Under the pieces are notes generated by a model. It saw only the letters and a list, made by a program, of their open reading frames with translations. It did not search any database and was not told the origin of the DNA. Shown here piece by piece: positions 1-64,000 of a DNA stretch of 64,000 bases. Position numbers and translations under genes: made by a program. The DNA lies in the NCBI GenBank assembly GCA_963747695.1, contig CAVVFV010000008.1:139592-203591 (forward strand). The letters run 5' to 3'. This DNA is from Candidatus Falkowbacteria bacterium (GTDB lineage: Bacteria > Patescibacteriota > Patescibacteriia > Patescibacteriales > WJLG01). How positions within the stretch are numbered: the stretch's first letter is position 1; each line of letters begins with the position of its first letter.

Positions 1-272
1 TTTTCAGCCGGGAAGACAAACTGATCAATGAACTGCTATATTATGTGGTAGAGGAGGCGAAAATCAGGATCAACCGCGATCAAAAAGCGGTTTTAAAGCA
101 AGCGGTGCGTGATCGCGTTTCCGGTCTGATCCGCAAGGAGGAATTGGAAGAAATCTTGAAAAAAACGGTCAAGCAAGGCGGCGCCGGACTGGACAAAAAA
201 GATCGGGATAACGTCATATTTTATTTTGAGAAATTATTGACTCAGGGGATCGATACGGCGAATAAATCATAA
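1..272 (+). CDS. hypothetical protein, 3' fragment (5' end outside window)
   Basis: The frame of ORF 45..272 stays open back to nt 3 (FSREDKLINELLYY..). Stop at 270-272. Lys/Glu-rich, no motif recognised. Confidence 0.4.
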   Translation, partial: FSREDKLINELLYYVVEEAKIRINRDQKAVLKQAVRDRVSGLIRKEELEEILKKTVKQGGAGLDKKDRDNVIFYFEKLLTQGIDTANKS

Positions 273-436
273 GATTAGTATTAAGTATAAAGTATTTAGT
301 ATTTGGTATATTATCAAGGAACGTTGATTGAAAATTAATATTTATGTAAATTGAAGAATAGATAAATTGATTTGATCGGTTATGAGCGGATATTAAAAAT
401 ATACTAAATACTTTATACTAAATACTTAATACCAAT

Positions 437-1630
437 ATGATCGGTTTCAAAGATACATTTAAGCTGTCGACCAGAATGTTTCGCACTCAGCCGATGAGAA
501 CTTGGCTGACGATTTTAGGCATGGGCGTAGGTATTTCTGCGGTAGTGATTTTAGTCGGGTTGGGGTATGGCTTGCAAAATATTTTGCTGGAAAAGATCGT
601 TTTCGGCGATGCGATGCTTTCTTTGGACGTCGTCGCGCCGCCTTCGCAAGTCATTACGATCAATGACCAGACATTGACGCAGTTCAAGCAGATGGATAAC
701 GTGGAAGATGTTTCGCCTTTGGCCAGCTTCAGTTCTTCGTTGACGTATAGCGGTTTGACCGGCAGCATCATTCTTAACGGTGTCGACCCTTCGTATTTCC
801 GCTATGCCGGCGTCGTGACGGACAAAGGAAGTCTATTCGGCGACAACGAGGAAGACGAGGTGGTTATTTCTTCCGCCTTATTGCAGCTATTCGACGTCAA
901 AGCCGAAGACATAATCGGTAAATATATTGACCTGAAAGTTTTACTTACCGCAAGCGACGGCAGCGTGCACGAAACTCCTTTGGACAAGCAATACCGCGTC
1001 AAGGGCGTGGTGGCCGATGACGCTTCTCTCTATGCCTATATTCCTTTAAGCGATTTGACTTCGCAATTCGCTATCACCACTTACGAAAGAGCGCGGGTAA
1101 AAGTATCTTCCCGCCAATCTTTGGACACTGCCACCAATGAATTTTTGGCCAAAGGTTTTATCGTCAATTCGTTGGCGCAAACCGTGGATCAGGCCAATAA
1201 GATCTTCGGCGCCGTTCAGATCGTGCTGGCCGTTTTCGGCGCCATTGCTTTAGTTGTTTCGGCCATCGGCATGTTCAATACGATGACGGTCACGCTTTTG
1301 GAGCGGACCAAAGAGATCGGAATTATGCGTACCATCGGCGCTTCCAATTTGACGATTGAGATCCTCTTTTTGTCAGAAGCCATTCTAATGGGATTCTTCG
1401 GCGGCTTGTCCGGAGTGCTGATCGGCGTCGGAGGGGGGAGCGCGATCAATGTGATTTTGAGTATTATTGCCAAGCGGATGGGCGGCCAGCCGGTAAATTT
1501 GTTCGACTTTCCTCTTTGGTTTTTGGTGTCAATGATAGTCTTTTCCGCGGTACTGGGCGCCTTAACCGGTTTTTTCCCGGCGCGCAACGCCTCCAAGCTC
1601 AATCCGCTGGACGCCATCCGCTACAGTTAA
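437..1630 (+). CDS. ABC transporter permease, FtsX/MacB type
   Basis: 397 aa with an N-terminal TM, a large external loop and a C-terminal FtsX-like TM bundle. Typical ending ..ARNASKLNPLDAIRYS. No adjacent ATPase gene. Confidence 0.8.
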   Translation: MIGFKDTFKLSTRMFRTQPMRTWLTILGMGVGISAVVILVGLGYGLQNILLEKIVFGDAMLSLDVVAPPSQVITINDQTLTQFKQMDNVEDVSPLASFSSSLTYSGLTGSIILNGVDPSYFRYAGVVTDKGSLFGDNEEDEVVISSALLQLFDVKAEDIIGKYIDLKVLLTASDGSVHETPLDKQYRVKGVVADDASLYAYIPLSDLTSQFAITTYERARVKVSSRQSLDTATNEFLAKGFIVNSLAQTVDQANKIFGAVQIVLAVFGAIALVVSAIGMFNTMTVTLLERTKEIGIMRTIGASNLTIEILFLSEAILMGFFGGLSGVLIGVGGGSAINVILSIIAKRMGGQPVNLFDFPLWFLVSMIVFSAVLGALTGFFPARNASKLNPLDAIRYS

Positions 1631-1744
1631 GCCTGGTTGGAGCGCTGCTCCATTATTTGGACGATCCGGCAATTTATTAAAATTGCCTAAATTGAAATAG
1701 TAACATTAATTAAATATACCAATAATAAATTAAGCAAAATAACT

Positions 1745-2311
1745 ATGGAAAACAAAAACAATTGGTCTGAAAAATTTTTCGCCTGGACGAGGAATAAACA
1801 AATATTATATCCGGTTGTTTTAATCATCGTCATCCTGCTCATCTTGGCGGGATTATGGGTCTCCCGCTACGAGACGCAGTTGGCTGCCAAAAAAGCCGCC
1901 GAACTGCAACAGCAGAAAGCCGCCGCGCAGCTGGCGGAAAAATTGAAAAATACCACCTATTCCCGCCCTTCTTTCTTTTTGAGCGCGCCGGTCGGAGCGC
2001 GTGGCGCGTTCAATGTGCCAAGTTACATTGAAGGGGATTGGCGGATGTCCGATACTTTCAATGCCGATAAAAAAATGACGATCAATTACGTCAAGAACGG
2101 CGCCAACGTGCCGTTAATGTATGTCAGATATGACGAAAAGACCAATTTTAAATTGGCAGCCGGAGAAGTTGAATTGAAAACCGCCTCGGCTAAATATAGC
2201 TATGCTTATTATTTCTACCCGGTTGATTCTTATTCGGGTAAAGATCAGGCGGATTTTGCTTCGATGCAAAAAGATTTCCAGACCGCACTTACTACTTTCG
2301 GCGTCTTTTGA
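1745..2311 (+). CDS. hypothetical N-terminally membrane-anchored protein
   Basis: 188 aa with a single TM (ILYPVVLIIVILLILAGLWV), then a short coiled region. No catalytic motif. Confidence 0.55.
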   Translation: MENKNNWSEKFFAWTRNKQILYPVVLIIVILLILAGLWVSRYETQLAAKKAAELQQQKAAAQLAEKLKNTTYSRPSFFLSAPVGARGAFNVPSYIEGDWRMSDTFNADKKMTINYVKNGANVPLMYVRYDEKTNFKLAAGEVELKTASAKYSYAYYFYPVDSYSGKDQADFASMQKDFQTALTTFGVF

Positions 2312-2347
2312 TCGGCTAAATAGTCTGTCAAGGGTTCCCCCCTCAAT

Positions 2348-2971
2348 TTGAATTATATGACCCCAACCCTTATTTTAATTTTCGAAGTTATCCTTCTGTC
2401 CTTGGGATTATTTGTTGTTTTTATTATTTTGCGCGAATTATTATTTTTCGGTTTTGCTCCGTTTTTGCAATCAAATCCGGAAGTTATGGAAAGAATATTG
2501 GAGCAAGTCGAGATCAGGGACGATTATGCCGTTTACTCTTTAGGTTATGGGCGATCCGGTTTTCTTTGGTCGGTGGAAAAAAAATTTCCCACAGTGAAGT
2601 TGGTCGGAATCGATGACAGTTTGTGGCATTGCGCCGTGGCTAGGATCCAAATTTTATTCCGCGGCAGCCGGATGAAGATCAAACATTCTGATTATTATTT
2701 GGCCGACATCGGGCCGGCCAATGTCGTCTTTTGTTTTCTGGACGTGGAGATTTTGCGGGAAATTTATAAAAAATTACGCATCGAGCCCCGGGCCGGAGCG
2801 GTGATCATCAGCTCCGGTTTCGTTATTCCTTATTTGGAACCGGTCAAGATTTTGAAAACCGAACCGAAGAAACGATGGTTTAGTTTTTTAATCGGCGGCG
2901 CTGAGAAAGTTTTGACCGAGAAAGAAAAAGAGTACAAACCGGACAACAACGTGTATTTTTATGAAGTATGA
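2348..2971 (+). CDS. membrane-anchored protein with weak class-I methyltransferase-like motif
   Basis: 207 aa with an N-terminal TM. VYSLGYGRSGFLW..VKLVGIDDS resembles SAM-binding motifs I/II. TTG start, with an ATG alternative at 2357. Confidence 0.45.
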   Translation: MNYMTPTLILIFEVILLSLGLFVVFIILRELLFFGFAPFLQSNPEVMERILEQVEIRDDYAVYSLGYGRSGFLWSVEKKFPTVKLVGIDDSLWHCAVARIQILFRGSRMKIKHSDYYLADIGPANVVFCFLDVEILREIYKKLRIEPRAGAVIISSGFVIPYLEPVKILKTEPKKRWFSFLIGGAEKVLTEKEKEYKPDNNVYFYEV

Positions 2972-3111
2972 TTGTAAGTAAGAAGTAAGAGGCTTTGTCC
3001 TTATTTGACCGTTAAGTTGGTATCGATAAAAATTAGCAATTGCAAATTTATATAAAATTAGCCTTTTTTATATTAATGGGCAGGGCAATTCATTTAGTGC
3101 GGGAAAAGTGG

Positions 3112-3117
3112 TATAAT
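3112..3117 (+). promoter_or_regulatory. candidate extended -10 (TGgTATAAT)
   Basis: gtggtataat lies 60 nt upstream of the 3177 start. No convincing -35. Confidence 0.3.
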
Positions 3118-3176
3118 ATGAATAAGAATTATAGCTGTGGATAAGTTGTTTTACGGTTTAAATTAATCAATCAAAT

Positions 3177-4952
3177 ATGGCTAAATTTTTAAAAAAGAAA
3201 ATCAGGCACAGTTTGCCGATTATCGTGATTTTTTGTTTGATCAATGTTATCGTGTTGGGTTTTTCTTTCAACCTTAATCTGAATTTCATTAAGCCGATTC
3301 AGAAAGGTTTCGTGAATTTGGCTCCTCAAGCGCAAGCTTCCGCTAACGCGACTACTTCGGTAATCGTGAAAAACGCGCCGCCGGCTTTCACTTCCGGTCC
3401 GGCGGAAAGCCCGTCTTCCACCTCAACTACGCCGGTCAATGTCGGCGCCAGTATCGGTTTTACCGGAGCCGCCACTGATTATGAGGGCGACAGCTATTGG
3501 ATGATCATCTGTTCCGGTACTAAGGCCACCTCCTCGGCCAATTTTGTGCCGCCTACTTGCGTTAGCGGAACCCAGTTTTGTGTTTCCAATAAAGCTTCCA
3601 GCACTGGCGCGGTTTCCTGTACTTATAACAATGTAACCGATCCCGGTTCCGAAATGCAGGTTTGGTATGCCTTTGTCTGCGATGACCATTTAGGCAACCC
3701 GCAATGTTCATTTTTCAGCCAGGGTACGGGGGATAGCGGCAGCCCTTTTTATGTCAACCATGCGCCGCATTTAAATCATCTTTACACTTCCGCGGATAAT
3801 AAAGATCCGGGACAGGCAGTGACCATTACCGCTTCCACTACCGATTATGATCATGCCAGCGGCAGTTATAATGTTCAGAGCCTATATGTTTGTTCCACTC
3901 CCTTTTGGACTGTGGGCGGCGGCTGCGGCGGAACTGAGCTTTGCCACGGGTCTTCCTCAGTGCCGATTACTGCTTCTTCCAGTGTTTCCTGCAATTACAC
4001 CATACCGATCCCTAAAGATCATACGGCTTATCCTTATTATGGATATATCAAAGATCAGTTCAAAATGCCGGGCACTATCGGACAAGGTGCAACCAGCAAC
4101 TATAACGTCAACAATGTCGCTCCGACAATTTCCAACGTAACTTTGAATGGTGGCAATAATATAACCTTGAACATCAAAGGCGCTCCTCAAGTCTTGGTCA
4201 AAGCTTCTTCTACCAGCGTTACCGATAATAATGGCTGTACCGATCTTTCTTCGGCGACCAGCACTATCTATCTGGACGTCAAAGGTAATAACTGCGTTGC
4301 CAACGACAATAACTGCTATCAGATCGCCACCAATCATTGCGCTATTTCGAATTGCTCCGGACCAACCAGTGTTACGGCTACTGTGATTTGCAGCACCACG
4401 CTCGCTTTCTTTGCCTTGCCGACCGATGTCTCAAGTATCGCTTCCACTAGTTCCTGGTTCGCGGCCATCAAGGTTAAGGATGTCCCCGGGTTGACTGGGT
4501 TGGGAATTTTTAATGGAACTACCGTCGATGTTAATTCCAATGCCGCGCTGGACATCGCTCAAAAATACATCAATTATTATACGATCCAGGCCGGAGCGGA
4601 TACCGGCTCCAACGATGCTTCGACCACCGTGGTCAATTATGGCAATACGCCGATTGATACGGCCGTTTGGGGAACGGATATGTTGAAAAATAAAGTTGGG
4701 CCGGAAAAAATCGGCGGACAATATCAGCAGCATAGCAAAACCACGTTCACTTATTCGGCTGGTAATACTTCCACTTCCAGCCCGGGAGATACGGTAACTT
4801 TGGGCATTGCCCGTCCGGTTGATCAGAGCGATGTCTCCAGTAAGATTTATTGGGGAATCAAAGTTCCGCTGGGCACGCCCTCCGCCACCTTCTACGGCAC
4901 CAATACTTTTACCGTGGTCTTGAACAAGTATGACAATTGGCAGTATCCGTGA
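3177..4952 (+). CDS. large secreted/surface protein, Cys-containing, Ser/Thr/Asn-rich
   Basis: 591 aa with an N-terminal signal/anchor (LPIIVIFCLINVIVLGF) and many paired Cys. Composition is beta-rich and Ig-like. No enzyme motif. Confidence 0.65.
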   Translation: MAKFLKKKIRHSLPIIVIFCLINVIVLGFSFNLNLNFIKPIQKGFVNLAPQAQASANATTSVIVKNAPPAFTSGPAESPSSTSTTPVNVGASIGFTGAATDYEGDSYWMIICSGTKATSSANFVPPTCVSGTQFCVSNKASSTGAVSCTYNNVTDPGSEMQVWYAFVCDDHLGNPQCSFFSQGTGDSGSPFYVNHAPHLNHLYTSADNKDPGQAVTITASTTDYDHASGSYNVQSLYVCSTPFWTVGGGCGGTELCHGSSSVPITASSSVSCNYTIPIPKDHTAYPYYGYIKDQFKMPGTIGQGATSNYNVNNVAPTISNVTLNGGNNITLNIKGAPQVLVKASSTSVTDNNGCTDLSSATSTIYLDVKGNNCVANDNNCYQIATNHCAISNCSGPTSVTATVICSTTLAFFALPTDVSSIASTSSWFAAIKVKDVPGLTGLGIFNGTTVDVNSNAALDIAQKYINYYTIQAGADTGSNDASTTVVNYGNTPIDTAVWGTDMLKNKVGPEKIGGQYQQHSKTTFTYSAGNTSTSSPGDTVTLGIARPVDQSDVSSKIYWGIKVPLGTPSATFYGTNTFTVVLNKYDNWQYP

Positions 4953-4975
4953 AATTGATTAATTTTTTCTAAATC

Positions 4976-5002
4976 GAGCGCCTTCTTAGGCGCTCTTTTT
5001 TT
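4976..5002 (+). terminator. rho-independent terminator
   Basis: gagcgcc-ttctta-ggcgctc followed by a T7 run, 24 nt after the stop of 3177..4952. Confidence 0.65.
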
Positions 5003-5356
5003 ACCCAGTTTATTAACAGGTGACACTGTGTCGGATATTCTTCGCTTGGCGCAGTTTTCCGGTTAAAAAATCGTCGTCGGATTTTGGTTAAAGAAGGCTA
5101 ATAATCGATGATATTTATCTTATTTTTTGTCGGATATTTATCATTGCATTTGCCGAAAAGGTATTGTATTATTAAGTTGTAGGATTATACGCAAAAATAC
5201 GGGGAATATCCGGGCGTATAGTTTTATGATTGTATAAAATTTTAGAGGGAACACTCTGATAATTTCGTTGTGGCGCGATTCAGGTCTGTCCTGCTGAAAT
5301 CGCCTGGCCGCTAAATTATCCGGCCGACCTTTGCAATCGAAATAAAATAAATTTAA

Positions 5357-6403
5357 ATGTTGAGGAAGATTTTTTTGTCTCTGCTGGTTTTGATTTTATT
5401 TTTTACTTGGGCTAATGGCGTCCAGGCTGGTTTTGGCGTTTCGCCGCCGGTCATCCTGAATCATCAATTAACTCCCGGCTCGACCTATAAGCAGGAAATA
5501 ATGCTCTTGCGATCGGATGCCGCCAATGACCTCCAGGCGGAAGTAAGCGTCAATGCGCCGGAGATCGCTTCCTGGATAACGCTTGACCAAGGCACTAGTT
5601 TTATTTTGCCTAAGGGACAATTACAAGTACCGATGGTAGTAACCTTCAAGATTCCTAATGGTGCGGCGTTAGGAAATTATAATGGCGCGATCGATGTCAA
5701 AGTCGCTCCGGTTGGCGGCAGCGGTTCCGGCGTATCCATCGCGTTAGGCGCGCGGATCGATATCGATCTGGCCTTGACCAATGTTTCTCAAGCGGACTTT
5801 CTGGTTCGGCTGGTTTCCATTCCCGATTTTGAGCGCTTGGGCAATCCTTGGGATTGGAAAATTTGGGCGCCAATTTTCAACGGTCTTTTTTACAAAATCA
5901 ATGTCGTAATGAATATCGAGAACAAGGGTAATGTTAAAACGGCGCCCTCCCAGGTGGCAATCGAGGTTTGGGACCTGGCTAAGCAAAAAATGCTGCAAAC
6001 TAGCGTTGACCGGTCGATTAAGAAGGTCAATCCTTTTTCCACCGGCACAGTCTCGGCTTCTTTCCCTACCCATCTCCCGCCCGGGCAATATTGGGTGAAA
6101 GTGAGAATTTATAAAGAGCAAGAGGTTGTGAATTATTATGAAATAGCATTTTCCATCGCCCAACCGGGGGCTTTGGGAGGAAATAATTTAGGAGTCTGGC
6201 CTTGGTTGGTGGCGGCCTTGATAGTTTTGATCATTTTGGCCATAATCCTCTTGCTGGTTAAGATCCGATTCTGGCGTTTCTTCGTTTGGCTGGTGTTACT
6301 GCCGACCAAGCCGGTCCTACGGATCATCATTAATTTTTTCAAAACTCTCAATAAAAGATTCTGGCAATGGCTGGTTCGGCAAGCCGAAAAACATAAAGAG
6401 TAA
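5357..6403 (+). CDS. secreted protein with signal peptide and C-terminal TM anchor
   Basis: 348 aa. Signal peptide ends ..WANGVQA. C-terminal hydrophobic segment VWPWLVAALIVLIILAIILLLV is followed by a basic tail. Confidence 0.65.
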   Translation: MLRKIFLSLLVLILFFTWANGVQAGFGVSPPVILNHQLTPGSTYKQEIMLLRSDAANDLQAEVSVNAPEIASWITLDQGTSFILPKGQLQVPMVVTFKIPNGAALGNYNGAIDVKVAPVGGSGSGVSIALGARIDIDLALTNVSQADFLVRLVSIPDFERLGNPWDWKIWAPIFNGLFYKINVVMNIENKGNVKTAPSQVAIEVWDLAKQKMLQTSVDRSIKKVNPFSTGTVSASFPTHLPPGQYWVKVRIYKEQEVVNYYEIAFSIAQPGALGGNNLGVWPWLVAALIVLIILAIILLLVKIRFWRFFVWLVLLPTKPVLRIIINFFKTLNKRFWQWLVRQAEKHKE

Positions 6404-6535
6404 AAACATAATTCGAAGTAACGAAATACCGAACGCCACGAACTCCGCCAAACGAGAAAGTGTTCGCGATAAGGTTCGTTGCCTGCCTGCCGGCAGGCAG
6501 GGATTCGGATATTTCGTAGCTTCGGGTTATACCCT

Positions 6536-7912
6536 ATGTTTAACAATTTTATTAAAATATTTTCGGTTTCCCTTTTTTGTTTTCTGGTCTTATTTTTTTA
6601 TTTTAACTTATCGTCGCTGGCCAAGATTTTGCCCGACGGGGGGAAGATTCTTTCCGCTGAAGCTTCGACCTCTTACACTTACGCCTCCACTTCCATCGCC
6701 AACTCCTCCTCTTCGGCTCAATTGATCACCATGGTCAAGATCCTCTTGGTTTGCGGCGATGGTTTCGTCGACCCTTATTATGAATTCTGCGATCCGGGTA
6801 ATCCGGCGAAGTCAATTTTACCCAACACCGGCACCACGACTTGCCAAAGTTATATTGATCCCTATACTTTTTTACCTTATGTCAGCGGACGGCTTGGTTG
6901 CACCAGCGATTGCACGGCCTATGTCACTTCGACTTGCTTCACTTGCGGCGATAACCACAAGCAGCCGGCGGAGGAATGCGATGGTACTGATTTCGCCGGT
7001 AACACTTGTCAGAGTTTCGGCTACACTACCGGTAATTTGCGTTGTACTCCCGACTGCCGGCTTGATTTGGGCGCTTGCAGCGTAGTAGGTAACCAGCAGC
7101 CGCAACCCGGTCAGACGCCGACTACCGGCGGCGGGGGCGGCGGCAGCAGCGGCAGAACTACGGGCGTAATTCCGGGAACCAATGTTCCGCCCGATCAGAC
7201 CCTGGTAGTGATCAACGGTATTGGCTACCCAAACCGGGAAGTCCGAATTTTGGTCGACGGTAACGTGACCGGAATCGTGCAGGCCGATTCCAAAGGTGCT
7301 TTTCATTTTCAAAGCGGGGACACTACCCCCGGCGTTTCTTCCTTCGGGCTTTGGACCGATGATGAGCGCGGCTTGAAATCCACTCTGCTCACTTTGACCT
7401 TCCGCGTGGCTTCTAAGTCAGTCACGACGATTGAAAACGTTTATCTTTCGCCGACTATTGATGTCGACAAAAATCAAGTTAACAAAGGAGAAGATATTAA
7501 AATTTTCGGTGAGAGCTCCCCAGTGGTTAATATTGCCGTACATGTAAATTCAGCGGTGGAAACAGTCGCCACGACGACGAGCGGGGCGATGGGCGCGTGG
7601 AGCCTGGTTTTCAATACCTCTCCTTTGGAAGAAGGGTTCCACACGGCCAAATCTTTGATTCATCTGAACAGTCCGACCGGCGTGATCGAGAGTAATTATA
7701 GCCGCACCGTCAGCTTTTATGTCGGGACGAATGTGCCGGAAAAAGGCAAGTGCGGCATGGGCGATCTGAATTGCGATAACGCGGTCAATTTAGTGGATTT
7801 TTCCATCTTGCTCTATAACTGGGATACCGCCGATGCGACGGCCGATATCAATAAGGACGGCAAAGTCGGGCTGGCTGATTTTTCCATTATGATGTATTAC
7901 TGGACAGGCTGA
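6536..7912 (+). CDS. secreted Cys-rich-repeat protein with C-terminal dockerin-like module
   Basis: Start moved to ATG 6536 (MFNNFIKIF.. signal), because upstream ORF codons run through a 20-bp palindrome. CGDGFVDPYYEFCDPGN and CGDNHKQPAEECDG match the CGDG..EECD Cys-rich repeat. The C-terminus has two Ca-binding-like segments, DLNCDNAVNLVDF and DINKDGKVGLADF. Confidence 0.7.
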   Translation: MFNNFIKIFSVSLFCFLVLFFYFNLSSLAKILPDGGKILSAEASTSYTYASTSIANSSSSAQLITMVKILLVCGDGFVDPYYEFCDPGNPAKSILPNTGTTTCQSYIDPYTFLPYVSGRLGCTSDCTAYVTSTCFTCGDNHKQPAEECDGTDFAGNTCQSFGYTTGNLRCTPDCRLDLGACSVVGNQQPQPGQTPTTGGGGGGSSGRTTGVIPGTNVPPDQTLVVINGIGYPNREVRILVDGNVTGIVQADSKGAFHFQSGDTTPGVSSFGLWTDDERGLKSTLLTLTFRVASKSVTTIENVYLSPTIDVDKNQVNKGEDIKIFGESSPVVNIAVHVNSAVETVATTTSGAMGAWSLVFNTSPLEEGFHTAKSLIHLNSPTGVIESNYSRTVSFYVGTNVPEKGKCGMGDLNCDNAVNLVDFSILLYNWDTADATADINKDGKVGLADFSIMMYYWTG

Positions 7913-7954
7913 AATCAATTAAAAATTAAAAATTAAGAATTAAAAATAAATATA

Positions 7955-9037
7955 ATGCTAATTTCAAATTTCAAATTTCAAATTTTTGCTGGATTTTGGA
8001 CAATTATTATTTTCATCGGTTTAACTCTGTTTCTTCCGCCCTCCGCCCAAGCGGCGACCTTCTATCTTGATCCGCCGCAACAAACGATCGGACCGAATGA
8101 TGTCATTGAAGTCAAAATCAAGGTTGGTGTCGGTGCCAATGAATGTATCAACACCGCTCAAGTCGGAATAACATTTCCCAATGACATTCTCGAACTCAAA
8201 GACTTCAATTCCGGCGATTCGTTCTTGTCTTTGTGGGCTCCGGGAGGAAAACCCGATCAGTCCGCGCTGCCGGGAATCAATAAAGCGGGGAAAATAATAA
8301 TTGCCGGCGGCATCCCTGGCGGTTATTGCGGCGTAATCCCAGGTGATCCGGGCGATAGCAATATTGTCGGCTCGTTAATTTTTACTCCCAAAAAACCGAT
8401 TATTTTCCACAAAGCTAACATTGATTTCAATTCGGATACCAAAGCTTATCTTAATGATGGCAACGGAACCGAGGTCTCGATCAATACGCAAGGGGCGGTA
8501 CTCGAGATCGACGAGAACATCGCCACCAAGTCGGACGTCTGGGCCGGCGAGATCGCGGACGACAAGACTCCTCCCGAGCCGTTCGTGATCGAGATCGATA
8601 ATAGTCCGCGGATTGCCAACGGCCAATATTTTGTGGTTTTTTCCACCGTCGACAAACAGACTGGGGTGGATCATTATGAAGTTCTGGAAACCAAGACTCA
8701 GAATTTACAGCCGGAAAAGGAAAGCCCTTTTATGCAATTCATCAAAAAAGTTTTTCACCTGTCTGAGCCTTTGCCGCCGGTTTGGGTAAAAAGCGATTCC
8801 CCTTATGTCCTTAAAGATCAATCTTTGAACAGCGTTATTGAGGTGAAGGCCGTCGACCGGGCCGGCAATGAACGGATCGTCGAGTTCAACAACGCCGCTT
8901 TGCAAGCTTTAAAGAATCCCCATCGGATAAATTGGTTGCCGGTCATCTATCTGGGCGGCGGTATCCTGGTGGTCATCTTCGTCCTGGTGCCGATCCTCGT
9001 CATTTGGAGGAGAAAGGCGAAACGGAAAATAATCTGA
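7955..9037 (+). CDS. cohesin-like domain protein with C-terminal TM anchor
   Basis: 360 aa with a signal peptide (..PPSAQA). ATFYLDPP..VIEVKIKVGVG..INTAQVGITFPNDILELKDFNSGDSFLSLWA follows the cohesin-like pattern common in CPR surface proteins. C-terminal TM plus RRKAKRK. Confidence 0.65.
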   Translation: MLISNFKFQIFAGFWTIIIFIGLTLFLPPSAQAATFYLDPPQQTIGPNDVIEVKIKVGVGANECINTAQVGITFPNDILELKDFNSGDSFLSLWAPGGKPDQSALPGINKAGKIIIAGGIPGGYCGVIPGDPGDSNIVGSLIFTPKKPIIFHKANIDFNSDTKAYLNDGNGTEVSINTQGAVLEIDENIATKSDVWAGEIADDKTPPEPFVIEIDNSPRIANGQYFVVFSTVDKQTGVDHYEVLETKTQNLQPEKESPFMQFIKKVFHLSEPLPPVWVKSDSPYVLKDQSLNSVIEVKAVDRAGNERIVEFNNAALQALKNPHRINWLPVIYLGGGILVVIFVLVPILVIWRRKAKRKII

Positions 9038-9258
9038 CGAGTACAACTAATTTTTCGCGAATACCCCAGCGATTTAATGAATTTGAAACTGCTTAGGTTT
9101 TAATTGTCCAGTCATTTGTCGTTACAACAAATTAGAGTTATAATGAAGTTAATTAAATCTCAGGGTACAGGTAAATTTTATAAATAATTATTCGTTTCGC
9201 AGAGTTCGTTGTATTCGCGTAAAATTCGCAGTATTCGTATTATATATAACAAGGAGCT

Positions 9259-11010
9259 ATGAGAAAATTTTTCTTCTCGTTAATTTTAGTTGGGTTAGTC
9301 GCTGCCAGCGCGCTTTTGGCGACTCCGGCTTTTTCCGCTTCCGGAGGCTCGTTTTATCTTTCCCCATCCACCGGTACGGAATTTTTGAACAGTAAATTTA
9401 CCGTCGCCATCGATTTGAGTACAGGCGGTCAAAGCATCAATGCCGGCCAGGCATCGCTGACCTATGATAAATCTTTGCTTAAAGTTTTGAGCATCTCCAA
9501 GGGCTCGGTGTTCAGTCTTTGGACGGAAGAACCGACTTTTTCAGCGGGAGCCGGCACGATCGATTTTGGCGGCGGCGTGCCGCGTCCCGGCTATAGCGGC
9601 AACGGCGGTACGGTTTGCGTCATCACCTTTCAAGCCATCAAGTTGGGAACGGCGGCGGTGAATTTCACTTCCGGCGATCTTTTGGCCAACGACGGCCTGG
9701 GCACGAATATTTTGTCCAGCATGGGCTCAGCCAGTTTCAATATTACTCCCAAAGTAACGGCGCCGACGCCAGCGCCGACTCCGAATCAACCCGCTCCCAC
9801 GCCGACCCCAGCGCCGGTGGAAACCGCCGCCTATAACCGTCCGGTGATAACTTCCGCTACTCATCCCGATCAGACTAAATGGTATAAGGTCAAGACGGCT
9901 GATTTTGCCTGGAATTTGCCCGATGGGGCCACCGGCGTCAGCGTTGCCTTTGATCAAAAATCCGACACTGAACCGGGTAATGTTTCCGACGGTTTGTTCA
10001 ATAGTAAAGAATACACGGTCAATAATGACGGCAGCTGGTATATTCACGTCAAAGTCAAAGATAACCAGGGCCATTGGGGCACGGCCGGCCATTTCCGGGT
10101 GAACGTCGATTCCACCCCGCCGGCTGATTTCACCTTATCCGTGAAGCAAGAAGACCCTAATGATTGGCCGACGCTTAATTTCCAAACGACTGATGCTTTA
10201 TCCGGTTTGGACAGATATGAGATTTTGATCGACAGCTTGTCGGCGGCGCCGATCGTTTTGACGGCCGATAAAACTTCCTATAAATTGACCGATTTGGCGG
10301 TCGGTTCGCATACGGTGGCGGTCAAGGCGATCGATCTGGCCGGTAATGAAACGATGGCCAATCTGACTTTCGAATTCAACGCGGTAGCCACGCCGGTGAT
10401 TAAAAATTATTCCGCGGAATTAAAATCAAGCGACAAGTTCTTCATCAGCGGCACAGCCAATCCTTCTAATACGATCAATGTCTATATCCAGGGAGAAGGC
10501 CAGGCTCAGCCGGATCTTAGCAGCGTAAAAAGCGACGCTGACGGAAATTGGTTTTCGGTCGCGGCCAAGAATTACTCCAATGGCCAATATACCGCCTGGG
10601 TGGAAGCGGTGAATCCTAACGGTTTGAAGAGCAAACAGAGCACCAAGGTCAGCTTCCTGGTTACGGCGCCGATCTTCGCCCGGATCGGTTCATTCGTCTT
10701 GAATTATTTCACCGTGATCGTCTCGCTGCTCTTCATCATCGTTTTGATCGTTGCGTTGTTGATCTGGATCTGGGAATTCGTCCGCAAAAGATTAAAGAAA
10801 GAGACTTTAGAAATTGAAGACGTCCTGGAAAAAAATATCGAAGAATTGAAGATCGCCGTCTCTGAAGAGATCGATGATCTCTGCAAGATGAATCGCTCCG
10901 AATTCACCCGCGGCAAGGGCCGAGTGAAAGATATCTTGTATGAGCATATCGACGAAACCAACAAAAGGATCCTGAAGGAAATCAAGGACGTGGAGAAAAT
11001 TTTGAAATAA
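9259..11010 (+). CDS. cohesin-like domain protein, Pro/Thr linker, C-terminal TM and coiled-coil tail
   Basis: 583 aa with SD aaggag 6 nt upstream and a signal peptide ..PAFSA. GSFYLSPSTG..FTVAIDLSTGGQSINAGQASLTYDKSLLKVLSISKGSVFSLWTEEPTFSAGAGTIDFGGG, then a TPAPTPNQPAPTPTPAP linker and a TM near residue 480. Confidence 0.7.
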   Translation: MRKFFFSLILVGLVAASALLATPAFSASGGSFYLSPSTGTEFLNSKFTVAIDLSTGGQSINAGQASLTYDKSLLKVLSISKGSVFSLWTEEPTFSAGAGTIDFGGGVPRPGYSGNGGTVCVITFQAIKLGTAAVNFTSGDLLANDGLGTNILSSMGSASFNITPKVTAPTPAPTPNQPAPTPTPAPVETAAYNRPVITSATHPDQTKWYKVKTADFAWNLPDGATGVSVAFDQKSDTEPGNVSDGLFNSKEYTVNNDGSWYIHVKVKDNQGHWGTAGHFRVNVDSTPPADFTLSVKQEDPNDWPTLNFQTTDALSGLDRYEILIDSLSAAPIVLTADKTSYKLTDLAVGSHTVAVKAIDLAGNETMANLTFEFNAVATPVIKNYSAELKSSDKFFISGTANPSNTINVYIQGEGQAQPDLSSVKSDADGNWFSVAAKNYSNGQYTAWVEAVNPNGLKSKQSTKVSFLVTAPIFARIGSFVLNYFTVIVSLLFIIVLIVALLIWIWEFVRKRLKKETLEIEDVLEKNIEELKIAVSEEIDDLCKMNRSEFTRGKGRVKDILYEHIDETNKRILKEIKDVEKILK

Positions 11011-11023
11011 TAGTTTTTATAAA

Positions 11024-11049
11024 AAAATCACCTTTCATCGGGTGATTTT
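11024..11049 (+). terminator. rho-independent terminator
   Basis: aaatcacc-tttcatcg-ggtgattt followed by a T run, just after the stop at 11010. Confidence 0.6.
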
Positions 11050-11127
11050 TGTTTGGCAGAATAATGGTGATTAGGTACTTAGTCGATTAGGTGCTTAGAG
11101 TATCTTTGATTCTGTTTATGCAAATTT

Positions 11128-11184
11128 GTCCCCTCCTTGGGAGGGGTGCCGATCCCGCCAAGGCGGGAGAGGCGGGGTGGGTCT
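11128..11184. repeat. GC-rich double mini-hairpin element
   Basis: cccctcc-ttg-ggagggg (11130..11146) and tcccgcc-aa-ggcggga (11153..11168), followed by gaggcggggtgggt. A closely similar string occurs inside copA at 53746..53789. Confidence 0.7.
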
Positions 11185-11194
11185 ATTCCTGACA

Positions 11195-11440
11195 ATATTT
11201 TGCAATTTTTTTCTAAAAAAAGTTGCACATCCCGCAAAAATGACGGGACAAGAAAAATCGCGTGCAGGCCTTATTTCCTATCACTCCGCTATCCCGCCGA
11301 GGCGGGACTAGCAAAATCGCTATACTCGTCGGCGCGGCGCCTCCTGCCTACAACGCGATTTTGCACGGTTTCCCTGTCCCGCCAGCGGCGGTGATACGCT
11401 GCGTGATTACGGAAATTTTCCAATGCGCGCTACAAGGATC
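11195..11440. repeat. conserved non-coding element, copy 1 (candidate structured RNA)
   Basis: Shares blocks with 17458..17655 (tttcctatcactccgct, ctcgtcggcgcggcgcctcct, tttgcacggtttc, acgctgcgtgattacggaaattttccaatgcgcgc). Indels between copies break every reading frame. Confidence 0.6.
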
Positions 11441-11531
11441 ATTTTTTTTAAAAGTAAAAAATAAAAACCGCCTTTTTAAAAAGGTGATTTTTTAGTTTCC
11501 TAAGCACCTAATTGACTAATTTCCCAATTGC

Positions 11532-12062
11532 CTAATCAACTATCGTCTGTCCGCCCAAATTTTTCAAGACATTCGTGCCATAGCCATCATTGGCCAGCAC
11601 CAACGAATCAGGGCTCAAGCCAAGATCGGCTCTTCCGGCGCTAATTTGTTTGAACGTCAAAGAAACGACATTACTCATTTTGTCTGTTCCCGGAAAAGGG
11701 GCGACACAGCTGATTTTTATTTTTCCCAGAACGTTATCAATTTTTTCTTCCACAAAAAAAGAGCAAAAAGAATTGTCTTTGCTCAAGCTGGCTAAAGATA
11801 ATTTGTCGGCCGGGAAGGATATTTCAGTGGAAACGGTATTGATTTGCTCGCCAGCGGGGTCAACCACCAGATCAACAGTGAAGGTTTGATCAGTTTTTGC
11901 CCGCACCGGGGTCAAAAAAAGAGCTGAAGAGGAGGTTTCCGGGTTCAACTTGGGGCCGCGGTAATAAAAAGTTTCGGCTGAAGCAGGTTTGATTACCGCA
12001 AATATAAACAGGGCTATCGTTGCCAGAAATAGCGCCTTTTTGGCTTTTACCATGGGGTGCAA
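11532..12062 (-). CDS. secreted cohesin-like domain protein
   Basis: 176 aa with a signal peptide (..IKPASA). TFTVDLVVDPAGEQINTVSTEISFPADKLSLASLSKDNSFCSFFVEE follows the cohesin-like pattern. Confidence 0.6.
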   Translation of the reverse strand: MHPMVKAKKALFLATIALFIFAVIKPASAETFYYRGPKLNPETSSSALFLTPVRAKTDQTFTVDLVVDPAGEQINTVSTEISFPADKLSLASLSKDNSFCSFFVEEKIDNVLGKIKISCVAPFPGTDKMSNVVSLTFKQISAGRADLGLSPDSLVLANDGYGTNVLKNLGGQTIVD

Positions 12063-12335
12063 AAGCTTTATAGGGTCTGTCGTCGAATGCTCTTTTAGCC
12101 CGAATTTGAAGATTATGGCGAAAACGGCATTCGGCGACAGACCCTTGATACTTCTCCGACAAAAAAGAAGTCCTCCTTTTGAAAAGTTCTTAAATTAAGG
12201 GTATAGTTATATTATAGCACCTTAGAGGGGAATTAAGAATTAAGATTTAATAATTAAGAATTTTTAGCCAAAAAATATGGTTGTCGTGGTATTTTTTAGC
12301 CTTAAATCCTAATTCTTAATTTTTAGAGCCTTCCT

Positions 12336-13025
12336 ATGCCTTATCGATATTCATTGCTGATATTATTGGCGTTTTCATCTTTTCTTCTTACGGCCTGCTC
12401 GACTGACAATCAACCGCCGGCGCGAAAAGTGCCTGAAGTATTGCTGGGGACTGATTGCGGTTTTGACAAGCTGAAGTGCTGTTCGACCACGCCGATTTGC
12501 AGTTACGGACAGCAATGTTGCATCGATCCGAATAACTCAACCGAGAATTATTGCGATGATAACTGCAATTGCGGCAATAATGAAGAATTTTGCTGTGCCG
12601 GTAATCAATGCAATGGCAATAATGTCTGCGTGGACGGTCTTTGCGCGGCTTGTGGTGATAAGGACCAGGTTTGCTGTACGACCGGCGCGGGCTGTTCAGC
12701 CGGATTAGTTTGTCAGAATAATAAATGCGCCGAATGCGGAATCAATGGCGGCCCCTGTTGCCCCGGATCGAGCTGCTTGCCTAAAACCGGGCAAATGGCC
12801 GAATGTTTGAATAATATTTGCGCTAACTGCGGTTTCGACGGTAATCCATCTTGTACGACCGGCGATAAATGCTTGCCCGGACAGCTGCTGACCGGAAAAA
12901 TCTGCCAACGTTGCGGCGGAAGCAACCAACCTTGCTGTGATTCTTCTTCCGGTACCGGTTATGATTGTGATCCCGCCGTGGCGGGATTGAAATGCGAACT
13001 GGGATTCTGCGCGGCAGGAAATTAG
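12336..13025 (+). CDS. Cys-rich repeat lipoprotein
   Basis: 229 aa with lipobox LLTAC. At least four tandem modules built around CxxCG..(P/V)CC: CAACGDKDQVCC, CAECGINGGPCC, CANCGFDGNPSC, CQRCGGSNQPCC. Confidence 0.65.
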   Translation: MPYRYSLLILLAFSSFLLTACSTDNQPPARKVPEVLLGTDCGFDKLKCCSTTPICSYGQQCCIDPNNSTENYCDDNCNCGNNEEFCCAGNQCNGNNVCVDGLCAACGDKDQVCCTTGAGCSAGLVCQNNKCAECGINGGPCCPGSSCLPKTGQMAECLNNICANCGFDGNPSCTTGDKCLPGQLLTGKICQRCGGSNQPCCDSSSGTGYDCDPAVAGLKCELGFCAAGN

Positions 13026-13183
13026 TTGATTAGTTAATTAGTCAATTAGTTGTCTTGTTTTAACAATTTGATAATTTAATTTCCTCAACTAAGTACCTAA
13101 TTAACTAATCAACTAATTCCAATTTTTTCTTGAACAAAGCCAAAAAAAATGTTAAAATATTCGAATAGAGATAAGTTTGAAAT

Positions 13184-14776
13184 ATGAATATTGTCATCGA
13201 TTTAACGCCATTTTTGAATTTTTTCAGCCAATCGCCGGATGTCATCGCCGCCCAGCTGCTTTTTTATTTTGGCTGGATTCCGATTGCCATCACCTTCCTC
13301 TGGGGATCGTTCAAGCTTTGGATTTTTTTTCGCCAGAACCAGTACGCGGCCAAGAACGGCAAATATACCCTCTTGGCCATTGATATACCCCGCGGCAACG
13401 AGCAATCGCCCCGGGCCGTGGAAAATTTATTCGCTTATCTGGCCGGAGCGCACGCCTCCATCAATCTGATCGAGCAATATTACGAGGGAAAATTTCAGAT
13501 GGGATTTTCTTTTGAGATCATCAGTACCGGCGGCTATACCCAATTCTTGATCCGGACGCCCATTCCCCAGCGCGATCTGGTCGAATCCGCCATTTACGCG
13601 CAATATCCGGACGCGGAAATAACCGAAGTTGACGATTACGTCACGCCTTTCAATAATGTCCGATTCCCTAATGATAAATATGAGATTATGGGGGCCGAGT
13701 TCATTCTGTCCCAGCCCAGGGCTTATCCGATCAAGACTTACGAAGAATTTGAACATCAGATGGGAGAGCCGGAAACTCATTTTAAGGATCCGATGGCCGC
13801 TTTGATGGACCTCTGTTCCAGCCTGCTGCCCGGGGAAAATCTTTGGTATCAGATGATCATCATTCCGATCGGTTTTGATTGGATGGAGGAACTGGATCTG
13901 GAAGTCAGCAAGATCTTGGGCGAAAAACCGAAATTCAAGAAAAACATTTTGCATTATGGCGCCGATGCCGCCTTGGGGATGATCTCGGCGGCAGGGAGCG
14001 CGGTGATGGGGCCGACCGAGGCTGTAGAAAAAAAAGTGGAGAAGAAAGATGATGTGCTGAAGATGATGCAGCTGAAACCCAAACAGAAAAAAAGAGTCGA
14101 GGGCATCGAGAAAAAATCCGGTAAAATCGCTTTTCATTTTAAGATCAGGGTAGTTTATCTGGCGGAAAAAGAAATTTTTAACAAAGCCAAAGTTTTTGGC
14201 GGTTTTGTCGGATTTATGAAGCAGTTCGCGGCGTTGGATTCCAATAATTTGAAACCGGATATGGATAAAACCGCGACCACGGCCAACTATTTGTTTCGGA
14301 AGAGCAATCTGAATCGCAAAAAGAATAATATTTTAAAATATTATATCAAGCGCGACGCGACCGCCGGCCGGAAACGCGGCCTGATGAATATCGAAGAACT
14401 GGCGACGATTTGGCATTTTCCGAATATGGGTACGGTTAAGGCGCCGCTGATTCAAATGGCGCCGGGCCGCAAAGCCGAACCGCCGATGACGCTGCCGCAA
14501 GCGGACGAAAGAGTCAGCGAAGAAAAAGCCGAGCCGTTGTTTCTGGGAGAACTGCAGGAAGAAACCGGTGCGGCAATCGGGTCCGCTCCAGCTGCACCTA
14601 ACCCGGAAAAATCAGCCGCTGCCCCGGAAGAACCGGATTTCACCAAGGCTTCTCCCTCTGTCCCGCCCAGCGGGACTGCGGCGGACAAGCCGGCTGACAA
14701 GCCCGAACCGTTTGCCGATGAAGAGCCAACTGATGAAAACCGGGGAGGGCCGCCGGAAAACCTGCCTTTCGTCTAA
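13184..14776 (+). CDS. hypothetical membrane protein (partner of downstream ATPase)
   Basis: 530 aa with an N-terminal TM pair (LLFYFGWIPIAITFLWGSFKLWIFF), a long soluble region and a Pro/Ala/Glu-rich low-complexity tail. Confidence 0.6.
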   Translation: MNIVIDLTPFLNFFSQSPDVIAAQLLFYFGWIPIAITFLWGSFKLWIFFRQNQYAAKNGKYTLLAIDIPRGNEQSPRAVENLFAYLAGAHASINLIEQYYEGKFQMGFSFEIISTGGYTQFLIRTPIPQRDLVESAIYAQYPDAEITEVDDYVTPFNNVRFPNDKYEIMGAEFILSQPRAYPIKTYEEFEHQMGEPETHFKDPMAALMDLCSSLLPGENLWYQMIIIPIGFDWMEELDLEVSKILGEKPKFKKNILHYGADAALGMISAAGSAVMGPTEAVEKKVEKKDDVLKMMQLKPKQKKRVEGIEKKSGKIAFHFKIRVVYLAEKEIFNKAKVFGGFVGFMKQFAALDSNNLKPDMDKTATTANYLFRKSNLNRKKNNILKYYIKRDATAGRKRGLMNIEELATIWHFPNMGTVKAPLIQMAPGRKAEPPMTLPQADERVSEEKAEPLFLGELQEETGAAIGSAPAAPNPEKSAAAPEEPDFTKASPSVPPSGTAADKPADKPEPFADEEPTDENRGGPPENLPFV

Positions 14777-14857
14777 TGAAAAATGAAAAAGTCAAAATAC
14801 AAAAGTATTGAAAAAATACATTAATTTTTAATTTTGAGATTTACATTTTAAAATAAA

Positions 14858-16633
14858 ATGATTAACAGCGAGATAACTACATTTGCTGAGACCACCTTTC
14901 GTAACAGAAAGATCAAGTTCGGCATCAAAACCGACGACCGCCGCCGTCATATGTATTTGATCGGTAAAACCGGCATGGGCAAGTCGACGATTTTGGAAAA
15001 TATGATCGTGGCCGATATCCGCGCCGGGAAAGGCGTGGCGGTGGTCGATCCGCACGGCGATCTGGCCGAAAAAGTGATGCAATATATTCCCACCGAGCGG
15101 ATCAAAGATATCATTTATTTCAATCCGACGGATACGGAATTCCCCATCGCTTTTAATATCGTGGAAGCGGTAGATATCAAAGTACGGCACTTGGTCGCGT
15201 CCGGATTAGTCGGAGTCTTCAAAAAGCTTTGGGCTGATTCCTGGGGGCCAAGATTGGAATATATTTTACGTAACGCGATTTTGGCGGTTTTGGATTATCC
15301 CAATTCCACTTTGCTTTCGGTAATCCAAATGCTCTCCGACAAAGCTTATCGCAAAAAAGTCATGGCCGAGGTCAAGGATCCGGTGGTCAAATCTTTTTGG
15401 TTGAAAGAATTCGCCAGCTATGCCGACAAATTCGCCTCCGAGGCGGTCTCACCGATCCAGAATAAAGTCGGCCAATTTTTGTCGAGCTCGCTGATCCGCA
15501 ATATCGTCGGCCAGACCCGGTCTTCGATCGATGTCCGCGCGGCGATGGACCAGGGAAAAATTTTGATCTTGAATTTGTCCAAGGGCCATATCGGCGAAGA
15601 TAATTCGGCGCTTTTGGGCGCGATGATGATCACCAAGATCCAGCTGGCGGCGATGAGCCGGGTCGATATTCCCGAAAAAGAAAGAAAAGATTTTTATCTT
15701 TACATCGATGAGTTTCAGAATTTTTCGACCGAATCATTTGCGACGATCCTTTCCGAAGCGCGGAAATACCGGTTGAATCTGATCATCGCCCACCAATATA
15801 TGGAGCAGCTGACCGACGAAGTCAAGGCGGCCGTGTTCGGTAACGTCGGCACCCTGGTCGCTTTTCGCGTCGGCGCCGTTGATGCTGAGGAGTTGGTCAA
15901 GGAATTTACGCCAATCTTCGAGGAAGAAGACATTCTTAATTTGCCCAAGTACGAATTTTATATCAAATTAATGATTGATGGCGTGGCCTCATCGCCTTTT
16001 TCCGCGCGCGGGTTGCCGCCTTTGTCCGATGAAGAGCGAACTAATAATTTGCAGAAGGCGATTGACTGGACGCGGCAGACGTATGCTAAACCGCAGAAGG
16101 AAGTGGAAGAAGAGATTATGAGGATTCATTTTGCCGAAGAACCGGCTAAGCCGCCGGTAACCCCGGGGAGGGAAATCAAGTCGGCAGCGGATATTCCCCG
16201 GCCAAGTCCGGTATTGCCGAAAGCCGAACCCCGGGCCAAGCCGAAAGCGGGCGGAATTTTGTTTGATGCCAAATGCGCTTCTTGCGGCAGTCCGACCAAA
16301 GTTCCTTTTAAACCCGATCCGAGTCGGCCGGTTTATTGTAAGAATTGCTTATCCGAATTAAAAAAGAAAAAGCGCGATGGCGTCGTCGATCGTCCCGTCA
16401 AGAAAGACCGGATTGATCTTTCCCGAATTTCTCCTTCGACGCTGCTGGCGCGGGGAGCGGTGTCTACCGGGGCGAATGAGGAAGGTTACGTTTCGCTGGC
16501 CAAGCTGAAAGAAACCGGCCTGTCCAATTTTGCCCGAAAACCTAAAGTTGAAAATAATCCTCCGCCAGCGGTTGAAGCGTCGAAGAATCCGGAAAAAGAT
16601 CTGGCCGAAGGCGAGGATATAATATTCGAATAG
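14858..16633 (+). CDS. P-loop ATPase of the TraD/VirD4/HerA-like kind with C-terminal zinc ribbon
   Basis: Walker A LIGKTGMGKST and Walker B FYLYIDEFQNF. C-terminal CASCGSPTKVPFKPDPSRPVYCKNC. Confidence 0.7.
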   Translation: MINSEITTFAETTFRNRKIKFGIKTDDRRRHMYLIGKTGMGKSTILENMIVADIRAGKGVAVVDPHGDLAEKVMQYIPTERIKDIIYFNPTDTEFPIAFNIVEAVDIKVRHLVASGLVGVFKKLWADSWGPRLEYILRNAILAVLDYPNSTLLSVIQMLSDKAYRKKVMAEVKDPVVKSFWLKEFASYADKFASEAVSPIQNKVGQFLSSSLIRNIVGQTRSSIDVRAAMDQGKILILNLSKGHIGEDNSALLGAMMITKIQLAAMSRVDIPEKERKDFYLYIDEFQNFSTESFATILSEARKYRLNLIIAHQYMEQLTDEVKAAVFGNVGTLVAFRVGAVDAEELVKEFTPIFEEEDILNLPKYEFYIKLMIDGVASSPFSARGLPPLSDEERTNNLQKAIDWTRQTYAKPQKEVEEEIMRIHFAEEPAKPPVTPGREIKSAADIPRPSPVLPKAEPRAKPKAGGILFDAKCASCGSPTKVPFKPDPSRPVYCKNCLSELKKKKRDGVVDRPVKKDRIDLSRISPSTLLARGAVSTGANEEGYVSLAKLKETGLSNFARKPKVENNPPPAVEASKNPEKDLAEGEDIIFE

Positions 16634-16792
16634 TTAATTAGTTAATTAGGTACTTAGTTTTCTTATAATTTGATTTATCATAGTAAATTAGCGTAATCTT
16701 ACTGGAAAATGTTTTTTAATTAATTTGATAATAAATAGTAGAACATTCTAATCTCTAGTCAACTAATTAACCAATCAACTAATCGACTAACT

Positions 16793-17452
16793 ATGAGTTT
16801 TACTCATTTTTTTAGTATCAAGAATATCGTGGATACTTTCGCTTTATTTTACGTCAACGATTATCCTTTTTTGATGATGGTTTGGAATTTATTTTTGGCT
16901 TTGATACCTTTCGGATTGTTTTTGCTATTTTCTTCCTATTGGCAAAAAACCAAATTTAAAAAAAGCGGCCAAAAAATTTGGGCCGTAATAATTTTTTTGT
17001 TTTGGTTTATCTTTTTGCCCAATGCCGCTTATCTGGTGGTGGGCAACCGCCATCTGCTGAATTTCTGCCCGGCCGACTCGCCGAACAGCGTTTGCGTCCC
17101 GGGAACCTGGCAGATAATGTTCTTTTTTGTCTATAGCGTTTTAGGCTGGGTGCTGTTCACTATTTATTTAGTCCAGATGCGGGAACTGTTGGCGAAGATT
17201 TTCAACCCTAAAATATCGCGCAATTTGATCTATATTTTTATCCCCTTTGTCGCTTGGGCGGTGCTTTTGGGTTTGATCGAGCGTTACAACAGTTGGGATA
17301 TCTTTATCAATCCCTTGGCAATTTCGGCTAATCTGCTAAGCTATTTTACTGATTGGGATTATTTCCGCAATTGGCTGGTTTTCACCGCCGGCTACTATAT
17401 ATTATACATTTGGGGAGAACTGTTGTTTAGAAAAAAAATCAAGAATGGTTAA
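16793..17452 (+). CDS. polytopic membrane protein, DUF1361-like
   Basis: 219 aa with 5-6 TM. ERYNSWDIFINP resembles the conserved R-x-NSWD motif of DUF1361, from memory only. Confidence 0.55.
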   Translation: MSFTHFFSIKNIVDTFALFYVNDYPFLMMVWNLFLALIPFGLFLLFSSYWQKTKFKKSGQKIWAVIIFLFWFIFLPNAAYLVVGNRHLLNFCPADSPNSVCVPGTWQIMFFFVYSVLGWVLFTIYLVQMRELLAKIFNPKISRNLIYIFIPFVAWAVLLGLIERYNSWDIFINPLAISANLLSYFTDWDYFRNWLVFTAGYYILYIWGELLFRKKIKNG

Positions 17453-17457
17453 TGAGT

Positions 17458-17655
17458 CAATATTTAAATATCTTTGCCACTTTTTTTAGAAAAAAGTGGC
17501 GGAAAAAATCGCGCGCTGGACAAATTTCCTATCACTCCGCTAAGAAACCTAGCAAATTTCGAACTCGTCGGCGCGGCGCCTCCTCAGACAACGAAATTTG
17601 CACGGTTTCAACGCTGCGTGATTACGGAAATTTTCCAATGCGCGCAATAAGGAAA
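17458..17655. repeat. conserved non-coding element, copy 2 (candidate structured RNA)
   Basis: Paralogue of 11195..11440 that lacks the GC mini-hairpins of copy 1. Stems gccacttttttt/aaaaaagtggc (17476..17500) and gcaaatttcg/cgaaatttgc (17552..17561 / 17592..17601). Confidence 0.6.
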
Positions 17656-17747
17656 ACAATTTATAACCGAGACGAAATTTAAAAATTTTACAAAAAAAAG
17701 AGTTTGACGTCGGCCAAACTAATTAACTAATCAACTAATCAACCAAA

Positions 17748-19325
17748 ATGGATTATTTAAAGATCGGCAAGGCGACCGAATTGACCGGCGGCGACCGGAT
17801 ATTTTATCGGATCCTGGAAATTTTTCCGGGAGCTTTTGCTTGGGGAACTTTGCTTATCTTAATTGTTTTTTCTTATTTCAAACCGGTCTGGGTGGCATAT
17901 TTCATCATTGCTTTTGACGTCTATTGGCTGTTACTCGTCCTTTACTTGGGCATAATGCTCGTCACCTCCTATTTTAAAATGAAGCAGATGCGCCGGATCG
18001 ATTGGCGTAAAAAATGTGAAGAATTATCGGTAAAAACCGCCGCCAAGCTGCCCGATGATTGTCTGGTCAAAGCCGGGTTTACTTATCGGGATATCATCCA
18101 TTTGGTGATAGCGCCGACGTTGAACGAGCCGGTGGAAGTTTTGCGGGCCAGCATCCAGTCGATCGATAATGACGGGTTCCCCCGCGAAAATATCATTTTT
18201 GTCTTGGCAATCGAGGAGCGTGAAGGACAGCGAGGCTTGGATAAGGCGGCGATCTTGAAAAAAGAGTTCGACGGCAAGTTCCGGAATTTTGTCGTTACCG
18301 TTCATCCCGATATCGAAGGAGAGCTGAAAGGGAAGGGCGCTAATCAGGCTTGGGGAGCGCGAAAAGTCAGAGAAGAAGTGATCGACAAGGAAAAGATTCC
18401 TTATAATAAAATTCTCGTCAGCGTTTTTGATAGCGACACGGTCGTTTATCCCGGATTTTTCTTTTGCCTCTCTTATTATTTTTTGACCGTCACCAAGCCT
18501 TATCGCGTCAGCTATCAGCCGGTTCCGCTTTATCACAATAATGTCTGGGAAGTCCCGTTCTTTTCCCGGGTTGCCGCCTCCAGCAATACTTTTTGGCAGA
18601 TGATGCAGCAGATCCGGCCGGACAAATTGGCCACTTATTCCTCTCATTCGATGAGCTGGCAGTCTTTGGTGGATATCGGTTTTTGGTCGACCACCATGGC
18701 TTCGGAGGATTCCCGCATCTATTGGCATTGTTATTTCCATTACAACGGCGATTATCGCGCTGAGCCGATCTTTTTTCCGATCTCGATGGATTCGGTGATG
18801 GTTCAAGACAATTGGAACACGATGAAGAGCCTGTATAAACAGCAGCGCCGCTGGGGTTGGGGAGTGGAAAATATCCCTTATCTGATCTTCAATACGGTCA
18901 AGCGCTGGAAAGTTTTGCCCAAGCGCGATGCGCTGGATAAAATCTTCACTCAAGTCTACGGTTTTCATTCTTGGGCGACCAACGCTCTGATCATCGGCGT
19001 GATCGGCTGGCTGCCGCTTTTTTTCGGCGGCGATACTTTCAGCGGCATGGTCATTTCGGGAAATTTGCCGAGCGTCACCCAGACTTTAATGACGTTATCG
19101 ATGATCGGTTTGTTGATTTCGGCGGTCGTTTCTTCGCTTTTGATGCCTCGCCGGCCGATCGGCGTCAGCCGGCTTAAAAGAGTGATGATCGTTTTTGAAT
19201 GGCTGCTTTTGCCGATCGGCATTATTTTCTTCGGCGCCTTTCCCGCGCTGGACGCGCAAACCCGGCTAATGTTTGGTAAATATATGGGGTTCTGGGTAAC
19301 GCCCAAAATCCGCAAGGAACAATAA
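17748..19325 (+). CDS. membrane-embedded family-2 glycosyltransferase (processive, cellulose/chitin-synthase-like)
   Basis: 525 aa with flanking TM helices, the DxD-type motif VFDSDTV and the Q-x-x-RW motif QQRRWGWG. Confidence 0.8.
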   Translation: MDYLKIGKATELTGGDRIFYRILEIFPGAFAWGTLLILIVFSYFKPVWVAYFIIAFDVYWLLLVLYLGIMLVTSYFKMKQMRRIDWRKKCEELSVKTAAKLPDDCLVKAGFTYRDIIHLVIAPTLNEPVEVLRASIQSIDNDGFPRENIIFVLAIEEREGQRGLDKAAILKKEFDGKFRNFVVTVHPDIEGELKGKGANQAWGARKVREEVIDKEKIPYNKILVSVFDSDTVVYPGFFFCLSYYFLTVTKPYRVSYQPVPLYHNNVWEVPFFSRVAASSNTFWQMMQQIRPDKLATYSSHSMSWQSLVDIGFWSTTMASEDSRIYWHCYFHYNGDYRAEPIFFPISMDSVMVQDNWNTMKSLYKQQRRWGWGVENIPYLIFNTVKRWKVLPKRDALDKIFTQVYGFHSWATNALIIGVIGWLPLFFGGDTFSGMVISGNLPSVTQTLMTLSMIGLLISAVVSSLLMPRRPIGVSRLKRVMIVFEWLLLPIGIIFFGAFPALDAQTRLMFGKYMGFWVTPKIRKEQ

Positions 19326-19333
19326 TTCAAACA

Positions 19334-19768
19334 ATGAAACCAAAACATCACAAAGGAAAATTGCTCACCGGACTTTTTTTGACACCGTATTTCTTCACTT
19401 TGGTTTGTCTGGTGGTGGTCGCGGTGATAATTTTGCCGGTCTATAAAAATGCCCGCGAGCGTTTGGCGGTTAATAGCCAAGTCGCTGATCTGCAGAAACA
19501 GATCAGCAGTTTGGAGGCGAGCAATAATGATTTGACTAAGCTGGAGGATTATCTGCAGTCCGATCAATTTGTGGAAAAAGAAGCCCGTTTGAATATGAAT
19601 TTGAAGATGCCGGGCGAGCATGTGGCGGTAATTGAGAATTCCGATTCCGCCTCCGGTCAAAGCGCTGACGGCTCAGCCGCTGGCAACGGCGATACAAAAA
19701 ATTCCAACCCGATTGAGTGGTGGAATTATTTTTTCGGAAGCGGTTCTGATGCGAATGCCGCGAATTAG
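19334..19768 (+). CDS. FtsB/DivIC-like septum formation initiator
   Basis: 144 aa with a single TM, a coiled coil (LQKQISSLEASNNDLTKLEDYL) and DQFVEKEARLNMNLKMPGEHV. The last 8 codons lie inside repeat R1. Confidence 0.6.
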   Translation: MKPKHHKGKLLTGLFLTPYFFTLVCLVVVAVIILPVYKNARERLAVNSQVADLQKQISSLEASNNDLTKLEDYLQSDQFVEKEARLNMNLKMPGEHVAVIENSDSASGQSADGSAAGNGDTKNSNPIEWWNYFFGSGSDANAAN

Positions 19769-19860
19769 TCGCGAATGCCGCGAAAAATGCGAATAACGTT
19801 TGAACCATTCGCGGTTTTCGCGGCATTCGCGCTCATTCGTAGATTTGCATCATGTTTATG
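19746..19860. repeat. long-hairpin intergenic element R1
   Basis: Arms are gcgaatgccgcgaaaaatgcgaat (19771..19794) and attcgcggttttcgcggcattcgc (19807..19830), followed by cattcgtagatttgcatcatgtttatg. Near-identical copy at 61777..61870. Confidence 0.75.
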
Positions 19861-20085
19861 AGCCGAGAAGGGGGATCGGACCCCTGACCTATTTACCCCG
19901 CATATCACTTAATTTTGTATTATAATCTCATGGAGCCGGCTGTCGGGGTTGAACCGACCACCTGCGGTTTACGATACCGCCGCTCTACCAGATGAGCTAA
20001 GCCGGCATCATGAGATTATAATACAAATCATTTTAAGAATGCGGGGCGAGCGATACCGTCGCTCTACCAGCTGAGCTATCTCGGC
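19861..20085 (-). pseudogene. interrupted Thr(CGU)-like tRNA gene hosting a nested tRNA
   Basis: The 5' part (20085..20051) gives the acceptor strand GCCGAGA, a D arm and ACGGT-ATCG. The 3' part (19890..19861) gives AGGTC, T arm AGGGG-TCCGATC-CCCCT and acceptor strand TCTCGGC, complementary 7/7. About 160 nt intervene. Confidence 0.5.
19934..20006 (-). tRNA. tRNA-Thr (anticodon CGU)
   Basis: 73-nt cloverleaf: GCCGGCT/AGCCGGC acceptor, GCTC/GAGC D stem, GCGGT-ATCGTAA-ACCGC anticodon arm, GTCGG-TTCAACC-CCGAC T arm. No encoded CCA. Confidence 0.85.
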
Positions 20086-20314
20086 CTTTTTGAAACATTT
20101 TTTCAAAAAAGGTTTCAATACTTCCAAAAATATAATGTGTCAAGAGCTAATTTTTGAGCGAGCAAAGCTCTACTGCCCAAAAATTAGCCCTTGACTGAGA
20201 TAATTGAAAAAACTAGAAATTTGGAATCGTCCCGCCTTTCCCTGGACCGGATTTATTGGTATTATTAAATTATCATTAAATTTATTTAAAAGCAAGGCTA
20301 GATTTAGGCTATTT

Positions 20315-22024
20315 ATGATAAAAAATTGGAAATTACTTTTAACTTTTAACTTTTTACTTTTAACTTTCGCTGCCCTGCCTGCGTTGGCTGATCAGGGCAT
20401 TGTTTTTGATGATGGCGGAGTTTCGTCAACGCCGGTTCCGGTCGCGACAGTTGCGGCGCCGGTCGTGCCGGGATCGGCCACTTCGACCGCCGCGGAAAAC
20501 TATTTTGCTGCCAGCAATACGTCGGCGGTCAGCGCCGATCTGAACGCCGCCGCTTCCTTTAAGGGTGATGCTTTGTCGACCGCCGATCATAATTTCACGG
20601 TTTCTTTTCCAGCCAAGTCCTTACTAACCGCTGTGCGGATTGATGCCGAGCTGGTTAGCGAAGAGTTGCCGACGCCGTGGAAACTGGAAAAAATCAGCCC
20701 GACTTATCAATTTGATTTGAGCGATAGTTCGGCTTATAACAATAAATTGCCGATCACTTTGACCATCGGCTATAACGGCGATAACCAATATTATAAAAGA
20801 GTTTATTTTTTCGACAAGAATTCGCAATCTTGGCGCGAATTGCCGACCACGGATAATCCGGCCAACCAGACAGTCACGGCCAAGATTTTCCTCCCTTATG
20901 CCCAGGTGGCGGTGATGAGCGATCCTTCCATCTTGGTTTTGGGCAAGGCCAGCTGGTATGCTTATAAAGGAGGTAATTTTGCCGCGGCGGTTGATTTTCC
21001 TAAAGGTTCGAAATTGCGCGTTTACAACACGGACAATAATAAATCGGTCGACATTACGGTCAACGATTTCGGTCCGGATCGCGCGCAGTTTCCCGATCGC
21101 ATCTTGGATCTGGATAAAGTGGCCTTCAAGAAGATCGCCAGTAAAGGCGAAGGGGTGATCAATATTCGCGTCCAACCGCTCTTGGTGACGCCGGACGCCA
21201 ATGGCCGAGTACTGGGAGTTTCCGAAGAAGGAGCGATGGCGCAACCGGATATCAAGGCCGCCGCCGCGATTGTCACCGACGAAAAGACCGGCGCGGTGAT
21301 CTGGGAAAAAAATTCTGCCGCTGTCTTGCCTTTGGCCAGCTTATCCAAGCTGGTAGCGATCAAAGTTTTTTTTAATCAGCAGCCGTCTTTGAATACCGTG
21401 GTAACTTATCAGAAGCAAGACGAATTGTATAATTATCAGTATTGCTCGCCGGCGGAATCGGCCCGCGTGACGCTTAATGATGGGGACACGCTGACGATCG
21501 GTGACCTGGTTTATTCCGCTTTGGTCGGTTCGGCCAATAATGCCGTTGAATCTTTGGTCAGAGTTTCCGGTCTTTCCCGCGATGCTTTCATCGCTGCGAT
21601 GAATTCTTATGTCAGTTCAATCGGCGCGACCAGCACTCATTTCATCGAACCAACCGGGCTTTCGGCGCAAAACGTGAGCACCGCCCAAGACTATGCTATA
21701 ATTACTAGGGAAATATACCAGACCCCATTGATCCAAAAGATTACCGTGACTCCCAAATATTCTTTCATTACGATCAATACCAAGAAAAAGCATACCTTGA
21801 CCAACACTAATGATTTTATCCGCGATGGAGTTTTTGCGGCGAGCAACAATTTGAAAGTTACGGGCTCAAAAACCGGCTACTTGGATCAGTATAATTTGAT
21901 GACCAGAGCGACGGGTTCCGGCGGGGAAGAAGTGATCGCGGTGGATTTCGGGGCGACGACTAAATTGCAAAGCTTGGCGGAAACCGAAGAGCTGATCGAA
22001 TATGGAATCAAAACCTTAAAGTAA
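20315..22024 (+). CDS. RlpA-like (DPBB) domain plus D-alanyl-D-alanine carboxypeptidase (PBP5/S11-type)
   Basis: Start moved to ATG 20315 (MIKNWKLLLTF.. signal). ASWYAYKGGNFAAAV..VNDFGPD is RlpA-like. Penicillin-binding motifs are SLSK (SxxK), SANN (SxN) and KTG. Confidence 0.75.
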   Translation: MIKNWKLLLTFNFLLLTFAALPALADQGIVFDDGGVSSTPVPVATVAAPVVPGSATSTAAENYFAASNTSAVSADLNAAASFKGDALSTADHNFTVSFPAKSLLTAVRIDAELVSEELPTPWKLEKISPTYQFDLSDSSAYNNKLPITLTIGYNGDNQYYKRVYFFDKNSQSWRELPTTDNPANQTVTAKIFLPYAQVAVMSDPSILVLGKASWYAYKGGNFAAAVDFPKGSKLRVYNTDNNKSVDITVNDFGPDRAQFPDRILDLDKVAFKKIASKGEGVINIRVQPLLVTPDANGRVLGVSEEGAMAQPDIKAAAAIVTDEKTGAVIWEKNSAAVLPLASLSKLVAIKVFFNQQPSLNTVVTYQKQDELYNYQYCSPAESARVTLNDGDTLTIGDLVYSALVGSANNAVESLVRVSGLSRDAFIAAMNSYVSSIGATSTHFIEPTGLSAQNVSTAQDYAIITREIYQTPLIQKITVTPKYSFITINTKKKHTLTNTNDFIRDGVFAASNNLKVTGSKTGYLDQYNLMTRATGSGGEEVIAVDFGATTKLQSLAETEELIEYGIKTLK

Positions 22025-22054
22025 AAAGTTAAAAGCTGAAAGTTATAAAGTTTT

Positions 22055-22741
22055 TTGAAGATGATAAAATTATTTAATGTCTACAAGTCGTATATCAACG
22101 ACGTCCAGGTTTTAAAGGACGTGAATTTGCATATCAAGCCGGGGGAATTCGTTTCAATCGTCGGACAATCCGGTTCGGGCAAAACGACTTTGGTGAAAGC
22201 GATGATCGGCGAAGAAAAAATAAATGAAGGAAAGATTATTATCGGCGGTTGGGACATCACCGACATCGGTGGTCGCGAAGTCCCTTATTTGCGCCGCCAG
22301 ATCGGCGTTATTTTTCAGGATTTCAAATTGCTGCCTAAAAAGACTTTATTCGAGAACGTGGCTTTTGCCCTGGAAGTCTGCGGTCAACCTTCCAAAAGAA
22401 TCAAAGATATCATTCCCCGAGTGATGAAGATCGTCGGTTTGGAAGATAAGATGCATCGGTATCCGCATGAAGTTTCCGGCGGCGAAAAACAGCGCGCCGC
22501 CATCGCCCGCGCTCTGGTGCACAGCCCGAAAGTCCTCCTGGCCGATGAGCCGACCGGAAATCTGGATGCGATCAATGCCGGCGAGATCACCGACCTGCTT
22601 TTGCATATCAATAAATTCGGCACGACGATCGTGCTGGTCAGCCATAATAAGGAAATCGTCAATCGTCTCAATAAAAGAGTGATCACGATTGATAACGGCT
22701 GCATCGTTTCCGACCGGGAGAAGGGGAAGTATTTGTTATAG
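22055..22741 (+). CDS. ftsE: cell-division ABC ATPase FtsE
   Basis: 228 aa with Walker A GQSGSGKTT, signature SGGEKQR and Walker B LLADEP. Directly upstream of the FtsX-like gene. Confidence 0.85.
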   Translation: MKMIKLFNVYKSYINDVQVLKDVNLHIKPGEFVSIVGQSGSGKTTLVKAMIGEEKINEGKIIIGGWDITDIGGREVPYLRRQIGVIFQDFKLLPKKTLFENVAFALEVCGQPSKRIKDIIPRVMKIVGLEDKMHRYPHEVSGGEKQRAAIARALVHSPKVLLADEPTGNLDAINAGEITDLLLHINKFGTTIVLVSHNKEIVNRLNKRVITIDNGCIVSDREKGKYLL

Positions 22742-22815
22742 ATTGTTATATTGTCATATTGCTATATTGTTACGCGCTGAAAAAAATTAATTTTAACAAT
22801 ATAACAATATAGCAA
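22742..22815. repeat. caatata/tattg-family intergenic palindrome, copy 1
   Basis: Arms are attgttatattgtcatattgctatattgttacgc and ttaacaatataacaatatagcaat. Copies at 48567..48652 and 51836..51918. Confidence 0.75.
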
Positions 22816-22827
22816 TAAATTATCATT

Positions 22828-23742
22828 ATGTTTTTTCTCTCGTTATATCGTATTATTAAATTCAGTTTGCAGGATTTGTCCCGCAATATTTGGCTGTCGA
22901 TCGTGACGGTGATGATTTTGATTCTGGCGCTTTTTTCCATCAATATGCTCTTGGTCGTGAAAGTCATCGGCGATGCGGCCGTCGGCGCCATCAAAGATAA
23001 GATCGACATCAGCCTTTATCTCAAGCCGGATGCCGACGAAAACGCGATCATGGCGTTGAAAGCGCAGATTGAGAATTTAAGCGACGTGAAATCGGTTAAA
23101 TATGTTTCCAAGGATGAGGCCTTGGGTATTTTTCAGCAAAACAACAGCGATAACCCGGAAATTTTGCAGGCCTTGCGGGAATTAGGAGAGAATCCGCTGA
23201 CGCCGACGTTGATCATCCAGCCGAAGAACGCTGACAATATCGATAATCTAACCCATGAGCTGGATCGCATCGTTTCGACGATCATCGATTCTCGGAATTT
23301 TACCGATTACCAAACCATGCTCAATAAAATAAATTCCGTCACCGATAAAGTAACTAAGGCCGGTATGGTTTTGAGCGCGATTTTCGTTTTCATCACTTTG
23401 ATGGTCATCTTCAATGCCATCCGCGTCGCCATCTATACTCATAATATGGAAATAAACATCATGCGCCTGGTCGGAGCGCCCAATACTTTTATTTATCTGC
23501 CGTTTCTGGTGTCCAGCCTTTTCTATACCTTGTTCGGCTTGGTCATCATTATTTTGCTGTTCTATCCGTTCCTGGGGTTACTGCAACCTTATTTGGAAGC
23601 TTTTTTTGTCGGTTACAGCATCAATTTAGTCGATTATTTCAATCAGCACTTCTGGGAAATTTTCGGCGGCGAGTTCGTCGGCATTGCGGCAATCAACATC
23701 TTGGCCAGCTGGTGGGCGGCGCGGAGATACGCGCAAGCATAA
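22828..23742 (+). CDS. ftsX: cell-division permease FtsX
   Basis: 304 aa with an N-terminal TM, an external domain and a C-terminal 3-TM FtsX bundle. Follows ftsE. Confidence 0.8.
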   Translation: MFFLSLYRIIKFSLQDLSRNIWLSIVTVMILILALFSINMLLVVKVIGDAAVGAIKDKIDISLYLKPDADENAIMALKAQIENLSDVKSVKYVSKDEALGIFQQNNSDNPEILQALRELGENPLTPTLIIQPKNADNIDNLTHELDRIVSTIIDSRNFTDYQTMLNKINSVTDKVTKAGMVLSAIFVFITLMVIFNAIRVAIYTHNMEINIMRLVGAPNTFIYLPFLVSSLFYTLFGLVIIILLFYPFLGLLQPYLEAFFVGYSINLVDYFNQHFWEIFGGEFVGIAAINILASWWAARRYAQA

Positions 23743-23769
23743 CCATTGCCAATAATAGGTAGATAAAAT

Positions 23770-23799
23770 AAAACGGAAGAGATCGACTCTTCCGTTTTT
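23770..23799. terminator. bidirectional rho-independent terminator
   Basis: aaaacggaagag-atcga-ctcttccgtttt lies between convergent genes, with A and T runs on either side. Confidence 0.65.
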
Positions 23800-23818
23800 C
23801 TAGCCTTTACTGATGTCT

Positions 23819-24274
23819 TCAACCTTTTAAGCTGGCTTTGATTTTTCTCGTCATCGCGATGAGCGCCGCTGCCAATAAAGAAAATAGCGATCCGGTACTG
23901 ATAAGAATCAAACTACCGACAAGATTGTTGTGCGAGGCAAAGTCGAATTGATCGCAAAGGAGATAGACCGCCAAGACGAGGAAAAGTATCAGCCATAATG
24001 TCAACAATGTTTTAGAAATCTTCCGCCTGGCGAAAGGGAAGAAAGTCAGGGCGGCCATGAATATTTCCGGTCCGGAAAATTCTCCATAGATCAGCAGCGG
24101 CGAAATAAAGAGGAAGGCGATTGCCGCAGCGGCCAGCTTGCCGATGAAGCGAAAATGTTTATTGCTCGCCATCGTCAGTGCGATGAAGAAACCGGAACTG
24201 AATAGACAGCAAATGCCGATCATGGAAAAAAAGTTCTTCCAAGGCAGACAGTTGAGGAAACCAGGATAATGCAT
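23819..24274 (-). CDS. hypothetical polytopic membrane protein
   Basis: 151 aa with 4-5 hydrophobic helices and no motif. Confidence 0.5.
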   Translation of the reverse strand: MHYPGFLNCLPWKNFFSMIGICCLFSSGFFIALTMASNKHFRFIGKLAAAAIAFLFISPLLIYGEFSGPEIFMAALTFFPFARRKISKTLLTLWLILFLVLAVYLLCDQFDFASHNNLVGSLILISTGSLFSLLAAALIAMTRKIKASLKG

Positions 24275-24409
24275 ATCAACCCCCTTCGGTTAAATGTTTT
24301 CAATGAAAAAGATCAGCTTTAGTTATTATCATATTATTATATTTAAGTCAATCTTTAAGGTGATGGTCTTTGTTTGAGAATATTTTCGGCCCCCACTTAT
24401 AATATAGAT

Positions 24410-24973
24410 ATGAAAAGAACGGTCTTGAAAGAATTTTTTTTTCAGCGCCCGACGCTGATGGTTGCCCATGATCTGCTGGGAAAATTTTTGGTGAGAAATA
24501 TCGGCCGCCAGGAAATAGCGGTGATGATTACTGAAGTCGAAGCTTATGACGGGCCGCGCGATAAAGCGTCGCACGCGTCCCGGGGGATGACGCTCCGCAA
24601 TTCGATTATGTTCGGCGTTGGCGGATATTTTTACATTTATCTTTGTTATGGCATGTACGAGATGCTCAACATCGTTACCGGTCCCCAAAATTATCCGGCC
24701 GCGATCCTGATCCGCGGCGCATCTTCCCTTCTTTCCAAGGAAGGGTCGGGGGGTGGTTTGAACGGTCCCGGCAAACTCACCAAGTTTTTAAAGATCAATC
24801 GTCGTTTCAATAAAAAATTAGCGAATAAAGCGACCGGCCTTTGGTTTGAAGACCGCGGCGTAAAAATTACCGGCAAAATGATCAAGCGCACACCCCGCAT
24901 CGGAGTCGCCTACGCCGGTCCGATCTGGTCCAGGAAAAAATACCGTTTCCTTTTGACAAATACCGAAGAATAG
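24410..24973 (+). CDS. DNA-3-methyladenine glycosylase (MPG/AAG family)
   Basis: MKRTVLKEFF..VAHDLLGKFL..ITEVEAYDGPRDKASHASRGMTLRNSIMFGVGGYFYIYLCYGMYEMLNIV. TATAAT at 24398..24403 lies 6 nt before this ATG, so the mRNA may be leaderless. The ORF track starts earlier, at TTG 24374. Confidence 0.8.
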   Translation: MKRTVLKEFFFQRPTLMVAHDLLGKFLVRNIGRQEIAVMITEVEAYDGPRDKASHASRGMTLRNSIMFGVGGYFYIYLCYGMYEMLNIVTGPQNYPAAILIRGASSLLSKEGSGGGLNGPGKLTKFLKINRRFNKKLANKATGLWFEDRGVKITGKMIKRTPRIGVAYAGPIWSRKKYRFLLTNTEE

Positions 24974-25069
24974 CTTATATTTTAATTATTAATACCACCA
25001 GAACGGTGGTTTTTGAATAAAGGTTTTTCGCGCATACGATATACTAAATACCAAATACGAAATACTAAT

Positions 25070-25191
25070 TCGGGGATCGTCCAACGGCCTGCCCAAGGCG
25101 GGCGCGTAGGACAGCAGCCTTTGGAGCTGTTAATCATGGTTCGCCCCAGCCATTCGGCGGGGCGCCAGGGGTTCATCCCCTGGCGAATCCA
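25070..25191 (+). pseudogene. tRNA-Gln-like 5' fragment carrying two GC-hairpin insertions
   Basis: Identical to tRNA-Gln positions 1 to about 58, except for a 19-nt insert in the D loop (25088..25106) and a 42-nt insert in the T loop (25144..25185). Homology stops at aatcca, and the 3' T-stem and acceptor strand are missing. Confidence 0.6.
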
Positions 25192-25204
25192 GACAATTTA
25201 TAAT

Positions 25205-25275
25205 TCGGGGATCGTCCAACGGTAGGACAGCAGCCTTTGGAGCTGTTAATCATGGTTCGAATCCATGTCCCCGAA
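25205..25275 (+). tRNA. tRNA-Gln (anticodon UUG)
   Basis: 71-nt cloverleaf: TCGGGGA/TCCCCGA acceptor, GTCC/GGAC D stem, GCAGC-CTTTGGA-GCTGT anticodon arm, CATGG-TTCGAAT-CCATG T arm. Its 3' end forms the left junction of the island. Confidence 0.85.
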
Positions 25276-26741
25276 CACAGAAAATACTAAGCCCTTTTTC
25301 AGGCAAAATTTTTAACGCTTCGCGAAGCGAAGCGTAAGGTTTGATGGGCACAAATTTAAGTTTTTGATTTATCAAAAACAAGTTCGAGCCGAAGATTTTT
25401 TGGAGATGTGCCTTTTTGGCACATAGATCGTCATTGGTTGCTGTTTTAGCAAGCAATGACGCATCTTTTATCCATTCCCGCATCGGTTCGAGCCAAGTTC
25501 CGGCGTTCTGTTCTAAGCGGGCTATTTGCTCCTCGAGCGACCTCTTTTGCGAGATGACGGCCTTCCGACGGTTTAGGTAGTCTTCCCGCTCGATATCTTG
25601 GGCCAGATAGAGGTCGGTGAGCCGCTCGAGGTTGCGGGATAGGCCTTGTGTCTTCTCCCGCAAGTCCTGGACGAATACCGCCGTTTTCTGCCCTAATTCT
25701 ATCTCTTCCTCATTTGTCCTCCTCGTGAGTTCATTAGCTATATTTTCCGGCATTGAAAATTCAGATAATAGATTTGATAGCTCGGAAACTAAAATCTCTT
25801 CTCTAACATACGATTGAGAACATTTGACTGTTGTTGATTTTTTGGTACAGCGGTAATAGGTATGAGATTTTTGGACTTCAGCGGTAATCATTTTTCCGCA
25901 CTCGCCGCAATGCAATAGACCGCATAAGGGTTTGGGGTCGTTTCCGGTTCTCTGCGGATGACCTCTATCAATCAAAACATTTTGGACTTTATCCCATAAC
26001 CGCTTCTCAATGAGCGGTTTATGCTTGCCCTCATAGATATCGCCGTTATATCTAAATACGCCGTAATAGAAAGGATTGGAGAGAATAAACTTAGCTCTGT
26101 CCTTGTGTAGCGGTTTATCGCCCGCGCTTTTAACACCTTGCTTAAAAAGAAAGTTGGAAATATCCTCGAGGCGATAATTACCTTTGGAGTAGAGCTCAAA
26201 GGCGGCTCGGATGATTTTTGATTTTCTTCGGTCAACGATAATCGTTTTAGCCCGCACGTCGTTTAAGATAGCCTGTCGGAGCTGTGCCGGGAAAGTGTCC
26301 CAGTCGCGCCTTCTGTCTAAGCCCGCGGCTCGTGTTGGAGCTTAGGTCGCGGATGAACTGATTGGCCATACCTAATTCAACGGCCATCAACAGGACGTTA
26401 TCGTTAGGTCGATAGCTTTTGTCCGGCATCAGGATATGTTCAATGATGCTCTGCTGGATCATCCAGCTTATTTGTCCGCCGTCCACCGGATTGCGCGCCA
26501 GACGGTCAAGCTTCCAGCAGACAATCCCCTTGGCTTCGCCCTTGTTAATCCGTTTAAGCATCTCGTTAAAAACCGGTCGGCCCGGAGCTTTGGCCGATTG
26601 TTTTTCTACGAATTCGCGGATTATCTCGATATGTTCGGCCTTGGCCAGTTGGCGCAGTTCGACGAGCTGGGCTTCAATGGACAAAACCTGTTTGTCCTCG
26701 ACATCAGTTGATTTGCGGGCGTAGAGGAAATAGTTTGGCAT
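25250..26741 (-). pseudogene. large serine recombinase, split by a frameshift near 26247..26257
   Basis: The N-terminal resolvase domain (MPNYFLYARKSTDVEDKQVLSIEAQ.., 26741..26247) ends ..PTGYLKRRAG*. The overlapping frame continues (V)RAKTIIVDRRKSKIIRAAFELY.. with the recombinase domain, the zinc ribbon CGECG..YYRC and a coiled coil. The last 26 nt overlap the antisense of tRNA-Gln. Confidence 0.75.
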
Positions 26742-26755
26742 AGTATTTAGCTTAG

Positions 26756-26771
26756 TGGCGTTATAACGCCA
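26756..26771. promoter_or_regulatory. 16-bp perfect palindrome in divergent promoter region (candidate operator)
   Basis: tggcgtta|taacgcca lies between the recombinase start (26741, minus) and the HTH gene start (26817, plus). Confidence 0.4.
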
Positions 26772-26816
26772 TATAGAATAATAATAACACAATTGATAGG
26801 ATATACAATAACAACT

Positions 26817-27020
26817 ATGGATATTTCAAAAAAATTCGGCAAAGCAGTTAGAGCGGCACGCCTTGAAAAAGGAATGTCTCAGGGAGATTTGGCGTTAAAA
26901 TTAAAGGTTGACGCTTCTTATATTAGTAAGATAGAGCGAGGCATACAAAATATGTCACTTGAAGGTGTGGAAAAAATAGCCAAAGCATTGAGTGTGCCAA
27001 TAGTAGAATTAATTAAATGA
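26817..27020 (+). CDS. XRE-family HTH protein resembling R-M controller (C) proteins
   Basis: MDISKKFGKAVRAARLEKGMSQGDLALKLKVDASYISKIERGIQNMSLEGVEKIAKALSVPIVELIK. Its stop overlaps the next start (ATGA). The ORF track starts 8 codons earlier. Confidence 0.8.
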   Translation: MDISKKFGKAVRAARLEKGMSQGDLALKLKVDASYISKIERGIQNMSLEGVEKIAKALSVPIVELIK

Positions 27021-28417
27021 TTATGGACGACGAAAATTTTATAAAAATAAGTCAGCTTACTATTAGTAATTCTTATAATCAGAATTACAAACCATTTATA
27101 AAAACATTAATATTGACCCGCTTACCTTTTTTGAAAAGGAACGAGCTTTTTATGCGCGGGATACAGATAGGGATGCTCGATAGTTTGTCAAAAATGCAGG
27201 ATAACTTAAGAGAATTTAATTCAAAACTATCTTCTTCACTTTCAGCGCTTGAAACGAAAAATCTAGAAAAAAATATTCTTATTCAAAATGAATGGATAAG
27301 AACTATACAAACCATAGCAGACGGGATAGCTTGGCGTAGCTTTAATTTTGATAGACCAATTTTGCGCCACTTATCTGATAATAAATCTCCGGGGCATATA
27401 TCCCAACTTGGACAAGGATTTGATTATCTAGAAACTTTAAAGAAATTTTTAAGAACTTTCAATGGATTCCCGATCGTTAATGATCTAACACGTATTCTTC
27501 GTATCGGAGACTTTACTGTTTTTTATCCTCAAAATAAACAGATGATTTATGAGATAAAAGAAAAAGGAAAAAAGATTTTTAATGTCGGACAGATTTTCTA
27601 CGAGATTAAACGAAGCAAAAAAATACCAAATCCGCAGAAATGGAGGCAACTTACCGCACAGATGTCTATCATAGAAAGAAAGGTTAGGCTCATAACAAAA
27701 AAAGATGGTTCTGTCCAGGATAATTTTGAAGTAGATATTGTGGATTTAAAATTCCCCATAAAAAATCACTTTCGCAAACTAAAAAAACTAATAAGGGTTG
27801 CTGATAGGGAAGGAATAGCCGCTATGACGGTTGAGGATGGGTATTTTATACAAGTTGTTGCCGTGGATAAAATGAAGAATGAGAAAATTGCCCAACATGT
27901 TTCCGCAAAGTTTAAAACAAATTATCCTAAGTGGGTAAAAAACAATCCAAACATTTTTTCTCTAACGAATTATGATAGCTTTTATCAAGAAGGGGGAGAG
28001 TTTACTAGAAATATTATTCCATATTCTGTTTTACCTTTATCAGCACGAAACTGCGTTCGTTTAATGATGGGGCATCTTTGGATAACGGTAATCATTGATA
28101 CGTCTATAATAAAGAAAAAGCTATTAAAACTTAATTGGAAAGTTTCTGAAGGAGAAATTCCCGATCAGCTCCCAGCGGGGGCAACGTTAAAACAAAAAGT
28201 GGATAGTGAAAAATTTTTTGAGATAAAAAAGGACGATGAAAATGGCACATTTACCAGCAATCTGACTATAAGCGAGATAATGATTGCTTTATCGTCATTC
28301 TATAGTTTTGATTTTCTGATAGATTCGTTGGAATTCTCTTATCATGAAGCAAGGCGAACAAAAAGGTCTGGGTATGTAACGAAAAATTATCTCGGTGAAC
28401 AAAAATTGTTAATTTAG
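27017..28417 (+). CDS. hypothetical 466-aa protein, possible PD-(D/E)xK-type nuclease
   Basis: Translationally coupled to the HTH gene. The only motif seen is RIGDFTVFYPQNKQMIYEIKEKG (D-x13-E-x-K). No P-loop, no TM. Confidence 0.6.
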   Translation: MIMDDENFIKISQLTISNSYNQNYKPFIKTLILTRLPFLKRNELFMRGIQIGMLDSLSKMQDNLREFNSKLSSSLSALETKNLEKNILIQNEWIRTIQTIADGIAWRSFNFDRPILRHLSDNKSPGHISQLGQGFDYLETLKKFLRTFNGFPIVNDLTRILRIGDFTVFYPQNKQMIYEIKEKGKKIFNVGQIFYEIKRSKKIPNPQKWRQLTAQMSIIERKVRLITKKDGSVQDNFEVDIVDLKFPIKNHFRKLKKLIRVADREGIAAMTVEDGYFIQVVAVDKMKNEKIAQHVSAKFKTNYPKWVKNNPNIFSLTNYDSFYQEGGEFTRNIIPYSVLPLSARNCVRLMMGHLWITVIIDTSIIKKKLLKLNWKVSEGEIPDQLPAGATLKQKVDSEKFFEIKKDDENGTFTSNLTISEIMIALSSFYSFDFLIDSLEFSYHEARRTKRSGYVTKNYLGEQKLLI

Positions 28418-28430
28418 CAAGTCTAGAAGT

Positions 28431-29001
28431 CATCTCCAAAAAATCTTCGGCTCGAACTTGTTTTTGATAAATCAAAAACTTAAATTTGTGCCCATCAAAC
28501 CTTACGCTTCGCTTCGCGAAGCGTTAAAAATTTTGCCTGAAAAAGGGCTTAGTATTTTCTGTGCTCATCTCTATGACCTCGCTCGAGGATATTTTTTAGA
28601 GAATTCCTGACCCAAAATATAGCCGTCTAACTGCCGCCAGCTAGCGGCCATTTTCCCGTTTTACGCTCAAAGCAAGGGGGCCAACTAGGTGAACAGCTAT
28701 ATGAACAGCTGTATGAACGACTAGTTGAACCCGGGTTCAACTAGCAGACACCGATTTAAGCAGTTATCCTAGCCAAATTCTATTTTCAAAAATGAGTGAC
28801 TATTACTCCGACAACGGAATCAACTGAACGACAAATATATATTATTACTACACTAAGACATTACGACTAAACTACAAATTATAATTACTACTTAAACCAA
28901 TTATACTAAATACAAATATTAATTACAGATATTATTTAATTTCAGATACTACTTTCCAACTACTGGCCAAAACCAAGAAAAAAATGGGGAATGAGGGGAA
29001 A
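28431..29001. repeat. 571-bp inverted-repeat copy (X' + tg core + B') containing an attP-type junction
   Basis: 28431..28561 is the exact reverse complement of 25278..25408. 28564..29001 is the reverse complement of 37089..37526: the outer ~300 bp are identical and the inner ~140 bp carry scattered mismatches and one small indel. Confidence 0.85.
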
Positions 29002-29175
29002 GCCCATCGCCCCGACATAGGTCGGGGCGAGATTGATGGCCCAGGAAACGAAGAGTGTAATAGATACAATCGAACCAGCGACTATTTAAGTAAAAGGCTC
29101 CGACAAAGGGGGTGCCTTTTACTTTGACATTGAAAGAAAATTGTGGTAATATGCGACAATAATAAAGAATAATGT

Positions 29176-30000
29176 ATGGCAAAAAAGATTTTAACATTCT
29201 ATGTTCACCAAATCGTTGTTGAGGGCTTGAATAGTTTTGATTGTTCAACCTTTGGTGCTATAAAAGATTTTGACACCGAAACCCAAGAGATGAAGGAAAT
29301 TGAGGATGGGAAAGACGAAATATTATCCGTAAAAAAGGTGTCAAAAAGTATTCATGAAGACAGATTTGTCGCCATATATTTTAATATTGGTGATAAATAT
29401 CCGTATTCATCAAAGGTTGTTAATGAAAGTCTGTGTGAACAGGATAATCCAAGAGCGCCTGATTTAATCGAATTAGACGAGCAACTTTTTGCATTAGTTG
29501 ATGTTGAAAAGCAACGCCTATGGATATCTAACCAACAAAAAAAGGGTGATATAAGAATTTGGCTAGAAAATAAATTAGGCAAAAAGGTGACTGTAAAATC
29601 TATAATAAAGGACGGAGAATTTATTAACAAGATTAAATCAGTTCGAGAAATTTCCTTTTCTGTTACGCCAAATATATTTAATTCCCCTGGTCAAAATACT
29701 CTTTCAAGTCGCTTGATTGATGATATGTATGGATTTGGTGCCAAAGAAGCAAGATTGTGTTTAAAATATGAAAATTCAAAAATTAGTGATAAAATAAAAC
29801 AGAAGATAAGTGATCTGTTAAAGCGACAAGTTGATTTTAAAGATATTACGGTTATTGGGTATAGTGATGAAAATCTTGAAAGCACGTTTAATATGAATGA
29901 AATAACCAGTAAGATTTTAATTGATTTGCCGGTAGATGAAAAGACAAAGTTGCTAGATTCTGCTGAGGTTTTTGCGAGTTTAATTAGCAAGATTAAATAA
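29176..30000 (+). CDS. hypothetical soluble protein (274 aa), island cargo
   Basis: Clean ORF, Lys/Asp/Glu-rich, no TM and no motif recognised. Followed after 6 nt by a 4-TM protein gene. Confidence 0.6.
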   Translation: MAKKILTFYVHQIVVEGLNSFDCSTFGAIKDFDTETQEMKEIEDGKDEILSVKKVSKSIHEDRFVAIYFNIGDKYPYSSKVVNESLCEQDNPRAPDLIELDEQLFALVDVEKQRLWISNQQKKGDIRIWLENKLGKKVTVKSIIKDGEFINKIKSVREISFSVTPNIFNSPGQNTLSSRLIDDMYGFGAKEARLCLKYENSKISDKIKQKISDLLKRQVDFKDITVIGYSDENLESTFNMNEITSKILIDLPVDEKTKLLDSAEVFASLISKIK

Positions 30001-30006
30001 ACGAGT

Positions 30007-30474
30007 ATGAAGAAAAAAATAATATTTTCATCATTAATTTTCGTTTTAATAATTTTGGTGCAAAGAATTTGTTTATCAGGCGAAAAATTTAATGCATCCG
30101 TCGTTGGCGATGTTATAACGTTTCTCTCGATTACTTTTGGTTTTTATATTACTAGCTTGGCGATCTTTATGACGTCTCAATTTGTTGCCGATTTATACAA
30201 GGTGGTCGATAAGGATGACAATTCCTCAACGCTTTTGCATAAGCTCATGAGTAATTATAAATTTGGGTTAATGCTAACATTAATTTCCTTGATGTATTTC
30301 ATTGCTATTGATTTTTTTGTGAAGCCAGATGTTAATAGTGAAATATCTTTCATGTCTATTCCTGCATATCCAATTCTCGCCTTTTTGATTCTTAATTTTG
30401 CCTTTTGTTTTATTATGTTGGGTGACTTGGTAAATGTTATAATACAGGAGGGTAAAATTCGAACAAAGCAGTAA
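30007..30474 (+). CDS. hypothetical 4-TM membrane protein (155 aa), island cargo
   Basis: Four hydrophobic helices (IIFSSLIFVLIILV, ITFLSITFGFYITSLAIFM, FGLMLTLISLMYFIAIDFF, AYPILAFLILNFAFCFIML). Confidence 0.6.
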   Translation: MKKKIIFSSLIFVLIILVQRICLSGEKFNASVVGDVITFLSITFGFYITSLAIFMTSQFVADLYKVVDKDDNSSTLLHKLMSNYKFGLMLTLISLMYFIAIDFFVKPDVNSEISFMSIPAYPILAFLILNFAFCFIMLGDLVNVIIQEGKIRTKQ

Positions 30475-30502
30475 TGCTGATATTGCATTTATTACGGTTA
30501 TG

Positions 30503-30536
30503 AAAACTCCTTTTTTAAAGAAAGGAGTTTTTTTTA
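30503..30536 (+). terminator. rho-independent terminator
   Basis: aaaactccttt-ttttaaag-aaaggagtttttttt. It separates the 2-gene cassette from the mod operon. Confidence 0.65.
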
Positions 30537-30628
30537 ATCAATAATATTTATAAATAATTATGTAATTTTCGCTTGATTTTTGGTTTTAAAAGTGGTAAAC
30601 TTGAAATTCAATTATAAATATAAAAAAT

Positions 30629-32512
30629 ATGAACTCACTAATTTACGAATTGCCAAAAATAGTTGACGAGGGCAAGAAGGAAGTGGAAAAAATTCTAGAA
30701 AGATTGTCGGGCTCAAATAAATTGGCACTCCAAACCAATGAAATAGTTTTGCCGGCCAAGGATAGCGATAATCTTTGGAGCGGGCAAATGCCGAAGGTCA
30801 ACGAGGGGGAATGGATGAATCGTTTGGTCTATGGCGATAATTTGCTGGTGATGCAGGCGCTTTTGGCTGGCGATTTAGAATCTGGTTTGCCTTCAATGCG
30901 CGGAAAAATTGATTTAATTTATATTGATCCGCCGTTTGACAGTAAGGCGGATTACCGGACTAAGGTGACATTGCCCGGGGCGGACTTGGAACAGAAACCG
31001 ACAGTGATTGAACAATTCGCTTATGCCGATACCTGGAAAGACGGTACCGTTTCTTATCTTAAGATGCTTTATCCGCGGTTGGCTTTAATGAAAGAACTTT
31101 TGTCTGACAAGGGTTCAATTTATGTCCATATTGATTGGCATGTCGGGCATTATGTCAAAATTTTATTGGATGATATTTTTGGGAAAAACAACCTCGTTAA
31201 TGAAATAATATGGAAATATCATGTTGGAACAACTCCACTGAAAGGACTAGGGAAAAAGCATGACAATATTTTGTTTTATAAAAAATCGAATGAATTTAAG
31301 TTTAATTTATGGAGGGAGGCAATACCGGAAGAAAGAATAAAGGATTATAAATACACCGATGAAAATGGAAGAAAGTATAGATTGGGTGGAAATAATGACA
31401 ATACCGTATACTATCTCGACAATGGTAAGGCGGCCACTGACGTATGGACGGATATAAATATTATTAATAAATCGGCAAAGGAAAGGCTTGATTATGGTAC
31501 GCAGAAGCCTCAAAAATTAATCGAAAGAATAATTGAGCAATCGTCTGATAAGAATGATATAGTTGTAGATTTATTCGCTGGTTCTGGCACGACAGCGGCG
31601 GCTGCGGAAAAATTAGGAAGAAGATGGATTGTATCAGATATTGGCAAGCCAGCAAGCTTGGTAATGCGCAAACGCTTAATTGATCAAAATTCAAAACCAT
31701 TTTTATATCAATCTATCGGTGATTATCAAAAAGAGGCCTTGTCTTCTTCTAAACTTTACCGCCGCGTTGGTGATTTAGCGCACGTCGTCCTGCAGCTTTT
31801 TGGCGCTATTCCTTTCCCTGACGATCAAAATCCAAATCGCAATCTCGGCTACATTAAAGAAAGTCGGACCTTGGTAATGGTAGATTCGCCGAATAAGCTG
31901 ACCGGCTTGGCCACGCTTAAAAAAGCACAAGAATATAAAAATTCTTTTCTTGGCGGCTGGAACAAGGTAGTCGTCTTGGGTTGGAATTTTACTTATGATA
32001 TTACCGAGGCTATTCAATTAACTGGCGATGATAAATTGGATGTTTTAGTCATTCCGCCAGACTTGTTGGATAAATTAAAAACTAAAGCGAGCTATCAGGA
32101 TTTGATTAGCAGTGGAAAGATTAGATTTTCTTCCTTGCAATATTTATCTGTTAAGCCAATAACAGTTGAACCGGCTGGCGAACAGGAAAAATTAGTGATT
32201 GAGTTGGATAATTATGTATTGCTTTCCCCGGACAATATCCCTTTGGACGATAAAGACAAAGAGAAGTTAAAAGAAATAATCGCTAAGGATTCACTGGCTT
32301 TAATTGAATATTGGAGCGTTGATCCCGATTATGACGGCATTACTTTTCGGAGTAAGTGGCAGGATTATCGCGAGAACGAAGCCAATGACGGCGATCCATA
32401 TCATGTTGTCACTAAAACGCAATTAACCGTGCCAAAAACGACCAACCGAAAAGTTTGCGTTAAAGCGGTTGATGTCTTTGGCTTTGAAAGCATTGTTATC
32501 GAAAAACTATGA
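30629..32512 (+). CDS. mod: Type III R-M DNA methyltransferase (Mod), beta-class N6/N4 amino-MTase
   Basis: 627 aa. Motif [11 protein letters not shown] precedes motif [21 protein letters not shown], with a central variable region. Located upstream of a Res-type helicase-nuclease. Confidence 0.8.
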
Positions 32513-33000
32513 ACGAAAAAGAAAGAGAAGAATTGTTCGAAAAAGTTAAGAACGAAGCTGAAGTATTTTATAAAAAACTTGAGCCGATTTCTTGTCCGTA
32601 TTTAAGAAAAAAGATTAATTTCAATGCTAAGGGGCTAGATCATATTAAAATGAAAGCCTGGAATAAAACTCGACCGACTTCAGATCAATATTTAAGGTTG
32701 AAATTTTTAAAATTAGTTCCGGCAGTGCTGGCGGCGGCCGGAACCTTGCAAGAGCTTCATGAAAAAAATAATATGGAGAGATTAAAGCTTACCGGCAAGT
32801 GGCAATTTAAAATGGTGCCGGTAAAATATTACGGTTTTGTCGCCATTGTTAATGATGTAAAAATTAAAGTTATCATAAAAGAGATAGAAGCTGTGCCGCC
32901 ATATTTTTGGAGTATAATTCCGTTCTGGAAAACGAAAAACAATGAAATAACCGGGGAAATAAAAAAAGTCTTCCATGAGGGAGACCTTGAGAATGACTAG
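32509..33000 (+). CDS. hypothetical 163-aa protein inserted between mod and res
   Basis: Its start overlaps the mod stop (ATGA). No motif recognised. Confidence 0.55.
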
Positions 33001-33114
33001 AAAACTTTTTTTAGCCTGATACTTGTCTGCGGTTTTATGTATTTAACCGCGGGAGAACTAGGTCCTCACAAATATCATTGTTATTATTATAACACATTTT
33101 TTTTAAAAATCAAT

Positions 33115-36033
33115 ATGCCATCAGCAATTAGCATCGGAACAAGAGATATTCCCTTAAAATTAGCCAATTCCATTACACAGAAAGTTAATGATTCTTGGGT
33201 TAGCGGTGAAATGCTGTCTAAGGTTTCTTTGGTTACTCAAGATCTTCTGAAATACTGGTTTAAAGAGCCGCACACTGAAACGCGATATGTTAATTTTCAT
33301 GAAGGCCAAAGGCAGGCGATTTTGAATGCTATTTATTTGCATGAAGTTTTAGGTGTTAAGAAAGTAAAAGATGTTTACGAAAATATAAATTTTGAGTTAT
33401 TGCCGGAAATTGATATCGCGGAATTAGCCAAAGATAAATACAGCATTCCCAAGTATGCCATTAAGATGGCGACTGGCACCGGTAAAACTTGGGTGATGCA
33501 TGCTTTGGTTATTTGGCAATATTTGAATGCAAAATATGAAATAGAAAAATCTGGCAAATTTACAAAGAATTTTTGTTTAGTCGCGCCAGGAATTATTGTT
33601 TACGAGCGCCTACTGGATGCTTATCTGGGAAAAGAAAACGAAGCGCAAGAAAGACAATTTGAACAATCCGACTTTTTTAAATTTAAAGATTTGTTTATCC
33701 CGCCGCAATACCGCGACGAAGTTTTTGGTTTTATTCAAAACAGTGTAGCGAAAAAACAAGAAATTGGAACCAAGGTGACTGGTGACGGTTTAATTGCTAT
33801 TGCCAATTGGCATTTGTTTATGGGCAAAGAAGAATCAGAAGAAGATAATGATTCGCCTTTGGATAATTCTGATTCGATTGTGAAAGATTTGCTGCCGGTA
33901 AGACCTGGCGTTTCCGGGGGCAACACTTTGGATTCTTTGGACGCTAATTATTTAAGTGGCCGCGAAGTTGACTATTTGGCGGAATTGCCGGATTTAATGG
34001 TGATGAACGATGAGGCGCACCATATCCATGAAAATAAAGTTTACGGCGAAATCAAAGAAGTTGAATGGCAAAAAAGTTTGAATAAAATCGCTGAAGGTAA
34101 AGGCGATAAATTTATCCAAGTTGATTTTTCGGCCACACCTTATGATGTTACAGGTAGTGGACAAAAGCGCCTCAAACATTATTTTCCACATATCATTGTT
34201 GATTTTGATTTGAAAACAGCGATTAGGCGGGGTTTGGTTAAAACAATTGCAATTGATAAACGCAAAGAATTTACTGATCTGGCGCTTGACTATAATGCGG
34301 TAAGGGAGGGGAATAAAGTTATTGGACTGTCGGATGGCCAAAAATTAATGATCAGAGCCGGCTTGAACAAGTTAAAAATTCTTGAAAATAGTTTTATCGA
34401 ATTTACCAAAGATAAGGATGGCGTTTCCAATAAGCATCCCAAGATGCTTATTATGTGCGAGGACAAAAGCGTCTCGCCGTTGGTTGAACAATTTATTAAA
34501 GATGAAGGTTTTTCTGATGATGACGTGCTTCGTGTAGACACCGGTAAGAAAGGTGAAGTTCCGGAAAGCGAATGGTTAACATTGAAGCAAAAACTTTTCA
34601 ATATTGATAAGCATAAAAGTCCAAAAGTTATTGTTTCAGTTTTAATGTTGCGGGAAGGTTTTGATGTTAGCAATATTTGCGTTATTGTGCCGTTGCGTTC
34701 TACGACCGCGCCGATTTTACTGGAACAGACAATTGGCCGCGGCCTTCGTTTGATGTGGCGCGAACCGGAATATGCGGAAATTAAGCAGGATAATATTCAT
34801 CGGTTGCTGGTGGAAAAACGCGAACCAAATAATTATTTAGATTTATTAACCATTATTGAGCATCCGGCCTTTGTTCAATTCTATGATGATTTATTGGCCG
34901 AAGGCTTAATTGGAGAAATTGAAAATGAGTTAGAAGGCAAGGATGTTTTGGGGGATATTTTAAAAGTAGGGTTAAAAGCGAATTACAAAGATTACGATTT
35001 ATTTTGGCCACTAATAATTAAAGAATCCGAAGAAGAATTGGTAAACGGCGAAGTTGGGATAGAAAAATTGGAACCATTTACGATTTATCCATTGGAAGAT
35101 TTGAAAAAGTTTTTTCAAAAAGAAGGAGAATTTTTTGTTTCCGAAGAGCTAACCGTTAAAACGAGATTTGGTGAATACAACGTTGATGCTAATTTATTTC
35201 AATCACAAAGCTACAATGAATATTTGGAGAAGATTTTAAATGTTGTTGTTAATCGGATGGCCAAAGTTGGTGTCCGTAAAACAAAAACTTTTCCAGTGAT
35301 GCAAATTAATAATTTGGAGGTGGTAAAGGTTATTGATAAATATATAAGAACCAAATTGTTTAAAGTGTTTTTTGATCCGTTTGTTGATAATAATTGGAAG
35401 GTACTGTTGCTTAAAAATGGTGTTGTCACTCAACACATCGTTATGGAGATTGCCAAGGTAATTATTGAGATGCAAAAGAATGTTGAAGTGAGCGAAGCTA
35501 AGATTGAAAAAAGATATTTTTCCGAGGTGTCGGAATTGAGAGTTAGAGAAAAATATTCTTTGGAAATTGCAAAAACTATTTATGAGCGTTTGCCGTATCC
35601 CTCAAATAAGGGCGGATTTGAAAAGGCATTGCTGGAATATGCTGATTCCGATGGCAAGGTTGAGGCGATTATGAAAGTAAACGAGTATTATCATAATTTT
35701 GCCAATATCACTTATATCAGAACCGACGGCTTCTTGTCGCTTTATTATCCGGATTTCATAGTGAAAACGGCGGATAAAATTTATTTGATTGAAACGAAAT
35801 CGGATAAAGATTTGAACGATCCAAATGTTAAACAAAAACAATTGGCGACACTTGATTGGATTAAAAGAATTAATCAATTAAGGCTCGAAGATCGGATGGA
35901 TAGGGAGTGGGAATATATATTACTTGGCGAAACGCATTTTTATGGCCTAAAAGATAACAATGCTTCAATTGACGAAATTTGCCGACTGGCAAAGGTAAAC
36001 GAGGCCCAAGCTGCAGGCAAACTTTTTGTTTAA
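33115..36033 (+). CDS. res: Type III restriction enzyme Res subunit (SF2 helicase plus C-terminal PD-(D/E)xK nuclease)
   Basis: Helicase motif I MATGTGKTW and motif II MNDEAHHI, then ..QTIGRGLR. C-terminal nuclease motif YYPDFIVKTADKIYLIETKSDKD. The start is ambiguous (33037 or 33115). Confidence 0.8.
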   Translation: MPSAISIGTRDIPLKLANSITQKVNDSWVSGEMLSKVSLVTQDLLKYWFKEPHTETRYVNFHEGQRQAILNAIYLHEVLGVKKVKDVYENINFELLPEIDIAELAKDKYSIPKYAIKMATGTGKTWVMHALVIWQYLNAKYEIEKSGKFTKNFCLVAPGIIVYERLLDAYLGKENEAQERQFEQSDFFKFKDLFIPPQYRDEVFGFIQNSVAKKQEIGTKVTGDGLIAIANWHLFMGKEESEEDNDSPLDNSDSIVKDLLPVRPGVSGGNTLDSLDANYLSGREVDYLAELPDLMVMNDEAHHIHENKVYGEIKEVEWQKSLNKIAEGKGDKFIQVDFSATPYDVTGSGQKRLKHYFPHIIVDFDLKTAIRRGLVKTIAIDKRKEFTDLALDYNAVREGNKVIGLSDGQKLMIRAGLNKLKILENSFIEFTKDKDGVSNKHPKMLIMCEDKSVSPLVEQFIKDEGFSDDDVLRVDTGKKGEVPESEWLTLKQKLFNIDKHKSPKVIVSVLMLREGFDVSNICVIVPLRSTTAPILLEQTIGRGLRLMWREPEYAEIKQDNIHRLLVEKREPNNYLDLLTIIEHPAFVQFYDDLLAEGLIGEIENELEGKDVLGDILKVGLKANYKDYDLFWPLIIKESEEELVNGEVGIEKLEPFTIYPLEDLKKFFQKEGEFFVSEELTVKTRFGEYNVDANLFQSQSYNEYLEKILNVVVNRMAKVGVRKTKTFPVMQINNLEVVKVIDKYIRTKLFKVFFDPFVDNNWKVLLLKNGVVTQHIVMEIAKVIIEMQKNVEVSEAKIEKRYFSEVSELRVREKYSLEIAKTIYERLPYPSNKGGFEKALLEYADSDGKVEAIMKVNEYYHNFANITYIRTDGFLSLYYPDFIVKTADKIYLIETKSDKDLNDPNVKQKQLATLDWIKRINQLRLEDRMDREWEYILLGETHFYGLKDNNASIDEICRLAKVNEAQAAGKLFV

Positions 36034-36096
36034 CGACTAATGGCTCATATCCCTAATTACGGGAGATAAAATGTCACGGGTTTTAGTAACCAATAT

Positions 36097-36891
36097 TTGA
36101 ATTTTAAAATTATGAAATTCATAGAAGAGATTTCCCCCGAAGTTTATAGAATAAAGAGATTACAAAATTTATTATCTAGAAGTTTAGACAATGATGCTGA
36201 TTTAATAGTCAGCGCTATATTATCAGAAATCAGAAAAATTTTAGAGGACAACAAAGGAGAGAGCTGTAAAAAGTATAAATATTTATCATTGTTCTGCGAC
36301 TGGGTGCTTCATAACAAGTTGGACCTACCTAAAAATGACGCACGTGAAAATATAATTAAAAAAGTTCACAATATACTTTTGCGGCATAACAGCATACAAA
36401 GGATGATTAAGCCTATAGAAGTGGAACTTTTCTATAATTTACGGAGAGATTTAAGAATTTTTCTAAAGAATCACAACCTATCAAGGAATTTAGTAAGAAC
36501 AAATGCGCGCTGGAAAATGTTTCTTGATGGATTAATTCTTGTAATCAGCTTTTCTCCATTGATTATTAACGAGGGCAATAAGAAAAAATTAAAAAAAATA
36601 CATGTTTTCAAGTATATCAAGGGGGACAAACAAACGCTAACAGTTAAGGCTATGACTTTGATAATACGACCCCCACACGTGCATAAGGCTAAGGGTGGAA
36701 AAAAATATTTAAATCCTGCCGAAGCTAATTGGATAATTGACTATAATGAACCCATAGACTTGGGTAAAGAAAAATTTTATCTTCCCACATCTATTCCTTT
36801 AATATACTATAGTCTTGGGAGGGATAATGCAGGATCGGAGTTAAACAAGGGGGTTTTAAATTTTTGGAGTGATTTTAAAATAGACGAATAA
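36097..36891 (+). CDS. hypothetical 264-aa protein, island cargo
   Basis: TTG start in the ORF track, with an in-frame ATG 5 codons in. Basic, Lys/Asn/Leu-rich, no motif. Confidence 0.5.
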   Translation: MNFKIMKFIEEISPEVYRIKRLQNLLSRSLDNDADLIVSAILSEIRKILEDNKGESCKKYKYLSLFCDWVLHNKLDLPKNDARENIIKKVHNILLRHNSIQRMIKPIEVELFYNLRRDLRIFLKNHNLSRNLVRTNARWKMFLDGLILVISFSPLIINEGNKKKLKKIHVFKYIKGDKQTLTVKAMTLIIRPPHVHKAKGGKKYLNPAEANWIIDYNEPIDLGKEKFYLPTSIPLIYYSLGRDNAGSELNKGVLNFWSDFKIDE

Positions 36892-37088
36892 TATAAAATT
36901 ATGGAAACAATTGGGAATAGGATTCGGCAATCGTTTGGTTTTAAGAAGAGGTCGTTTTTGAGGGTCGTGAATTTAGGGTTGAAGAGAAGTTATGAATAAA
37001 GTAGATTGTATCACTCACGTCATCAATCTTTCCATTAGCCCATTAATAGCCTCGTCACCGTTTTGCCCGTCCCGTTTTCACCCCGTCT

Positions 37089-37528
37089 TTTTCCCCTCAT
37101 TCCCCATTTTTTTCTTGGTTTTGGCCAGTAGCTGGAAAGTAGTATTTGAAATTGAATAAATCTGTAATTAATATTGGTAGTTAGTATAATTGGTTTAAGT
37201 AGTAATTGTAATTTGTAGTTTAGTCGTAGTGTCTTAGTGTAGTAATAATATATATTTGTCGTTCAGTTGATTCCGTTGTCGGAGTAATAGTCACTCATTT
37301 TTGAAAATAGAATTTGGCTAGGATAACTGCTTAAATCGGTGTCTGCTAGTTGAACCCGGGTTCAACTAGTCGTTCATACAGCTGTTCATATAGCTGTTCA
37401 CCTAGTTGGCCCCCTTGCTTTGAGCGTAAAACGGGAAAATGGCCGCTAGCTGGCGGCAGTTAGACGGCTATATTTTGGGTCAGGAATTCTCTAAAAAATA
37501 TCCTCGAGCGAGGTCATAGAGATGAGCA
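37089..37528. repeat. inverted-repeat arm B (right end of island)
   Basis: Reverse complement of 28562..29001. Ends ..gaggtcatagagatgagca at the B|Y junction. Confidence 0.85.
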
Positions 37529-37792
37529 TGTGAAATAAAATCGGCCTTCTTGGCCAATTTTATTTCACCATTTTGGGAAATGGATGAGAAGTTTATACCC
37601 CGGAGCCCCGCTTGCTTGCAAGCGGAATCAGGCGAAGGGGTAAATCCATGTCCCCGAACATGTGAAATAAAATCGGCCTTCTTGGCCAATTTTATTTCAC
37701 CATTTTGGGAAATGGATGAGAAGTTTATACCCCGGAGCCCCGCTTGCTTGCAAGCGGAATCAGGCGAAGGGGTAAATCCATGTCCCCGAACA
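37529..37792 (+). repeat. 2 x 132-bp perfect tandem repeat, each unit ending in the last 18 nt of tRNA-Gln
   Basis: Units 37529..37660 and 37661..37792 appear identical. Each ends aatccatgtccccgaaca and contains the hairpins gtgaaataaaatcggcc/ggccaattttatttcac and ccgcttgc/gcaagcgg. Confidence 0.9.
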
Positions 37793-37829
37793 TTGGGAAC
37801 AAAATGAATTTGTTCAACGATCTGGTAAA

Positions 37830-39581
37830 ATGAAAATTTATAAAAAAAAATTTATCTTCTTGGTGCTTTTATTGTTCGTGGTTTCGGGCTGCCAAGCCGG
37901 ATCTTTTAATAATAATACTAATCAGAAAAAAGAAAGTTCAACAGACAATAAAACTTTGGCAGCCGCGGCTTTCTTGCCGGTGAACGCCGCTAAGAATGAT
38001 ATTGCCACCGTGACGCCGCCGGTGGCTGGCAAGGACGTAAAAACGGCAAATACTACCGCGGCTATTAAAAAAAATTTGTCTGTTTCCTTGCCGGTTTTGG
38101 ATAAAGCTATCAGTTCTCCTTCTCCTCGCATTATAAATAATCAGGCGGTGGCTGTTTCCGGCCGAGTGAAGATTGCGGGGTTTCCGGTCGTGGCCGGAAT
38201 ATTAACGGGTAATTATGCCGCGATCGGAACCAGCAGCGTTATTAAAGCTTCCTCCACGTTTACCTGGTTGCGCGCCGCCTCAGCTAATGGCGTTTATACC
38301 GCGATTTCCGGGGCTAACGGTAAAACATACACCTTGACGGCGGCTGACTTAAACCAATACCTTAAATTGGAAGTCGCTTCTGCTAAAACCGCTTCGAGCT
38401 CCCGGATAGTTGAATTAAGCCTCGCGGTCGGACCGGTATTGGGCGTCGAGCATTATCTAAACCACATTCTTTCCACGGGACAAAGTTTGGCCTTGGGGCA
38501 TAATGGCTCTCCCGCCCTGACAACTGTGCAGCCTTATAATAATAAAATGCTCAGCGGCAATAGCCTTGTGCCATTAGTGGAAAATGGTGTCGAAACGATC
38601 AGCAGCGCCATGGCGAATTTTATCACGGCCAACACCGGCGGCCAGATAGCGGTTACGATTCACGGTGAGAATTCCCGCGATTATTCAAATTTAATGAAGG
38701 ACAGCGGTCCCTATAATAATGGATTGAGTCAGGCTAAGGCGGTGAAGATGGCGGCTACTGCTTCGGGAACGCCGGACCGTGTCATCGCCGTAACCGTTAT
38801 CCATGGCGAATCAAATCATATCATCGGAACCAGCCAAGCGCTCTACGAAGCCGATCTGGTTCAATGGCAAAAAGATTACAATAGCGACGTCAAAGCGATT
38901 ACCGGCCAGAGCCAGGATGTCCCTTTGTTCACTGATCAGATGAGTTCCCAAACCGGTTACAATTCGGCAACTTCCGCCATCCCGATGGCGCAACTTTCTG
39001 CTGCAGAAGATCATCCAGGCAAGATAATTATGGTTGGTCCGAAATATTTCTTGGATTATTCTGACATGGCGCATTTGACCAATACCAGTTATCGCTGGTT
39101 AGGGGAATATTATGGCAAGGTGATCAGTCGGGTTGTCTTTGCCGGAAAAACTTGGCAACCCTTAAGCCCGGTGACGGTCTGGAGAGCGGGCAAGGTGATC
39201 GATGCTAAGTTTCATGTGCCCGCCGGTCACTTGGCGATTGATACGTCCGCGGTTGCCCAAAGAACCAATTACGGTTTTGAATATGCAGATAGCAGTTCGT
39301 CAGCCGCAATCGAGAGCGTCCAATTATTGGGTACCGATACGGTTGAAATAATTTTAAATTCCACGCCGACGGGAACTCATCAACGATTGCGTTATGCCTA
39401 TCGCGGTGTTGCCGGCACCAAGCCCGGCGCGCAGAATGTCGGCGCGGTGGGTGGAAATTTGCGGGACACTGACGATACTGTTTCCCAATCCGGAGATCAT
39501 CTCTATGATTGGTGCGTCCAGTTTGATAAGCCGGTTGATATTTCAACTACCACGACTCAGGTTATCGGCCGGGCGAAATAA
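37830..39581 (+). CDS. lipoprotein with possible SASA/SGNH-type esterase domain
   Basis: 583 aa with lipobox VVSGC. LSTGQSLALG and VIHGESNH resemble the GQSN and QGES motifs of sialate-O-acetylesterase-like hydrolases, a weak match made from memory. Confidence 0.6.
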   Translation: MKIYKKKFIFLVLLLFVVSGCQAGSFNNNTNQKKESSTDNKTLAAAAFLPVNAAKNDIATVTPPVAGKDVKTANTTAAIKKNLSVSLPVLDKAISSPSPRIINNQAVAVSGRVKIAGFPVVAGILTGNYAAIGTSSVIKASSTFTWLRAASANGVYTAISGANGKTYTLTAADLNQYLKLEVASAKTASSSRIVELSLAVGPVLGVEHYLNHILSTGQSLALGHNGSPALTTVQPYNNKMLSGNSLVPLVENGVETISSAMANFITANTGGQIAVTIHGENSRDYSNLMKDSGPYNNGLSQAKAVKMAATASGTPDRVIAVTVIHGESNHIIGTSQALYEADLVQWQKDYNSDVKAITGQSQDVPLFTDQMSSQTGYNSATSAIPMAQLSAAEDHPGKIIMVGPKYFLDYSDMAHLTNTSYRWLGEYYGKVISRVVFAGKTWQPLSPVTVWRAGKVIDAKFHVPAGHLAIDTSAVAQRTNYGFEYADSSSSAAIESVQLLGTDTVEIILNSTPTGTHQRLRYAYRGVAGTKPGAQNVGAVGGNLRDTDDTVSQSGDHLYDWCVQFDKPVDISTTTTQVIGRAK

Positions 39582-39612
39582 TATTTTAAACTCACTCATA
39601 TTTAATAATGCT

Positions 39613-39774
39613 ATGGATAAAAAGATCATTTATATCGGCATGGTCATCGGTTCGGTAGTCGGAGGATATTTGCCGACCATTTTCGGCATCGGCGCGTTCT
39701 CGATTACGTCGGTTTTTTGCGGAGGTCTCGGCGGCATCATCGGCATTTGGCTGGCCTGGAAGATTAGCCGTTAA
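39613..39774 (+). CDS. small 2-TM Gly-rich membrane protein (53 aa)
   Basis: MDKKIIYIGMVIGSVVGGYLPTIFGIGAFSITSVFCGGLGGIIGIWLAWKISR. This is the tail of track ORF 39394..39774, which otherwise overlaps the upstream gene. Confidence 0.5.
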   Translation: MDKKIIYIGMVIGSVVGGYLPTIFGIGAFSITSVFCGGLGGIIGIWLAWKISR

Positions 39775-39797
39775 GGCAAAATATATCCGGTCGTTTT

Positions 39798-39820
39798 AAA
39801 CTCCTTCCAGGGAGTTTTTT
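39798..39820 (+). terminator. rho-independent terminator
   Basis: aaactcc-ttccag-ggagttt followed by a T run. Confidence 0.5.
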
Positions 39821-39844
39821 CGTATAAGATGATATAATGGTTTT

Positions 39845-41197
39845 ATGACTAAGAAATATCAATTTTTTTGGCTAGTTTTGTTGTTAGTGCTGCCGTGTTT
39901 TTTGTTCGGCTCGAAAATTTCCGCGCAGACCGCGGATTCTTACGCGCAGCAAATTTCGGACGTGAACGCGCAGCGGGCGGCGCTGCAAAAGCAGCTTAAT
40001 GATATTGAAGCGCAGATAACTCAGTATCAGAAAGACCTGACCAAGATTGGCGCGCAGAAAAATACTTTAGCCAAAAAAATTAAACAATTGCAACTCAAGC
40101 AGGCCCAATTGACTTTGCAGATCAAAGATATGACTTTGCGCTTGGAAGATTCTCAAGTGCAGATTTTGCAGAATCAGGCCGATGCCCAGGCGAATGAAAC
40201 GCAGATTTCGGCCCTAAAAGATCAGCTGGCTGAAATAATCAAACAAATGTGGAAGCTTGATCGTTATTCGTCTTTGGATATCCTGATCTCGTCGCAGAAT
40301 ATTTCCAGTTTTTATGATCGGTTACACAGCTTTCAAATAGTGGGCGACGGTTTGGGCCAGCTGCTGCAATCACTGAAGATTGCCGAACGTAATTTGCAGG
40401 ATACCCAAGACCAGCTGGCGGCCAAGCAAGTCGAAGAACAGAATTATGTGCAGATCGTCAGCTTGCAGCAAGACCAGCTGGTTTCCAATCTGCAGGATCA
40501 GAATACTTTGTTGGCGCAGACCAAGGGGCAAGAAGCTAATTATCAATCGATGCTGAAGCAGAGTACGGCCGCCGCGACCGCGATTCGCAACCGCATTTAT
40601 AGTTTGATCGAAGTCAGCCAGCAGATAACTTTCGGTCAGGCGGTTTCAATCGCGACTTGGGCCGGCGGACAAACCGGCGTGCGGCCGGCGTTGCTTTTGG
40701 CGATCTTGACGCAAGAATCGAATCTTGGGCAAAATGTCGGGACCTGTAACCGGCCAGGCGATCCGCCTTCGAAAAGCTATAAAGTGGTGATGAAACCCGA
40801 TCGCGACATTCAGCCTTTTTTGGATATCACCAAAGCATTAGGGCGAAACCCCGACGTCACTCCGGTGTCCTGTCCGATGCATGACAAGAATGGCGCGCAG
40901 ATCGGTTGGGGCGGCGCCATGGGTCCGGCGCAGTTCATTCCGTCAACTTGGGTTGGTTATGAGAGTAAGATTGCCGCAATCACCGGCGCGGCCGCCGACC
41001 CCTGGGATATCCGCGACGCCTTTCTAGCCGCGGCGGTCAAGCTGGCCGCCGATGGCGGAACCAACAAATCAGGGGAGTGGGCGGCGGCGATGAAATATTT
41101 TTGCGGTTCGACTAATTCCGCCTATAGTTTTTACGGTGATAACGTCGTGGCCACGGCCGACAAATATCAGGCGGATATTGATCAGCTCAATAAGTGA
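39845..41197 (+). CDS. secreted coiled-coil protein with C-terminal lytic-transglycosylase-like domain
   Basis: Signal peptide, then about 230 aa of Gln-rich coiled coil. C-terminal LLLAILTQESNLGQ.. and GAMGPAQFIPSTW resemble SLT/MltB motifs. Confidence 0.7.
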   Translation: MTKKYQFFWLVLLLVLPCFLFGSKISAQTADSYAQQISDVNAQRAALQKQLNDIEAQITQYQKDLTKIGAQKNTLAKKIKQLQLKQAQLTLQIKDMTLRLEDSQVQILQNQADAQANETQISALKDQLAEIIKQMWKLDRYSSLDILISSQNISSFYDRLHSFQIVGDGLGQLLQSLKIAERNLQDTQDQLAAKQVEEQNYVQIVSLQQDQLVSNLQDQNTLLAQTKGQEANYQSMLKQSTAAATAIRNRIYSLIEVSQQITFGQAVSIATWAGGQTGVRPALLLAILTQESNLGQNVGTCNRPGDPPSKSYKVVMKPDRDIQPFLDITKALGRNPDVTPVSCPMHDKNGAQIGWGGAMGPAQFIPSTWVGYESKIAAITGAAADPWDIRDAFLAAAVKLAADGGTNKSGEWAAAMKYFCGSTNSAYSFYGDNVVATADKYQADIDQLNK

Positions 41198-41279
41198 TGG
41201 GTTCGCCGGGCACTTGAGCCGGAAAGAAATTTGTGCTAAATTCATATCATTGACATTAACCGATATTATTGATTTATTT

Positions 41280-41813
41280 ATGGTAAAAATTACATCGATT
41301 TTAGTTTTTTTAGGCTTGCTATTTTTAATTGCGGGGGTCAGTCCGGTCAACGCGGCAGCCAAAAGCACCACTAAAGTATGTGCTGCCAGCGCTTTGGGTC
41401 TGCAGTTTTCTTACCCGGCGAGTTGGGGAAAGTGCACCGTAAGCGGAAGCAATATTTCTTTCCGGACCGATTATAAAAAAAAGGTGGTTTATCTGGTGGC
41501 GGAAATTTCCAAAAATCGTAAGACTGATCTAACGGCGTATGCCAAGGACAAAGAAAGCATCGGCTTTGATTTTGAGCCGATCGCCGGCGGCGAGATTTTT
41601 GATACCCTTTGCCGCGGCACTTTGGGTTGCAACGCCGCGGTCATCGGTAAAAACATCTATTCGGTTTATTGGGACGTTAAAGTAGGTTCCAAATCTTCAA
41701 AATATAATTCCTACGGCTTGACGCCCGACGACATCCGCAATCTGATCAAATCCGTCAAAGAAACCGCGCTGGCGAAAACAAATATGGTGAAAGCCGCCGC
41801 TAATGGTAAATAA
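41280..41813 (+). CDS. secreted hypothetical protein
   Basis: Start moved to ATG 41280 (MVKITSILVFLGLLFLIAGVSPVNAA signal). The earlier part of the track ORF overlaps the upstream gene. Confidence 0.55.
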   Translation: MVKITSILVFLGLLFLIAGVSPVNAAAKSTTKVCAASALGLQFSYPASWGKCTVSGSNISFRTDYKKKVVYLVAEISKNRKTDLTAYAKDKESIGFDFEPIAGGEIFDTLCRGTLGCNAAVIGKNIYSVYWDVKVGSKSSKYNSYGLTPDDIRNLIKSVKETALAKTNMVKAAANGK

Positions 41814-41819
41814 TTTTTT

Positions 41820-42647
41820 ATGATCAGCAGTTTACACGCGATTATCTTAGGAGCGGTTCAAGGCTTAACCGAATTTTTGCCGATCTCTTCCAGCGGCCAC
41901 TTGATCGTTATTCCTTATTTATTCAATTGGCCTTATCAGGGGAAATCTTTTGACGTGGCTTTGCATGCCGGCACGGTCGTGGCCTTGCTGATTTATTTTT
42001 GGCAAGACTGGCTCGTCATCATTAAAAACGGTTTTACGAAAAAATCCGCGACGCCCAGCCAGGCGGCTTGGCCGTATCCGCGGAATTTTCTCTGGCAGAT
42101 AGTCGTCGCTTCCATTCCGGCCGCGATTTTCGGCCTGGCGATCGACCAAGTTATGGAAAAATGGTCGACCGATCACGTCGGCGCCGCCATCATCATTATT
42201 GCTATTAATTTTGCGGTCTTCGGCTGGCTGCTTTGGTTCGTCGATAAGAAAGTCAAAAATAAAGTCGCCCCGGCCGAAATGACTTATGGCAAAGCCTTTA
42301 TCGTCGGCTTATTCCAATCCATTGCTTTGATACCGGGTGTTTCCCGTTCCGGCATAACTTTGACCGGCAGCCGTCTGGTCGGCTTGCCCCGTGAAGAGTC
42401 GGCGCGATTTTCTTTTTTGATCGGCGCGCCGGCGATCATCGGCGCGCTTTTAGTGGAACTGCCCAAGATCATCAAAGATGATTTGAGTCTGTCATTTTGG
42501 CTGGGGGTGATCACCGCCGCGGTCTTTGGCGTCGTGGCTATCAAATTCTTGATCGCTTATCTTAAAAAAAGCGATTTCTCATTATTCCTCTGGTATCGTT
42601 TGGCGGTCGCCGCCGTCGTGATAATTGTTTTTTTATTCCGCCGGTAA
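41820..42647 (+). CDS. uppP: undecaprenyl-diphosphate phosphatase
   Basis: 275 aa polytopic protein. GAVQGLTEFLPISSSGHL and PGVSRSGITL are the BacA/UppP signature regions. Confidence 0.85.
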   Translation: MISSLHAIILGAVQGLTEFLPISSSGHLIVIPYLFNWPYQGKSFDVALHAGTVVALLIYFWQDWLVIIKNGFTKKSATPSQAAWPYPRNFLWQIVVASIPAAIFGLAIDQVMEKWSTDHVGAAIIIIAINFAVFGWLLWFVDKKVKNKVAPAEMTYGKAFIVGLFQSIALIPGVSRSGITLTGSRLVGLPREESARFSFLIGAPAIIGALLVELPKIIKDDLSLSFWLGVITAAVFGVVAIKFLIAYLKKSDFSLFLWYRLAVAAVVIIVFLFRR

Positions 42648-42656
42648 ACAAAAAAA

Positions 42657-42681
42657 CCTCAACCTGAAGTTGAGATTTTTT
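42657..42681 (+). terminator. rho-independent terminator
   Basis: cctcaac-ctgaa-gttgaga followed by T6. Confidence 0.6.
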
Positions 42682-42806
42682 CGGTAAAGAGTTGGCAGCT
42701 CGCGCTCATGCGCTCCTATCATTGAATACGAAGTACTGCCGGAAAAAGTTTCGCAGGTCGCGCGCAATCTTGCCATAACCTTTATAAAGTGATATTATTT
42801 ATATAT

Positions 42807-43382
42807 ATGAGTATTTTTACCGATGAAGAATTGGTGGCCGAATATCTCAAAGGGGATGAAAAATCTCTGGAATTATTGATCCAAAGATATTTAACGCGGG
42901 TTTTTCAATTCGCCAACCGATATTTGCAAAACAAGGATGAAGCCGAGGATATCTCTCAGGAAGTTTTCGTCAAAGTCTGGAAAAACGTCCATAAATTCAA
43001 GGCCAATTTCAAATTCAAGACTTGGCTTTATACGATCACTAAAAATGCCTGTTTGGACTGGTTGAAAAAGAAAAATCGGCCGGTGGCTTTTTCCGCGCTG
43101 GATGACGAAGAGAATAATTGGGGGTTTGTCGACTCTTTGGCCGATCGAACACAGTCGGTTTTAGAAACCATCAAGAAGAATGAGGGCGCCCAAGCGCTTA
43201 ATTTCGCCTTGGAAGAATTGTCGCCGATCTATCGCAACACGGTCAATCTGCGGTATCAGGAGAATTTGAAATTCCGGGAGATCGCCGAGGTGCTGCATCA
43301 ATCCGTGGATACTATAAAAACCCGCCATCGCCGGGCGATTAAATCTTTAAGAAAAATCTGGCAGCGAAAAAATCGGGACTAA
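42807..43382 (+). CDS. ECF-type RNA polymerase sigma factor
   Basis: Region 2 (EDISQEVFVKVW..FKTWLYTITKN) and region 4 (FREIAEVLHQSVDTIKTRHRRAIKSLR). Start taken at MSIFTDEEL. Confidence 0.8.
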   Translation: MSIFTDEELVAEYLKGDEKSLELLIQRYLTRVFQFANRYLQNKDEAEDISQEVFVKVWKNVHKFKANFKFKTWLYTITKNACLDWLKKKNRPVAFSALDDEENNWGFVDSLADRTQSVLETIKKNEGAQALNFALEELSPIYRNTVNLRYQENLKFREIAEVLHQSVDTIKTRHRRAIKSLRKIWQRKNRD

Positions 43383-43463
43383 AAAAATGTGAGCCTGACA
43401 GGGGCTCATTTTTTGTTGGCAAAATCGGCTGAACCAAAAATTGCGATTATTCGTATAAAAAGT

Positions 43464-43859
43464 ATGAATGAAAAGCCATCTGCCGATCTTTATGATCGCG
43501 TAATCAATCGAATAAATTACGAACATAAGCTTCTTTTGCTAAAAAGAAAGCTTTTTGGCTATCTGGCCGGATTCACCGTGTCTTTAGTTGCTTTTATTCC
43601 TTTGTTCAGCAGGTTCCACCAGGACATTGTCCAGTCCGCCCTGCCCCAATTTTTTTCTTTATTTTTTTCCGATTTCCACGGCGTGATCGCCAATGGCGTT
43701 GATTTTTTTTGGGTGATCCTGGAATCGATCCCGGCCTCTTCGGCCGCCTTGACGCTTCTGGCTTTGACGGCCTTTGTCTTCAGCTTGATTAAATTTTTTT
43801 ATTTTTTGGGCGAGTTCAGGGACTTGCACCATCTTAAAGTGAAACATCTCAAGATCTAA
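43464..43859 (+). CDS. membrane protein, possible anti-sigma factor
   Basis: Lies downstream of the ECF sigma gene. N-terminal cytoplasmic segment, then 3 TM. Start chosen after the hairpin tgagcc..ggctca-T6 at 43390..43418. Confidence 0.45.
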   Translation: MNEKPSADLYDRVINRINYEHKLLLLKRKLFGYLAGFTVSLVAFIPLFSRFHQDIVQSALPQFFSLFFSDFHGVIANGVDFFWVILESIPASSAALTLLALTAFVFSLIKFFYFLGEFRDLHHLKVKHLKI

Positions 43860-43860
43860 T

Positions 43861-44337
43861 ATGAATTTCAGAGAAATTATCAATTCAAAAATATTTCGAA
43901 CTGTGCTGACCGTGGCGGCCTGCCTGGTTGTTTTGGTGTTGGTTTTTTCCGCCGGAGTTTTTGTCGGCATCGAAAAGGCTAAATTTTCCTATGGCTGGGG
44001 AGAAAATTATTATCGTAATTTTGTCGACCCAAGAGGTCCTTCAATCGGTCCGCTCGATAGCCACAATCCGTTTTGGGATAAGACTTATATCAGTCCGCAC
44101 GGTTTGCTCGGTCAGATCATCGAATTAAATGACCATGGTTTCGTCTTGGTCGGGAAGAATCAGACCGAAGTGCCGGTCGAAGTCGACAACCAGACGATCA
44201 TCGAGAATCAGCGTGGCAGTTTAAAATTGTCCGAGCTCAAGATCGGCGATCAGGCGGTCGTAATCGGAGCGCCGGATAGCGAAGGGGAGATCGAGGCGAA
44301 ATTAGTTAGGATCGATAATGGAATTTTTCATCAATAA
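43861..44337 (+). CDS. hypothetical single-TM protein
   Basis: 158 aa with an N-terminal TM and a beta-rich C-terminal region. Confidence 0.5.
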   Translation: MNFREIINSKIFRTVLTVAACLVVLVLVFSAGVFVGIEKAKFSYGWGENYYRNFVDPRGPSIGPLDSHNPFWDKTYISPHGLLGQIIELNDHGFVLVGKNQTEVPVEVDNQTIIENQRGSLKLSELKIGDQAVVIGAPDSEGEIEAKLVRIDNGIFHQ

Positions 44338-44352
44338 TTATTAATATTTTAT

Positions 44353-46284
44353 ATGAAAATTTTTTTCGGAAAAATCAAAAGTATGATCGCTGCCCACAAA
44401 ATTATTACTGTTTTGGTAATAATTATTTTGGGGGTGGCCGGTTATTACGGTTATCAGAAATTTAACGCGACTTCGACGAAGACGAGCTACGTCACCCAGC
44501 CGATCTCTTTGCAGACGATTACCGTTTCCGTCACCGGCTCCGGCCAGGTTTCGGAACTGAATAGCGTCGATATCAAGCCGCAGATCTCGGGAAATTCGGA
44601 AGCATTGACGGCGATGAACGTCAAGAAAGGCGACCAGGTGAAGGCCGGCCAGGTTCTGGCCATCGTCGATCAGAGCAGCGCCTTGGCTTCGCTTAGCCAG
44701 GCCAGATCCTCTTTGACCAACGCGGAAGCCAATTATCAGACTTTGATTTCCGGCGCCACGGCTGTGGACATCAATATCAGCCAGAACAGCGTGACCCAGG
44801 CGCAAAATTCGTACAATAACGCTTTGTTATCTCAGCAAAACACCATTCAAACCACCGCCAACAACGTCACCCAGGCGCAAAATGCCTTGAATGATCTGGA
44901 GGACACCACCAGCGCGGCCAACCCGACAAATAAAAGAGGAGTAGCGATCGCCGCGGTCGATAACGTGCTTACCCAAGACCGCAGCGCCTTAGATGCGGAA
45001 AATGGGTTATTAACCGACGATAACTTCAAGGCGGCCTTTAGCGTTCTTGACTCAAGCCAGGTCAATTACGCTAAGAGCAGCTATGATAGCGCGGTTATTC
45101 TGCTGACCACCGCGCAAAACAGTTTGGCCAATGCCCAGCTCTCCCGTACTGATGCTAATGTCGATCAGGCGGTAAATGACGCAGTGAGCGCTTTGAACGG
45201 CACAGCAACCTCTTTGAATTATTGTTTTACCGCCTTGCAAGATTCGGTCGCGGGTAACGATATTTCCCAAGGCACGATTAACAGCTATAAATCCTCGATC
45301 AACAGCCAGCTTTCCACGGTCAACAATGGCATTACTTCGATCCAAAATGCCGACCAAGCGCTTAAGGATGCCATCACGGCAGATCAGAATGCTTTACAAA
45401 CCGCGCAGTTGAACGAGCAGACGCAATTGGCTCAGGCCAAAGCCTCGGTGGACTCGTCCAGCAATTCCTTGCAAAACGCCAAGGATCAGCTGACCAAGCT
45501 GACTGCTCCGCCGACGACGCAAAACGTCAATACCGCTTTAGCTTCAATCGAATCAACCAAGACTCAATTACAGCAAGCGACGACCAATTATAATAACACA
45601 ATTATCACCGCTCCGTTTGACGGATTGATCGCGGCGGCGGCTCCGCATCAGGGTGATCAAGTATCGCCCTCGACAGTCATCGCGACTTTGATCACCAATC
45701 AGTTCGTGGTAGTCATCCCGCTTAACGAAGTTGATGTGGCTAAAGTCCAGGTTGGCGATCCGGCGGTTTTGACTTTCGACGCGATCGACGGCCTGACCGT
45801 TGCCGGAAAAGTAATCGATATCGATACAATCGGCACCGTCAGCCAAGGCGTAGTTACTTATAACGTTAAGATCAGTTTGGATACTCAAGATGCCAGCGTC
45901 AAGCCGGGGATGAGCACTAACGCCTCGATTATCACTCAGGTCGAGCCCGATGTCTTGGCCGCGCCGAATGCGGCGATTAAATCGCAAGGCACAGCCAATT
46001 ATGTAGAGGAACTGAATGCTGCCGGAAAGCCGCAGAATATCCCGGTGACGATCGGAATTGCCAATGATACTTATACTCAGATTATTTCCGGCGTCAAAGA
46101 AGGGGATAATGTCGTGACGCAAACGATCACTTCGGCCGTTTCCAAAACAACGACCGGCACCTCTGGCATCGGCAGCCTTCTCGGCGGCGGCCGGGCGGCG
46201 GGCGGCGCAGCCGGATTTACCGGCGGAGCCACCTTCAGAGTCGGCGGCGGAGGCGGCGGAGCAACTCCGGCGCGGGGAAATTAG
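44353..46284 (+). CDS. HlyD/MacA-type membrane-fusion (periplasmic adaptor) protein with very long coiled coil
   Basis: N-terminal TM, lipoyl-like VKKGDQVKAGQVLAIVD, about 300 aa of Gln/Ala/Asn-rich coiled coil, a beta-barrel region and a Gly-rich tail. Upstream of the MacB-like ATPase and permease. Confidence 0.75.
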   Translation: MKIFFGKIKSMIAAHKIITVLVIIILGVAGYYGYQKFNATSTKTSYVTQPISLQTITVSVTGSGQVSELNSVDIKPQISGNSEALTAMNVKKGDQVKAGQVLAIVDQSSALASLSQARSSLTNAEANYQTLISGATAVDINISQNSVTQAQNSYNNALLSQQNTIQTTANNVTQAQNALNDLEDTTSAANPTNKRGVAIAAVDNVLTQDRSALDAENGLLTDDNFKAAFSVLDSSQVNYAKSSYDSAVILLTTAQNSLANAQLSRTDANVDQAVNDAVSALNGTATSLNYCFTALQDSVAGNDISQGTINSYKSSINSQLSTVNNGITSIQNADQALKDAITADQNALQTAQLNEQTQLAQAKASVDSSSNSLQNAKDQLTKLTAPPTTQNVNTALASIESTKTQLQQATTNYNNTIITAPFDGLIAAAAPHQGDQVSPSTVIATLITNQFVVVIPLNEVDVAKVQVGDPAVLTFDAIDGLTVAGKVIDIDTIGTVSQGVVTYNVKISLDTQDASVKPGMSTNASIITQVEPDVLAAPNAAIKSQGTANYVEELNAAGKPQNIPVTIGIANDTYTQIISGVKEGDNVVTQTITSAVSKTTTGTSGIGSLLGGGRAAGGAAGFTGGATFRVGGGGGGATPARGN

Positions 46285-46452
46285 TTAATGCGTTAAATAA
46301 TTTTGCCACTTTTTTTAAAAAAAGTGGCAAAGATGTTGCTATAATCGCAATAATAAAAATTAATTTATTTGTTAGATAAAAATATTGCGTTTGGCTAAAA
46401 AATATTCAGACTAAGTACCTAATTAACCAATTAACTAATCGACTAATCCACC

Positions 46453-47172
46453 ATGATCGAGTGTAAAAATATTTATAAATCATATGAGAACGGCGGCGTC
46501 GTCACCGAAGTCTTGAAAGATATTTCTTTTAAAGTAAAAGACGGCGAGTTTGTCGCGATCACCGGCCCGTCCGGTTCCGGCAAATCAACGATGATGCACA
46601 TCATTGGCGCCTTGGATACTCCGACCAAAGGACAATATCTTTTGGACGGCATCGATGTTTCCACTTTGTCCGATGATAAGTTGGCGGCCATCAGGAATTC
46701 CAAGATTGGTTTTGTCTTTCAGGCTTTCAATCTTTTGTCGCGCGCCACGGTTTTGCGCAATGTAGCTTTGCCCTTGGTTTATGCCAATATTCCCAAGCCG
46801 AAGCGCGAAGAAATGGCCAAGCGCGCCCTCCTGCAGGCTGGTTTGGATGAATCACGTTTTTATCATTTATCCAATCAATTGTCCGGCGGGCAGATGCAGC
46901 GCGTGGCCATCGCCCGTTCGCTCGTTAATGATCCGTCGATTTTATTGGCTGACGAACCGACCGGTAATCTTGATTCCAAAACCGGCGATATCGTGCTGGC
47001 AACCTTTCAAGAATTAAACAGAAAGGGCCGTACCATAATTTTGATCACCCATGAGCCGTATGTCGCTGAACATGCCGATCGGATCATTATGGTTAAAGAT
47101 GGAAAAATTGTGAGCGACGGCGCGAATCACCAGAAGAGAGTGCTAACTAAGATTACCGATGATGAAACTTAA
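46453..47172 (+). CDS. ABC transporter ATP-binding protein (MacB/LolD-like)
   Basis: Walker [10 protein letters not shown], signature [13 protein letters not shown] and Walker [12 protein letters not shown]. Confidence 0.85.
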
Positions 47173-47293
47173 AACATGATGCTGCAAATTTTTCGCGAAT
47201 ACCTGCCTGCCGGCGGGCAGGCTGCGAACTATTTAACTAATTATTCGTTTCTGCTTACTACTAGTAGTATTCGCATTATCTATACAAACCTTT

Positions 47294-48517
47294 ATGAGAG
47301 TACAAGATTTGTTCGAAGAAAGTTATAGCGCGCTCGTCAGCAATAAAGTCAGAACTGCTCTGACGATCCTTGGTATTGTCATTGGTATCGGTTCGGTGAT
47401 CGCCATGGTGGCAATCGGCCAGGGTTCGCAGAATTCAATCCAAGCCAGCATCGCTTCGATCGGATCAAACCTTTTGATTGTTACGCCGGGGGCGCAGCGC
47501 ACCATCGGCGCGGGCGTCAGCGCCGGCCGCGGCAGCGCGCAAACTCTAACGCAAGCCGATGCCGACGCGATCAAAGCGCAAATTACCCAAGCCGCAGCTG
47601 TTTCGCCTGAAGTAACCGGCCGATATCAAGTGACGGCCAAGGGGACGAACACCAACACCTCCGTTCTTGGCGCCAGTCCGGATTATGCCCTGGCGCACGA
47701 TCTGTCCATCAGTTCGGGAAATTTTATCACTGCGCCGGATATAACTTCGGACGGCAAGGTGGCGGTGCTCGGCCCGACCGCGGCCGTTGACCTGTTCGGT
47801 TCCAGCACTAATCCGATCGGCCAAATCATCAGGATCAAACAAATCATTTTTAAAGTTGTCGGGGTTACGGTTGCCAAGGGCGGCAGCGGCTTCACCAGTC
47901 CGGACAGCGACATTTTTATTCCCATCTCGACCGCCCAGCATTATTTGACCGGCGCCCAATATGTTTCCCAGATCAGCGTCGAAGCCGATAGTGCCAAAGA
48001 TATGGATCTGGTCCAGCAGGAGATAACCAATCTGCTTTTGGATCGCCATAAGATTTCCGATCCGACGGCGGCGGATTTTTCCGTCGTTAATCAAGCCGAT
48101 ATCGCTTCCGCCGCTTCCGGTGTCACCAATACTTTGACCGCGCTCCTGGCTTCGATCGCCGGAATTTCTTTGGTCGTCGGCGGCATCGGCATAATGAATA
48201 TGATGCTGACCACCGTTACCGAACGCACTCGCGAGATCGGTTTGCGCAAGGCGATCGGCGCCACCCGCAACAATATCAATTCGCAATTTTTGACCGAAGC
48301 GGTGATGCTGACTTTTTCCGGGGGACTATTGGGGATAATTCTGGGGTGGGTACTTTCTTTACTGGTAACTAAGTTCGCCGGCATTGCCGCGGCAATTTCG
48401 CCGTCTTCAGTGCTTTTGGCTTTTGGCGTTTCAGCCGCCATCGGTTTGATCTTCGGTTATTATCCGGCGCGGCGCGCCTCCCGAATGAATCCGATCGAAG
48501 CCCTTAGATTTGAATAA
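47294..48517 (+). CDS. ABC transporter permease, MacB/FtsX type
   Basis: 407 aa with a MacB-like external domain and FtsX bundle. Ends ..ARRASRMNPIEALRFE. Confidence 0.8.
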   Translation: MRVQDLFEESYSALVSNKVRTALTILGIVIGIGSVIAMVAIGQGSQNSIQASIASIGSNLLIVTPGAQRTIGAGVSAGRGSAQTLTQADADAIKAQITQAAAVSPEVTGRYQVTAKGTNTNTSVLGASPDYALAHDLSISSGNFITAPDITSDGKVAVLGPTAAVDLFGSSTNPIGQIIRIKQIIFKVVGVTVAKGGSGFTSPDSDIFIPISTAQHYLTGAQYVSQISVEADSAKDMDLVQQEITNLLLDRHKISDPTAADFSVVNQADIASAASGVTNTLTALLASIAGISLVVGGIGIMNMMLTTVTERTREIGLRKAIGATRNNINSQFLTEAVMLTFSGGLLGIILGWVLSLLVTKFAGIAAAISPSSVLLAFGVSAAIGLIFGYYPARRASRMNPIEALRFE

Positions 48518-48566
48518 CGATAAAATAGCATTTGTTAATTTCGAAAATTATTTTTTACTAATTTAA

Positions 48567-48652
48567 ATTGTTATATTGTTATATTGCTATATTGTCACGC
48601 GACGATTCTAAATTTTTTAGCAATATAACAATATATCAATATAACAATATAG
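48567..48652. repeat. caatata/tattg-family intergenic palindrome, copy 2
   Basis: Arms are attgttatattgttatattgctatattgtcacgc and tagcaatataacaatatatcaatataacaatatag. Ends 4 nt before ATG 48657. Confidence 0.75.
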
Positions 48653-48656
48653 TATT

Positions 48657-49154
48657 ATGAAGAAGAACATCATCATTTTGATTATCGTGGTCATCGTCGT
48701 GGCGGCAGCCGGATTTTATGGCGGTATGCTTTACGGAAAACAGACTGCCGCAAAAACGGCGGCGGCTGGCGCGGCTAATCGAGCCGGTTTTACCGGTACG
48801 CGCGGCACGACCGCCCGCACGGGTGCTGCCGGAGCGGGGATTGCCAATGGCCAGATACTAGCCAAGACTGACAACAGTCTGACTATCAAATTGGCCGCCG
48901 GCGGATCAGAGATTGTTTTCCTGGCGCCCAGTTCCCAAATTATGCAATCTTCCACGACTACGATCGGTAATCTGAACGTCGGCCAAAACGTGATGGTCAG
49001 CGGCACGAGCAATTCCGACGGCAGTATTACGGCGAGAACCGTACAAGTAGGTGACTTCCGTTTTGGCGGTAACCGGCCGGCTACTTCCACTCAAGGCCAG
49101 GCTCCGGCGGGCCAAATCCCGGGCAGCGCGGCTGCTTCGGCTCAAGGTCAATAA
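48657..49154 (+). CDS. single-TM exported protein, Ala/Gly-rich
   Basis: 165 aa with an N-terminal TM. LNVGQNVMVSGTSNSDGSITARTVQV resembles DUF5666-type beta domains, a weak match. Confidence 0.5.
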   Translation: MKKNIIILIIVVIVVAAAGFYGGMLYGKQTAAKTAAAGAANRAGFTGTRGTTARTGAAGAGIANGQILAKTDNSLTIKLAAGGSEIVFLAPSSQIMQSSTTTIGNLNVGQNVMVSGTSNSDGSITARTVQVGDFRFGGNRPATSTQGQAPAGQIPGSAAASAQGQ

Positions 49155-49167
49155 TTTCGCGGCCTTT

Positions 49168-49199
49168 AAAATCCCGTCAGCGGTTGGCGGGATTTTTGT
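49168..49199 (+). terminator. rho-independent terminator
   Basis: aaaatcccg..cgggattttt. Confidence 0.55.
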
Positions 49200-49234
49200 T
49201 TGAATTTGGAGATTATAAATGATAAAGTTAAAGG

Positions 49235-50257
49235 ATGGACGAACTAAGACTAGCCAATCGGCAATATTTTTGGGCGAAAATTATTTTTGGCCTTTTGCTT
49301 TTGATTCTGGCTGCGGTTTTGTATGCCGACCGGGCGGAAGTCAGGGAATTGATTTTTAACGCCCATTGGTCCAGGCTGATCTGGCCAATAGTTTTTTCTT
49401 TCATTTCCTTGTTCGCCGCCAGTTATGGTTTTTTTGTGATCGGCCGGGAGGTCAAACTGAAGATTGATCCGCTGCGTTTGTTTCTCGCCGGTTTCGTGAC
49501 AATTGTTATCAACGACCTGATCACTTCCGCCGGGACCGCCGCCTTTTCGCTGCGGGTTATTCTGCTCCGCAAGAAAGATGTCAGCGCCCGGGAGATCATT
49601 TCGGCTTCGATATTCCACTCCTATTTCAATTTCCTGGCGGCGATCCTGCTCTTGCCGTTCAGCCTGTTTTTTCTGTCGATGTCCGACGATTTTCCTTTTT
49701 CCGACAAAATAATCTTCATAATTTTTGCCGCGATCATGGTTCTGGTCTTTGCTCTGGCCACCTGGATTTTTTTCAGTCAGCGGGCGCGAACCGCCTTGAT
49801 CAATTTCTTCGAACGCCTGATCTGCCGTTTTAACAGCCGAAGCTGCAACAGGATATTCGCTAAATTCAAAAAGACGATCGATTTCGGCGCCTTAGTCATC
49901 AATAAGAAATCAAACATCGCTGTTATTTCAATCGCCACTTTTATCGACTGGCTGTTCACTCTGTTTGCCCTTTGGGCTTGCTTCTGGGCGCTGGGGATCA
50001 ATCTGTCTTTCGGTTCGATTTTGTCGGGATTCTTTGTCGGCTACTTCCTCGGTTTCATTTCTTTGATTCCCGGAGGCATCGGAGTTCAGGAGGGTTCGAT
50101 GGCCGGCATTTATGTCCTTTTGGGAGTGCCTTTTTCCCAGGCGATCATCGCCGTTTTGCTTTTCCGGCTGATTTACTATATCATTCCTTTTGTTCCCGCC
50201 GTATTTTTATACGGCGATCTCTTAAGGAAAGTTAAGACGGAACCGGTCAATTCTTAA
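49235..50257 (+). CDS. polytopic membrane protein, UPF0104/flippase-like (LPG-synthase TM region-like)
   Basis: 340 aa with about 8 TM. The family assignment is from general resemblance only. Confidence 0.5.
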   Translation: MDELRLANRQYFWAKIIFGLLLLILAAVLYADRAEVRELIFNAHWSRLIWPIVFSFISLFAASYGFFVIGREVKLKIDPLRLFLAGFVTIVINDLITSAGTAAFSLRVILLRKKDVSAREIISASIFHSYFNFLAAILLLPFSLFFLSMSDDFPFSDKIIFIIFAAIMVLVFALATWIFFSQRARTALINFFERLICRFNSRSCNRIFAKFKKTIDFGALVINKKSNIAVISIATFIDWLFTLFALWACFWALGINLSFGSILSGFFVGYFLGFISLIPGGIGVQEGSMAGIYVLLGVPFSQAIIAVLLFRLIYYIIPFVPAVFLYGDLLRKVKTEPVNS

Positions 50258-50261
50258 ATTT

Positions 50262-50723
50262 ATGCTGGAAATTATAATTTTAGCCATCGGCAAGGTTAAG
50301 AATGAATATTTTTCCGAAGCGATCCGGGAATATTTGACGCGCCTCAAACCATACGCGGCAATAAAAATTTTGGAGTTGGCTCCGGAACCGTTTACCGATT
50401 CCAACCGGGAAAAGGCCAAACAGCTGGAAGGGGAGCGGATCGTCCGCGTTTTGGAAAAATATGCCGGCGAGCAAATTTTTTTGATGCATGAACGCGGTAG
50501 AGAGTTGGATTCGGTAAAGTTTTCGGAAAAATTGGCGGCGGCCGGCGGGAAACTCGTTTTTGTGATTGCCGGCGCCTTGGGCTTTGCCGAAGAAGTCCTG
50601 AAAAAATATCCCCTGCTTTCTCTGTCCCAGATGACTTTTCCTCATGAAATGGCTCGGCTAATATTAGTGGAGCAGATCTATCGCTCCGCCACTATTATTA
50701 AGGGTAAAACTTATCATTATTGA
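50262..50723 (+). CDS. rlmH: 23S rRNA (pseudouridine1915-N3)-methyltransferase
   Basis: 153 aa SPOUT protein: ILAIGKVKNEYFSEAIREYLTRL.. and C-terminal LSLSQMTFPHEMARLILVEQIYRS. Confidence 0.85.
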   Translation: MLEIIILAIGKVKNEYFSEAIREYLTRLKPYAAIKILELAPEPFTDSNREKAKQLEGERIVRVLEKYAGEQIFLMHERGRELDSVKFSEKLAAAGGKLVFVIAGALGFAEEVLKKYPLLSLSQMTFPHEMARLILVEQIYRSATIIKGKTYHY

Positions 50724-50796
50724 TGTTTTTGGTTTATAAATTGCTAATATTAAATAATTAATTTCAAATCAGTCACCGATATTTCGGTGTTTTTTA

Positions 50797-50825
50797 TTGA
50801 CATTATCTTAATTATGTGATATACT
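50797..50825 (+). promoter_or_regulatory. near-consensus sigma-70-type promoter
   Basis: TTGACA (50797..50802), a 17-nt spacer and TATACT (50820..50825). It lies just after the terminator hairpin caccga..tcggtg-T6 and upstream of SD aaggaaggg plus ATG 50894. Confidence 0.6.
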
Positions 50826-50893
50826 AACAGTATCAATAATTTAATTTGATTGTAATTTAAATCTACTTAACCAATATAAAGGAAGGGAAATCT

Positions 50894-51244
50894 ATGGAAG
50901 CAACAGTTGTGGCAGTAGCCGTCTCATCAAGCCGTTGCGGTCTCAAATTGGATGTTGAGAAACATGTTGCGGAATACGGCGTTGCGGTTGGATCAGATAT
51001 CGCTTGGTCGATGATTCCTCCCGATCGGTCGCTGGTTTTCATCAACCACTCCGGTGAATACATGAGTTCGATGGTCACGGTCCTCTCGTCGGAAGCCCTT
51101 GATTCGTTGCGGAAACCGGGAAGGACGTTTTACCTGATGTCGCCGGAGAGGGCCAAGATTTCCGACGTGAAATTACCCAGAACCTTTCCCCGCTCCCGAG
51201 CGCCGAAATCCCGTCCCTCTTACAGAAATTTCTGGGATCTTTAA
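50894..51244 (+). CDS. hypothetical 116-aa protein
   Basis: Good SD and a strong promoter. No motif, basic Pro/Arg/Ser tail. Confidence 0.5.
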   Translation: MEATVVAVAVSSSRCGLKLDVEKHVAEYGVAVGSDIAWSMIPPDRSLVFINHSGEYMSSMVTVLSSEALDSLRKPGRTFYLMSPERAKISDVKLPRTFPRSRAPKSRPSYRNFWDL

Positions 51245-51331
51245 TCGGATCGCCTCGCCCGTTGTATAACTACAACCGGCGGGGCATTTTGTTTTTGCCG
51301 GCTTTTTGGTAAAATATAGCTGATATGTCCT

Positions 51332-51811
51332 ATGAACCGGCCCGCTAAGCTGTTTCAGGCATTTTTAGAGTCGCCGGTGGGCGTTTTGAAGATTGAAGCG
51401 AACCAAGATAAGATTTTATCGGTTTTGTTCACCGATCAGAAAAAGAAAAACGCGCGCCAACCGGAAGTGCTTAAACATTGCCTTAAGCAGTTGAAAGAAT
51501 ATTTTTACCAAGGAAGAAGAAAATTCGCCCTACCCTTGGAATTGGAGGGTACGGTTTGGCAGAAGAAAGTCTGGGAGGAGCTTGCTAAGATTCCGTTCGG
51601 CAAAACTTTGTTCTATGCGGAACTGGCCGAAAAGCTCGGCGGCAAAAAATTGTCTCGCGCCGTGGCCTCGGCCTGCGCCCAGAATAAAATTTTGTTTATC
51701 ATTCCCTGCCATCGGGTGATCGGTTCAAATGGCGGCTATGTCGGCTATCGCGGCGGCCTAAAACACAAAAAATGGTTATTAGATTTTGAAAAGACTAAAA
51801 AGTGCAATTAA
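51332..51811 (+). CDS. ogt: methylated-DNA--protein-cysteine methyltransferase
   Basis: Active-site IIPCHRVIGSNGGYVGYRGGL and the helix-turn-wing region FGKTLFYAELA. Confidence 0.85.
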   Translation: MNRPAKLFQAFLESPVGVLKIEANQDKILSVLFTDQKKKNARQPEVLKHCLKQLKEYFYQGRRKFALPLELEGTVWQKKVWEELAKIPFGKTLFYAELAEKLGGKKLSRAVASACAQNKILFIIPCHRVIGSNGGYVGYRGGLKHKKWLLDFEKTKKCN

Positions 51812-51835
51812 CTCATTTATTTTTTCTTATATAAG

Positions 51836-51918
51836 CGTTGCTATATTGTTATATTGCTATATTGTTACGCAACGATTTAAAGATTTTTAACAATATAACA
51901 ATATGCCAATATAACAAT
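51836..51918. repeat. caatata/tattg-family intergenic palindrome, copy 3
   Basis: Arms are gttgctatattgttatattgctatattgttacgc and ttaacaatataacaatatgccaatataacaat. Confidence 0.75.
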
Positions 51919-51941
51919 TTTATTAAATAATCAACTAATTT

Positions 51942-52748
51942 ATGGAACAAGAAAATTGCAATCACATGCACAGGGGCAAGGGCAAGATGATCGTCGCCTT
52001 AGTACTTGTCTTGGGCGTCATCGCTTTAGGCATCTTGGCGATCTTGCGCGACAAAATAATGCAAACTAACGATTACCAGTTTACCGTCACAGCCGAAGGC
52101 AAGGTTACGGCGCCGCCGGACATCGCCACGGTCGATTTCAGTGTCCAATCCACCATCAGCAAAAATATCGGTGACATCGTCAAAGACGGCAATACCAAGA
52201 TGAATGCGATCATTGCCGCCTTAACCGCTTTAAAGATTGATAAAGCCGATATTCAGACCAATCAATATTCACTTATCCCGATTTATAATTATCCGGTGGT
52301 AAATTACGTGATGACTCCCAATTCCAGCTCAGGCTCCACCCAAACCACGCTGCAGGGCTATCAATTAACCGAAGGCGTGGAAGTGAAGATTCGCGACTTG
52401 AATAATGTCGGCGATGCTATTTCCGGGGCGATCGCGGCCGGCGCCAATCAGACCGGCGACGTATCCTTTACTATCGATGATCAGAATAAATTGAAGAGCG
52501 AAGCGCGGGCCGATGCGATTGCCAAGGCGGTTCAGAATGCCAAAGACATCGCAGCCGAATCCGGCTTGAAATTGGGAAAATTAATTAATGTTTCCGACAG
52601 CTCAAATCCGATGCCTATCTATGCGTCTCCTGCCATGGATATGAAAGCTTATGCCGGCGGAGGAGTGGCGGCTGCTCCCGCACCCGCGATCCAGTCCGGT
52701 TCGCTGGAAATTACCGACGACGTCACGCTGACTTACAAAGTGAAATAG
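51942..52748 (+). CDS. SIMPL (DUF541) domain protein, membrane-anchored
   Basis: 268 aa with an N-terminal TM. The pattern TVTAEGKVTAPPDIATVDFSV.. and the C-terminal ..GSLEITDDVTLTYKVK are typical of SIMPL/26-kDa periplasmic immunogenic proteins. Confidence 0.7.
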   Translation: MEQENCNHMHRGKGKMIVALVLVLGVIALGILAILRDKIMQTNDYQFTVTAEGKVTAPPDIATVDFSVQSTISKNIGDIVKDGNTKMNAIIAALTALKIDKADIQTNQYSLIPIYNYPVVNYVMTPNSSSGSTQTTLQGYQLTEGVEVKIRDLNNVGDAISGAIAAGANQTGDVSFTIDDQNKLKSEARADAIAKAVQNAKDIAAESGLKLGKLINVSDSSNPMPIYASPAMDMKAYAGGGVAAAPAPAIQSGSLEITDDVTLTYKVK

Positions 52749-52944
52749 ATTGTCTATCAAAAAAGAGCTTGAAATATCAGGCTCTTTTTGTTTGGGTCAG
52801 TTTATTGTTGACAAAAAGGTATAAAGATGCCGGTTATTGAAGTAGATTATGCCCACGTAGCGTTGGACACGATTAGTCCTCAATCGAACCACTGGATGGG
52901 ATACATGGTTATTCGCCCGCCAGAAAAAATAAGATAGCCAATTC

Positions 52945-52982
52945 AAAAAAGCGCCAGACAGGGATGTCCGGCGCTCTTTTTT
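52945..52982. terminator. bidirectional terminator
   Basis: A-run, then agcgccagaca-ggga-tgtccggcgct, then a T-run, between convergent genes (SIMPL plus strand, copA minus strand). Confidence 0.6.
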
Positions 52983-53016
52983 ATGTTCTTTGTTCGACGA
53001 TCTTATGATAGATGTT

Positions 53017-55365
53017 TTAATCCCGATAAATCCTCAAGCTATTGCCGATGACGGTGATGTCGGAAAGGATCATCGCGAAGGCGGCGACGATCGGATTGGC
53101 GATGCCGAAGATGGCGAGCGGAATGGCGATGACGTTATAGAAGAAAGCCCAAAATAAATTTTGGCGGATGATGCCGAAAGTCTTGCGGGCCAATTTGATC
53201 GCTTCGACGATTTTGATCGGTTCATTTTTCATAATAATGATATTGCCCGCCTCTTTGGCAATATCGGCGCCCGCGCCCATCGCGATGCCCAGATCGGCCT
53301 GCACCAAGGACGGCGCATCGTTGATGCCGTCGCCGGCAAAGACGACGTTTTTACCGGTATCCTGCAGTTCTTTGACTTTCATTGCTTTGTCAGCCGGAAG
53401 AATTTCAGCGAAGAAATTATCGACGGCTAAAAGCGAAGCGGTAAAATGGACGGCGGCTTCCCGGTCGCCGGAAATGATAATCGAACCGATGCCCATCTTT
53501 TTCAGATTCCAGACCGCTTCTTCGGCGGTCTTTTTTAATTCATCGCGTAAAAGGAAGGCGGCGATGACGCGGTCAGCTTTGGCTAAGAATAATAAGCTGC
53601 CGCCTTCATCAGCTTTTTCAGTGCTGATTTTTTCCGCCCAGCCGGCGTCGATTTTATTTTCCGCCAACAATCTCTGGTTGCCGAGAAAGTATTGTTCGCC
53701 CGCATAATTCCCGCCGATTCCCCTTCCAGGGTATTCAGTAATATTCCCCTCCGCGGGAGGGGTGCCGAGCCCGACGAGGCGGGGTGGGTTTCCGAAAGTT
53801 GCCGGCGGAATATCTCCCGGCGGACAGCCTTCGTCGTTCGGCATCTTCTTCAAAGCCGGCAATTCGCCGCCGGCTCGAAGCGGAAAATTATCAGCATCCT
53901 CTTTGTTGATTTGGCAGAATTTTTGATCACCCGTCGCATAAATGGCAATGGCGCGCGAAAGGGGATGAGTCGAGCCCGAAGCCAGATTAGCGGCGATTTT
54001 TAGGACCTCATCTTGATCATAATTTTCGGCCGGAATTATTTCATATAATTTCGGCTCGCCCAAGGTGAGCGTGCCGGTCTTATCAAAAACCACGGTATCT
54101 ATTTTTTGCGCCCTTTCAAAACTTTCGCCATTCTTGATGAGTATTCCTTTCTTGGCGCCGACACTGGTGCCGACCATTACCGCAATCGGCGTGGCTAGAC
54201 CCAAGGCGCAAGGGCAGGCGATGATCAAAACCGTCACGGCATTGATGATGGCAATGGTGAAATCGTGTCGGAATAAATACCAGCCGATAAAAGTTAAAAT
54301 GGCGATACCGATCACTGAAGGCACGAAAATTCCGGAAATCGTGTCGGCTAATTTCTGTACCGGCGCTTTGAACATTTGCGCTTCCTCAACAGTCTTAATA
54401 ATTTTCGCCAAAACCGTATTGGCGCCGGTCTGGGTGATTTTAATTTTCAGTTGTCCATCCTTATTGATCGTGCCGCCAAAGACATTTTCGCCCGGACGTT
54501 TAGCAACCGGCAAGCCTTCGCCAGTCAGCATTGATTCGTCGATATCGGATTGGCCTTCAATAATCGTTCCGTCCAAAGGAATTTTTTCGCCCGGCTTTAC
54601 TAAAGCGATTTCGCCAAGCTGGACATCTTCGACATTTTTTTCAGTCGTCTGTCCAGATTCCCCGACGATCAAGGCTTTTTTAACTCCAAGCTCCATCAGT
54701 TTTTTCATCGCCTCCGAAGCTTTGCCCGAAGTCTTGGCTTCCAGATATTTTCCTAATAAAATTAAAGCGGCGATGGTGGCGGCCGACTCAAAATAGGTCG
54801 GCTTGAGAGCGAAGACCGCCCATAGGCTGTAAAAGAAAGCCGTCAGCGTGCCGAGCGAAATCAGCGAATCCATATTGAATTGCCCGCGAATGATCTGTTT
54901 ACCGGCAGAGCGGTGGAATTGCCAGCCAAAAATAAAAACCACGCAACCGGCTAAAATTATCTGCAGCCAATCCGTATTGGCAATATTTAAATATTTTCCA
55001 GGAATTTCCCACATCCAGATCATCCGGGAAAGCAGGGGAAGCGAAAAGATGATAGCCAAAATCGTTTTATTGCGCCGCCAGTTTCCCCTGGCCATTTCGC
55101 CATGATGCATATGATCGCCCGCCTTGCCCAGCGAAGCTCCGCCGCGGAGCGAAGTTGGGTCTTCAATAACCTTGTAGCCGGTTTTTTTGATCGTCTCTTT
55201 GATTTTTTTCAAATCGATCTTTGCCTCGTCATATTCGACGTAGGCTTTTTTGGTGGCGTAATTGACGTCGGAAGAGATGATCCCCGGCTGTTTTTTCAGT
55301 CCGCGGTCGATGTTCCTCGCGCATGATGCGCAGTCCATCCCGCCGATATTTATAGAAGTTTTCAT
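53017..55365 (-). CDS. copA: copper-translocating P1B-type ATPase
   Basis: 782 aa with N-terminal [19 protein letters not shown] motif [19 protein letters not shown] and GDGINDAP. The nucleotide-binding region carries an atypical insert of about 45 aa. Confidence 0.9.
53746..53789. repeat. GC-rich mini-hairpin element inside copA coding sequence
   Basis: cccctcc-gcg-ggagggg then tgccgagcccgacgaggcggggtgggt. This nearly matches the intergenic string at 11130..11182. On the minus strand it is translated in frame as ..[15 protein letters not shown].. Confidence 0.7.
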
Positions 55366-55422
55366 ATAGTCAGAGAAGAAATAAGAGATTTTTTTATCTC
55401 TTGTTTCTTCGCTCTTAACTCT

Positions 55423-55786
55423 TAATTGATTATGAATTTTCCCCAGACCATTCTCGTCTTTTTTGTCATCCTGAGCGCCGCGCGAAGGATCTATTAACCA
55501 AGAAGCTGGATAAGTAAAATAAAGGATTAGTAAGATTAAGTAGAAAAATATTTCGATAAAAATTTTTGTCGCTGAATTTTAAAGTTCCTACAAAATAGAT
55601 CCTTCGTCAGGGACTCAGGATGACAAAAGGGACTAATTTATTTATTGTATGATGAATTTCCCCCAGACCATTCTCATCCCTTTTGTCATTCCGACTTGTC
55701 CGCCTTGGGCGGAAGCGCCTCGCGAGGAATCCATTTGGTCCAAAAATATTTTACTCAGTGAACCATCCTATCATTAGTTGCGGTTT
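55423..55786. repeat. two decayed copies of the upstream gene's 3' end interleaved with hairpin (MITE-like) inserts
   Basis: gaatttTccccagaccattctc occurs at 55433..55455 and 55653..55676 as well as at the true gene end 55798..55820. Between them lies an insert with inverted termini ttttgtcatcctgag..cgaaggatc / gatccttcg..ctcaggatgacaaaa. Confidence 0.7.
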
Positions 55787-57124
55787 TTACTGAACGACGA
55801 ATTTTCCCCAGACCATTTTCATACCGCAAGAGAATTGGATCGTGCTGACGCCGTCGACCGGCGTGAAATCGATGATCGTGTCGCCGGAAACAAGATTGCG
55901 ATAAATTTGATCCGAACCGTTATAAAGGATGATGGCGTCGGTGCAGCCGGTCGAGCGCGGATGGTGGATGATCCAATGCACCGGAATGCCCTTCTTAATA
56001 TAGATGACGTTGGGCTGATAGCCGGAATAGCCGACAGTCATTTCCACGGTTTGCGCTTCGGTCGCAGCCGGAGTTGGCGTAACTTGAGCTTGATTATTCG
56101 AAGCAGCCGGACTCAATAAGCCAAAACTGCTTAAGGCGCGGCTGAAAGTGAAGAGACCAAGAATAATTACAATTATACCCGAAATTTTTAAAAGTTGCTT
56201 CATCCGGCTGGCGGTAAGCATTGAAACAAAACTGCCGAAGCCGAACAAAAGGGGAATAGTGCCCAGCGCGTAAACGCCCATCGCCAAAGCCCCTTGCAAC
56301 CAATCGCCGGTGGACAAAGCGTAAAGCTGCATCGCCTGTAGCGGTCCGCAGGGCATAAAGCCGGTCAGTAAGCCGATGACGAACGGTCCTTTGGGTTCGC
56401 GGTCTTGGCGGTTCCTGAAAATTATTTTGGCGATGAAATCCGGCGTTTGTAATTTTATCTTGTCGAGCCACTTGATCCCGGTTGCCAATCCTAACCCCAT
56501 CATCACCATAAAAATCGCCGCGATCAACAACAATGTTCCGGAAAAATTCGGGTTGATCCCGAAGAACGACCCAAATCCGCCCAATATACCGCCGATGACA
56601 GTATAGGATATTAATCGTCCTAGATTATATTGAATATGCAGATGATGATTTTTAACTTTTAACTTTTCACTTTTAACTGCCGATGTCGAATAGGCCATCA
56701 CAAATCCGCCGCACATTCCCACGCAATGGAAGCTGGCGAGCAGACCGATGATGAAGATCAAGCCTAGGCCGACATTCTTATCATTCAGATTGGCCATGAT
56801 CGCGAAGCCGCCGAAAGCTTCGATCAGAAAATATCCGGCCGCGAAGATCAGCACAAAAATGCCGGCCCAGAGCCAATTTTTATTAAATCCTTTTTTGCCC
56901 GATTCGATTACGTCCAGCAGTTCCGGCGTGTAACCTAATTCCTTGATTTTGCTGAAAATCTTATCCAGATCGGTTTTAGTTTCATCATACTCAACTCCGG
57001 CCCGTCCCTTTTCATAGATGACGATGACTTTCTTGACGCCGGGCATCGCGCCGACTTCCGCCTCGACCAGCATCTTGCACGAAGCGCAATGCAATCCCGT
57101 TATGTTGAACGTTATCTTTTTCAT
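55787..57124 (-). CDS. HMA domain / TauE-SafE (DsbD_2)-like membrane domain / C-terminal cupredoxin-like domain protein
   Basis: N-terminal ITGLHCASCKMLVE, membrane core with SFHCVGMCGGF, and a C-terminal beta domain ending FSCGMKMVWGKFVVQ. Confidence 0.7.
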   Translation of the reverse strand: MKKITFNITGLHCASCKMLVEAEVGAMPGVKKVIVIYEKGRAGVEYDETKTDLDKIFSKIKELGYTPELLDVIESGKKGFNKNWLWAGIFVLIFAAGYFLIEAFGGFAIMANLNDKNVGLGLIFIIGLLASFHCVGMCGGFVMAYSTSAVKSEKLKVKNHHLHIQYNLGRLISYTVIGGILGGFGSFFGINPNFSGTLLLIAAIFMVMMGLGLATGIKWLDKIKLQTPDFIAKIIFRNRQDREPKGPFVIGLLTGFMPCGPLQAMQLYALSTGDWLQGALAMGVYALGTIPLLFGFGSFVSMLTASRMKQLLKISGIIVIILGLFTFSRALSSFGLLSPAASNNQAQVTPTPAATEAQTVEMTVGYSGYQPNVIYIKKGIPVHWIIHHPRSTGCTDAIILYNGSDQIYRNLVSGDTIIDFTPVDGVSTIQFSCGMKMVWGKFVVQ

Positions 57125-57222
57125 AATCTATTGGTCGTTTAGGTACTTAGTTAATTAGGTACTTAGTGGAACCTTAATTCACGCCCTAAGCGCCTAATCG
57201 ACTAAGTGCCTAATTACCCCTG

Positions 57223-57495
57223 TTATTTGTTAGCCAATTTTGAAACTTTGAGAATTTCTTCGACCATTTTATTTTTAATTTTTTCGTTCCGGCTGGCCAT
57301 CGCATTCTTAAAACAAGTATGCAGATGATTTTCCATCAAAGATTGATGAGCGGATTTCAACAATCCGATCACGGCCAAATTCTGCTGCATGATATCGATG
57401 CAATAATCGCCTTGCTCGGTCATCTTGATGACTCGAGTCAAAAGAGTGTTGGCCTTTTTAAGTCCGGTTAAAATTTTCTCTCTTTTCTCGCTCAT
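57223..57495 (-). CDS. csoR: CsoR/RcnR-family metal-sensing repressor
   Basis: 90 aa with the C-H-C ligand pattern: YCIDIMQQ..ENHLHTCF. Heads the minus-strand copper operon. Confidence 0.8.
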   Translation of the reverse strand: MSEKREKILTGLKKANTLLTRVIKMTEQGDYCIDIMQQNLAVIGLLKSAHQSLMENHLHTCFKNAMASRNEKIKNKMVEEILKVSKLANK

Positions 57496-57723
57496 AAATT
57501 TAAAAAATAATTTTTAATTTTGCATTTTTAATTTTTAATTGTTATGTACCTGGGGTGGGGGTATGCCAATATCATAAACCCGATCTCTAAAAGCGTCAAT
57601 AGGGGTGCTGCTCGTCCTCGGCATCGTGACTTTGTGGAAGTATATCAATAAGAAATAGGATTTTTGTGATGAAAAAGCCGCGACCAATAGTTTGGTGCGG
57701 CTTTTGAAATGGTGCGGTTACTT

Positions 57724-58608
57724 TCAGGCTACCGGATAATCCTTCAGCTGCTCGAGAATTTTTTGGTGCACGTCCCGGGAGGACGAAACCAGAAGAGAGG
57801 GGATGCGGTGGAAGGAAAAATCCAGGTAGTTCGGAATCGGGTTGCCGGAGAAATCCGTGACCAGCCCGCCGGCTTGTTCGACGATGAAAGCGATGGCGCC
57901 CCAGTCGATCAGCTTGGCCTTGGGTTTCACGTAAGAAACGATGTCGCCGGTGAGGATGCTGCAGATGCAGTGGTCGCTGCCCTTGACCGGTTTGTAATCG
58001 TAATCCATATCCAGGCAGGTCCTGATCGTCTTCAGCTTGGTGGCGAAGGGTTCCTTGATGTGATAGAGCGATATCGGCGCATTGTTGGATGCTAGCGGAT
58101 CGATACGGAAATCCGCCAGGCCGTCATCGGGCATGATCCGATCGAATCCATCAAGGCGGAATGCGCCCAGACCTTCGATCCCGACAAAGAACTTTCTTTT
58201 GGCCGGTAGATAATCGATGACTCCGACTATTTTTCGGCGCTTGGAATCGACGATCGTAATGATGATATCGAATCCGTCCCGGCCATCCTTGTAGAGGAAT
58301 GTTCCGTTGATCGGGTCTACCCAGACTTTGAATTCCGGATCGGTCTTCTTTTGGAAGTACTTCCGGTTCAAGGATTTTTCCGCTTCTTCGCCCTCGAAAT
58401 CAACATTGCGGCCGCTGGCCAGAGTAACAACTTCCAGATAGTTTTCGACCGAGAGATCGGCATCGGTGAGGAACTGCCCCAGATTGGAAAATCCTTCTCC
58501 TTTGGCCCGGTGAACCTCGATGTCTTTCTGAACTGTCAGGGCATATCTTCCGGCTCTTTCCAGGTGGGGAAGATAAAACTCGACCAGTTTTGCTACTGCA
58601 TTTTCCAT
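57724..58608 (-). CDS. inositol-monophosphatase-family phosphatase
   Basis: WVDPINGT and DWGAIAFIVEQAGGLVTDFSGNP match the IMPase family signatures. Confidence 0.7.
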   Translation of the reverse strand: MENAVAKLVEFYLPHLERAGRYALTVQKDIEVHRAKGEGFSNLGQFLTDADLSVENYLEVVTLASGRNVDFEGEEAEKSLNRKYFQKKTDPEFKVWVDPINGTFLYKDGRDGFDIIITIVDSKRRKIVGVIDYLPAKRKFFVGIEGLGAFRLDGFDRIMPDDGLADFRIDPLASNNAPISLYHIKEPFATKLKTIRTCLDMDYDYKPVKGSDHCICSILTGDIVSYVKPKAKLIDWGAIAFIVEQAGGLVTDFSGNPIPNYLDFSFHRIPSLLVSSSRDVHQKILEQLKDYPVA

Positions 58609-58856
58609 GGCACACTCCTTTTTGAGGTGATATATTCCGTTAAGATTCGATTATTCTATTATAATGAGCATCCACGTTTTATATCATATTTTATTAAAAA
58701 AGTCAATGCTATGGCTTTGCGGGGTTGTTTTTCTGCCAGAATGCTGAAATTTATTTTTTATCTTGACTTATAAGATTTTATGTGCTTTAATTAGTTATTA
58801 TCGGTAATATGGTTACGCCGAAAGAATATTTTAATAAAACCAATAAATAAACAAGT

Positions 58857-59513
58857 ATGGGGAAGTTTAATCGAGGAGGAGATTTTGGCGGCAAGAAATT
58901 CGGCGGCCGGGACCGGAGTTTTGACCGCAACGCGCCAAGACAGATGTACAAAGCGGTTTGCGCTGAATGCGGCAATGAATGCGAAGTTCCGTTCAAGCCG
59001 TCGGGCGACCGTCCGGTTTTGTGCAGCACGTGCTTTAAGAATTCCGGCCGTGGCGAAGAACGCAGCGAAAGACGCGATGATCGCCGGGAAGAAAGAGGCA
59101 GTTTTGATCGTCCGAGAAATGATGGCGACCGGAAAATGTATGATGCCACTTGCGCCGAGTGCGGTCAGCATTGCCAAGTTCCGTTCCAACCCAAACCGGG
59201 ACGCGACATTTACTGCTCCGATTGTTTTGGCCGCGATGACAAGCATGAACATGAACCGAAAACTTTCACTCCCAATCAGGCTCCGAAGCCGATTAACTAT
59301 GACAAACATTTTGAAGCAATACACTCCAAGCTGGATAAAATTATGATTTTTCTGACCAATAAGCCCGGAACCTCGATCCCGCTGGATAAGGTTACCAAGC
59401 CCACCGCAGCTATTGCTACGGCGGACAAGCCGGCGGACAAGGTTGAAAAAATTATTGCCAAAAAATCTGATAAAAAGACTTCTGCCAAGAAAAACACCTC
59501 CAAGAAAAAATAA
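58857..59513 (+). CDS. basic protein with two CxxC..VPF.P...RP..C..CF zinc ribbons
   Basis: CAECGNECEVPFKPSGDRPVLCSTCF and CAECGQHCQVPFQPKPGRDIYCSDCF, with Arg/Gly/Asp-rich linkers and a Lys-rich tail. The same ribbon occurs at the C-terminus of the 14858..16633 ATPase. Confidence 0.65.
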   Translation: MGKFNRGGDFGGKKFGGRDRSFDRNAPRQMYKAVCAECGNECEVPFKPSGDRPVLCSTCFKNSGRGEERSERRDDRREERGSFDRPRNDGDRKMYDATCAECGQHCQVPFQPKPGRDIYCSDCFGRDDKHEHEPKTFTPNQAPKPINYDKHFEAIHSKLDKIMIFLTNKPGTSIPLDKVTKPTAAIATADKPADKVEKIIAKKSDKKTSAKKNTSKKK

Positions 59514-59665
59514 CTCTCATATTTTTCCGCAGTCCCTTCCCGGGGCTGCGTTTTTTAAAATCCTTTCCTTGATTTTTTCCAATCCATATGATAATTTTAT
59601 TGGCCTGGTTCTTTTTGTTTTGAATATCTTTAATTTACCTTTCACCTTAACTTGAGGGGGTTGGT

Positions 59666-61123
59666 GTGGATGCGAAATATTTAGGTTTTGACCTGAGCAC
59701 GACGAAATTGGCCGTCGGCGTCACAGCTAGCGACGGCGAAGAAGGTTTTGCATCGGTGCCGATGGCCGGAGCAACGAAATGGCTCGGCGAACCGGCATTT
59801 GATCTTAATCATCTGCCGATAATGATCGTCGATGTTTTGGAAAAGCTGGAAAAAGACGGCTGGGAATTTTCCCAACCGGGTTCGCTGTCATTTTCCGTCC
59901 GTCAGCACGACATGGCCGTATTAGACAAGTTCAACGATTTGCTGATGCCGGCTTTGAGCTGGCAGTGCAATGCGGCTAAAGAGAGGACAAAGTGGATCAA
60001 CAAAACAATGCCTTTCGAAGCGCTCATCGGGAAAGTTGAAGAGCGTTTCATCCTGCCGAAAGCATTATGGGTTTTAGATCAGCAACCTGATCTGCGCCCG
60101 AAAATCGGAAAAGTGATGACCACCGGCGACTACATCGCATTCCGGCTGACCGGAGTCGATAACTTGAGCACTTCCGACGCCTACTGCAACGGACTGCTGG
60201 ATAAGTCAACGAAACTTTTGGCGGGTAACGCCATCTTCGGCTGCGGTTTGCTGCCTGATTGGTTTCCGCAGGTGGTCGACAGCGGCTCAACGGTCGGCCT
60301 GGTGCGGATAGAATCTGATGACTGGCGCCATGCCTGTCAGAAGCTGAGTGGTTGGGAAGTCATTGCTTGCCTGGGTGATAATCATTCCGGGGCAGTCGGC
60401 TGCGGATTGAATTCCGACAGCACGATCGTTGTTTCCGCCGGAACGAGCGGAACAGTCGTACGCATCGGCCATCAGGGTGATGAACGTTTGGGCGAAGCGG
60501 CCTGTTTTGAATATTATGATGAAGAGATGCTGTTGATGATGATGGCGCGCTGCGGAGATTGGTATGAGGATTTCCGCAAACGCTTCGGAAACAAACGGAC
60601 CTTCAAGGCCATCGATCAGGAGATCGAATCTTTCATTACTGCCGGTCACGAACTTGATCTGGTGCGAGTGACGCAGGCAGTTAAGGGCGGTGTCTGGCAA
60701 GAAGTTTATCCCGCCGATTGGGGCGCTTACGCTTTTGCCAATCAGGCCGCCAGCGTTCAGGCCTCAATCGCTCTGGAATTGCTGCTGCTCGTTAAGAAGA
60801 TGCTCGTGGAAGTCGTCGATGCCAAAGCCGACATCAATAAGGTGGTTCTGACCGGCAATCAGTCGCAATCATCTTTTTTCCGCGAAGTGTTCGCAGTCGG
60901 TTTGGAAATGTTGCAGCCCGGCTTGAAATTGTCGATCAGCGACCATCAAGGACCGCTGGCTTATAAAGCTGCGGCTCTGGGCGCGATGATCAATGCCGTT
61001 ATCGGGGAAAGCGGCGGAAATATTGCGGATCACATCCGTAAACATTGCCCGACTTCCGAAGTCAAAAAGTGCAATTATCAGCCGGCGTTGATCTCCGGAT
61101 TCCTGCAAAAGCATCTGCAGTAA
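59666..61123 (+). CDS. FGGY-family carbohydrate kinase (substrate unknown)
   Basis: GTG start. N-terminal LGFDLSTTKLAVGV (actin-fold phosphate-1), then TTGDYIAFRLTG and VVSAGTSG. Confidence 0.6.
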   Translation: MDAKYLGFDLSTTKLAVGVTASDGEEGFASVPMAGATKWLGEPAFDLNHLPIMIVDVLEKLEKDGWEFSQPGSLSFSVRQHDMAVLDKFNDLLMPALSWQCNAAKERTKWINKTMPFEALIGKVEERFILPKALWVLDQQPDLRPKIGKVMTTGDYIAFRLTGVDNLSTSDAYCNGLLDKSTKLLAGNAIFGCGLLPDWFPQVVDSGSTVGLVRIESDDWRHACQKLSGWEVIACLGDNHSGAVGCGLNSDSTIVVSAGTSGTVVRIGHQGDERLGEAACFEYYDEEMLLMMMARCGDWYEDFRKRFGNKRTFKAIDQEIESFITAGHELDLVRVTQAVKGGVWQEVYPADWGAYAFANQAASVQASIALELLLLVKKMLVEVVDAKADINKVVLTGNQSQSSFFREVFAVGLEMLQPGLKLSISDHQGPLAYKAAALGAMINAVIGESGGNIADHIRKHCPTSEVKKCNYQPALISGFLQKHLQ

Positions 61124-61239
61124 AGTCGAAGAAGTTGTCATTTGGCCGTAGTTTCCTCCTGGAAGCTGCGGCTTTTTCATTTTTGCTTAGTTCGTAGTAT
61201 TAGGATATAATTCGTAGCGTTCGGATTATATGTCAAAAC

Positions 61240-61776
61240 ATGAATATAAATTGTAAAATAAAGAAGAGCCGGAGAGCGAAAAATATCTGTCTGCGCGTTT
61301 GTGCCGATGCGACCGCGGTTTTGACGATTCCTTGGTGGGTCTCCAAGGAGGCAGGACTGAAATTTTTGCACAGCAAACAAGGTTGGCTGGCCGACAAGAT
61401 AAGAGAGAAGAGAGAAGAAATTAGCAAAAGGCCGCGGCGAACCAGGGCGCATTATCTGGAAAATAAAAGAGCGGCGGAGAGATTGGTGTGGGGTAGGCTC
61501 GAGCATTTTAATGCTTTTTACAATTTTTCCTACAACCGCGTTTGCATTCGCGACCAGCAGAGCCGCTGGGGGAGCTGTTCGGCCAGGAAGAATCTGAATT
61601 TTTCTTACCGGATCGTTTTCTTGCCGCAGGAATTGGCCGATTATCTCGTCGTCCACGAACTTTGCCACTTGGGCGAGATGAACCATTCGCCGCGATTTTG
61701 GAAATTGGTTGAGAAGACAATTCCGAATTATAAGATATTAAGGAAAGAATTGTTGAAGAAAGGGAATTATTATTAA
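61240..61776 (+). CDS. DUF45/YgjP-type (M48-like) zinc metallopeptidase
   Basis: VVHELCHLGEMNHSPRFW carries HExxH plus the conserved NHS..FW. Confidence 0.75.
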   Translation: MNINCKIKKSRRAKNICLRVCADATAVLTIPWWVSKEAGLKFLHSKQGWLADKIREKREEISKRPRRTRAHYLENKRAAERLVWGRLEHFNAFYNFSYNRVCIRDQQSRWGSCSARKNLNFSYRIVFLPQELADYLVVHELCHLGEMNHSPRFWKLVEKTIPNYKILRKELLKKGNYY

Positions 61777-61870
61777 TCTGATGCGAATGCCGCGAAAACC
61801 GCGAATAGTGCTAAATAAGGTTCGCGGTTTTCGCGGCATTCGCGCCCATTCGTAGATTTGCATCATATTT
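61777..61870. repeat. long-hairpin intergenic element R2
   Basis: Perfect 23-bp stem gcgaatgccgcgaaaaccgcgaa (61783..61805) / ttcgcggttttcgcggcattcgc (61821..61843), followed by cattcgtagatttgcatcatattt directly abutting ATG 61871. Confidence 0.75.
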
Positions 61871-64000
61871 ATGGAGTTTAACCAAGAACAATTGAATATC
61901 ATCAATAATATTTTTGGTGTTTTTATAATTTCCGCGCCGGTGGGGACAGGAAAGACGACCATTCTGACCGAACGCGTCGCCCGCGCCATCGGATCGGGCA
62001 TCAAGCCGGAAGAAATTTTGTGTTTGACTTTTACCAATCGCGCCGCCGAAGAAATGTCGGAAAGAATTAAAACGAGAATTAATAATAAGAAAATTTACGA
62101 TGAGATCACGGTCAAAACTTTCCACGGCTGGTGCGCTTATTTTATCAAAGCCGAAGCCAAGGCGATCGGCCTGCCCCGCGATTTTGTAATTTTTGAAGAA
62201 GAAGAACAGCGGGAAGTGATGAAGACGATTTTGGAAAAACATCCGGAGATAAGAATTGACGAAGAAAAAGCCAGCCGGGAAATTTCCAATCTGATCGAAA
62301 AAGTCTATGACGCGCGTCTGAACGGGTTGCTAAGAGAGATCGGCGTGACGATCGATGAATTAAAGGCCGATAAGTCAATGGAAGCGATCGGCGCGGAATA
62401 TCATCAGGCGCTGGCCGAACAGAATGCCCTCGATTTCAATGAATTGGTTTTGCTCGCTTTGCGAACTTTATATTTAGATAAAAAAGTCCAAAAAAAATGG
62501 GCGAATAAATATCGCTTTATCCAGTTGGACGAATTCCAGGACACGCATCTGTCGGAATATCTGGTGGTGAAAGAATTAGCTAAAGTTCATCAGAACGTTT
62601 CTTTTATCGGCGATCTGGATCAGACGATCTATACTTGGCGCGGCTCGCAGCCGGTTTTTCTGGCCAAGCTGATCAAAAAACATTTTCCCGCGGTGCAAGA
62701 ATTAAGCCTCACGACTAATTACCGCTTCAATCCGAATATTCTGGCGGCGGTCAAATCTTTCTTATCAAGTTTCGTCAAGCCTTCGACTCAAGAATTAACC
62801 ACGCTGAAAGTTAATGATACGAAAGAAAAAGCAATCAATGTTTTTTCCGCCCATAATTTACGCGAGGAAATTTCCTGGGTGATCGAAGAGATTAAAAATC
62901 TGCGCGCCAAAGAGCCGGAGGCAAAAATCGTGGTGATTTCACGCACTAATAATCTGATCACCAAGACCGCCGATATTTTTGCCGAGCAGGGCGTCGCCCA
63001 TATCACGGTGGATAAATATGAATTTTTCCGCCGCCAAGAAGTCAAAGATGTTTACGCTTATTTGAAAATAATTTTCAATCGCTTCGATCTGGAAGCGGCT
63101 TATCGCTTGGTGAAGCGGCCGCCGCGCAATATCGGCTCGGCGACTTTGAAGACGATCGTCGAAGCGGGCGACAAGATCGGCTTGAAAGTTTCCGACCTTT
63201 TGAATTTTAAGAATTATAAATATCCCGAACCGTTTTTCAATCTGATCAATAAATTCGACCAGGGCCGGCTGATAGTTCTCGATACGGAAACGACCGGCAC
63301 TGATGTTTTGTCCGACGATATCATCCAGATCTTCGCCCAGGAAATAATCAACGGCAAAGTCGAGCGCCGCTTCAGCCGCTATTTGAAAAATGATATTCCG
63401 GTCGGTTTTTCCGAAACGATCCACGGGCTTTCCGACAAGTTCTTAAAAGCTAAAGGCGAAAATCCCAAAAAAGTTTTGCAAGAGCTCGTTGAATTCATCG
63501 GACCGGACGCGGCGATCGGCCACAATGTTAATTTTGATTTGACGATGCTGGCTGAAAACGGCAAGCGGCGCGGAGTTGATTTTGAATTCAAGGAATATTA
63601 TGACACATTGGATCTGGCCAAGCGGGTAGTGGAGTCGCCGAATTATCGCTTGAGCACTTTGGCGGAATTGCTCGGTTTAGCGACAGCCACGCATGACGCG
63701 GAAGATGACGTTTCCGCCACGGTCGGTTTATTGGGCGTTTTAGTGGAACGGCTGCGAAAAGGCGCGCCCGAGCGGGTCAAAGTCTGGCAAGAATATTCGG
63801 TGAAATTCTTGAAACTTTCCGGCGTGATCGATGCCTGGCAAAAAGCGGTTTTGGAAATCCGGCCGCCAGCGGCTTTGGAAAAAGTCTGGGAAGAATCCGG
63901 CCTCAAGGAATTTTACGAGCATGATCCCGAGGCGGTAAAGCGGTTGCAATCGATCGAGGAATTGAAAAAAGTTTTTGCCGAAAAAGATAATCCTGACAAG
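61871..64000 (+). CDS. UvrD/PcrA-type helicase fused to a DEDD (DnaQ-like) 3'-5' exonuclease, 3' end outside window
   Basis: Not in the ORF track because no stop occurs before the window end. MEFNQEQLNIINNIFGVFIISAPVGTGKTT (Walker A) and QLDEFQDT (motif II). The in-frame LIVLDTETTG at 63269..63298 is an Exo I motif. Confidence 0.8.
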   Translation, partial: MEFNQEQLNIINNIFGVFIISAPVGTGKTTILTERVARAIGSGIKPEEILCLTFTNRAAEEMSERIKTRINNKKIYDEITVKTFHGWCAYFIKAEAKAIGLPRDFVIFEEEEQREVMKTILEKHPEIRIDEEKASREISNLIEKVYDARLNGLLREIGVTIDELKADKSMEAIGAEYHQALAEQNALDFNELVLLALRTLYLDKKVQKKWANKYRFIQLDEFQDTHLSEYLVVKELAKVHQNVSFIGDLDQTIYTWRGSQPVFLAKLIKKHFPAVQELSLTTNYRFNPNILAAVKSFLSSFVKPSTQELTTLKVNDTKEKAINVFSAHNLREEISWVIEEIKNLRAKEPEAKIVVISRTNNLITKTADIFAEQGVAHITVDKYEFFRRQEVKDVYAYLKIIFNRFDLEAAYRLVKRPPRNIGSATLKTIVEAGDKIGLKVSDLLNFKNYKYPEPFFNLINKFDQGRLIVLDTETTGTDVLSDDIIQIFAQEIINGKVERRFSRYLKNDIPVGFSETIHGLSDKFLKAKGENPKKVLQELVEFIGPDAAIGHNVNFDLTMLAENGKRRGVDFEFKEYYDTLDLAKRVVESPNYRLSTLAELLGLATATHDAEDDVSATVGLLGVLVERLRKGAPERVKVWQEYSVKFLKLSGVIDAWQKAVLEIRPPAALEKVWEESGLKEFYEHDPEAVKRLQSIEELKKVFAEKDNPDK

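Follow-up and report, generated by a model that had tools for sequence, protein, structure and literature searches.

Genome engineering makes major use of serine integrases, whose natural sites usually lie inside protein genes. The described large serine recombinases (LSRs), such as those of phiC31, Bxb1, A118/LI, SPbeta (SprA), TnpX and CcrAB, consist of Resolvase and Recombinase domains and a zinc ribbon into which a coiled coil is inserted, and they act on short att sites that have only the central dinucleotide in common and in which a motif lies nearer the centre in attB. An attP located within the integrase gene itself is found in SSV1-type archaeal integrases and in IntP of myxophage Mx8, where the integrase is altered or split when the element enters a tRNA gene; these enzymes are tyrosine recombinases with long identity blocks and no inverted spare gene end. 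Mycobacteriophage BPs and its relatives show integration-dependent immunity, in which attP lies in the repressor gene and the effect on the protein of exchanging its C-terminus upon integration was demonstrated experimentally (PMC4557955). The integrase of BPs is also a tyrosine recombinase. The yeast 2-micron plasmid and chloroplast-type genomes form flip-flop isomers; in both, a pair of long inverted repeats, maintained as identical copies, divides the molecule into two unique segments. Finally, the serine-recombinase genes hin, gin and pin are located within or beside a segment that has inverted repeats at its ends; they encode small invertases that use sites of roughly 26 bp, an enhancer and Fis, and that control neighbouring genes.

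The mobile elements of the ultra-small CPR bacteria are poorly known. Here we describe an island in a 64,000-nt stretch of Candidatus Falkowbacteria bacterium DNA, which as a whole is referred to as the window (Table 1). The island LSR has the same domains as the phiC31-type enzymes, and its att sites are likewise short with a common central dinucleotide. Unlike those enzymes, the family to which it belongs is largely confined to CPR bacteria, is targeted to the 3' boundaries of many tRNA genes, apparently via the T-loop, and has its attP inside the integrase ORF together with a second, inverted attP with long identical flanks. It differs from the SSV1 and Mx8 systems in being a serine recombinase, and from BPs in that the gene interrupted is the integrase itself; the C-terminus is swapped here as well, with an effect on protein behaviour that we infer. 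In contrast to Hin, Gin and Pin, the inverted repeats concern integration of the element and not the control of its neighbours.

Table 1. Positions of the island features and their flanks, counted from the first nucleotide of the window.
Feature	Position	Strand	Basis or remark
tRNA-Gln(ttg), integration target	25205..25276	+	ARAGORN; Rfam RF00005, 64.7 bits
LSR gene	25250..26741	-	Pfam, translations, 94%-identical intact relative P0001
attL core dinucleotide CA, at T/X	25276..25277	+	common to T/X, B/X and B/Y
Mobile island (12.25 kb)	25278..37528		directly 3' of tRNA-Gln
X, last 131 nt of conserved LSR coding sequence, P' arm of attP	25278..25408	-	repeat search
Xre/C-protein-type HTH gene, 75 aa	26793..27020	+	PADLOC, NCBIfam; divergent from LSR
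466-aa ORF, variable gene of integrase (R) module	27017..28417	+	identical sequence in L100 and L101
X', orphan inverted copy of LSR 3' end	28431..28561	+	repeat search; tail comparison
Core TG (CA on the other strand) of internal inverted attP-type site	28562..28563	+	
B', internal B-arm copy	28564..29001	+	first 45 nt encode native LSR tail AHLYDLARGYFLENS and stop
Cargo (C) module	29176..36891	+	Pfam, PADLOC, NCBIfam; GC
Type III Mod methyltransferase (cargo)	30629..32512		Pfam, PADLOC, NCBIfam
Type III-like Res helicase-nuclease (cargo)	33037..36033		Pfam, PADLOC, NCBIfam
Other cargo ORFs (274, 155, 163 and 264 aa)	within 29176..36891		
B, distal B-arm copy, orientation opposite to B'	37089..37526	+	repeat search, alignment
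attR core dinucleotide CA, at B/Y	37527..37528	+	sequence; core comparison
Host flank: Y (114 nt, terminator-like hairpin), T' (18 nt), second Y, T''	37529..37792	+	repeat search; sequence

In the following, T stands for the 3' end of tRNA-Gln and a slash marks a junction. The T/X and B/Y junctions lie at 25277/25278 and 37528/37529, and the dinucleotide CA is the sole sequence common to the three island junctions (T/X, B/Y and the inverted B/X). There is a single match to the 36-nt B/X string (28545-28580, minus strand), and the 18-nt T string is present exactly three times, at 25260, 37643 and 37775, with none of either expected in shuffled sequences. The four junctions listed in a preliminary description of this DNA (T/X, B/Y, T/Y and inverted B/X) are all present and are no chance matches, and its proposal that they are att sites of a serine integrase with a 2-bp crossover is borne out by the tails, the short junction cores and the motif shift of relatives described below. 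The assignment of T/Y as attB stands only as far as the string itself: an 18-nt copy of T is indeed followed by Y (37643-37660/37661), but it is a fortuitous partial copy that reads ggggtaAATCC vs ggttcgAATCC in the tRNA, and it is only a partial attB because the T-loop TCGAA motif is absent. It exists because the 132-nt unit of Y and T' is tandemly duplicated (37524-37787), which created the two partial attB-like strings T'/Y and T''/Z, T'' being the third T copy at 37775-37792. An empty tRNA-Gln/Y site, proposed earlier as a check, was sought in metagenomes with the tRNA-Gln 3' end; the scan returned five contigs, all from other species, and so yielded no unoccupied site of the host of this island.

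We conclude with high confidence that the island is an integrated, LSR-driven mobile element with attP = B-CA-X and attB = T-CA-Y, and that recombination of attP with attB gave attL (T/X) and attR (B/Y). The tRNA-Gln gene was left intact since the crossover CA is the discriminator base plus the next base. The island could also be read as a composite, either a tyrosine-integrase island bounded by the 18-nt repeats T...T' or a transposon with 440-bp terminal inverted repeats (B'...B) lying beside an LSR gene. T' and T'' do run from inside the T-loop to the tRNA 3' end, an extent typical of the scars of T-loop-targeting tyrosine integrases, and the cargo does lie between two long inverted repeats, B' and B, whose ends are TG...CA. 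However, the direct repeat of the tRNA 3' segment does not bound the island, which ends at B/Y (37528), whereas the nearest T copy starts at 37643 and T' thus lies 114 nt beyond the end; no tyrosine recombinase, Phage_integrase match or transposase was found in the island with Pfam, PADLOC and NCBIfam; B extends the LSR reading frame with a family-conserved tail; and in seven elements the core dinucleotide at the end of the distal B is that of the other two junctions. A composite origin is therefore very improbable. An Rfam scan of the island detected nothing besides the tRNA, an upstream tRNA-like duplicate giving no match, and a consensus scan for promoters and terminators found 53 promoter-like sites vs 40 +/- 7 expected in shuffles, which is no clear excess.

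The LSR of the window matches Resolvase (PF00239, E = 4.9e-22), Recombinase (PF07508, 2.1e-13) and Zn_ribbon_recom (PF13408, 2.8e-09), and contains the motifs YARKST and KLDRLAR, as required for the nucleophilic serine and the DRLxR pocket of the catalytic domain; their residues are invariant in the family alignment. In its integrated form the protein ends in SIFC-VRGHGFEP, the final eight codons and the stop being read from the antisense strand of tRNA-Gln, while the native tail at the inverted B/X copy reads SIFC-AHLYDLARGYFLENS with its stop at 28608-28610. Both reading frames and both tails are as previously described, and we are confident that integration replaced the last 15 residues of the integrase with residues from the antisense tRNA, the crossover lying 15 codons upstream of the native stop. 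An attP inside the integrase gene is the rule for this whole LSR family and not an oddity of this window. The AlphaFold (AF2) model of a 78% relative (P0002) predicts long helices at residues 332-379 and 385-412, in keeping with the coiled coil of the zinc ribbon, and the crossover falls in the last predicted helix (484-502; block-mean pLDDT 74-89), so that the native tail is predicted to be structured. In the window a single additional A near 26255 disrupts the LSR frame; L100, a contig from another strain, carries different indels within the same 50 nt, and the gene is intact in relatives such as P0001 and L102. This may reflect decay, in which case the LSR of the window would be dead, or a consensus error in an assembly prone to them. 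No recombination directionality factor was identified. A scan of viral contigs with the LSR profile revealed no close relative, the best match being 33% identical; the element is no recognised phage.

When the ends of the island are joined, the 571-nt unit X+CA+B is present twice in inverted orientation between two unique segments, as had been claimed. In the window it appears as two inverted repeats, one of 136 nt between 25273-25408 and 28431-28566 (99% identity) and the other between 28553-29001 and 37090-37537 (98% and 96%, with one 1-nt indel). X and its internal copy are identical at 133/133 positions, and the two copies of the unit are identical over 133 nt of X + 2 + the first 297 nt of B, a zone centred on the crossover. 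The copies differ only further in, at positions 298-396 and beyond, and therefore represent two sequences and not a single one assembled twice. B' also contains four TGAAC repeats with 12-nt spacing, a palindrome (28721-28744) and an AT-rich stretch. It had been suggested as an alternative that the layout is a metagenome-assembly artefact; repeats would then have been mis-joined and a circular-form junction placed inside the integrated copy. The repeats are certainly hard for assemblers, since X, X' or B is where many contigs of relatives end, and because of them CPR assemblies often break at these loci. Yet besides the defined differences between the copies, the same order is seen in the independent contig L100 and the architecture recurs in 62 of 83 related loci from various studies and assembly programs; among them are the complete chromosome OY970382.1 as well as contigs whose names are of long-read style. 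We rejected the artefact as scarcely credible. The excised circle would, with high confidence, carry two inverted attP sites. A folded single-strand attP like that of CTX phage was dismissed on logic, as an LSR cutting a hairpin-stem attP would break the chromosome.

The two segments of the circle correspond to two modules, an assignment made with high confidence: an integrase (R) module of LSR, HTH gene and one variable gene, and a cargo (C) module, here a type III restriction-modification system. The pairing of LSR and HTH genes is kept in at least 36 related loci by tblastn, and the 466-aa ORF gave no match in Pfam, PADLOC or NCBIfam. The cargo is ordered as the 274- and 155-aa ORFs, Mod, the 163-aa ORF, Res and the 264-aa ORF, with a GC content of 33-38% vs about 46-48% in the flanks. 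The element is best read as an integrative defence island that has two attP sites in inverted orientation. The likeness to the 2-micron plasmid, put forward in the preliminary description, holds for the two inverted repeats and two segments, and both orientations also occur among members of the CPR family; it is only formal otherwise, as Pfam, PADLOC and NCBIfam revealed no replication protein in the element of the window and no replication or amplification role is evident. Moreover, the repeats of the island hold the integration site and not a dedicated inversion site, and inversion by the element's own recombinase is unexpected for an LSR.

More than 6000 LSR homologues were detected, and every taxon name except one among the top 120 is a CPR group; we are highly confident that the family is large and found almost only in CPR/Patescibacteria genomes. 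The comparative set comprised 83 related loci, almost all from CPR bacteria, with 65 complete LSR genes. In 59 of the 65 the LSR ends in antisense tRNA: 48 ORFs run into an antisense tRNA called by ARAGORN (11 isoacceptor types) and 11 have tRNA-like tails. Only two of the 65 have the native tail. The tRNA-derived tails range from 8 to about 90 aa, and most fused ORFs are intact. In about 45 relatives the LSR copy turns to antisense tRNA at the tRNA 3' end, and at the same switch point the inverted internal copy continues in frame to a conserved tail, x-LY-xx-ARTYF. Such an inverted copy of the LSR 3' end was found in 62/83 loci, being in frame into the conserved tail in 41 of them, and was absent in five loci with >9 kb of upstream sequence (L002, L007, L067, L069 and L082). 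The order T/X-R-X'/B'-C-B/Y is repeated in six further complete elements (L016, L022, L023, L036, L046 and L051), in which the distal B matches at 40/40 nt; the junction core, exactly CA in the window, is 2-5 nt in five of these six and 8 nt in L023. A literature search in full text found no description of the family or the layout, with subscription journals largely outside its reach, and the layout, common to dozens of related CPR elements, is apparently undescribed.

A further feature of att sites was seen when the arms were compared. In 41 loci the first base of TCGAA is nt 14 of the tRNA arm and that of TCGAAC is nt 18 of the B arm, a constant shift of +4. For LI integrase the motif bound by the zinc-ribbon domain is shifted by 5 bp between attP and attB and is nearer the centre in attB (PMC3783163). 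The +4 shift is close to this published value and is what would be expected of attP vs attB. The universal T-loop sequence probably serves in recognition of the tRNA arm. No TCGAAC was found in the X arm, which has its own conserved pattern, or in seven Y arms, so that only the B/T arm pair is comparable.

Single clusters at 90% protein identity mix native-tail, tRNA-Gln-fused and tRNA-Asn-like-fused members, which would indicate recent mobility and indirectly support recombination of attP with attB. Two loci, L090 and L091, start with the sense 3' end of tRNA-Asn followed by the orphan X', and their LSR frame enters B, beyond which the cargo follows; in these elements, inserted at tRNA-Asn, the integrase module is reversed. 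Flipping of the element, or its use of either attP, as suggested earlier, thus has support from a relative. L100, an independent contig from a 99.45%-identical strain, reproduces the R-X'/B'-C adjacency, and its internal B' carries exactly the five variants of the distal B of the window, which shows a patch exchange between the repeat copies in the window lineage and, together with the zone of perfect identity around the crossover, indicates that the copies recombine. Exact-protein look-ups with ORF466 and the 274-aa gene returned only contigs in the window order or cut at the repeats (L100, L101 and L103), with no flipped or circular form of the window's element among them; the 264-aa cargo gene gave no record. 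Separately, the arrangements in L056 and L061 look as though the internal site had recombined at the exact crossover with a second tRNA-type site.

Taken as a whole, we hold it rather probable that the element is an LSR island with an in-gene attP whose spare inverted attP is kept for module inversion or for integration through either site. As to why the spare copy is kept, we propose with moderate to low confidence that it makes the integrase module invertible, letting the gene recover its native end, or allows integration through either site. Inversion would follow one of two routes, homologous recombination between the identical X copies or excision and re-integration through the other attP; since recombination of attP with attL or with another attP is not known for canonical LSRs, inversion would be RecA-dependent or proceed via the circle. 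In the common "locked" state the LSR would be fused to the tRNA and oppose tRNA transcription, and in the rare "unlocked", excision-competent state it would read into the internal B arm and regain its native terminal helix and 3' end. A switch role is suggested by the asymmetry of the two states, which are far from equimolar (59 fused vs 2 native). The fused LSR may nevertheless be fully functional with no switch needed, since most fused ORFs are intact.

The same data bear on a simpler proposal, that the spare site is a plain second functional attP through which either copy integrates, the tail and orientation having no regulatory meaning. The copies are identical over any plausible 50-bp att site, the state of L090/L091 is that expected of integration through the orphan copy, and the L056 and L061 arrangements fit as well. 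It predicts about equal isomers, however, which disagrees with the tail counts above and with the database, where about 8 native-tail forms were seen among the top 120 proteins, nearly all on short contigs; and it leaves unexplained why identity reaches 110 nt into X and 150-440 nt into B. We consider it rather unlikely. More improbable still is that the internal copy has no function and is left over from an inverted duplication or a double integration long ago, kept like the LSR 3' end only by gene conversion. More than 20 loci have an old 8-11-nt insertion and a frame disruption in the proximal orphan copy, which implies that the duplication is ancient and that only the distal 110 nt are homogenised, and some family members lack the copy; but it is kept across LSRs only 50-66% identical, in strongly streamlined genomes, and the part always kept (crossover, in-frame native tail and B arm) is a complete attP and no random fragment.

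A bolder version of the inversion and either-site account we favour is possible though doubtful: the internal inverted attP would be live and work with an integrase-inversion switch, a complete attP and a spare 3' end being kept while the element is integrated. If so, a module flip would restore the native enzyme from one truncated by integration and opposed by the tRNA, acting as a lock and unlock of mobility. The resident attP could also join any second tRNA-type attB and capture tRNA-bearing circular DNA, either as new cargo or as trapped DNA of invading phages or plasmids; chromosome segments could invert too, as the arrangements in L056 and L061 suggest. A logic of this kind for control and cargo acquisition would be new among serine integrases.

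The family appears to read the universal T-loop and acceptor stem of tRNA genes, and would offer related enzymes with predictable targets at no fewer than 11 tRNA types (at least 11), close relatives being found at both tRNA-Gln and tRNA-Asn-like sites. The location of attP in the last helix of the integrase, together with the conserved spare attP, suggests that integration state is coupled to integrase structure and expression, in a way for which we found no description. The elements carry restriction-modification and other defence genes and seem to act as a main vehicle for gene flow in CPR bacteria. Some relatives (L093 and P0013) encode Replic_Relax, and in a 74% relative (L002/L003) that has no inverted copy of the LSR end, an inverted repeat of 191-199 nt surrounds restriction-modification cargo.

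When the window was read at the ends of the island, all the junctions listed in the preliminary description were borne out. They are collected in the table below, where T is the tRNA-Gln 3' end, X the arm formed by the 3' end of the large serine recombinase (LSR) gene, B the other att arm of the element and Y the host flank.

Features of the tRNA-Gln island and its junctions (window coordinates)
Feature	Position	Strand or orientation	Evidence
tRNA-Gln(ttg), intact	25205..25276		ARAGORN + Rfam
T/X junction, ...ccccgaaCA/cagaaaatac	25277/25278		sequence
B/Y junction, ...gagatgagCA/tgtgaaat	37528/37529		sequence
B/X junction, core TG	28562-28563	inverted	sequence
tRNA-end copy of 18 nt, then Y	37660/37661		sequence
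LSR gene (Resolvase + Recombinase + Zn_ribbon_recom domains)	25250..26741	minus	
Xre/C-protein-type HTH gene, 75 aa		divergent from LSR	
ORF466, 466 aa, downstream of HTH gene, without family match			
Cargo, in order after the internal repeat: two ORFs without assigned function, type III Mod methyltransferase, 163-aa ORF, 998-aa Res-like helicase-nuclease, 264-aa ORF			

The 36-nt B/X string has a single occurrence and the 18-nt T string has three, and neither is found in shuffled sequence. A repeat search returned the inverted repeats 25273-25408 versus 28431-28566 (136 nt, 99%) and 28553-29001 versus 37090-37537 (98% and 96%). Counted from the crossover, the window copies are identical across the whole 133 nt of X and 297 nt into B, and the crossover lies at the centre of the perfect-identity zone; differences between the B copies are confined to positions 298-396 and beyond, away from the crossover. 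Three of the four att-type junctions proposed earlier keep that status, namely T/X (attL), B/Y (attR) and the inverted B/X (attP). The reading of T/Y as attB needs correcting: this junction is present only because a 132-nt unit, consisting of 114 nt of Y and an 18-nt partial T copy (T'), is tandemly duplicated and followed by a third T copy at 37775 (region 37524-37792), and T' is not a full attB because it lacks the TCGAA motif of the T-loop. The first 39 nt of Y form a terminator-like hairpin. The T fragments of this region begin within the T-loop, and such a T-loop-to-3'-end extent is typical of scars from T-loop-targeting tyrosine integrases; a partial tRNA-Gln copy resembling them is found at the related locus L098. 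Just upstream of the tRNA-Gln gene, at 25066-25200, a tRNA-Gln-like duplicate contains 22-nt and 38-nt segments 100% identical to the tRNA, is broken by 18-nt and ~42-nt insertions, lacks the 3' acceptor strand and is not called by ARAGORN or Rfam.

The repaired window LSR has more than 6000 database homologues, and among the top 120 all taxon names given but one are CPR/Patescibacteria groups. The homologue C-termini fall into two classes: the majority are of the G[FLI]EP type, which is the antisense of the tRNA T-loop, and the minority (x-LY-xx-ARTYF-x(3-6), then stop) carry the tail that the B arm of the window encodes, hereafter the native tail. Loci from species-representative genomes (80) plus others were analyzed by script, and results are given for 83 non-redundant loci. 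The LSR ORF is complete in 65 of these; 48 complete ORFs continue into the antisense strand of a tRNA called by ARAGORN (Thr 11, Gln 10, Leu 10, Asn 3, Ile 3, Tyr 3, Val 2, Glu 2, Arg 2, Gly 1, Ser 1), 11 have a tRNA-like tail without a tRNA call, two have the native tail and four are unclear. Tails that look tRNA-derived where ARAGORN calls no tRNA can be explained by a group I intron in the tRNA. At L024 (11530-11755) the tRNA entered by the LSR gene holds such an intron (Rfam RF00028, 62 bits), and L013 is probably similar; this agrees with the group I introns reported in Patescibacteria tRNA genes (PMC13011429).

Of the 83 loci, 62 carry the final 110-170 nt of the LSR gene a second time, as an inverted copy 0.1-9 kb upstream of the LSR. 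In the 41 of these that are readable beyond the end of LSR identity, the copy runs in frame into the native tail, and at the same nucleotide the LSR copy changes to tRNA antisense. Where enough sequence is available (L016, L022, L023, L036, L046, L051), the B arm recurs a third time, as an exact copy (40/40 nt), at the distal element end, and the three junctions of these elements have only 2-5 nt in common (8 nt in L023). Given this recurrence, the order T/X-R-X'/B'-C-B/Y, with X' and B' the internal inverted copies, R the integrase module and C the cargo module, is the standard layout of the whole family and not peculiar to the window. It is found in the complete chromosome OY970382.1 and in contigs whose names are of long-read style, and the R-X'/B'-C order is reproduced in L100, an independent 5.5-kb contig 99.45% identical to the window. 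An assembly artefact, the alternative raised in the preliminary description, is thereby excluded. We concluded with high confidence that the region is an LSR-driven integrative island at a tRNA 3' boundary, whose attP lies within the integrase gene and which has a second, complete attP in inverted orientation.

Next, we compared the att arms, measuring both from the same boundary. In 41 loci, TCGAA starts at nt 14 of the tRNA arm, where it is the antisense T-loop, and TCGAAC at nt 18 of the B arm (16 and 20 in the window), a constant shift of +4. In the LI integrase the zinc-ribbon-domain motif lies ~5 bp nearer the centre in attB than in attP (Rutherford et al., PMC3783163), and the shift matches this rule for one arm pair. 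This suggests that the LSR family anchors its zinc ribbon on the universal T-loop and takes its specificity from the acceptor/T stem. The crossover falls at the discriminator base or inside an encoded CCA, and integration therefore leaves the tRNA undamaged. The X arm has a conserved pattern of its own without TCGAAC, and no common motif emerged when the host-side Y arms were compared. At its inner end the X repeat falls on invariant G-S-N codons (28449-28455 and 25384-25390 in the window; 71 related loci), with the DNA sequence GGCTCGAACCT, which is the same motif as in the T-loop antisense and the B arm. The Ser codon at this position is TCG in 75% of loci, versus 18% among Ser codons overall in these genes, and Ser-to-Leu changes retain T.GAACC; lying ~112 nt from the crossover, the motif may act as an accessory binding site. 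The B arm also contains (28690-28744 and 37346-37400) an array of four TGAAC repeats spaced 12 nt apart. The array ends in the perfect palindrome ctagttgaacccgggttcaactag, and next to it comes an AT-rich stretch with 'attac' repeats. It is kept in the 87%-identical element L102 (1640-1720), and its possible roles are those of an operator, an iteron array or an accessory site.

Single 90%-identity clusters of LSR proteins contain native-tail, tRNA-Gln-fused and tRNA-Asn-like-fused members together; the cluster nearest the window LSR includes P0122 with the native tail AHLYDLARRYFLDNS, P0001 with a tRNA-Gln tail and P0124 with a tRNA-Asn-like tail. Such mixing indicates that movement is recent and that enzymes of one type are not limited to a single tRNA. 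LSRs more than 90% identical are fused to tRNA-Gln or tRNA-Asn-like sequence depending on the contig (clusters of P0001, P0009, P0015 and P0065), thus target choice is not strictly one tRNA per enzyme. Two loci from two samples (L090, L091) start with the 3'-terminal 50 nt of a sense-oriented tRNA-Asn, fused to the orphan copy X', and continue with an ATPase gene, the HTH gene, an LSR reading into X/B with the native tail, and then cargo; this is an integrated element with its integrase module in the opposite orientation. Two inverted tRNA-type junctions lie on either side of the LSR at L056 (9650-11650), and a 21-nt tRNA 3' fragment is joined to the orphan copy at the exact crossover at L061 (7870-8063). 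Both arrangements look like the products expected if the internal attP recombined with another site of tRNA type. The internal B' of L100 has exactly the bases of the window's distal B at 28861, 28882, 28910, 28914 and 28931, a patch exchange via gene conversion or two inversions in succession. The orphan copies of more than 20 loci carry an old 8-11-nt insertion beside the GSN codons and LSR identity is found only distal to it, indicating that the duplication is ancient and the distal 110 nt are continually homogenized.

Excision by attL x attR would release a circle bearing two inverted attP sites. Integration via the LSR-proximal site would lead to the common state, with the integrase fused to antisense tRNA and opposing tRNA transcription; the native integrase would be retained after orphan-site integration or homologous inversion between the X copies. 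In the AlphaFold model (mean pLDDT 80.8) of P0002, a native-tail protein with 78% identity, a coiled coil is followed by a C-terminal module ending in helix 484-502 (block-mean pLDDT 74-89). The crossover maps to about residue 488/489; what integration replaces is therefore the greater part of a predicted, structured helix and not a flexible tail. Since the fused state far exceeds the native one (59 versus 2 of 65 complete ORFs), the fused form might be a stable, 'locked' form and the native-tail form transient. We put forward this switch role tentatively and think it somewhat doubtful. Against it, most fused LSR genes are intact, their tails vary freely, and attL x attP inversion is not expected from canonical LSRs themselves.

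By its sequence and sites the window enzyme belongs with the large serine integrases, although the window copy is frameshifted. A tyrosine-integrase tRNA island was ruled out, as no tyrosine integrase gene is present and no direct repeat bounds the region. SSV1 and Mx8 also place attP within int, and integration-dependent immunity in BPs follows the same logic of a C-terminal swap upon integration, but the chemistry differs in each. The 2-micron-like layout described earlier holds for geometry and for nothing beyond it. Full-text literature searches returned no account of this LSR family, its tRNA targeting or the spare inverted attP, and a study of horizontal gene transfer in Patescibacteria reports restriction-modification islands with recombinases and tRNAs unmentioned.

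The LSR frame in the window is disrupted by a single extra A near 26255, and L100 has other indels within the same 50 nt (delT 26222, delAG 26266-67; window 26220-26270); these reflect either genuine decay at a hotspot or errors of the consensus, perhaps linked to methylation. GC content is 33-38% across 27000-37100 (32-38% for ORF466 and the cargo) versus ~46% in the flanks and the LSR gene itself, and by this measure the integrase and the remaining island seem to have different histories. The best promoter-like site of the island (TTGACA-17-TAATAT with an upstream TG, 29124-29152) lies just outside B', ahead of the first cargo gene. At L008 (5966-9473) a homologous type III Mod/Res pair is located between X' and the LSR, i.e., in the integrase module, whereas the pair in the window is in the cargo module; the gene content of the modules is therefore interchangeable. 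In some relatives a Replic_Relax (PF13814) protein adjoins or is fused to the LSR (L093 2137-3000; P0013), a hint that some members of the family pass through a plasmid-like stage.

Follow-up and report, generated by a model that had tools for sequence, protein, structure and literature searches.

The copper pump CopA encoded in the window (the whole stretch of DNA analysed here, 64,000 nucleotides from a Candidatus Falkowbacteria contig) carries a long insert in its nucleotide-binding domain. We consider it probable that this insert is composite, and that it includes a repeat of about 48 nt that resembles REP and RPE sequences, is tolerated in a disordered loop and belongs to a family tied to DUF559 cassettes. 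The analysis establishes what this element is and where its boundaries lie, how it is distributed, that it occurs in-frame in many proteins and that it is statistically associated with DUF559 in both directions.

The composite loop of CopA

The features of the window on which the analysis rests are the following.
53017..55365, minus strand: copA, encoding a 782-aa P1B-type Cu(I) ATPase, assigned from its ORF and translation, PDB sequence matches, and AlphaFold2 (AF2) and Foldseek
53737..53934, minus strand: the 66-residue segment (residues 478-543) of the nucleotide-binding domain, between S-T-HPL (H467) and ExxGxG (G547, G549)
53812..53931, minus strand: lineage-specific extension (residues 479-518), from a 30-orthologue alignment, codon comparison with the loci L001-L004 and AF2 pLDDT <50
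53791..53811, minus strand: hypervariable linker (residues 519-525, IPPATFG), unalignable between orthologues
53743..53790, minus strand: solo copy of the 48-nt element (residues 526-541), from the pattern match and a consensus of 278 copies
55117..55158, minus strand: second permissive site, in the linker between the HMA and TM regions (residues 70-83), with an unrelated GC palindrome and AF2 pLDDT <50 at residues 70-91
11126..11183, minus strand: intergenic copy of the element, its two-tier P1 hairpin intact; the convergent genes on either side end at 11010 (plus strand) and 11532 (minus strand)

Translation of 53017..55365 revealed an N-terminal HMA domain with a CxxC motif and all catalytic and nucleotide-binding motifs of a P1B-type copper ATPase (CASC, TGE, CPC, DKTGT, S-T-HPL and GDGINDAP), confirming the original prediction that the reading frame and catalytic motifs are intact. 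The P1B motifs were invariant in an alignment of 57 CopA sequences, as were the columns S465, H467, P468, G547 and G549. Solved CopA and ATP7B structures matched the protein at E ~1e-136 in a PDB sequence search that also returned HMA4, and the AF2 model matched 3RFU (TM 0.76), 4BBJ and 7SI6 in Foldseek.

The 66 residues that had been read from 53737..53934 were recovered as residues 478-543 of the translation. Relatives mostly have ~20 residues at this segment, and the spacing from HPLS.. to E.PG.G is ~18-23 residues in typical Patescibacteria CopA versus 70 here. Over the matching stretches, A. fulgidus CopA (3J09) has 25 residues versus 81 in this CopA, and rice HMA4 has 22 versus 67. These spacings bear out the claim of about 45 extra residues, which had been made against roughly 15-25 in characterised CopA. 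AF2 pLDDT fell below 50 at only two places in the protein, residues 70-91 and 481-539. The second of these is modelled as low-confidence coil (pLDDT 31-45), so that the loop around the element is predicted to be disordered, and the remaining pump folds like LpCopA and ATP7B. The segment is also GC-rich (0.59-0.67 versus ~0.47 for copA), and the sense strand of the whole segment folds better than shuffles (z -3.3).

Sequence comparison suggests that the insert has two layers, a conserved loop extension (residues 479-518) and a copy of the 48-nt element (residues 526-541). The proximal ~40 aa are conserved as protein in the closest clade (P0001-P0011, P0014 and P0018, with a diverged form in P0016) and, in the orthologue alignment, absent from the next relatives beyond it. 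A GCCGGC..GCCGGC hairpin in the extension DNA is not kept in the orthologues although the peptide is kept (codon comparison with L001-L004), and no second copy of this DNA, intergenic or otherwise, was found within the 64-kb window. Residues 479-518 are not repeat-derived and appear to be a clade-specific loop extension kept by protein-level selection. The original prediction had named, as the finding that would speak against an inserted repeat, a conserved domain of the same length across the clade with no nucleotide similarity to intergenic copies; the proximal half of the insert, and only that half, comes close to this description. The idea of a repeat inserted into and tolerated within an N-domain loop therefore holds for residues 526-541 and fails for the whole 45-66 aa.

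The copA copy of the element has the structure AACC-CACCCCG-[decayed P1 CCTCGTCGGGCTCGG]-CACCCCTCC-CGC-GGAGGGGA-AT, with the C-rich strand as the mRNA sense strand. The distal part of the insert does share a GC-rich string with the spacer at 11130..11182, as had been noticed; the match spans 53745..53789, and the element accounts for only 16 of the 66 codons. Two exact 14-mers within the match occur at only these two places in the window, and the chance expectation for the shared string is 0.2-0.3 even with two mismatches allowed. The hairpin pattern CCCCTC-N3-7-GAGGGG was found twice in the window versus 0.04 expected, and none of 100 shuffles reached two. These are the only two element copies in the window; both match the exact family pattern, and both carry CGCC, not CGTC. 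The spacer copy has the P1 hairpin GCC-TC-TCCCGCC-TT-GGCGGGA-TC-GGC (MFE -36.9 kcal/mol, z -2.4), and the fold of the copA copy is no better than that of shuffles (plus-strand z -1.06, sense-strand z +0.06). The GC palindrome at 55117..55158 has no other copy in the window.

The element family and its DUF559 cassettes

On its C-rich strand, the element consists of AAMC, CACCCCG, a hairpin (P1) whose sequence and length vary, CACCCCTC(C), a loop, (G)GAGGGGA and ATT. We assigned sequences to the family when AAMC, CACCCCG, P1, CACCCCTC, a loop of 3-7 nt, GAGGGGA and AT(T) followed in order; the conserved boxes are fixed by this search pattern, and support that does not depend on it lies in the flanking positions, in the P1 hairpins and in the protein-anchored loci. 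Across 278 distinct copies, conservation ended at -4 and +3. The 185 distinct P1 segments had a mean Watson-Crick stem of 4.7 bp versus 2.0 bp when shuffled, with stems of at least 4 bp in 75% of segments versus 7% after shuffling. Most copies have P1 stems of 3-5 bp with TNC triloops, and P1 loops in general are mostly TNC on the C-rich strand, corresponding to GNA on the G-rich strand; such loops hint at stable single-stranded DNA triloops, which they fit better than RNA UNCG tetraloops. Family-wide, the 5' tag among 260 copies was CGTC in 98, CGCC in 95 and CGGC in 48. Stop codons occurred in a given frame in 12-15% of copies, with one frame at 29%.

Exact-pattern scans recovered the element from no fewer than 120 loci in genomes of many phyla, as well as from 77 viral contigs, and related Patescibacteria contigs carry it outside cop loci (L034, and L003 at position 4966). 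It often lies in-frame inside long ORFs, including phage ORFs of 2275 aa (on a contig of 34% GC) and 2770 aa. One phage protein family has members with and without the insert at a single loop, and in different host proteins the same element DNA gives unrelated loops. Phage contigs showed a modest sense bias (62 vs 40), and crude ORF calls gave no clear orientation rule relative to neighbouring genes in genomes.

No Rfam family covered either window copy at gathering thresholds, and an E-value scan of four copy-rich loci returned only chance miRNA-like hairpin matches. Intrinsic terminators were considered and rejected: some lineages have GAGGGGAATTTTT, yet a T run is missing from most copies, and past +3 the flank is random. 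The element also differs from MITEs (70-300 bp, with terminal inverted repeats of 15-30 bp and a target-site duplication), since its solo unit of ~48 nt amounts to one arm and has no inverted repeats at its ends. The only candidate target-site duplication seen was a direct repeat of 17-19 nt around one variant copy in L002, with flanks elsewhere random beyond -4/+3.

One ORF family was repeatedly the immediate neighbour of element copies (10 of 197 element-anchored loci). It corresponds to Pfam PF04480 (DUF559), with weaker matches to PF18741 and none to Y1_Tnp. The cassette proteins are endonucleases of ~125 aa with a Vsr / PD-(D/E)XK fold: residues E71, D73, G74, H77 and D84 are invariant in the DUF559 alignment (A3), as expected of a Vsr-like catalytic domain, and the profile matches 3HRL at 4e-25 and the I-Bth0305I domain 3R3P at 0.005. 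The reverse test used 80 loci found via the DUF559 protein alone, scanned with a regular expression that allowed one mismatch per box and overlapping matches. Approximately 84% of the DUF559 genes in these loci have the element as inverted terminal repeats. It lies at most 200 nt upstream in 64 of 76 cases (58 of these in G-rich orientation) and downstream in 63 of 76 (60 of these in C-rich orientation), and its density is 5.3 per kb near the gene versus 0.15 per kb further off. The inverted junction of the repeats reads CGGGGTGGTT/AACCACCCCG.

In 17 of the 80 cassettes, the frame stays open for 120 aa or more on each side. Their hosts include HsdR, HsdS, N6/N4 methyltransferases, Eco57I/MmeI-like enzymes, Type ISP enzymes and QueA, and the HsdR insertion site is common to four loci (L218, L227, L236 and L241). 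Inteins were rejected as an explanation, the insert being too short and Pfam reporting no Hint, intein or intron domain in nine host proteins carrying cassettes. Neither the 64-kb window nor the four orthologous copA loci contain a DUF559 gene. In the literature searched, neither the repeat nor an association between it and DUF559 was described. The element is sharply defined, crosses phyla and is absent from Rfam, and it forms the terminal repeat of cassettes of a very large protein family (at least 7,900 matches) without assigned function.

Copies in copA orthologues and other readings of the insert

Element copies occur in copA orthologues at two sites and in two reading frames, with presence/absence polymorphism. 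At the N-domain site, the element is absent from 7 of the 14 closest orthologues, and insert length ranges from 0 to ~90 aa. The orthologue alignment proposed to delimit the insert therefore supported a repeat that varies in presence and sequence at this site, but not one that includes the proximal ~40 aa. At the linker between the HMA and TM regions, L002, L003 and L004 carry the 48-nt element, which in L002 and L003 replaces a His-rich HMHHGE stretch found in L001 and in the window CopA. Intergenic copies are also present in L001 and L003, and most copies in five copA loci fall within the cop operon.

This clustering could indicate a cis-acting signal of the cop operon, either a CsoR operator or an RNA structure by which transcription or translation of copA would be paused or attenuated between domains, kept for that role, which we consider unlikely. 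A CsoR repressor is encoded two genes upstream of copA, and L001 has its three copies entirely within the cop operon, one ~130 nt upstream of csoR, one 10 nt ahead of the HMA-DsbD start codon and one within copA. Within copA orthologues, copies sit at two domain boundaries with the C-rich strand always sense, and known CsoR operators are similar to C4..G4 inverted repeats. Between L001 and L002, the copies are identical at 54/54 nt despite diverged surroundings (genes 73.6% identical, the upstream 150 nt 51% identical), which could reflect nucleotide-level selection instead of recent insertion or gene conversion. However, the element turns up in many phyla and in phages, in hundreds of unrelated settings, and on this breadth we reject the CsoR operator idea. 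Copies at 11126..11183, in L034 and at L003 4966 have no cop context, half of the closest orthologues dispense with the element at the N-domain site, and the copA copy in the window has a decayed P1 and an unexceptional fold. Moreover, the window has no element upstream of csoR or of the HMA-DsbD gene.

It is quite improbable that the element peptide has been exapted as a Pro/Gly/His-rich loop that serves CopA function, for example as a flexible tether or as a site of regulatory interaction or metal binding. Some orthologues have His-containing versions of the loop (HTPS..HPSQEGN), insertions recur at both sites in several orthologues, and the element takes the place of the His-rich stretch in the linker of L002 and L003. 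Yet the peptide is wholly different between orthologues, the frames differ at the linker site, and the length at the N-domain site is not maintained. Identical DNA makes loops of unrelated host proteins elsewhere, and AF2 predicts a peptide without structure.

The view that the entire 45-66-residue segment is a single inserted mobile repeat is already largely refuted and has very little chance of being correct. The GC enrichment, folding and predicted disorder of the whole segment agree with it, but the match to the spacer copy and to the family consensus is limited to 48 nt, and the proximal 40 residues are kept as protein, their DNA hairpin is not, and their DNA has no other copy in the window. 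An artefact of assembly or binning, with a chimeric join through the repeat, can almost certainly be dismissed: the contig is metagenome-assembled and misjoins can arise at repeats, but the reading frame runs unbroken and is flanked by conserved CopA sequence, an identical protein occurs on a 331-kb contig (P0001), and independent NCBI, JGI and Logan assemblies carry element copies at the N-domain site.

Proposed origin and comparison with known systems

In the composite reading that we favor, the element would have landed, or been trimmed, as a multiple of three in copA, within a predicted disordered surface loop between two nucleotide-binding motifs. As most copies of the element have no stop in any one frame, these properties together would let the Pro/Gly-rich peptide be translated while leaving the pump unbroken, and the insert is presumably neutral for CopA function. 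Decay of P1 in the copA copy points to an old insertion that drifts with selection acting only on the open frame. For CopA itself this is a modest result: a streamlined Patescibacteria genome tolerates a selfish repeat in a disordered loop, much as Rickettsia genomes do.

More broadly, the family provides the structured terminal inverted repeats of compact DUF559 cassettes, with solo and paired copies as probable non-autonomous derivatives or targets. DUF559 may mobilize the repeats, either through hairpin cleavage with subsequent repair or gene conversion, or through an insertion resembling transposition, in a relation that would parallel that of REP/REPIN elements and RAYT transposases. Mobility is unproven, since we have established neither an empty/filled pair at nucleotide resolution nor a target-site duplication. 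We tentatively propose, at somewhat less than even likelihood, that the 48-nt element and DUF559 constitute an undescribed mobile class: a compact nuclease cassette with structured, largely stop-free inverted repeats that can sit in-frame in host genes and be translated through without an intron or intein, its abundant solo and doublet derivatives occupying loops of proteins such as CopA, restriction-modification enzymes and phage proteins in a range of bacterial phyla and in phages. If true, this would represent a nuclease gene living inside host genes without splicing and would explain recurrent 'HPS.EGN / SPPLEG..GVV' peptides that inflate or fuse metagenome gene calls. If DUF559 mobilizes the repeats, the family would gain a function and the CGTC-type REPs a candidate for their missing enzyme; DUF559 might be the missing mobilizing enzyme for RPE-like repeats as well. 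For annotators, the finding is a warning that repeats may be the source of extra domains and loops in transporters, phage proteins, QueA and restriction-modification enzymes.

Several known systems share features with the element. RPEs are described, in the accounts of Ogata et al. (2000) given in PMC3733652 and PMC10969869, as short palindromic repeats in-frame in functional genes. The element resembles them in behavior only, as an in-frame intragenic palindromic repeat that would add surface peptides, also has intergenic copies and is patchy among orthologues. RPEs are restricted to Rickettsia, whereas the element is ~48 nt and GC-rich, has two hairpins with C-rich boxes, occurs in many phyla and phages and is linked to DUF559. 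Classic RPE-1 is also longer, at 100-150 bp.

The CGTC-tagged REP superfamily (Di Nocera et al. 2013, PMC3733652) is defined by an unpaired 5' CGTC (or TGTC/CCTC) tag, a stem of 8-9 bp opening with A:T pairs, a loop of 4-5 nt and a CCA tail. Long-stem copies of the element approach this definition, with a P1 that reads CGTC-A...T-G-CCA: among 59 long-P1 copies, 43 have the CGTC tag and 52 an NCCA tail, and the stem opens with A:T in 27 of the 43 tagged copies. Intragenic copies and inverted dimers are likewise typical. However, the element has additional conserved sequence before P1 (CACC-) and after it (-CCCTC(C)-loop-(G)GAGGGGAATT) that the published definition does not include, the window copies carry CGCC, and short-stem members (3-5 bp, triloop) depart from the stem and loop values, all in a comparison by description only.

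The likeness to REP/REPIN elements and RAYT transposases (PMC5581495, PMC3479197) lies in the many copies of short hairpin repeats, the inverted doublets and the single small nuclease gene between inverted copies, with presumed non-autonomous units. REP-RAYT membership was rejected, as the flanked gene is PF04480 (DUF559, Vsr-like PD-(D/E)XK) with no match to a Y1 HUH (IS200/IS605-like) transposase, and the repeats lack a GTAG tag. In addition, the cassettes are often in-frame in host genes and apparently translated through, and the repeat sequence is conserved across phyla rather than species-specific.

EDxHD/Vsr-like homing endonucleases such as I-Bth0305I (Taylor et al. 2011, PMC3239194) have the same Vsr fold and also reside in host genes, preferably those for DNA metabolism and restriction-modification, a parallel to the recurrent HsdR site. 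In contrast, Pfam detected no intron, Hint or intein domain in the DUF559 host fusions, a NUMOD DNA-binding region is absent, and the gene lies between structured inverted repeats of which there are also thousands of solo copies, something that homing alone does not explain. Yeast mitochondrial GC clusters and 'byp' elements are likewise short, GC-rich, palindromic mobile elements of AT-richer genomes, found inside coding sequence such as var1. These are organellar, and byp elements, over which the ribosome skips, do not have to keep the frame intact, whereas the element in copA does preserve it.

Extra residues in the CopA nucleotide-binding domain

53017..55365, minus strand: copA, P1B copper ATPase of 782 aa, an ORF with every signature motif
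53743..53790 (residues 526-541): copy in copA of a GC-rich repeat of about 48 nt (the element), its first, variable hairpin (P1) decayed
11126..11183: spacer copy of the element, P1 intact

We confirmed that the copA insert is real. Solved structures of CopA, ATP7B and HMA4 were matched at E of about 1e-136, with each HMMER alignment breaking in two at the insert. The extra length originally predicted in the nucleotide-binding domain (N-domain) was borne out by three spacings: 81 residues at 474-555 versus 25 in A. fulgidus CopA, 67 versus 22 in rice HMA4, and 70 between HPLS.. and E.PG.G versus about 18-23 in typical Patescibacteria CopA. The reading frame and motifs are intact, as had been stated, and the GC-rich string at 53745..53789 does have one other occurrence in the window, in the spacer at 11130..11182. 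The pattern CCCCTC-N3-7-GAGGGG matches the window twice (0.04 expected by chance).

Alignment with the 30 best homologues divided the insert in two. The proximal part (residues 479-518) is kept at 73-85% identity in the closest clade (P0001-P0011, P0014 and P0018), takes a diverged form in P0016, and is missing from P0012, P0013, P0015 and every more distant homologue aligned. Its DNA palindrome, GCCGGC..GCCGGC, is not kept in orthologues, whereas the peptide is, which refutes the whole insert as a single element; residues 479-518 are a lineage-specific extension constrained at the protein level. The distal part ranges from 0 to about 90 residues across the same orthologues, with recurring peptides that include NTPRPAEAAVHPSQEGNF. 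The original prediction of an inserted repeat was therefore half right: the dispersed repeat is confined to the distal part, and the proximal part is a peptide common to the closest clade. The extension (53812-53931) also gives this copper pump two semi-conserved cysteines, C484 and C514, spaced by about 30 residues, which may have a metal or redox role.

An AlphaFold2 model of CopA built from 57 sequences (mean pLDDT 77) fell below a pLDDT of 50 only at residues 70-91 and 481-539, which coincide with the two acceptor sites of the element; the remainder superposes on LpCopA (TM 0.76) and ATP7B. The N-domain site falls in the stretch from the S-T-HPL motif (H467) to the GxG motif (G547, G549); there the copA copy sits in a loop predicted to be disordered, in line with the surface loop first proposed.

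A dispersed two-hairpin element

We compared the DNA of four orthologous copA loci (L001-L004) codon by codon. On the coding strand, where it is C-rich, the element reads AAMC-CACCCCG-[hairpin P1]-CACCCCTC(C)-loop-(G)GAGGGGA-ATT. Copies occupy the N-domain site in L001, L002 and L003 (a variant in L004) and the linker site, where the HMA domain is joined to the first membrane helix, in L002, L003 and L004, the second hairpin at the linker lying in different reading frames in L002 and L003. L001 has two further copies, one upstream of csoR and the other upstream of the HMA-DsbD gene, and L003 has one elsewhere. In 7 of the 14 closest orthologues the N-domain site is without the element. The L001 and L002 copies are identical at 54/54 nt despite genes that are 73.6% and upstream 150-nt flanks that are 51% identical, a pattern suggesting that they were acquired independently, arose by gene conversion from further copies, or are constrained at the level of sequence.

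The copA orthologue of L002 (3553-3740) carries a second, longer variant after the first, between direct repeats of 17-19 nt (TTTTGCTAACGGCTCCG) that may be a duplicated target, or the trace of tandem duplication and subsequent conversion. At the linker of L002 and L003, the 48-nt element stands in place of a His-rich HMHHGE stretch found in the window and L001. The linker of window CopA (55117-55158) has 10 residues more than that of L001, encoded by a GC palindrome, GCTCCGC-G-GCGGAGC, present as a single copy in the window.

One genome per species was scanned for the exact pattern, which matched at least 120 genome loci; taxa among the matches listed include Bacteroidota, Verrucomicrobiota, Cyanobacteria, Planctomycetota, Firmicutes, Proteobacteria, Nitrospirota, Chloroflexota and Patescibacteria; viral contigs scanned likewise yielded 77 loci. 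The three conserved boxes are set by the search pattern itself, and evidence free of it comes from flanking positions, hairpin covariation and protein-anchored loci. Across 278 distinct copies compared with their flanks, conservation spans positions -4 to +3 and is random outside. For 185 distinct P1 segments, the mean Watson-Crick stem was 4.7 bp (2.0 bp when shuffled) and 75% had a stem of at least 4 bp (7% when shuffled), with TNC loops in most copies. Of 59 long-P1 members, 43 start with CGTC and 52 end with NCCA, as members of the CGTC-tagged REP superfamily do in their published description (PMC3733652); Rfam contained no matching family.

Any given frame is broken by a stop in 12-15% of copies (29% for one frame), and copies reside within long ORFs of bacteria and phages, including a 2275-aa ORF in a phage contig of 34% GC and a 2770-aa phage ORF with three copies inside. 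One loop of a phage protein family of about 700 aa carries the element in three members, a degraded form in two and none in one. The copA string belongs as a solo copy to this dispersed, two-hairpin family, which is seldom stopped in any given frame and for which in-frame residence is a general habit. REPs and RPEs inside genes are already known (PMC3733652), and the copA insert is a new instance of that phenomenon.

The clustering of copies in cop operons and their sense orientation would suit a cop-specific regulatory signal, but this reading is outweighed by the element's global distribution, its copies outside cop loci in related genomes, its patchy presence and the decayed hairpin. Exaptation of the encoded peptide is unlikely because peptide sequence and frame vary among orthologues. 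Independent assemblies exclude an assembly artefact.

DUF559 genes between inverted copies

Clustering of all ORFs from 197 element-anchored loci revealed one small protein family that repeatedly adjoins element copies directly (10 loci), namely Pfam DUF559 (PF04480). DUF559 is akin to 3HRL, a structural-genomics protein (4e-25), shows a weak relationship to 3R3P, a Vsr-like homing endonuclease domain, and has been classed with Vsr and EDxHD homing endonucleases (PMC3424549, PMC3239194). As a reverse test, we fetched 80 metagenome loci by the DUF559 protein alone. The element lay within 200 nt upstream in 64/76 loci (58 in G-rich orientation), downstream in 63/76 (60 in C-rich orientation) and on both sides in 51, at a density of 5.3 per kb near the gene versus 0.15 per kb farther off. 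Inverted copies of the element family thus bound the DUF559 cassettes at either end; within them the ORF is tightly fitted between repeats and its 3' end often extends into the downstream one (..KNHPAL..). Repeat-encoded termini are part of many called DUF559 proteins, a very large family with generic names only.

In 17/80 loci the frame is open for at least 120 aa on either side of the cassette. Host genes encode HsdR, HsdS, N6/N4 methyltransferases, Eco57I/MmeI-like and Type ISP enzymes and QueA. The cassette interrupts the Pfam matches of QueA and of the Type ISP C-terminal domain. Cassettes and repeats are fused in-frame into restriction-modification genes and QueA in L212, L218, L230, L238, L263 and L075. 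At L075 (711-5716), an MmeI/Eco57I-like methyltransferase is interrupted by several repeat doublets and one DUF559 domain, and the adjacent ORF has more doublets.

Predicted programmed-inversion targets are enriched for genes annotated 'DUF559 domain-containing protein' (PMC9881135), which agrees with the inverted repeats flanking DUF559 genes. Our literature search found no paper tying DUF559 to these repeats; the element family and its pairing with DUF559 appear not to have been described before and merit follow-up. The window and the orthologous copA loci contain no DUF559 gene. Solo copies would be non-autonomous derivatives or targets, possibly spread through cleavage that depends on DUF559 and is followed by repair, or through transposition, with only insertions that preserve the frame in permissive loops surviving. 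The copA copy is probably old and decaying, and CopA presumably still functional.

Other repeats in the window

Between the HMA-DsbD gene and copA, the spacer (55366-55839) holds two additional, incomplete copies of the final ~11 codons of the gene upstream (about 55422-55474 and 55642-55694; original, 55787-55839). Each adjoins a TGTC/CGTC-tagged REP-like palindrome, GTCATCCTGAG..CGAAGGATC, with an inverted pair at 55456-55495 / 55594-55633. These palindromes are a second family of REP type, and the spacer shows signs of duplication associated with the repeats.

The 25205-37800 region resembles one or more elements that have integrated at a tRNA gene. It contains inverted repeats at 28553-28930 / 37160-37537 (378 nt, 98%) and at 25273-25408 / 28431-28566 (136 nt, 99%), the latter beginning within tRNA 25205-25275, whose 3' fragment recurs at 37643 and 37775, and a tandem repeat of 132 nt at 37524-37787. 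A 53-nt repeat (96% identical) at 19808-19860 and 61821-61873 adjoins GCGAATGCCGCGAAAA-type inverted repeats, one copy lying near tRNA 19934-20006.

AT-rich repeats with an 8-bp period (TTAGGTAC/TTAGTTAA.. and TTGTTATA/TTGCTATA..) occupy many intergenic regions, often as inverted blocks, one of them upstream of cop operon genes:

11058-11099, 13017-13134, 16617-16808, 17717-17764, 46397-46472, 57118-57218: AT-rich 8-bp-period repeats
22739-22817, 48556-48657, 51834-51926: further AT-rich 8-bp-period repeats
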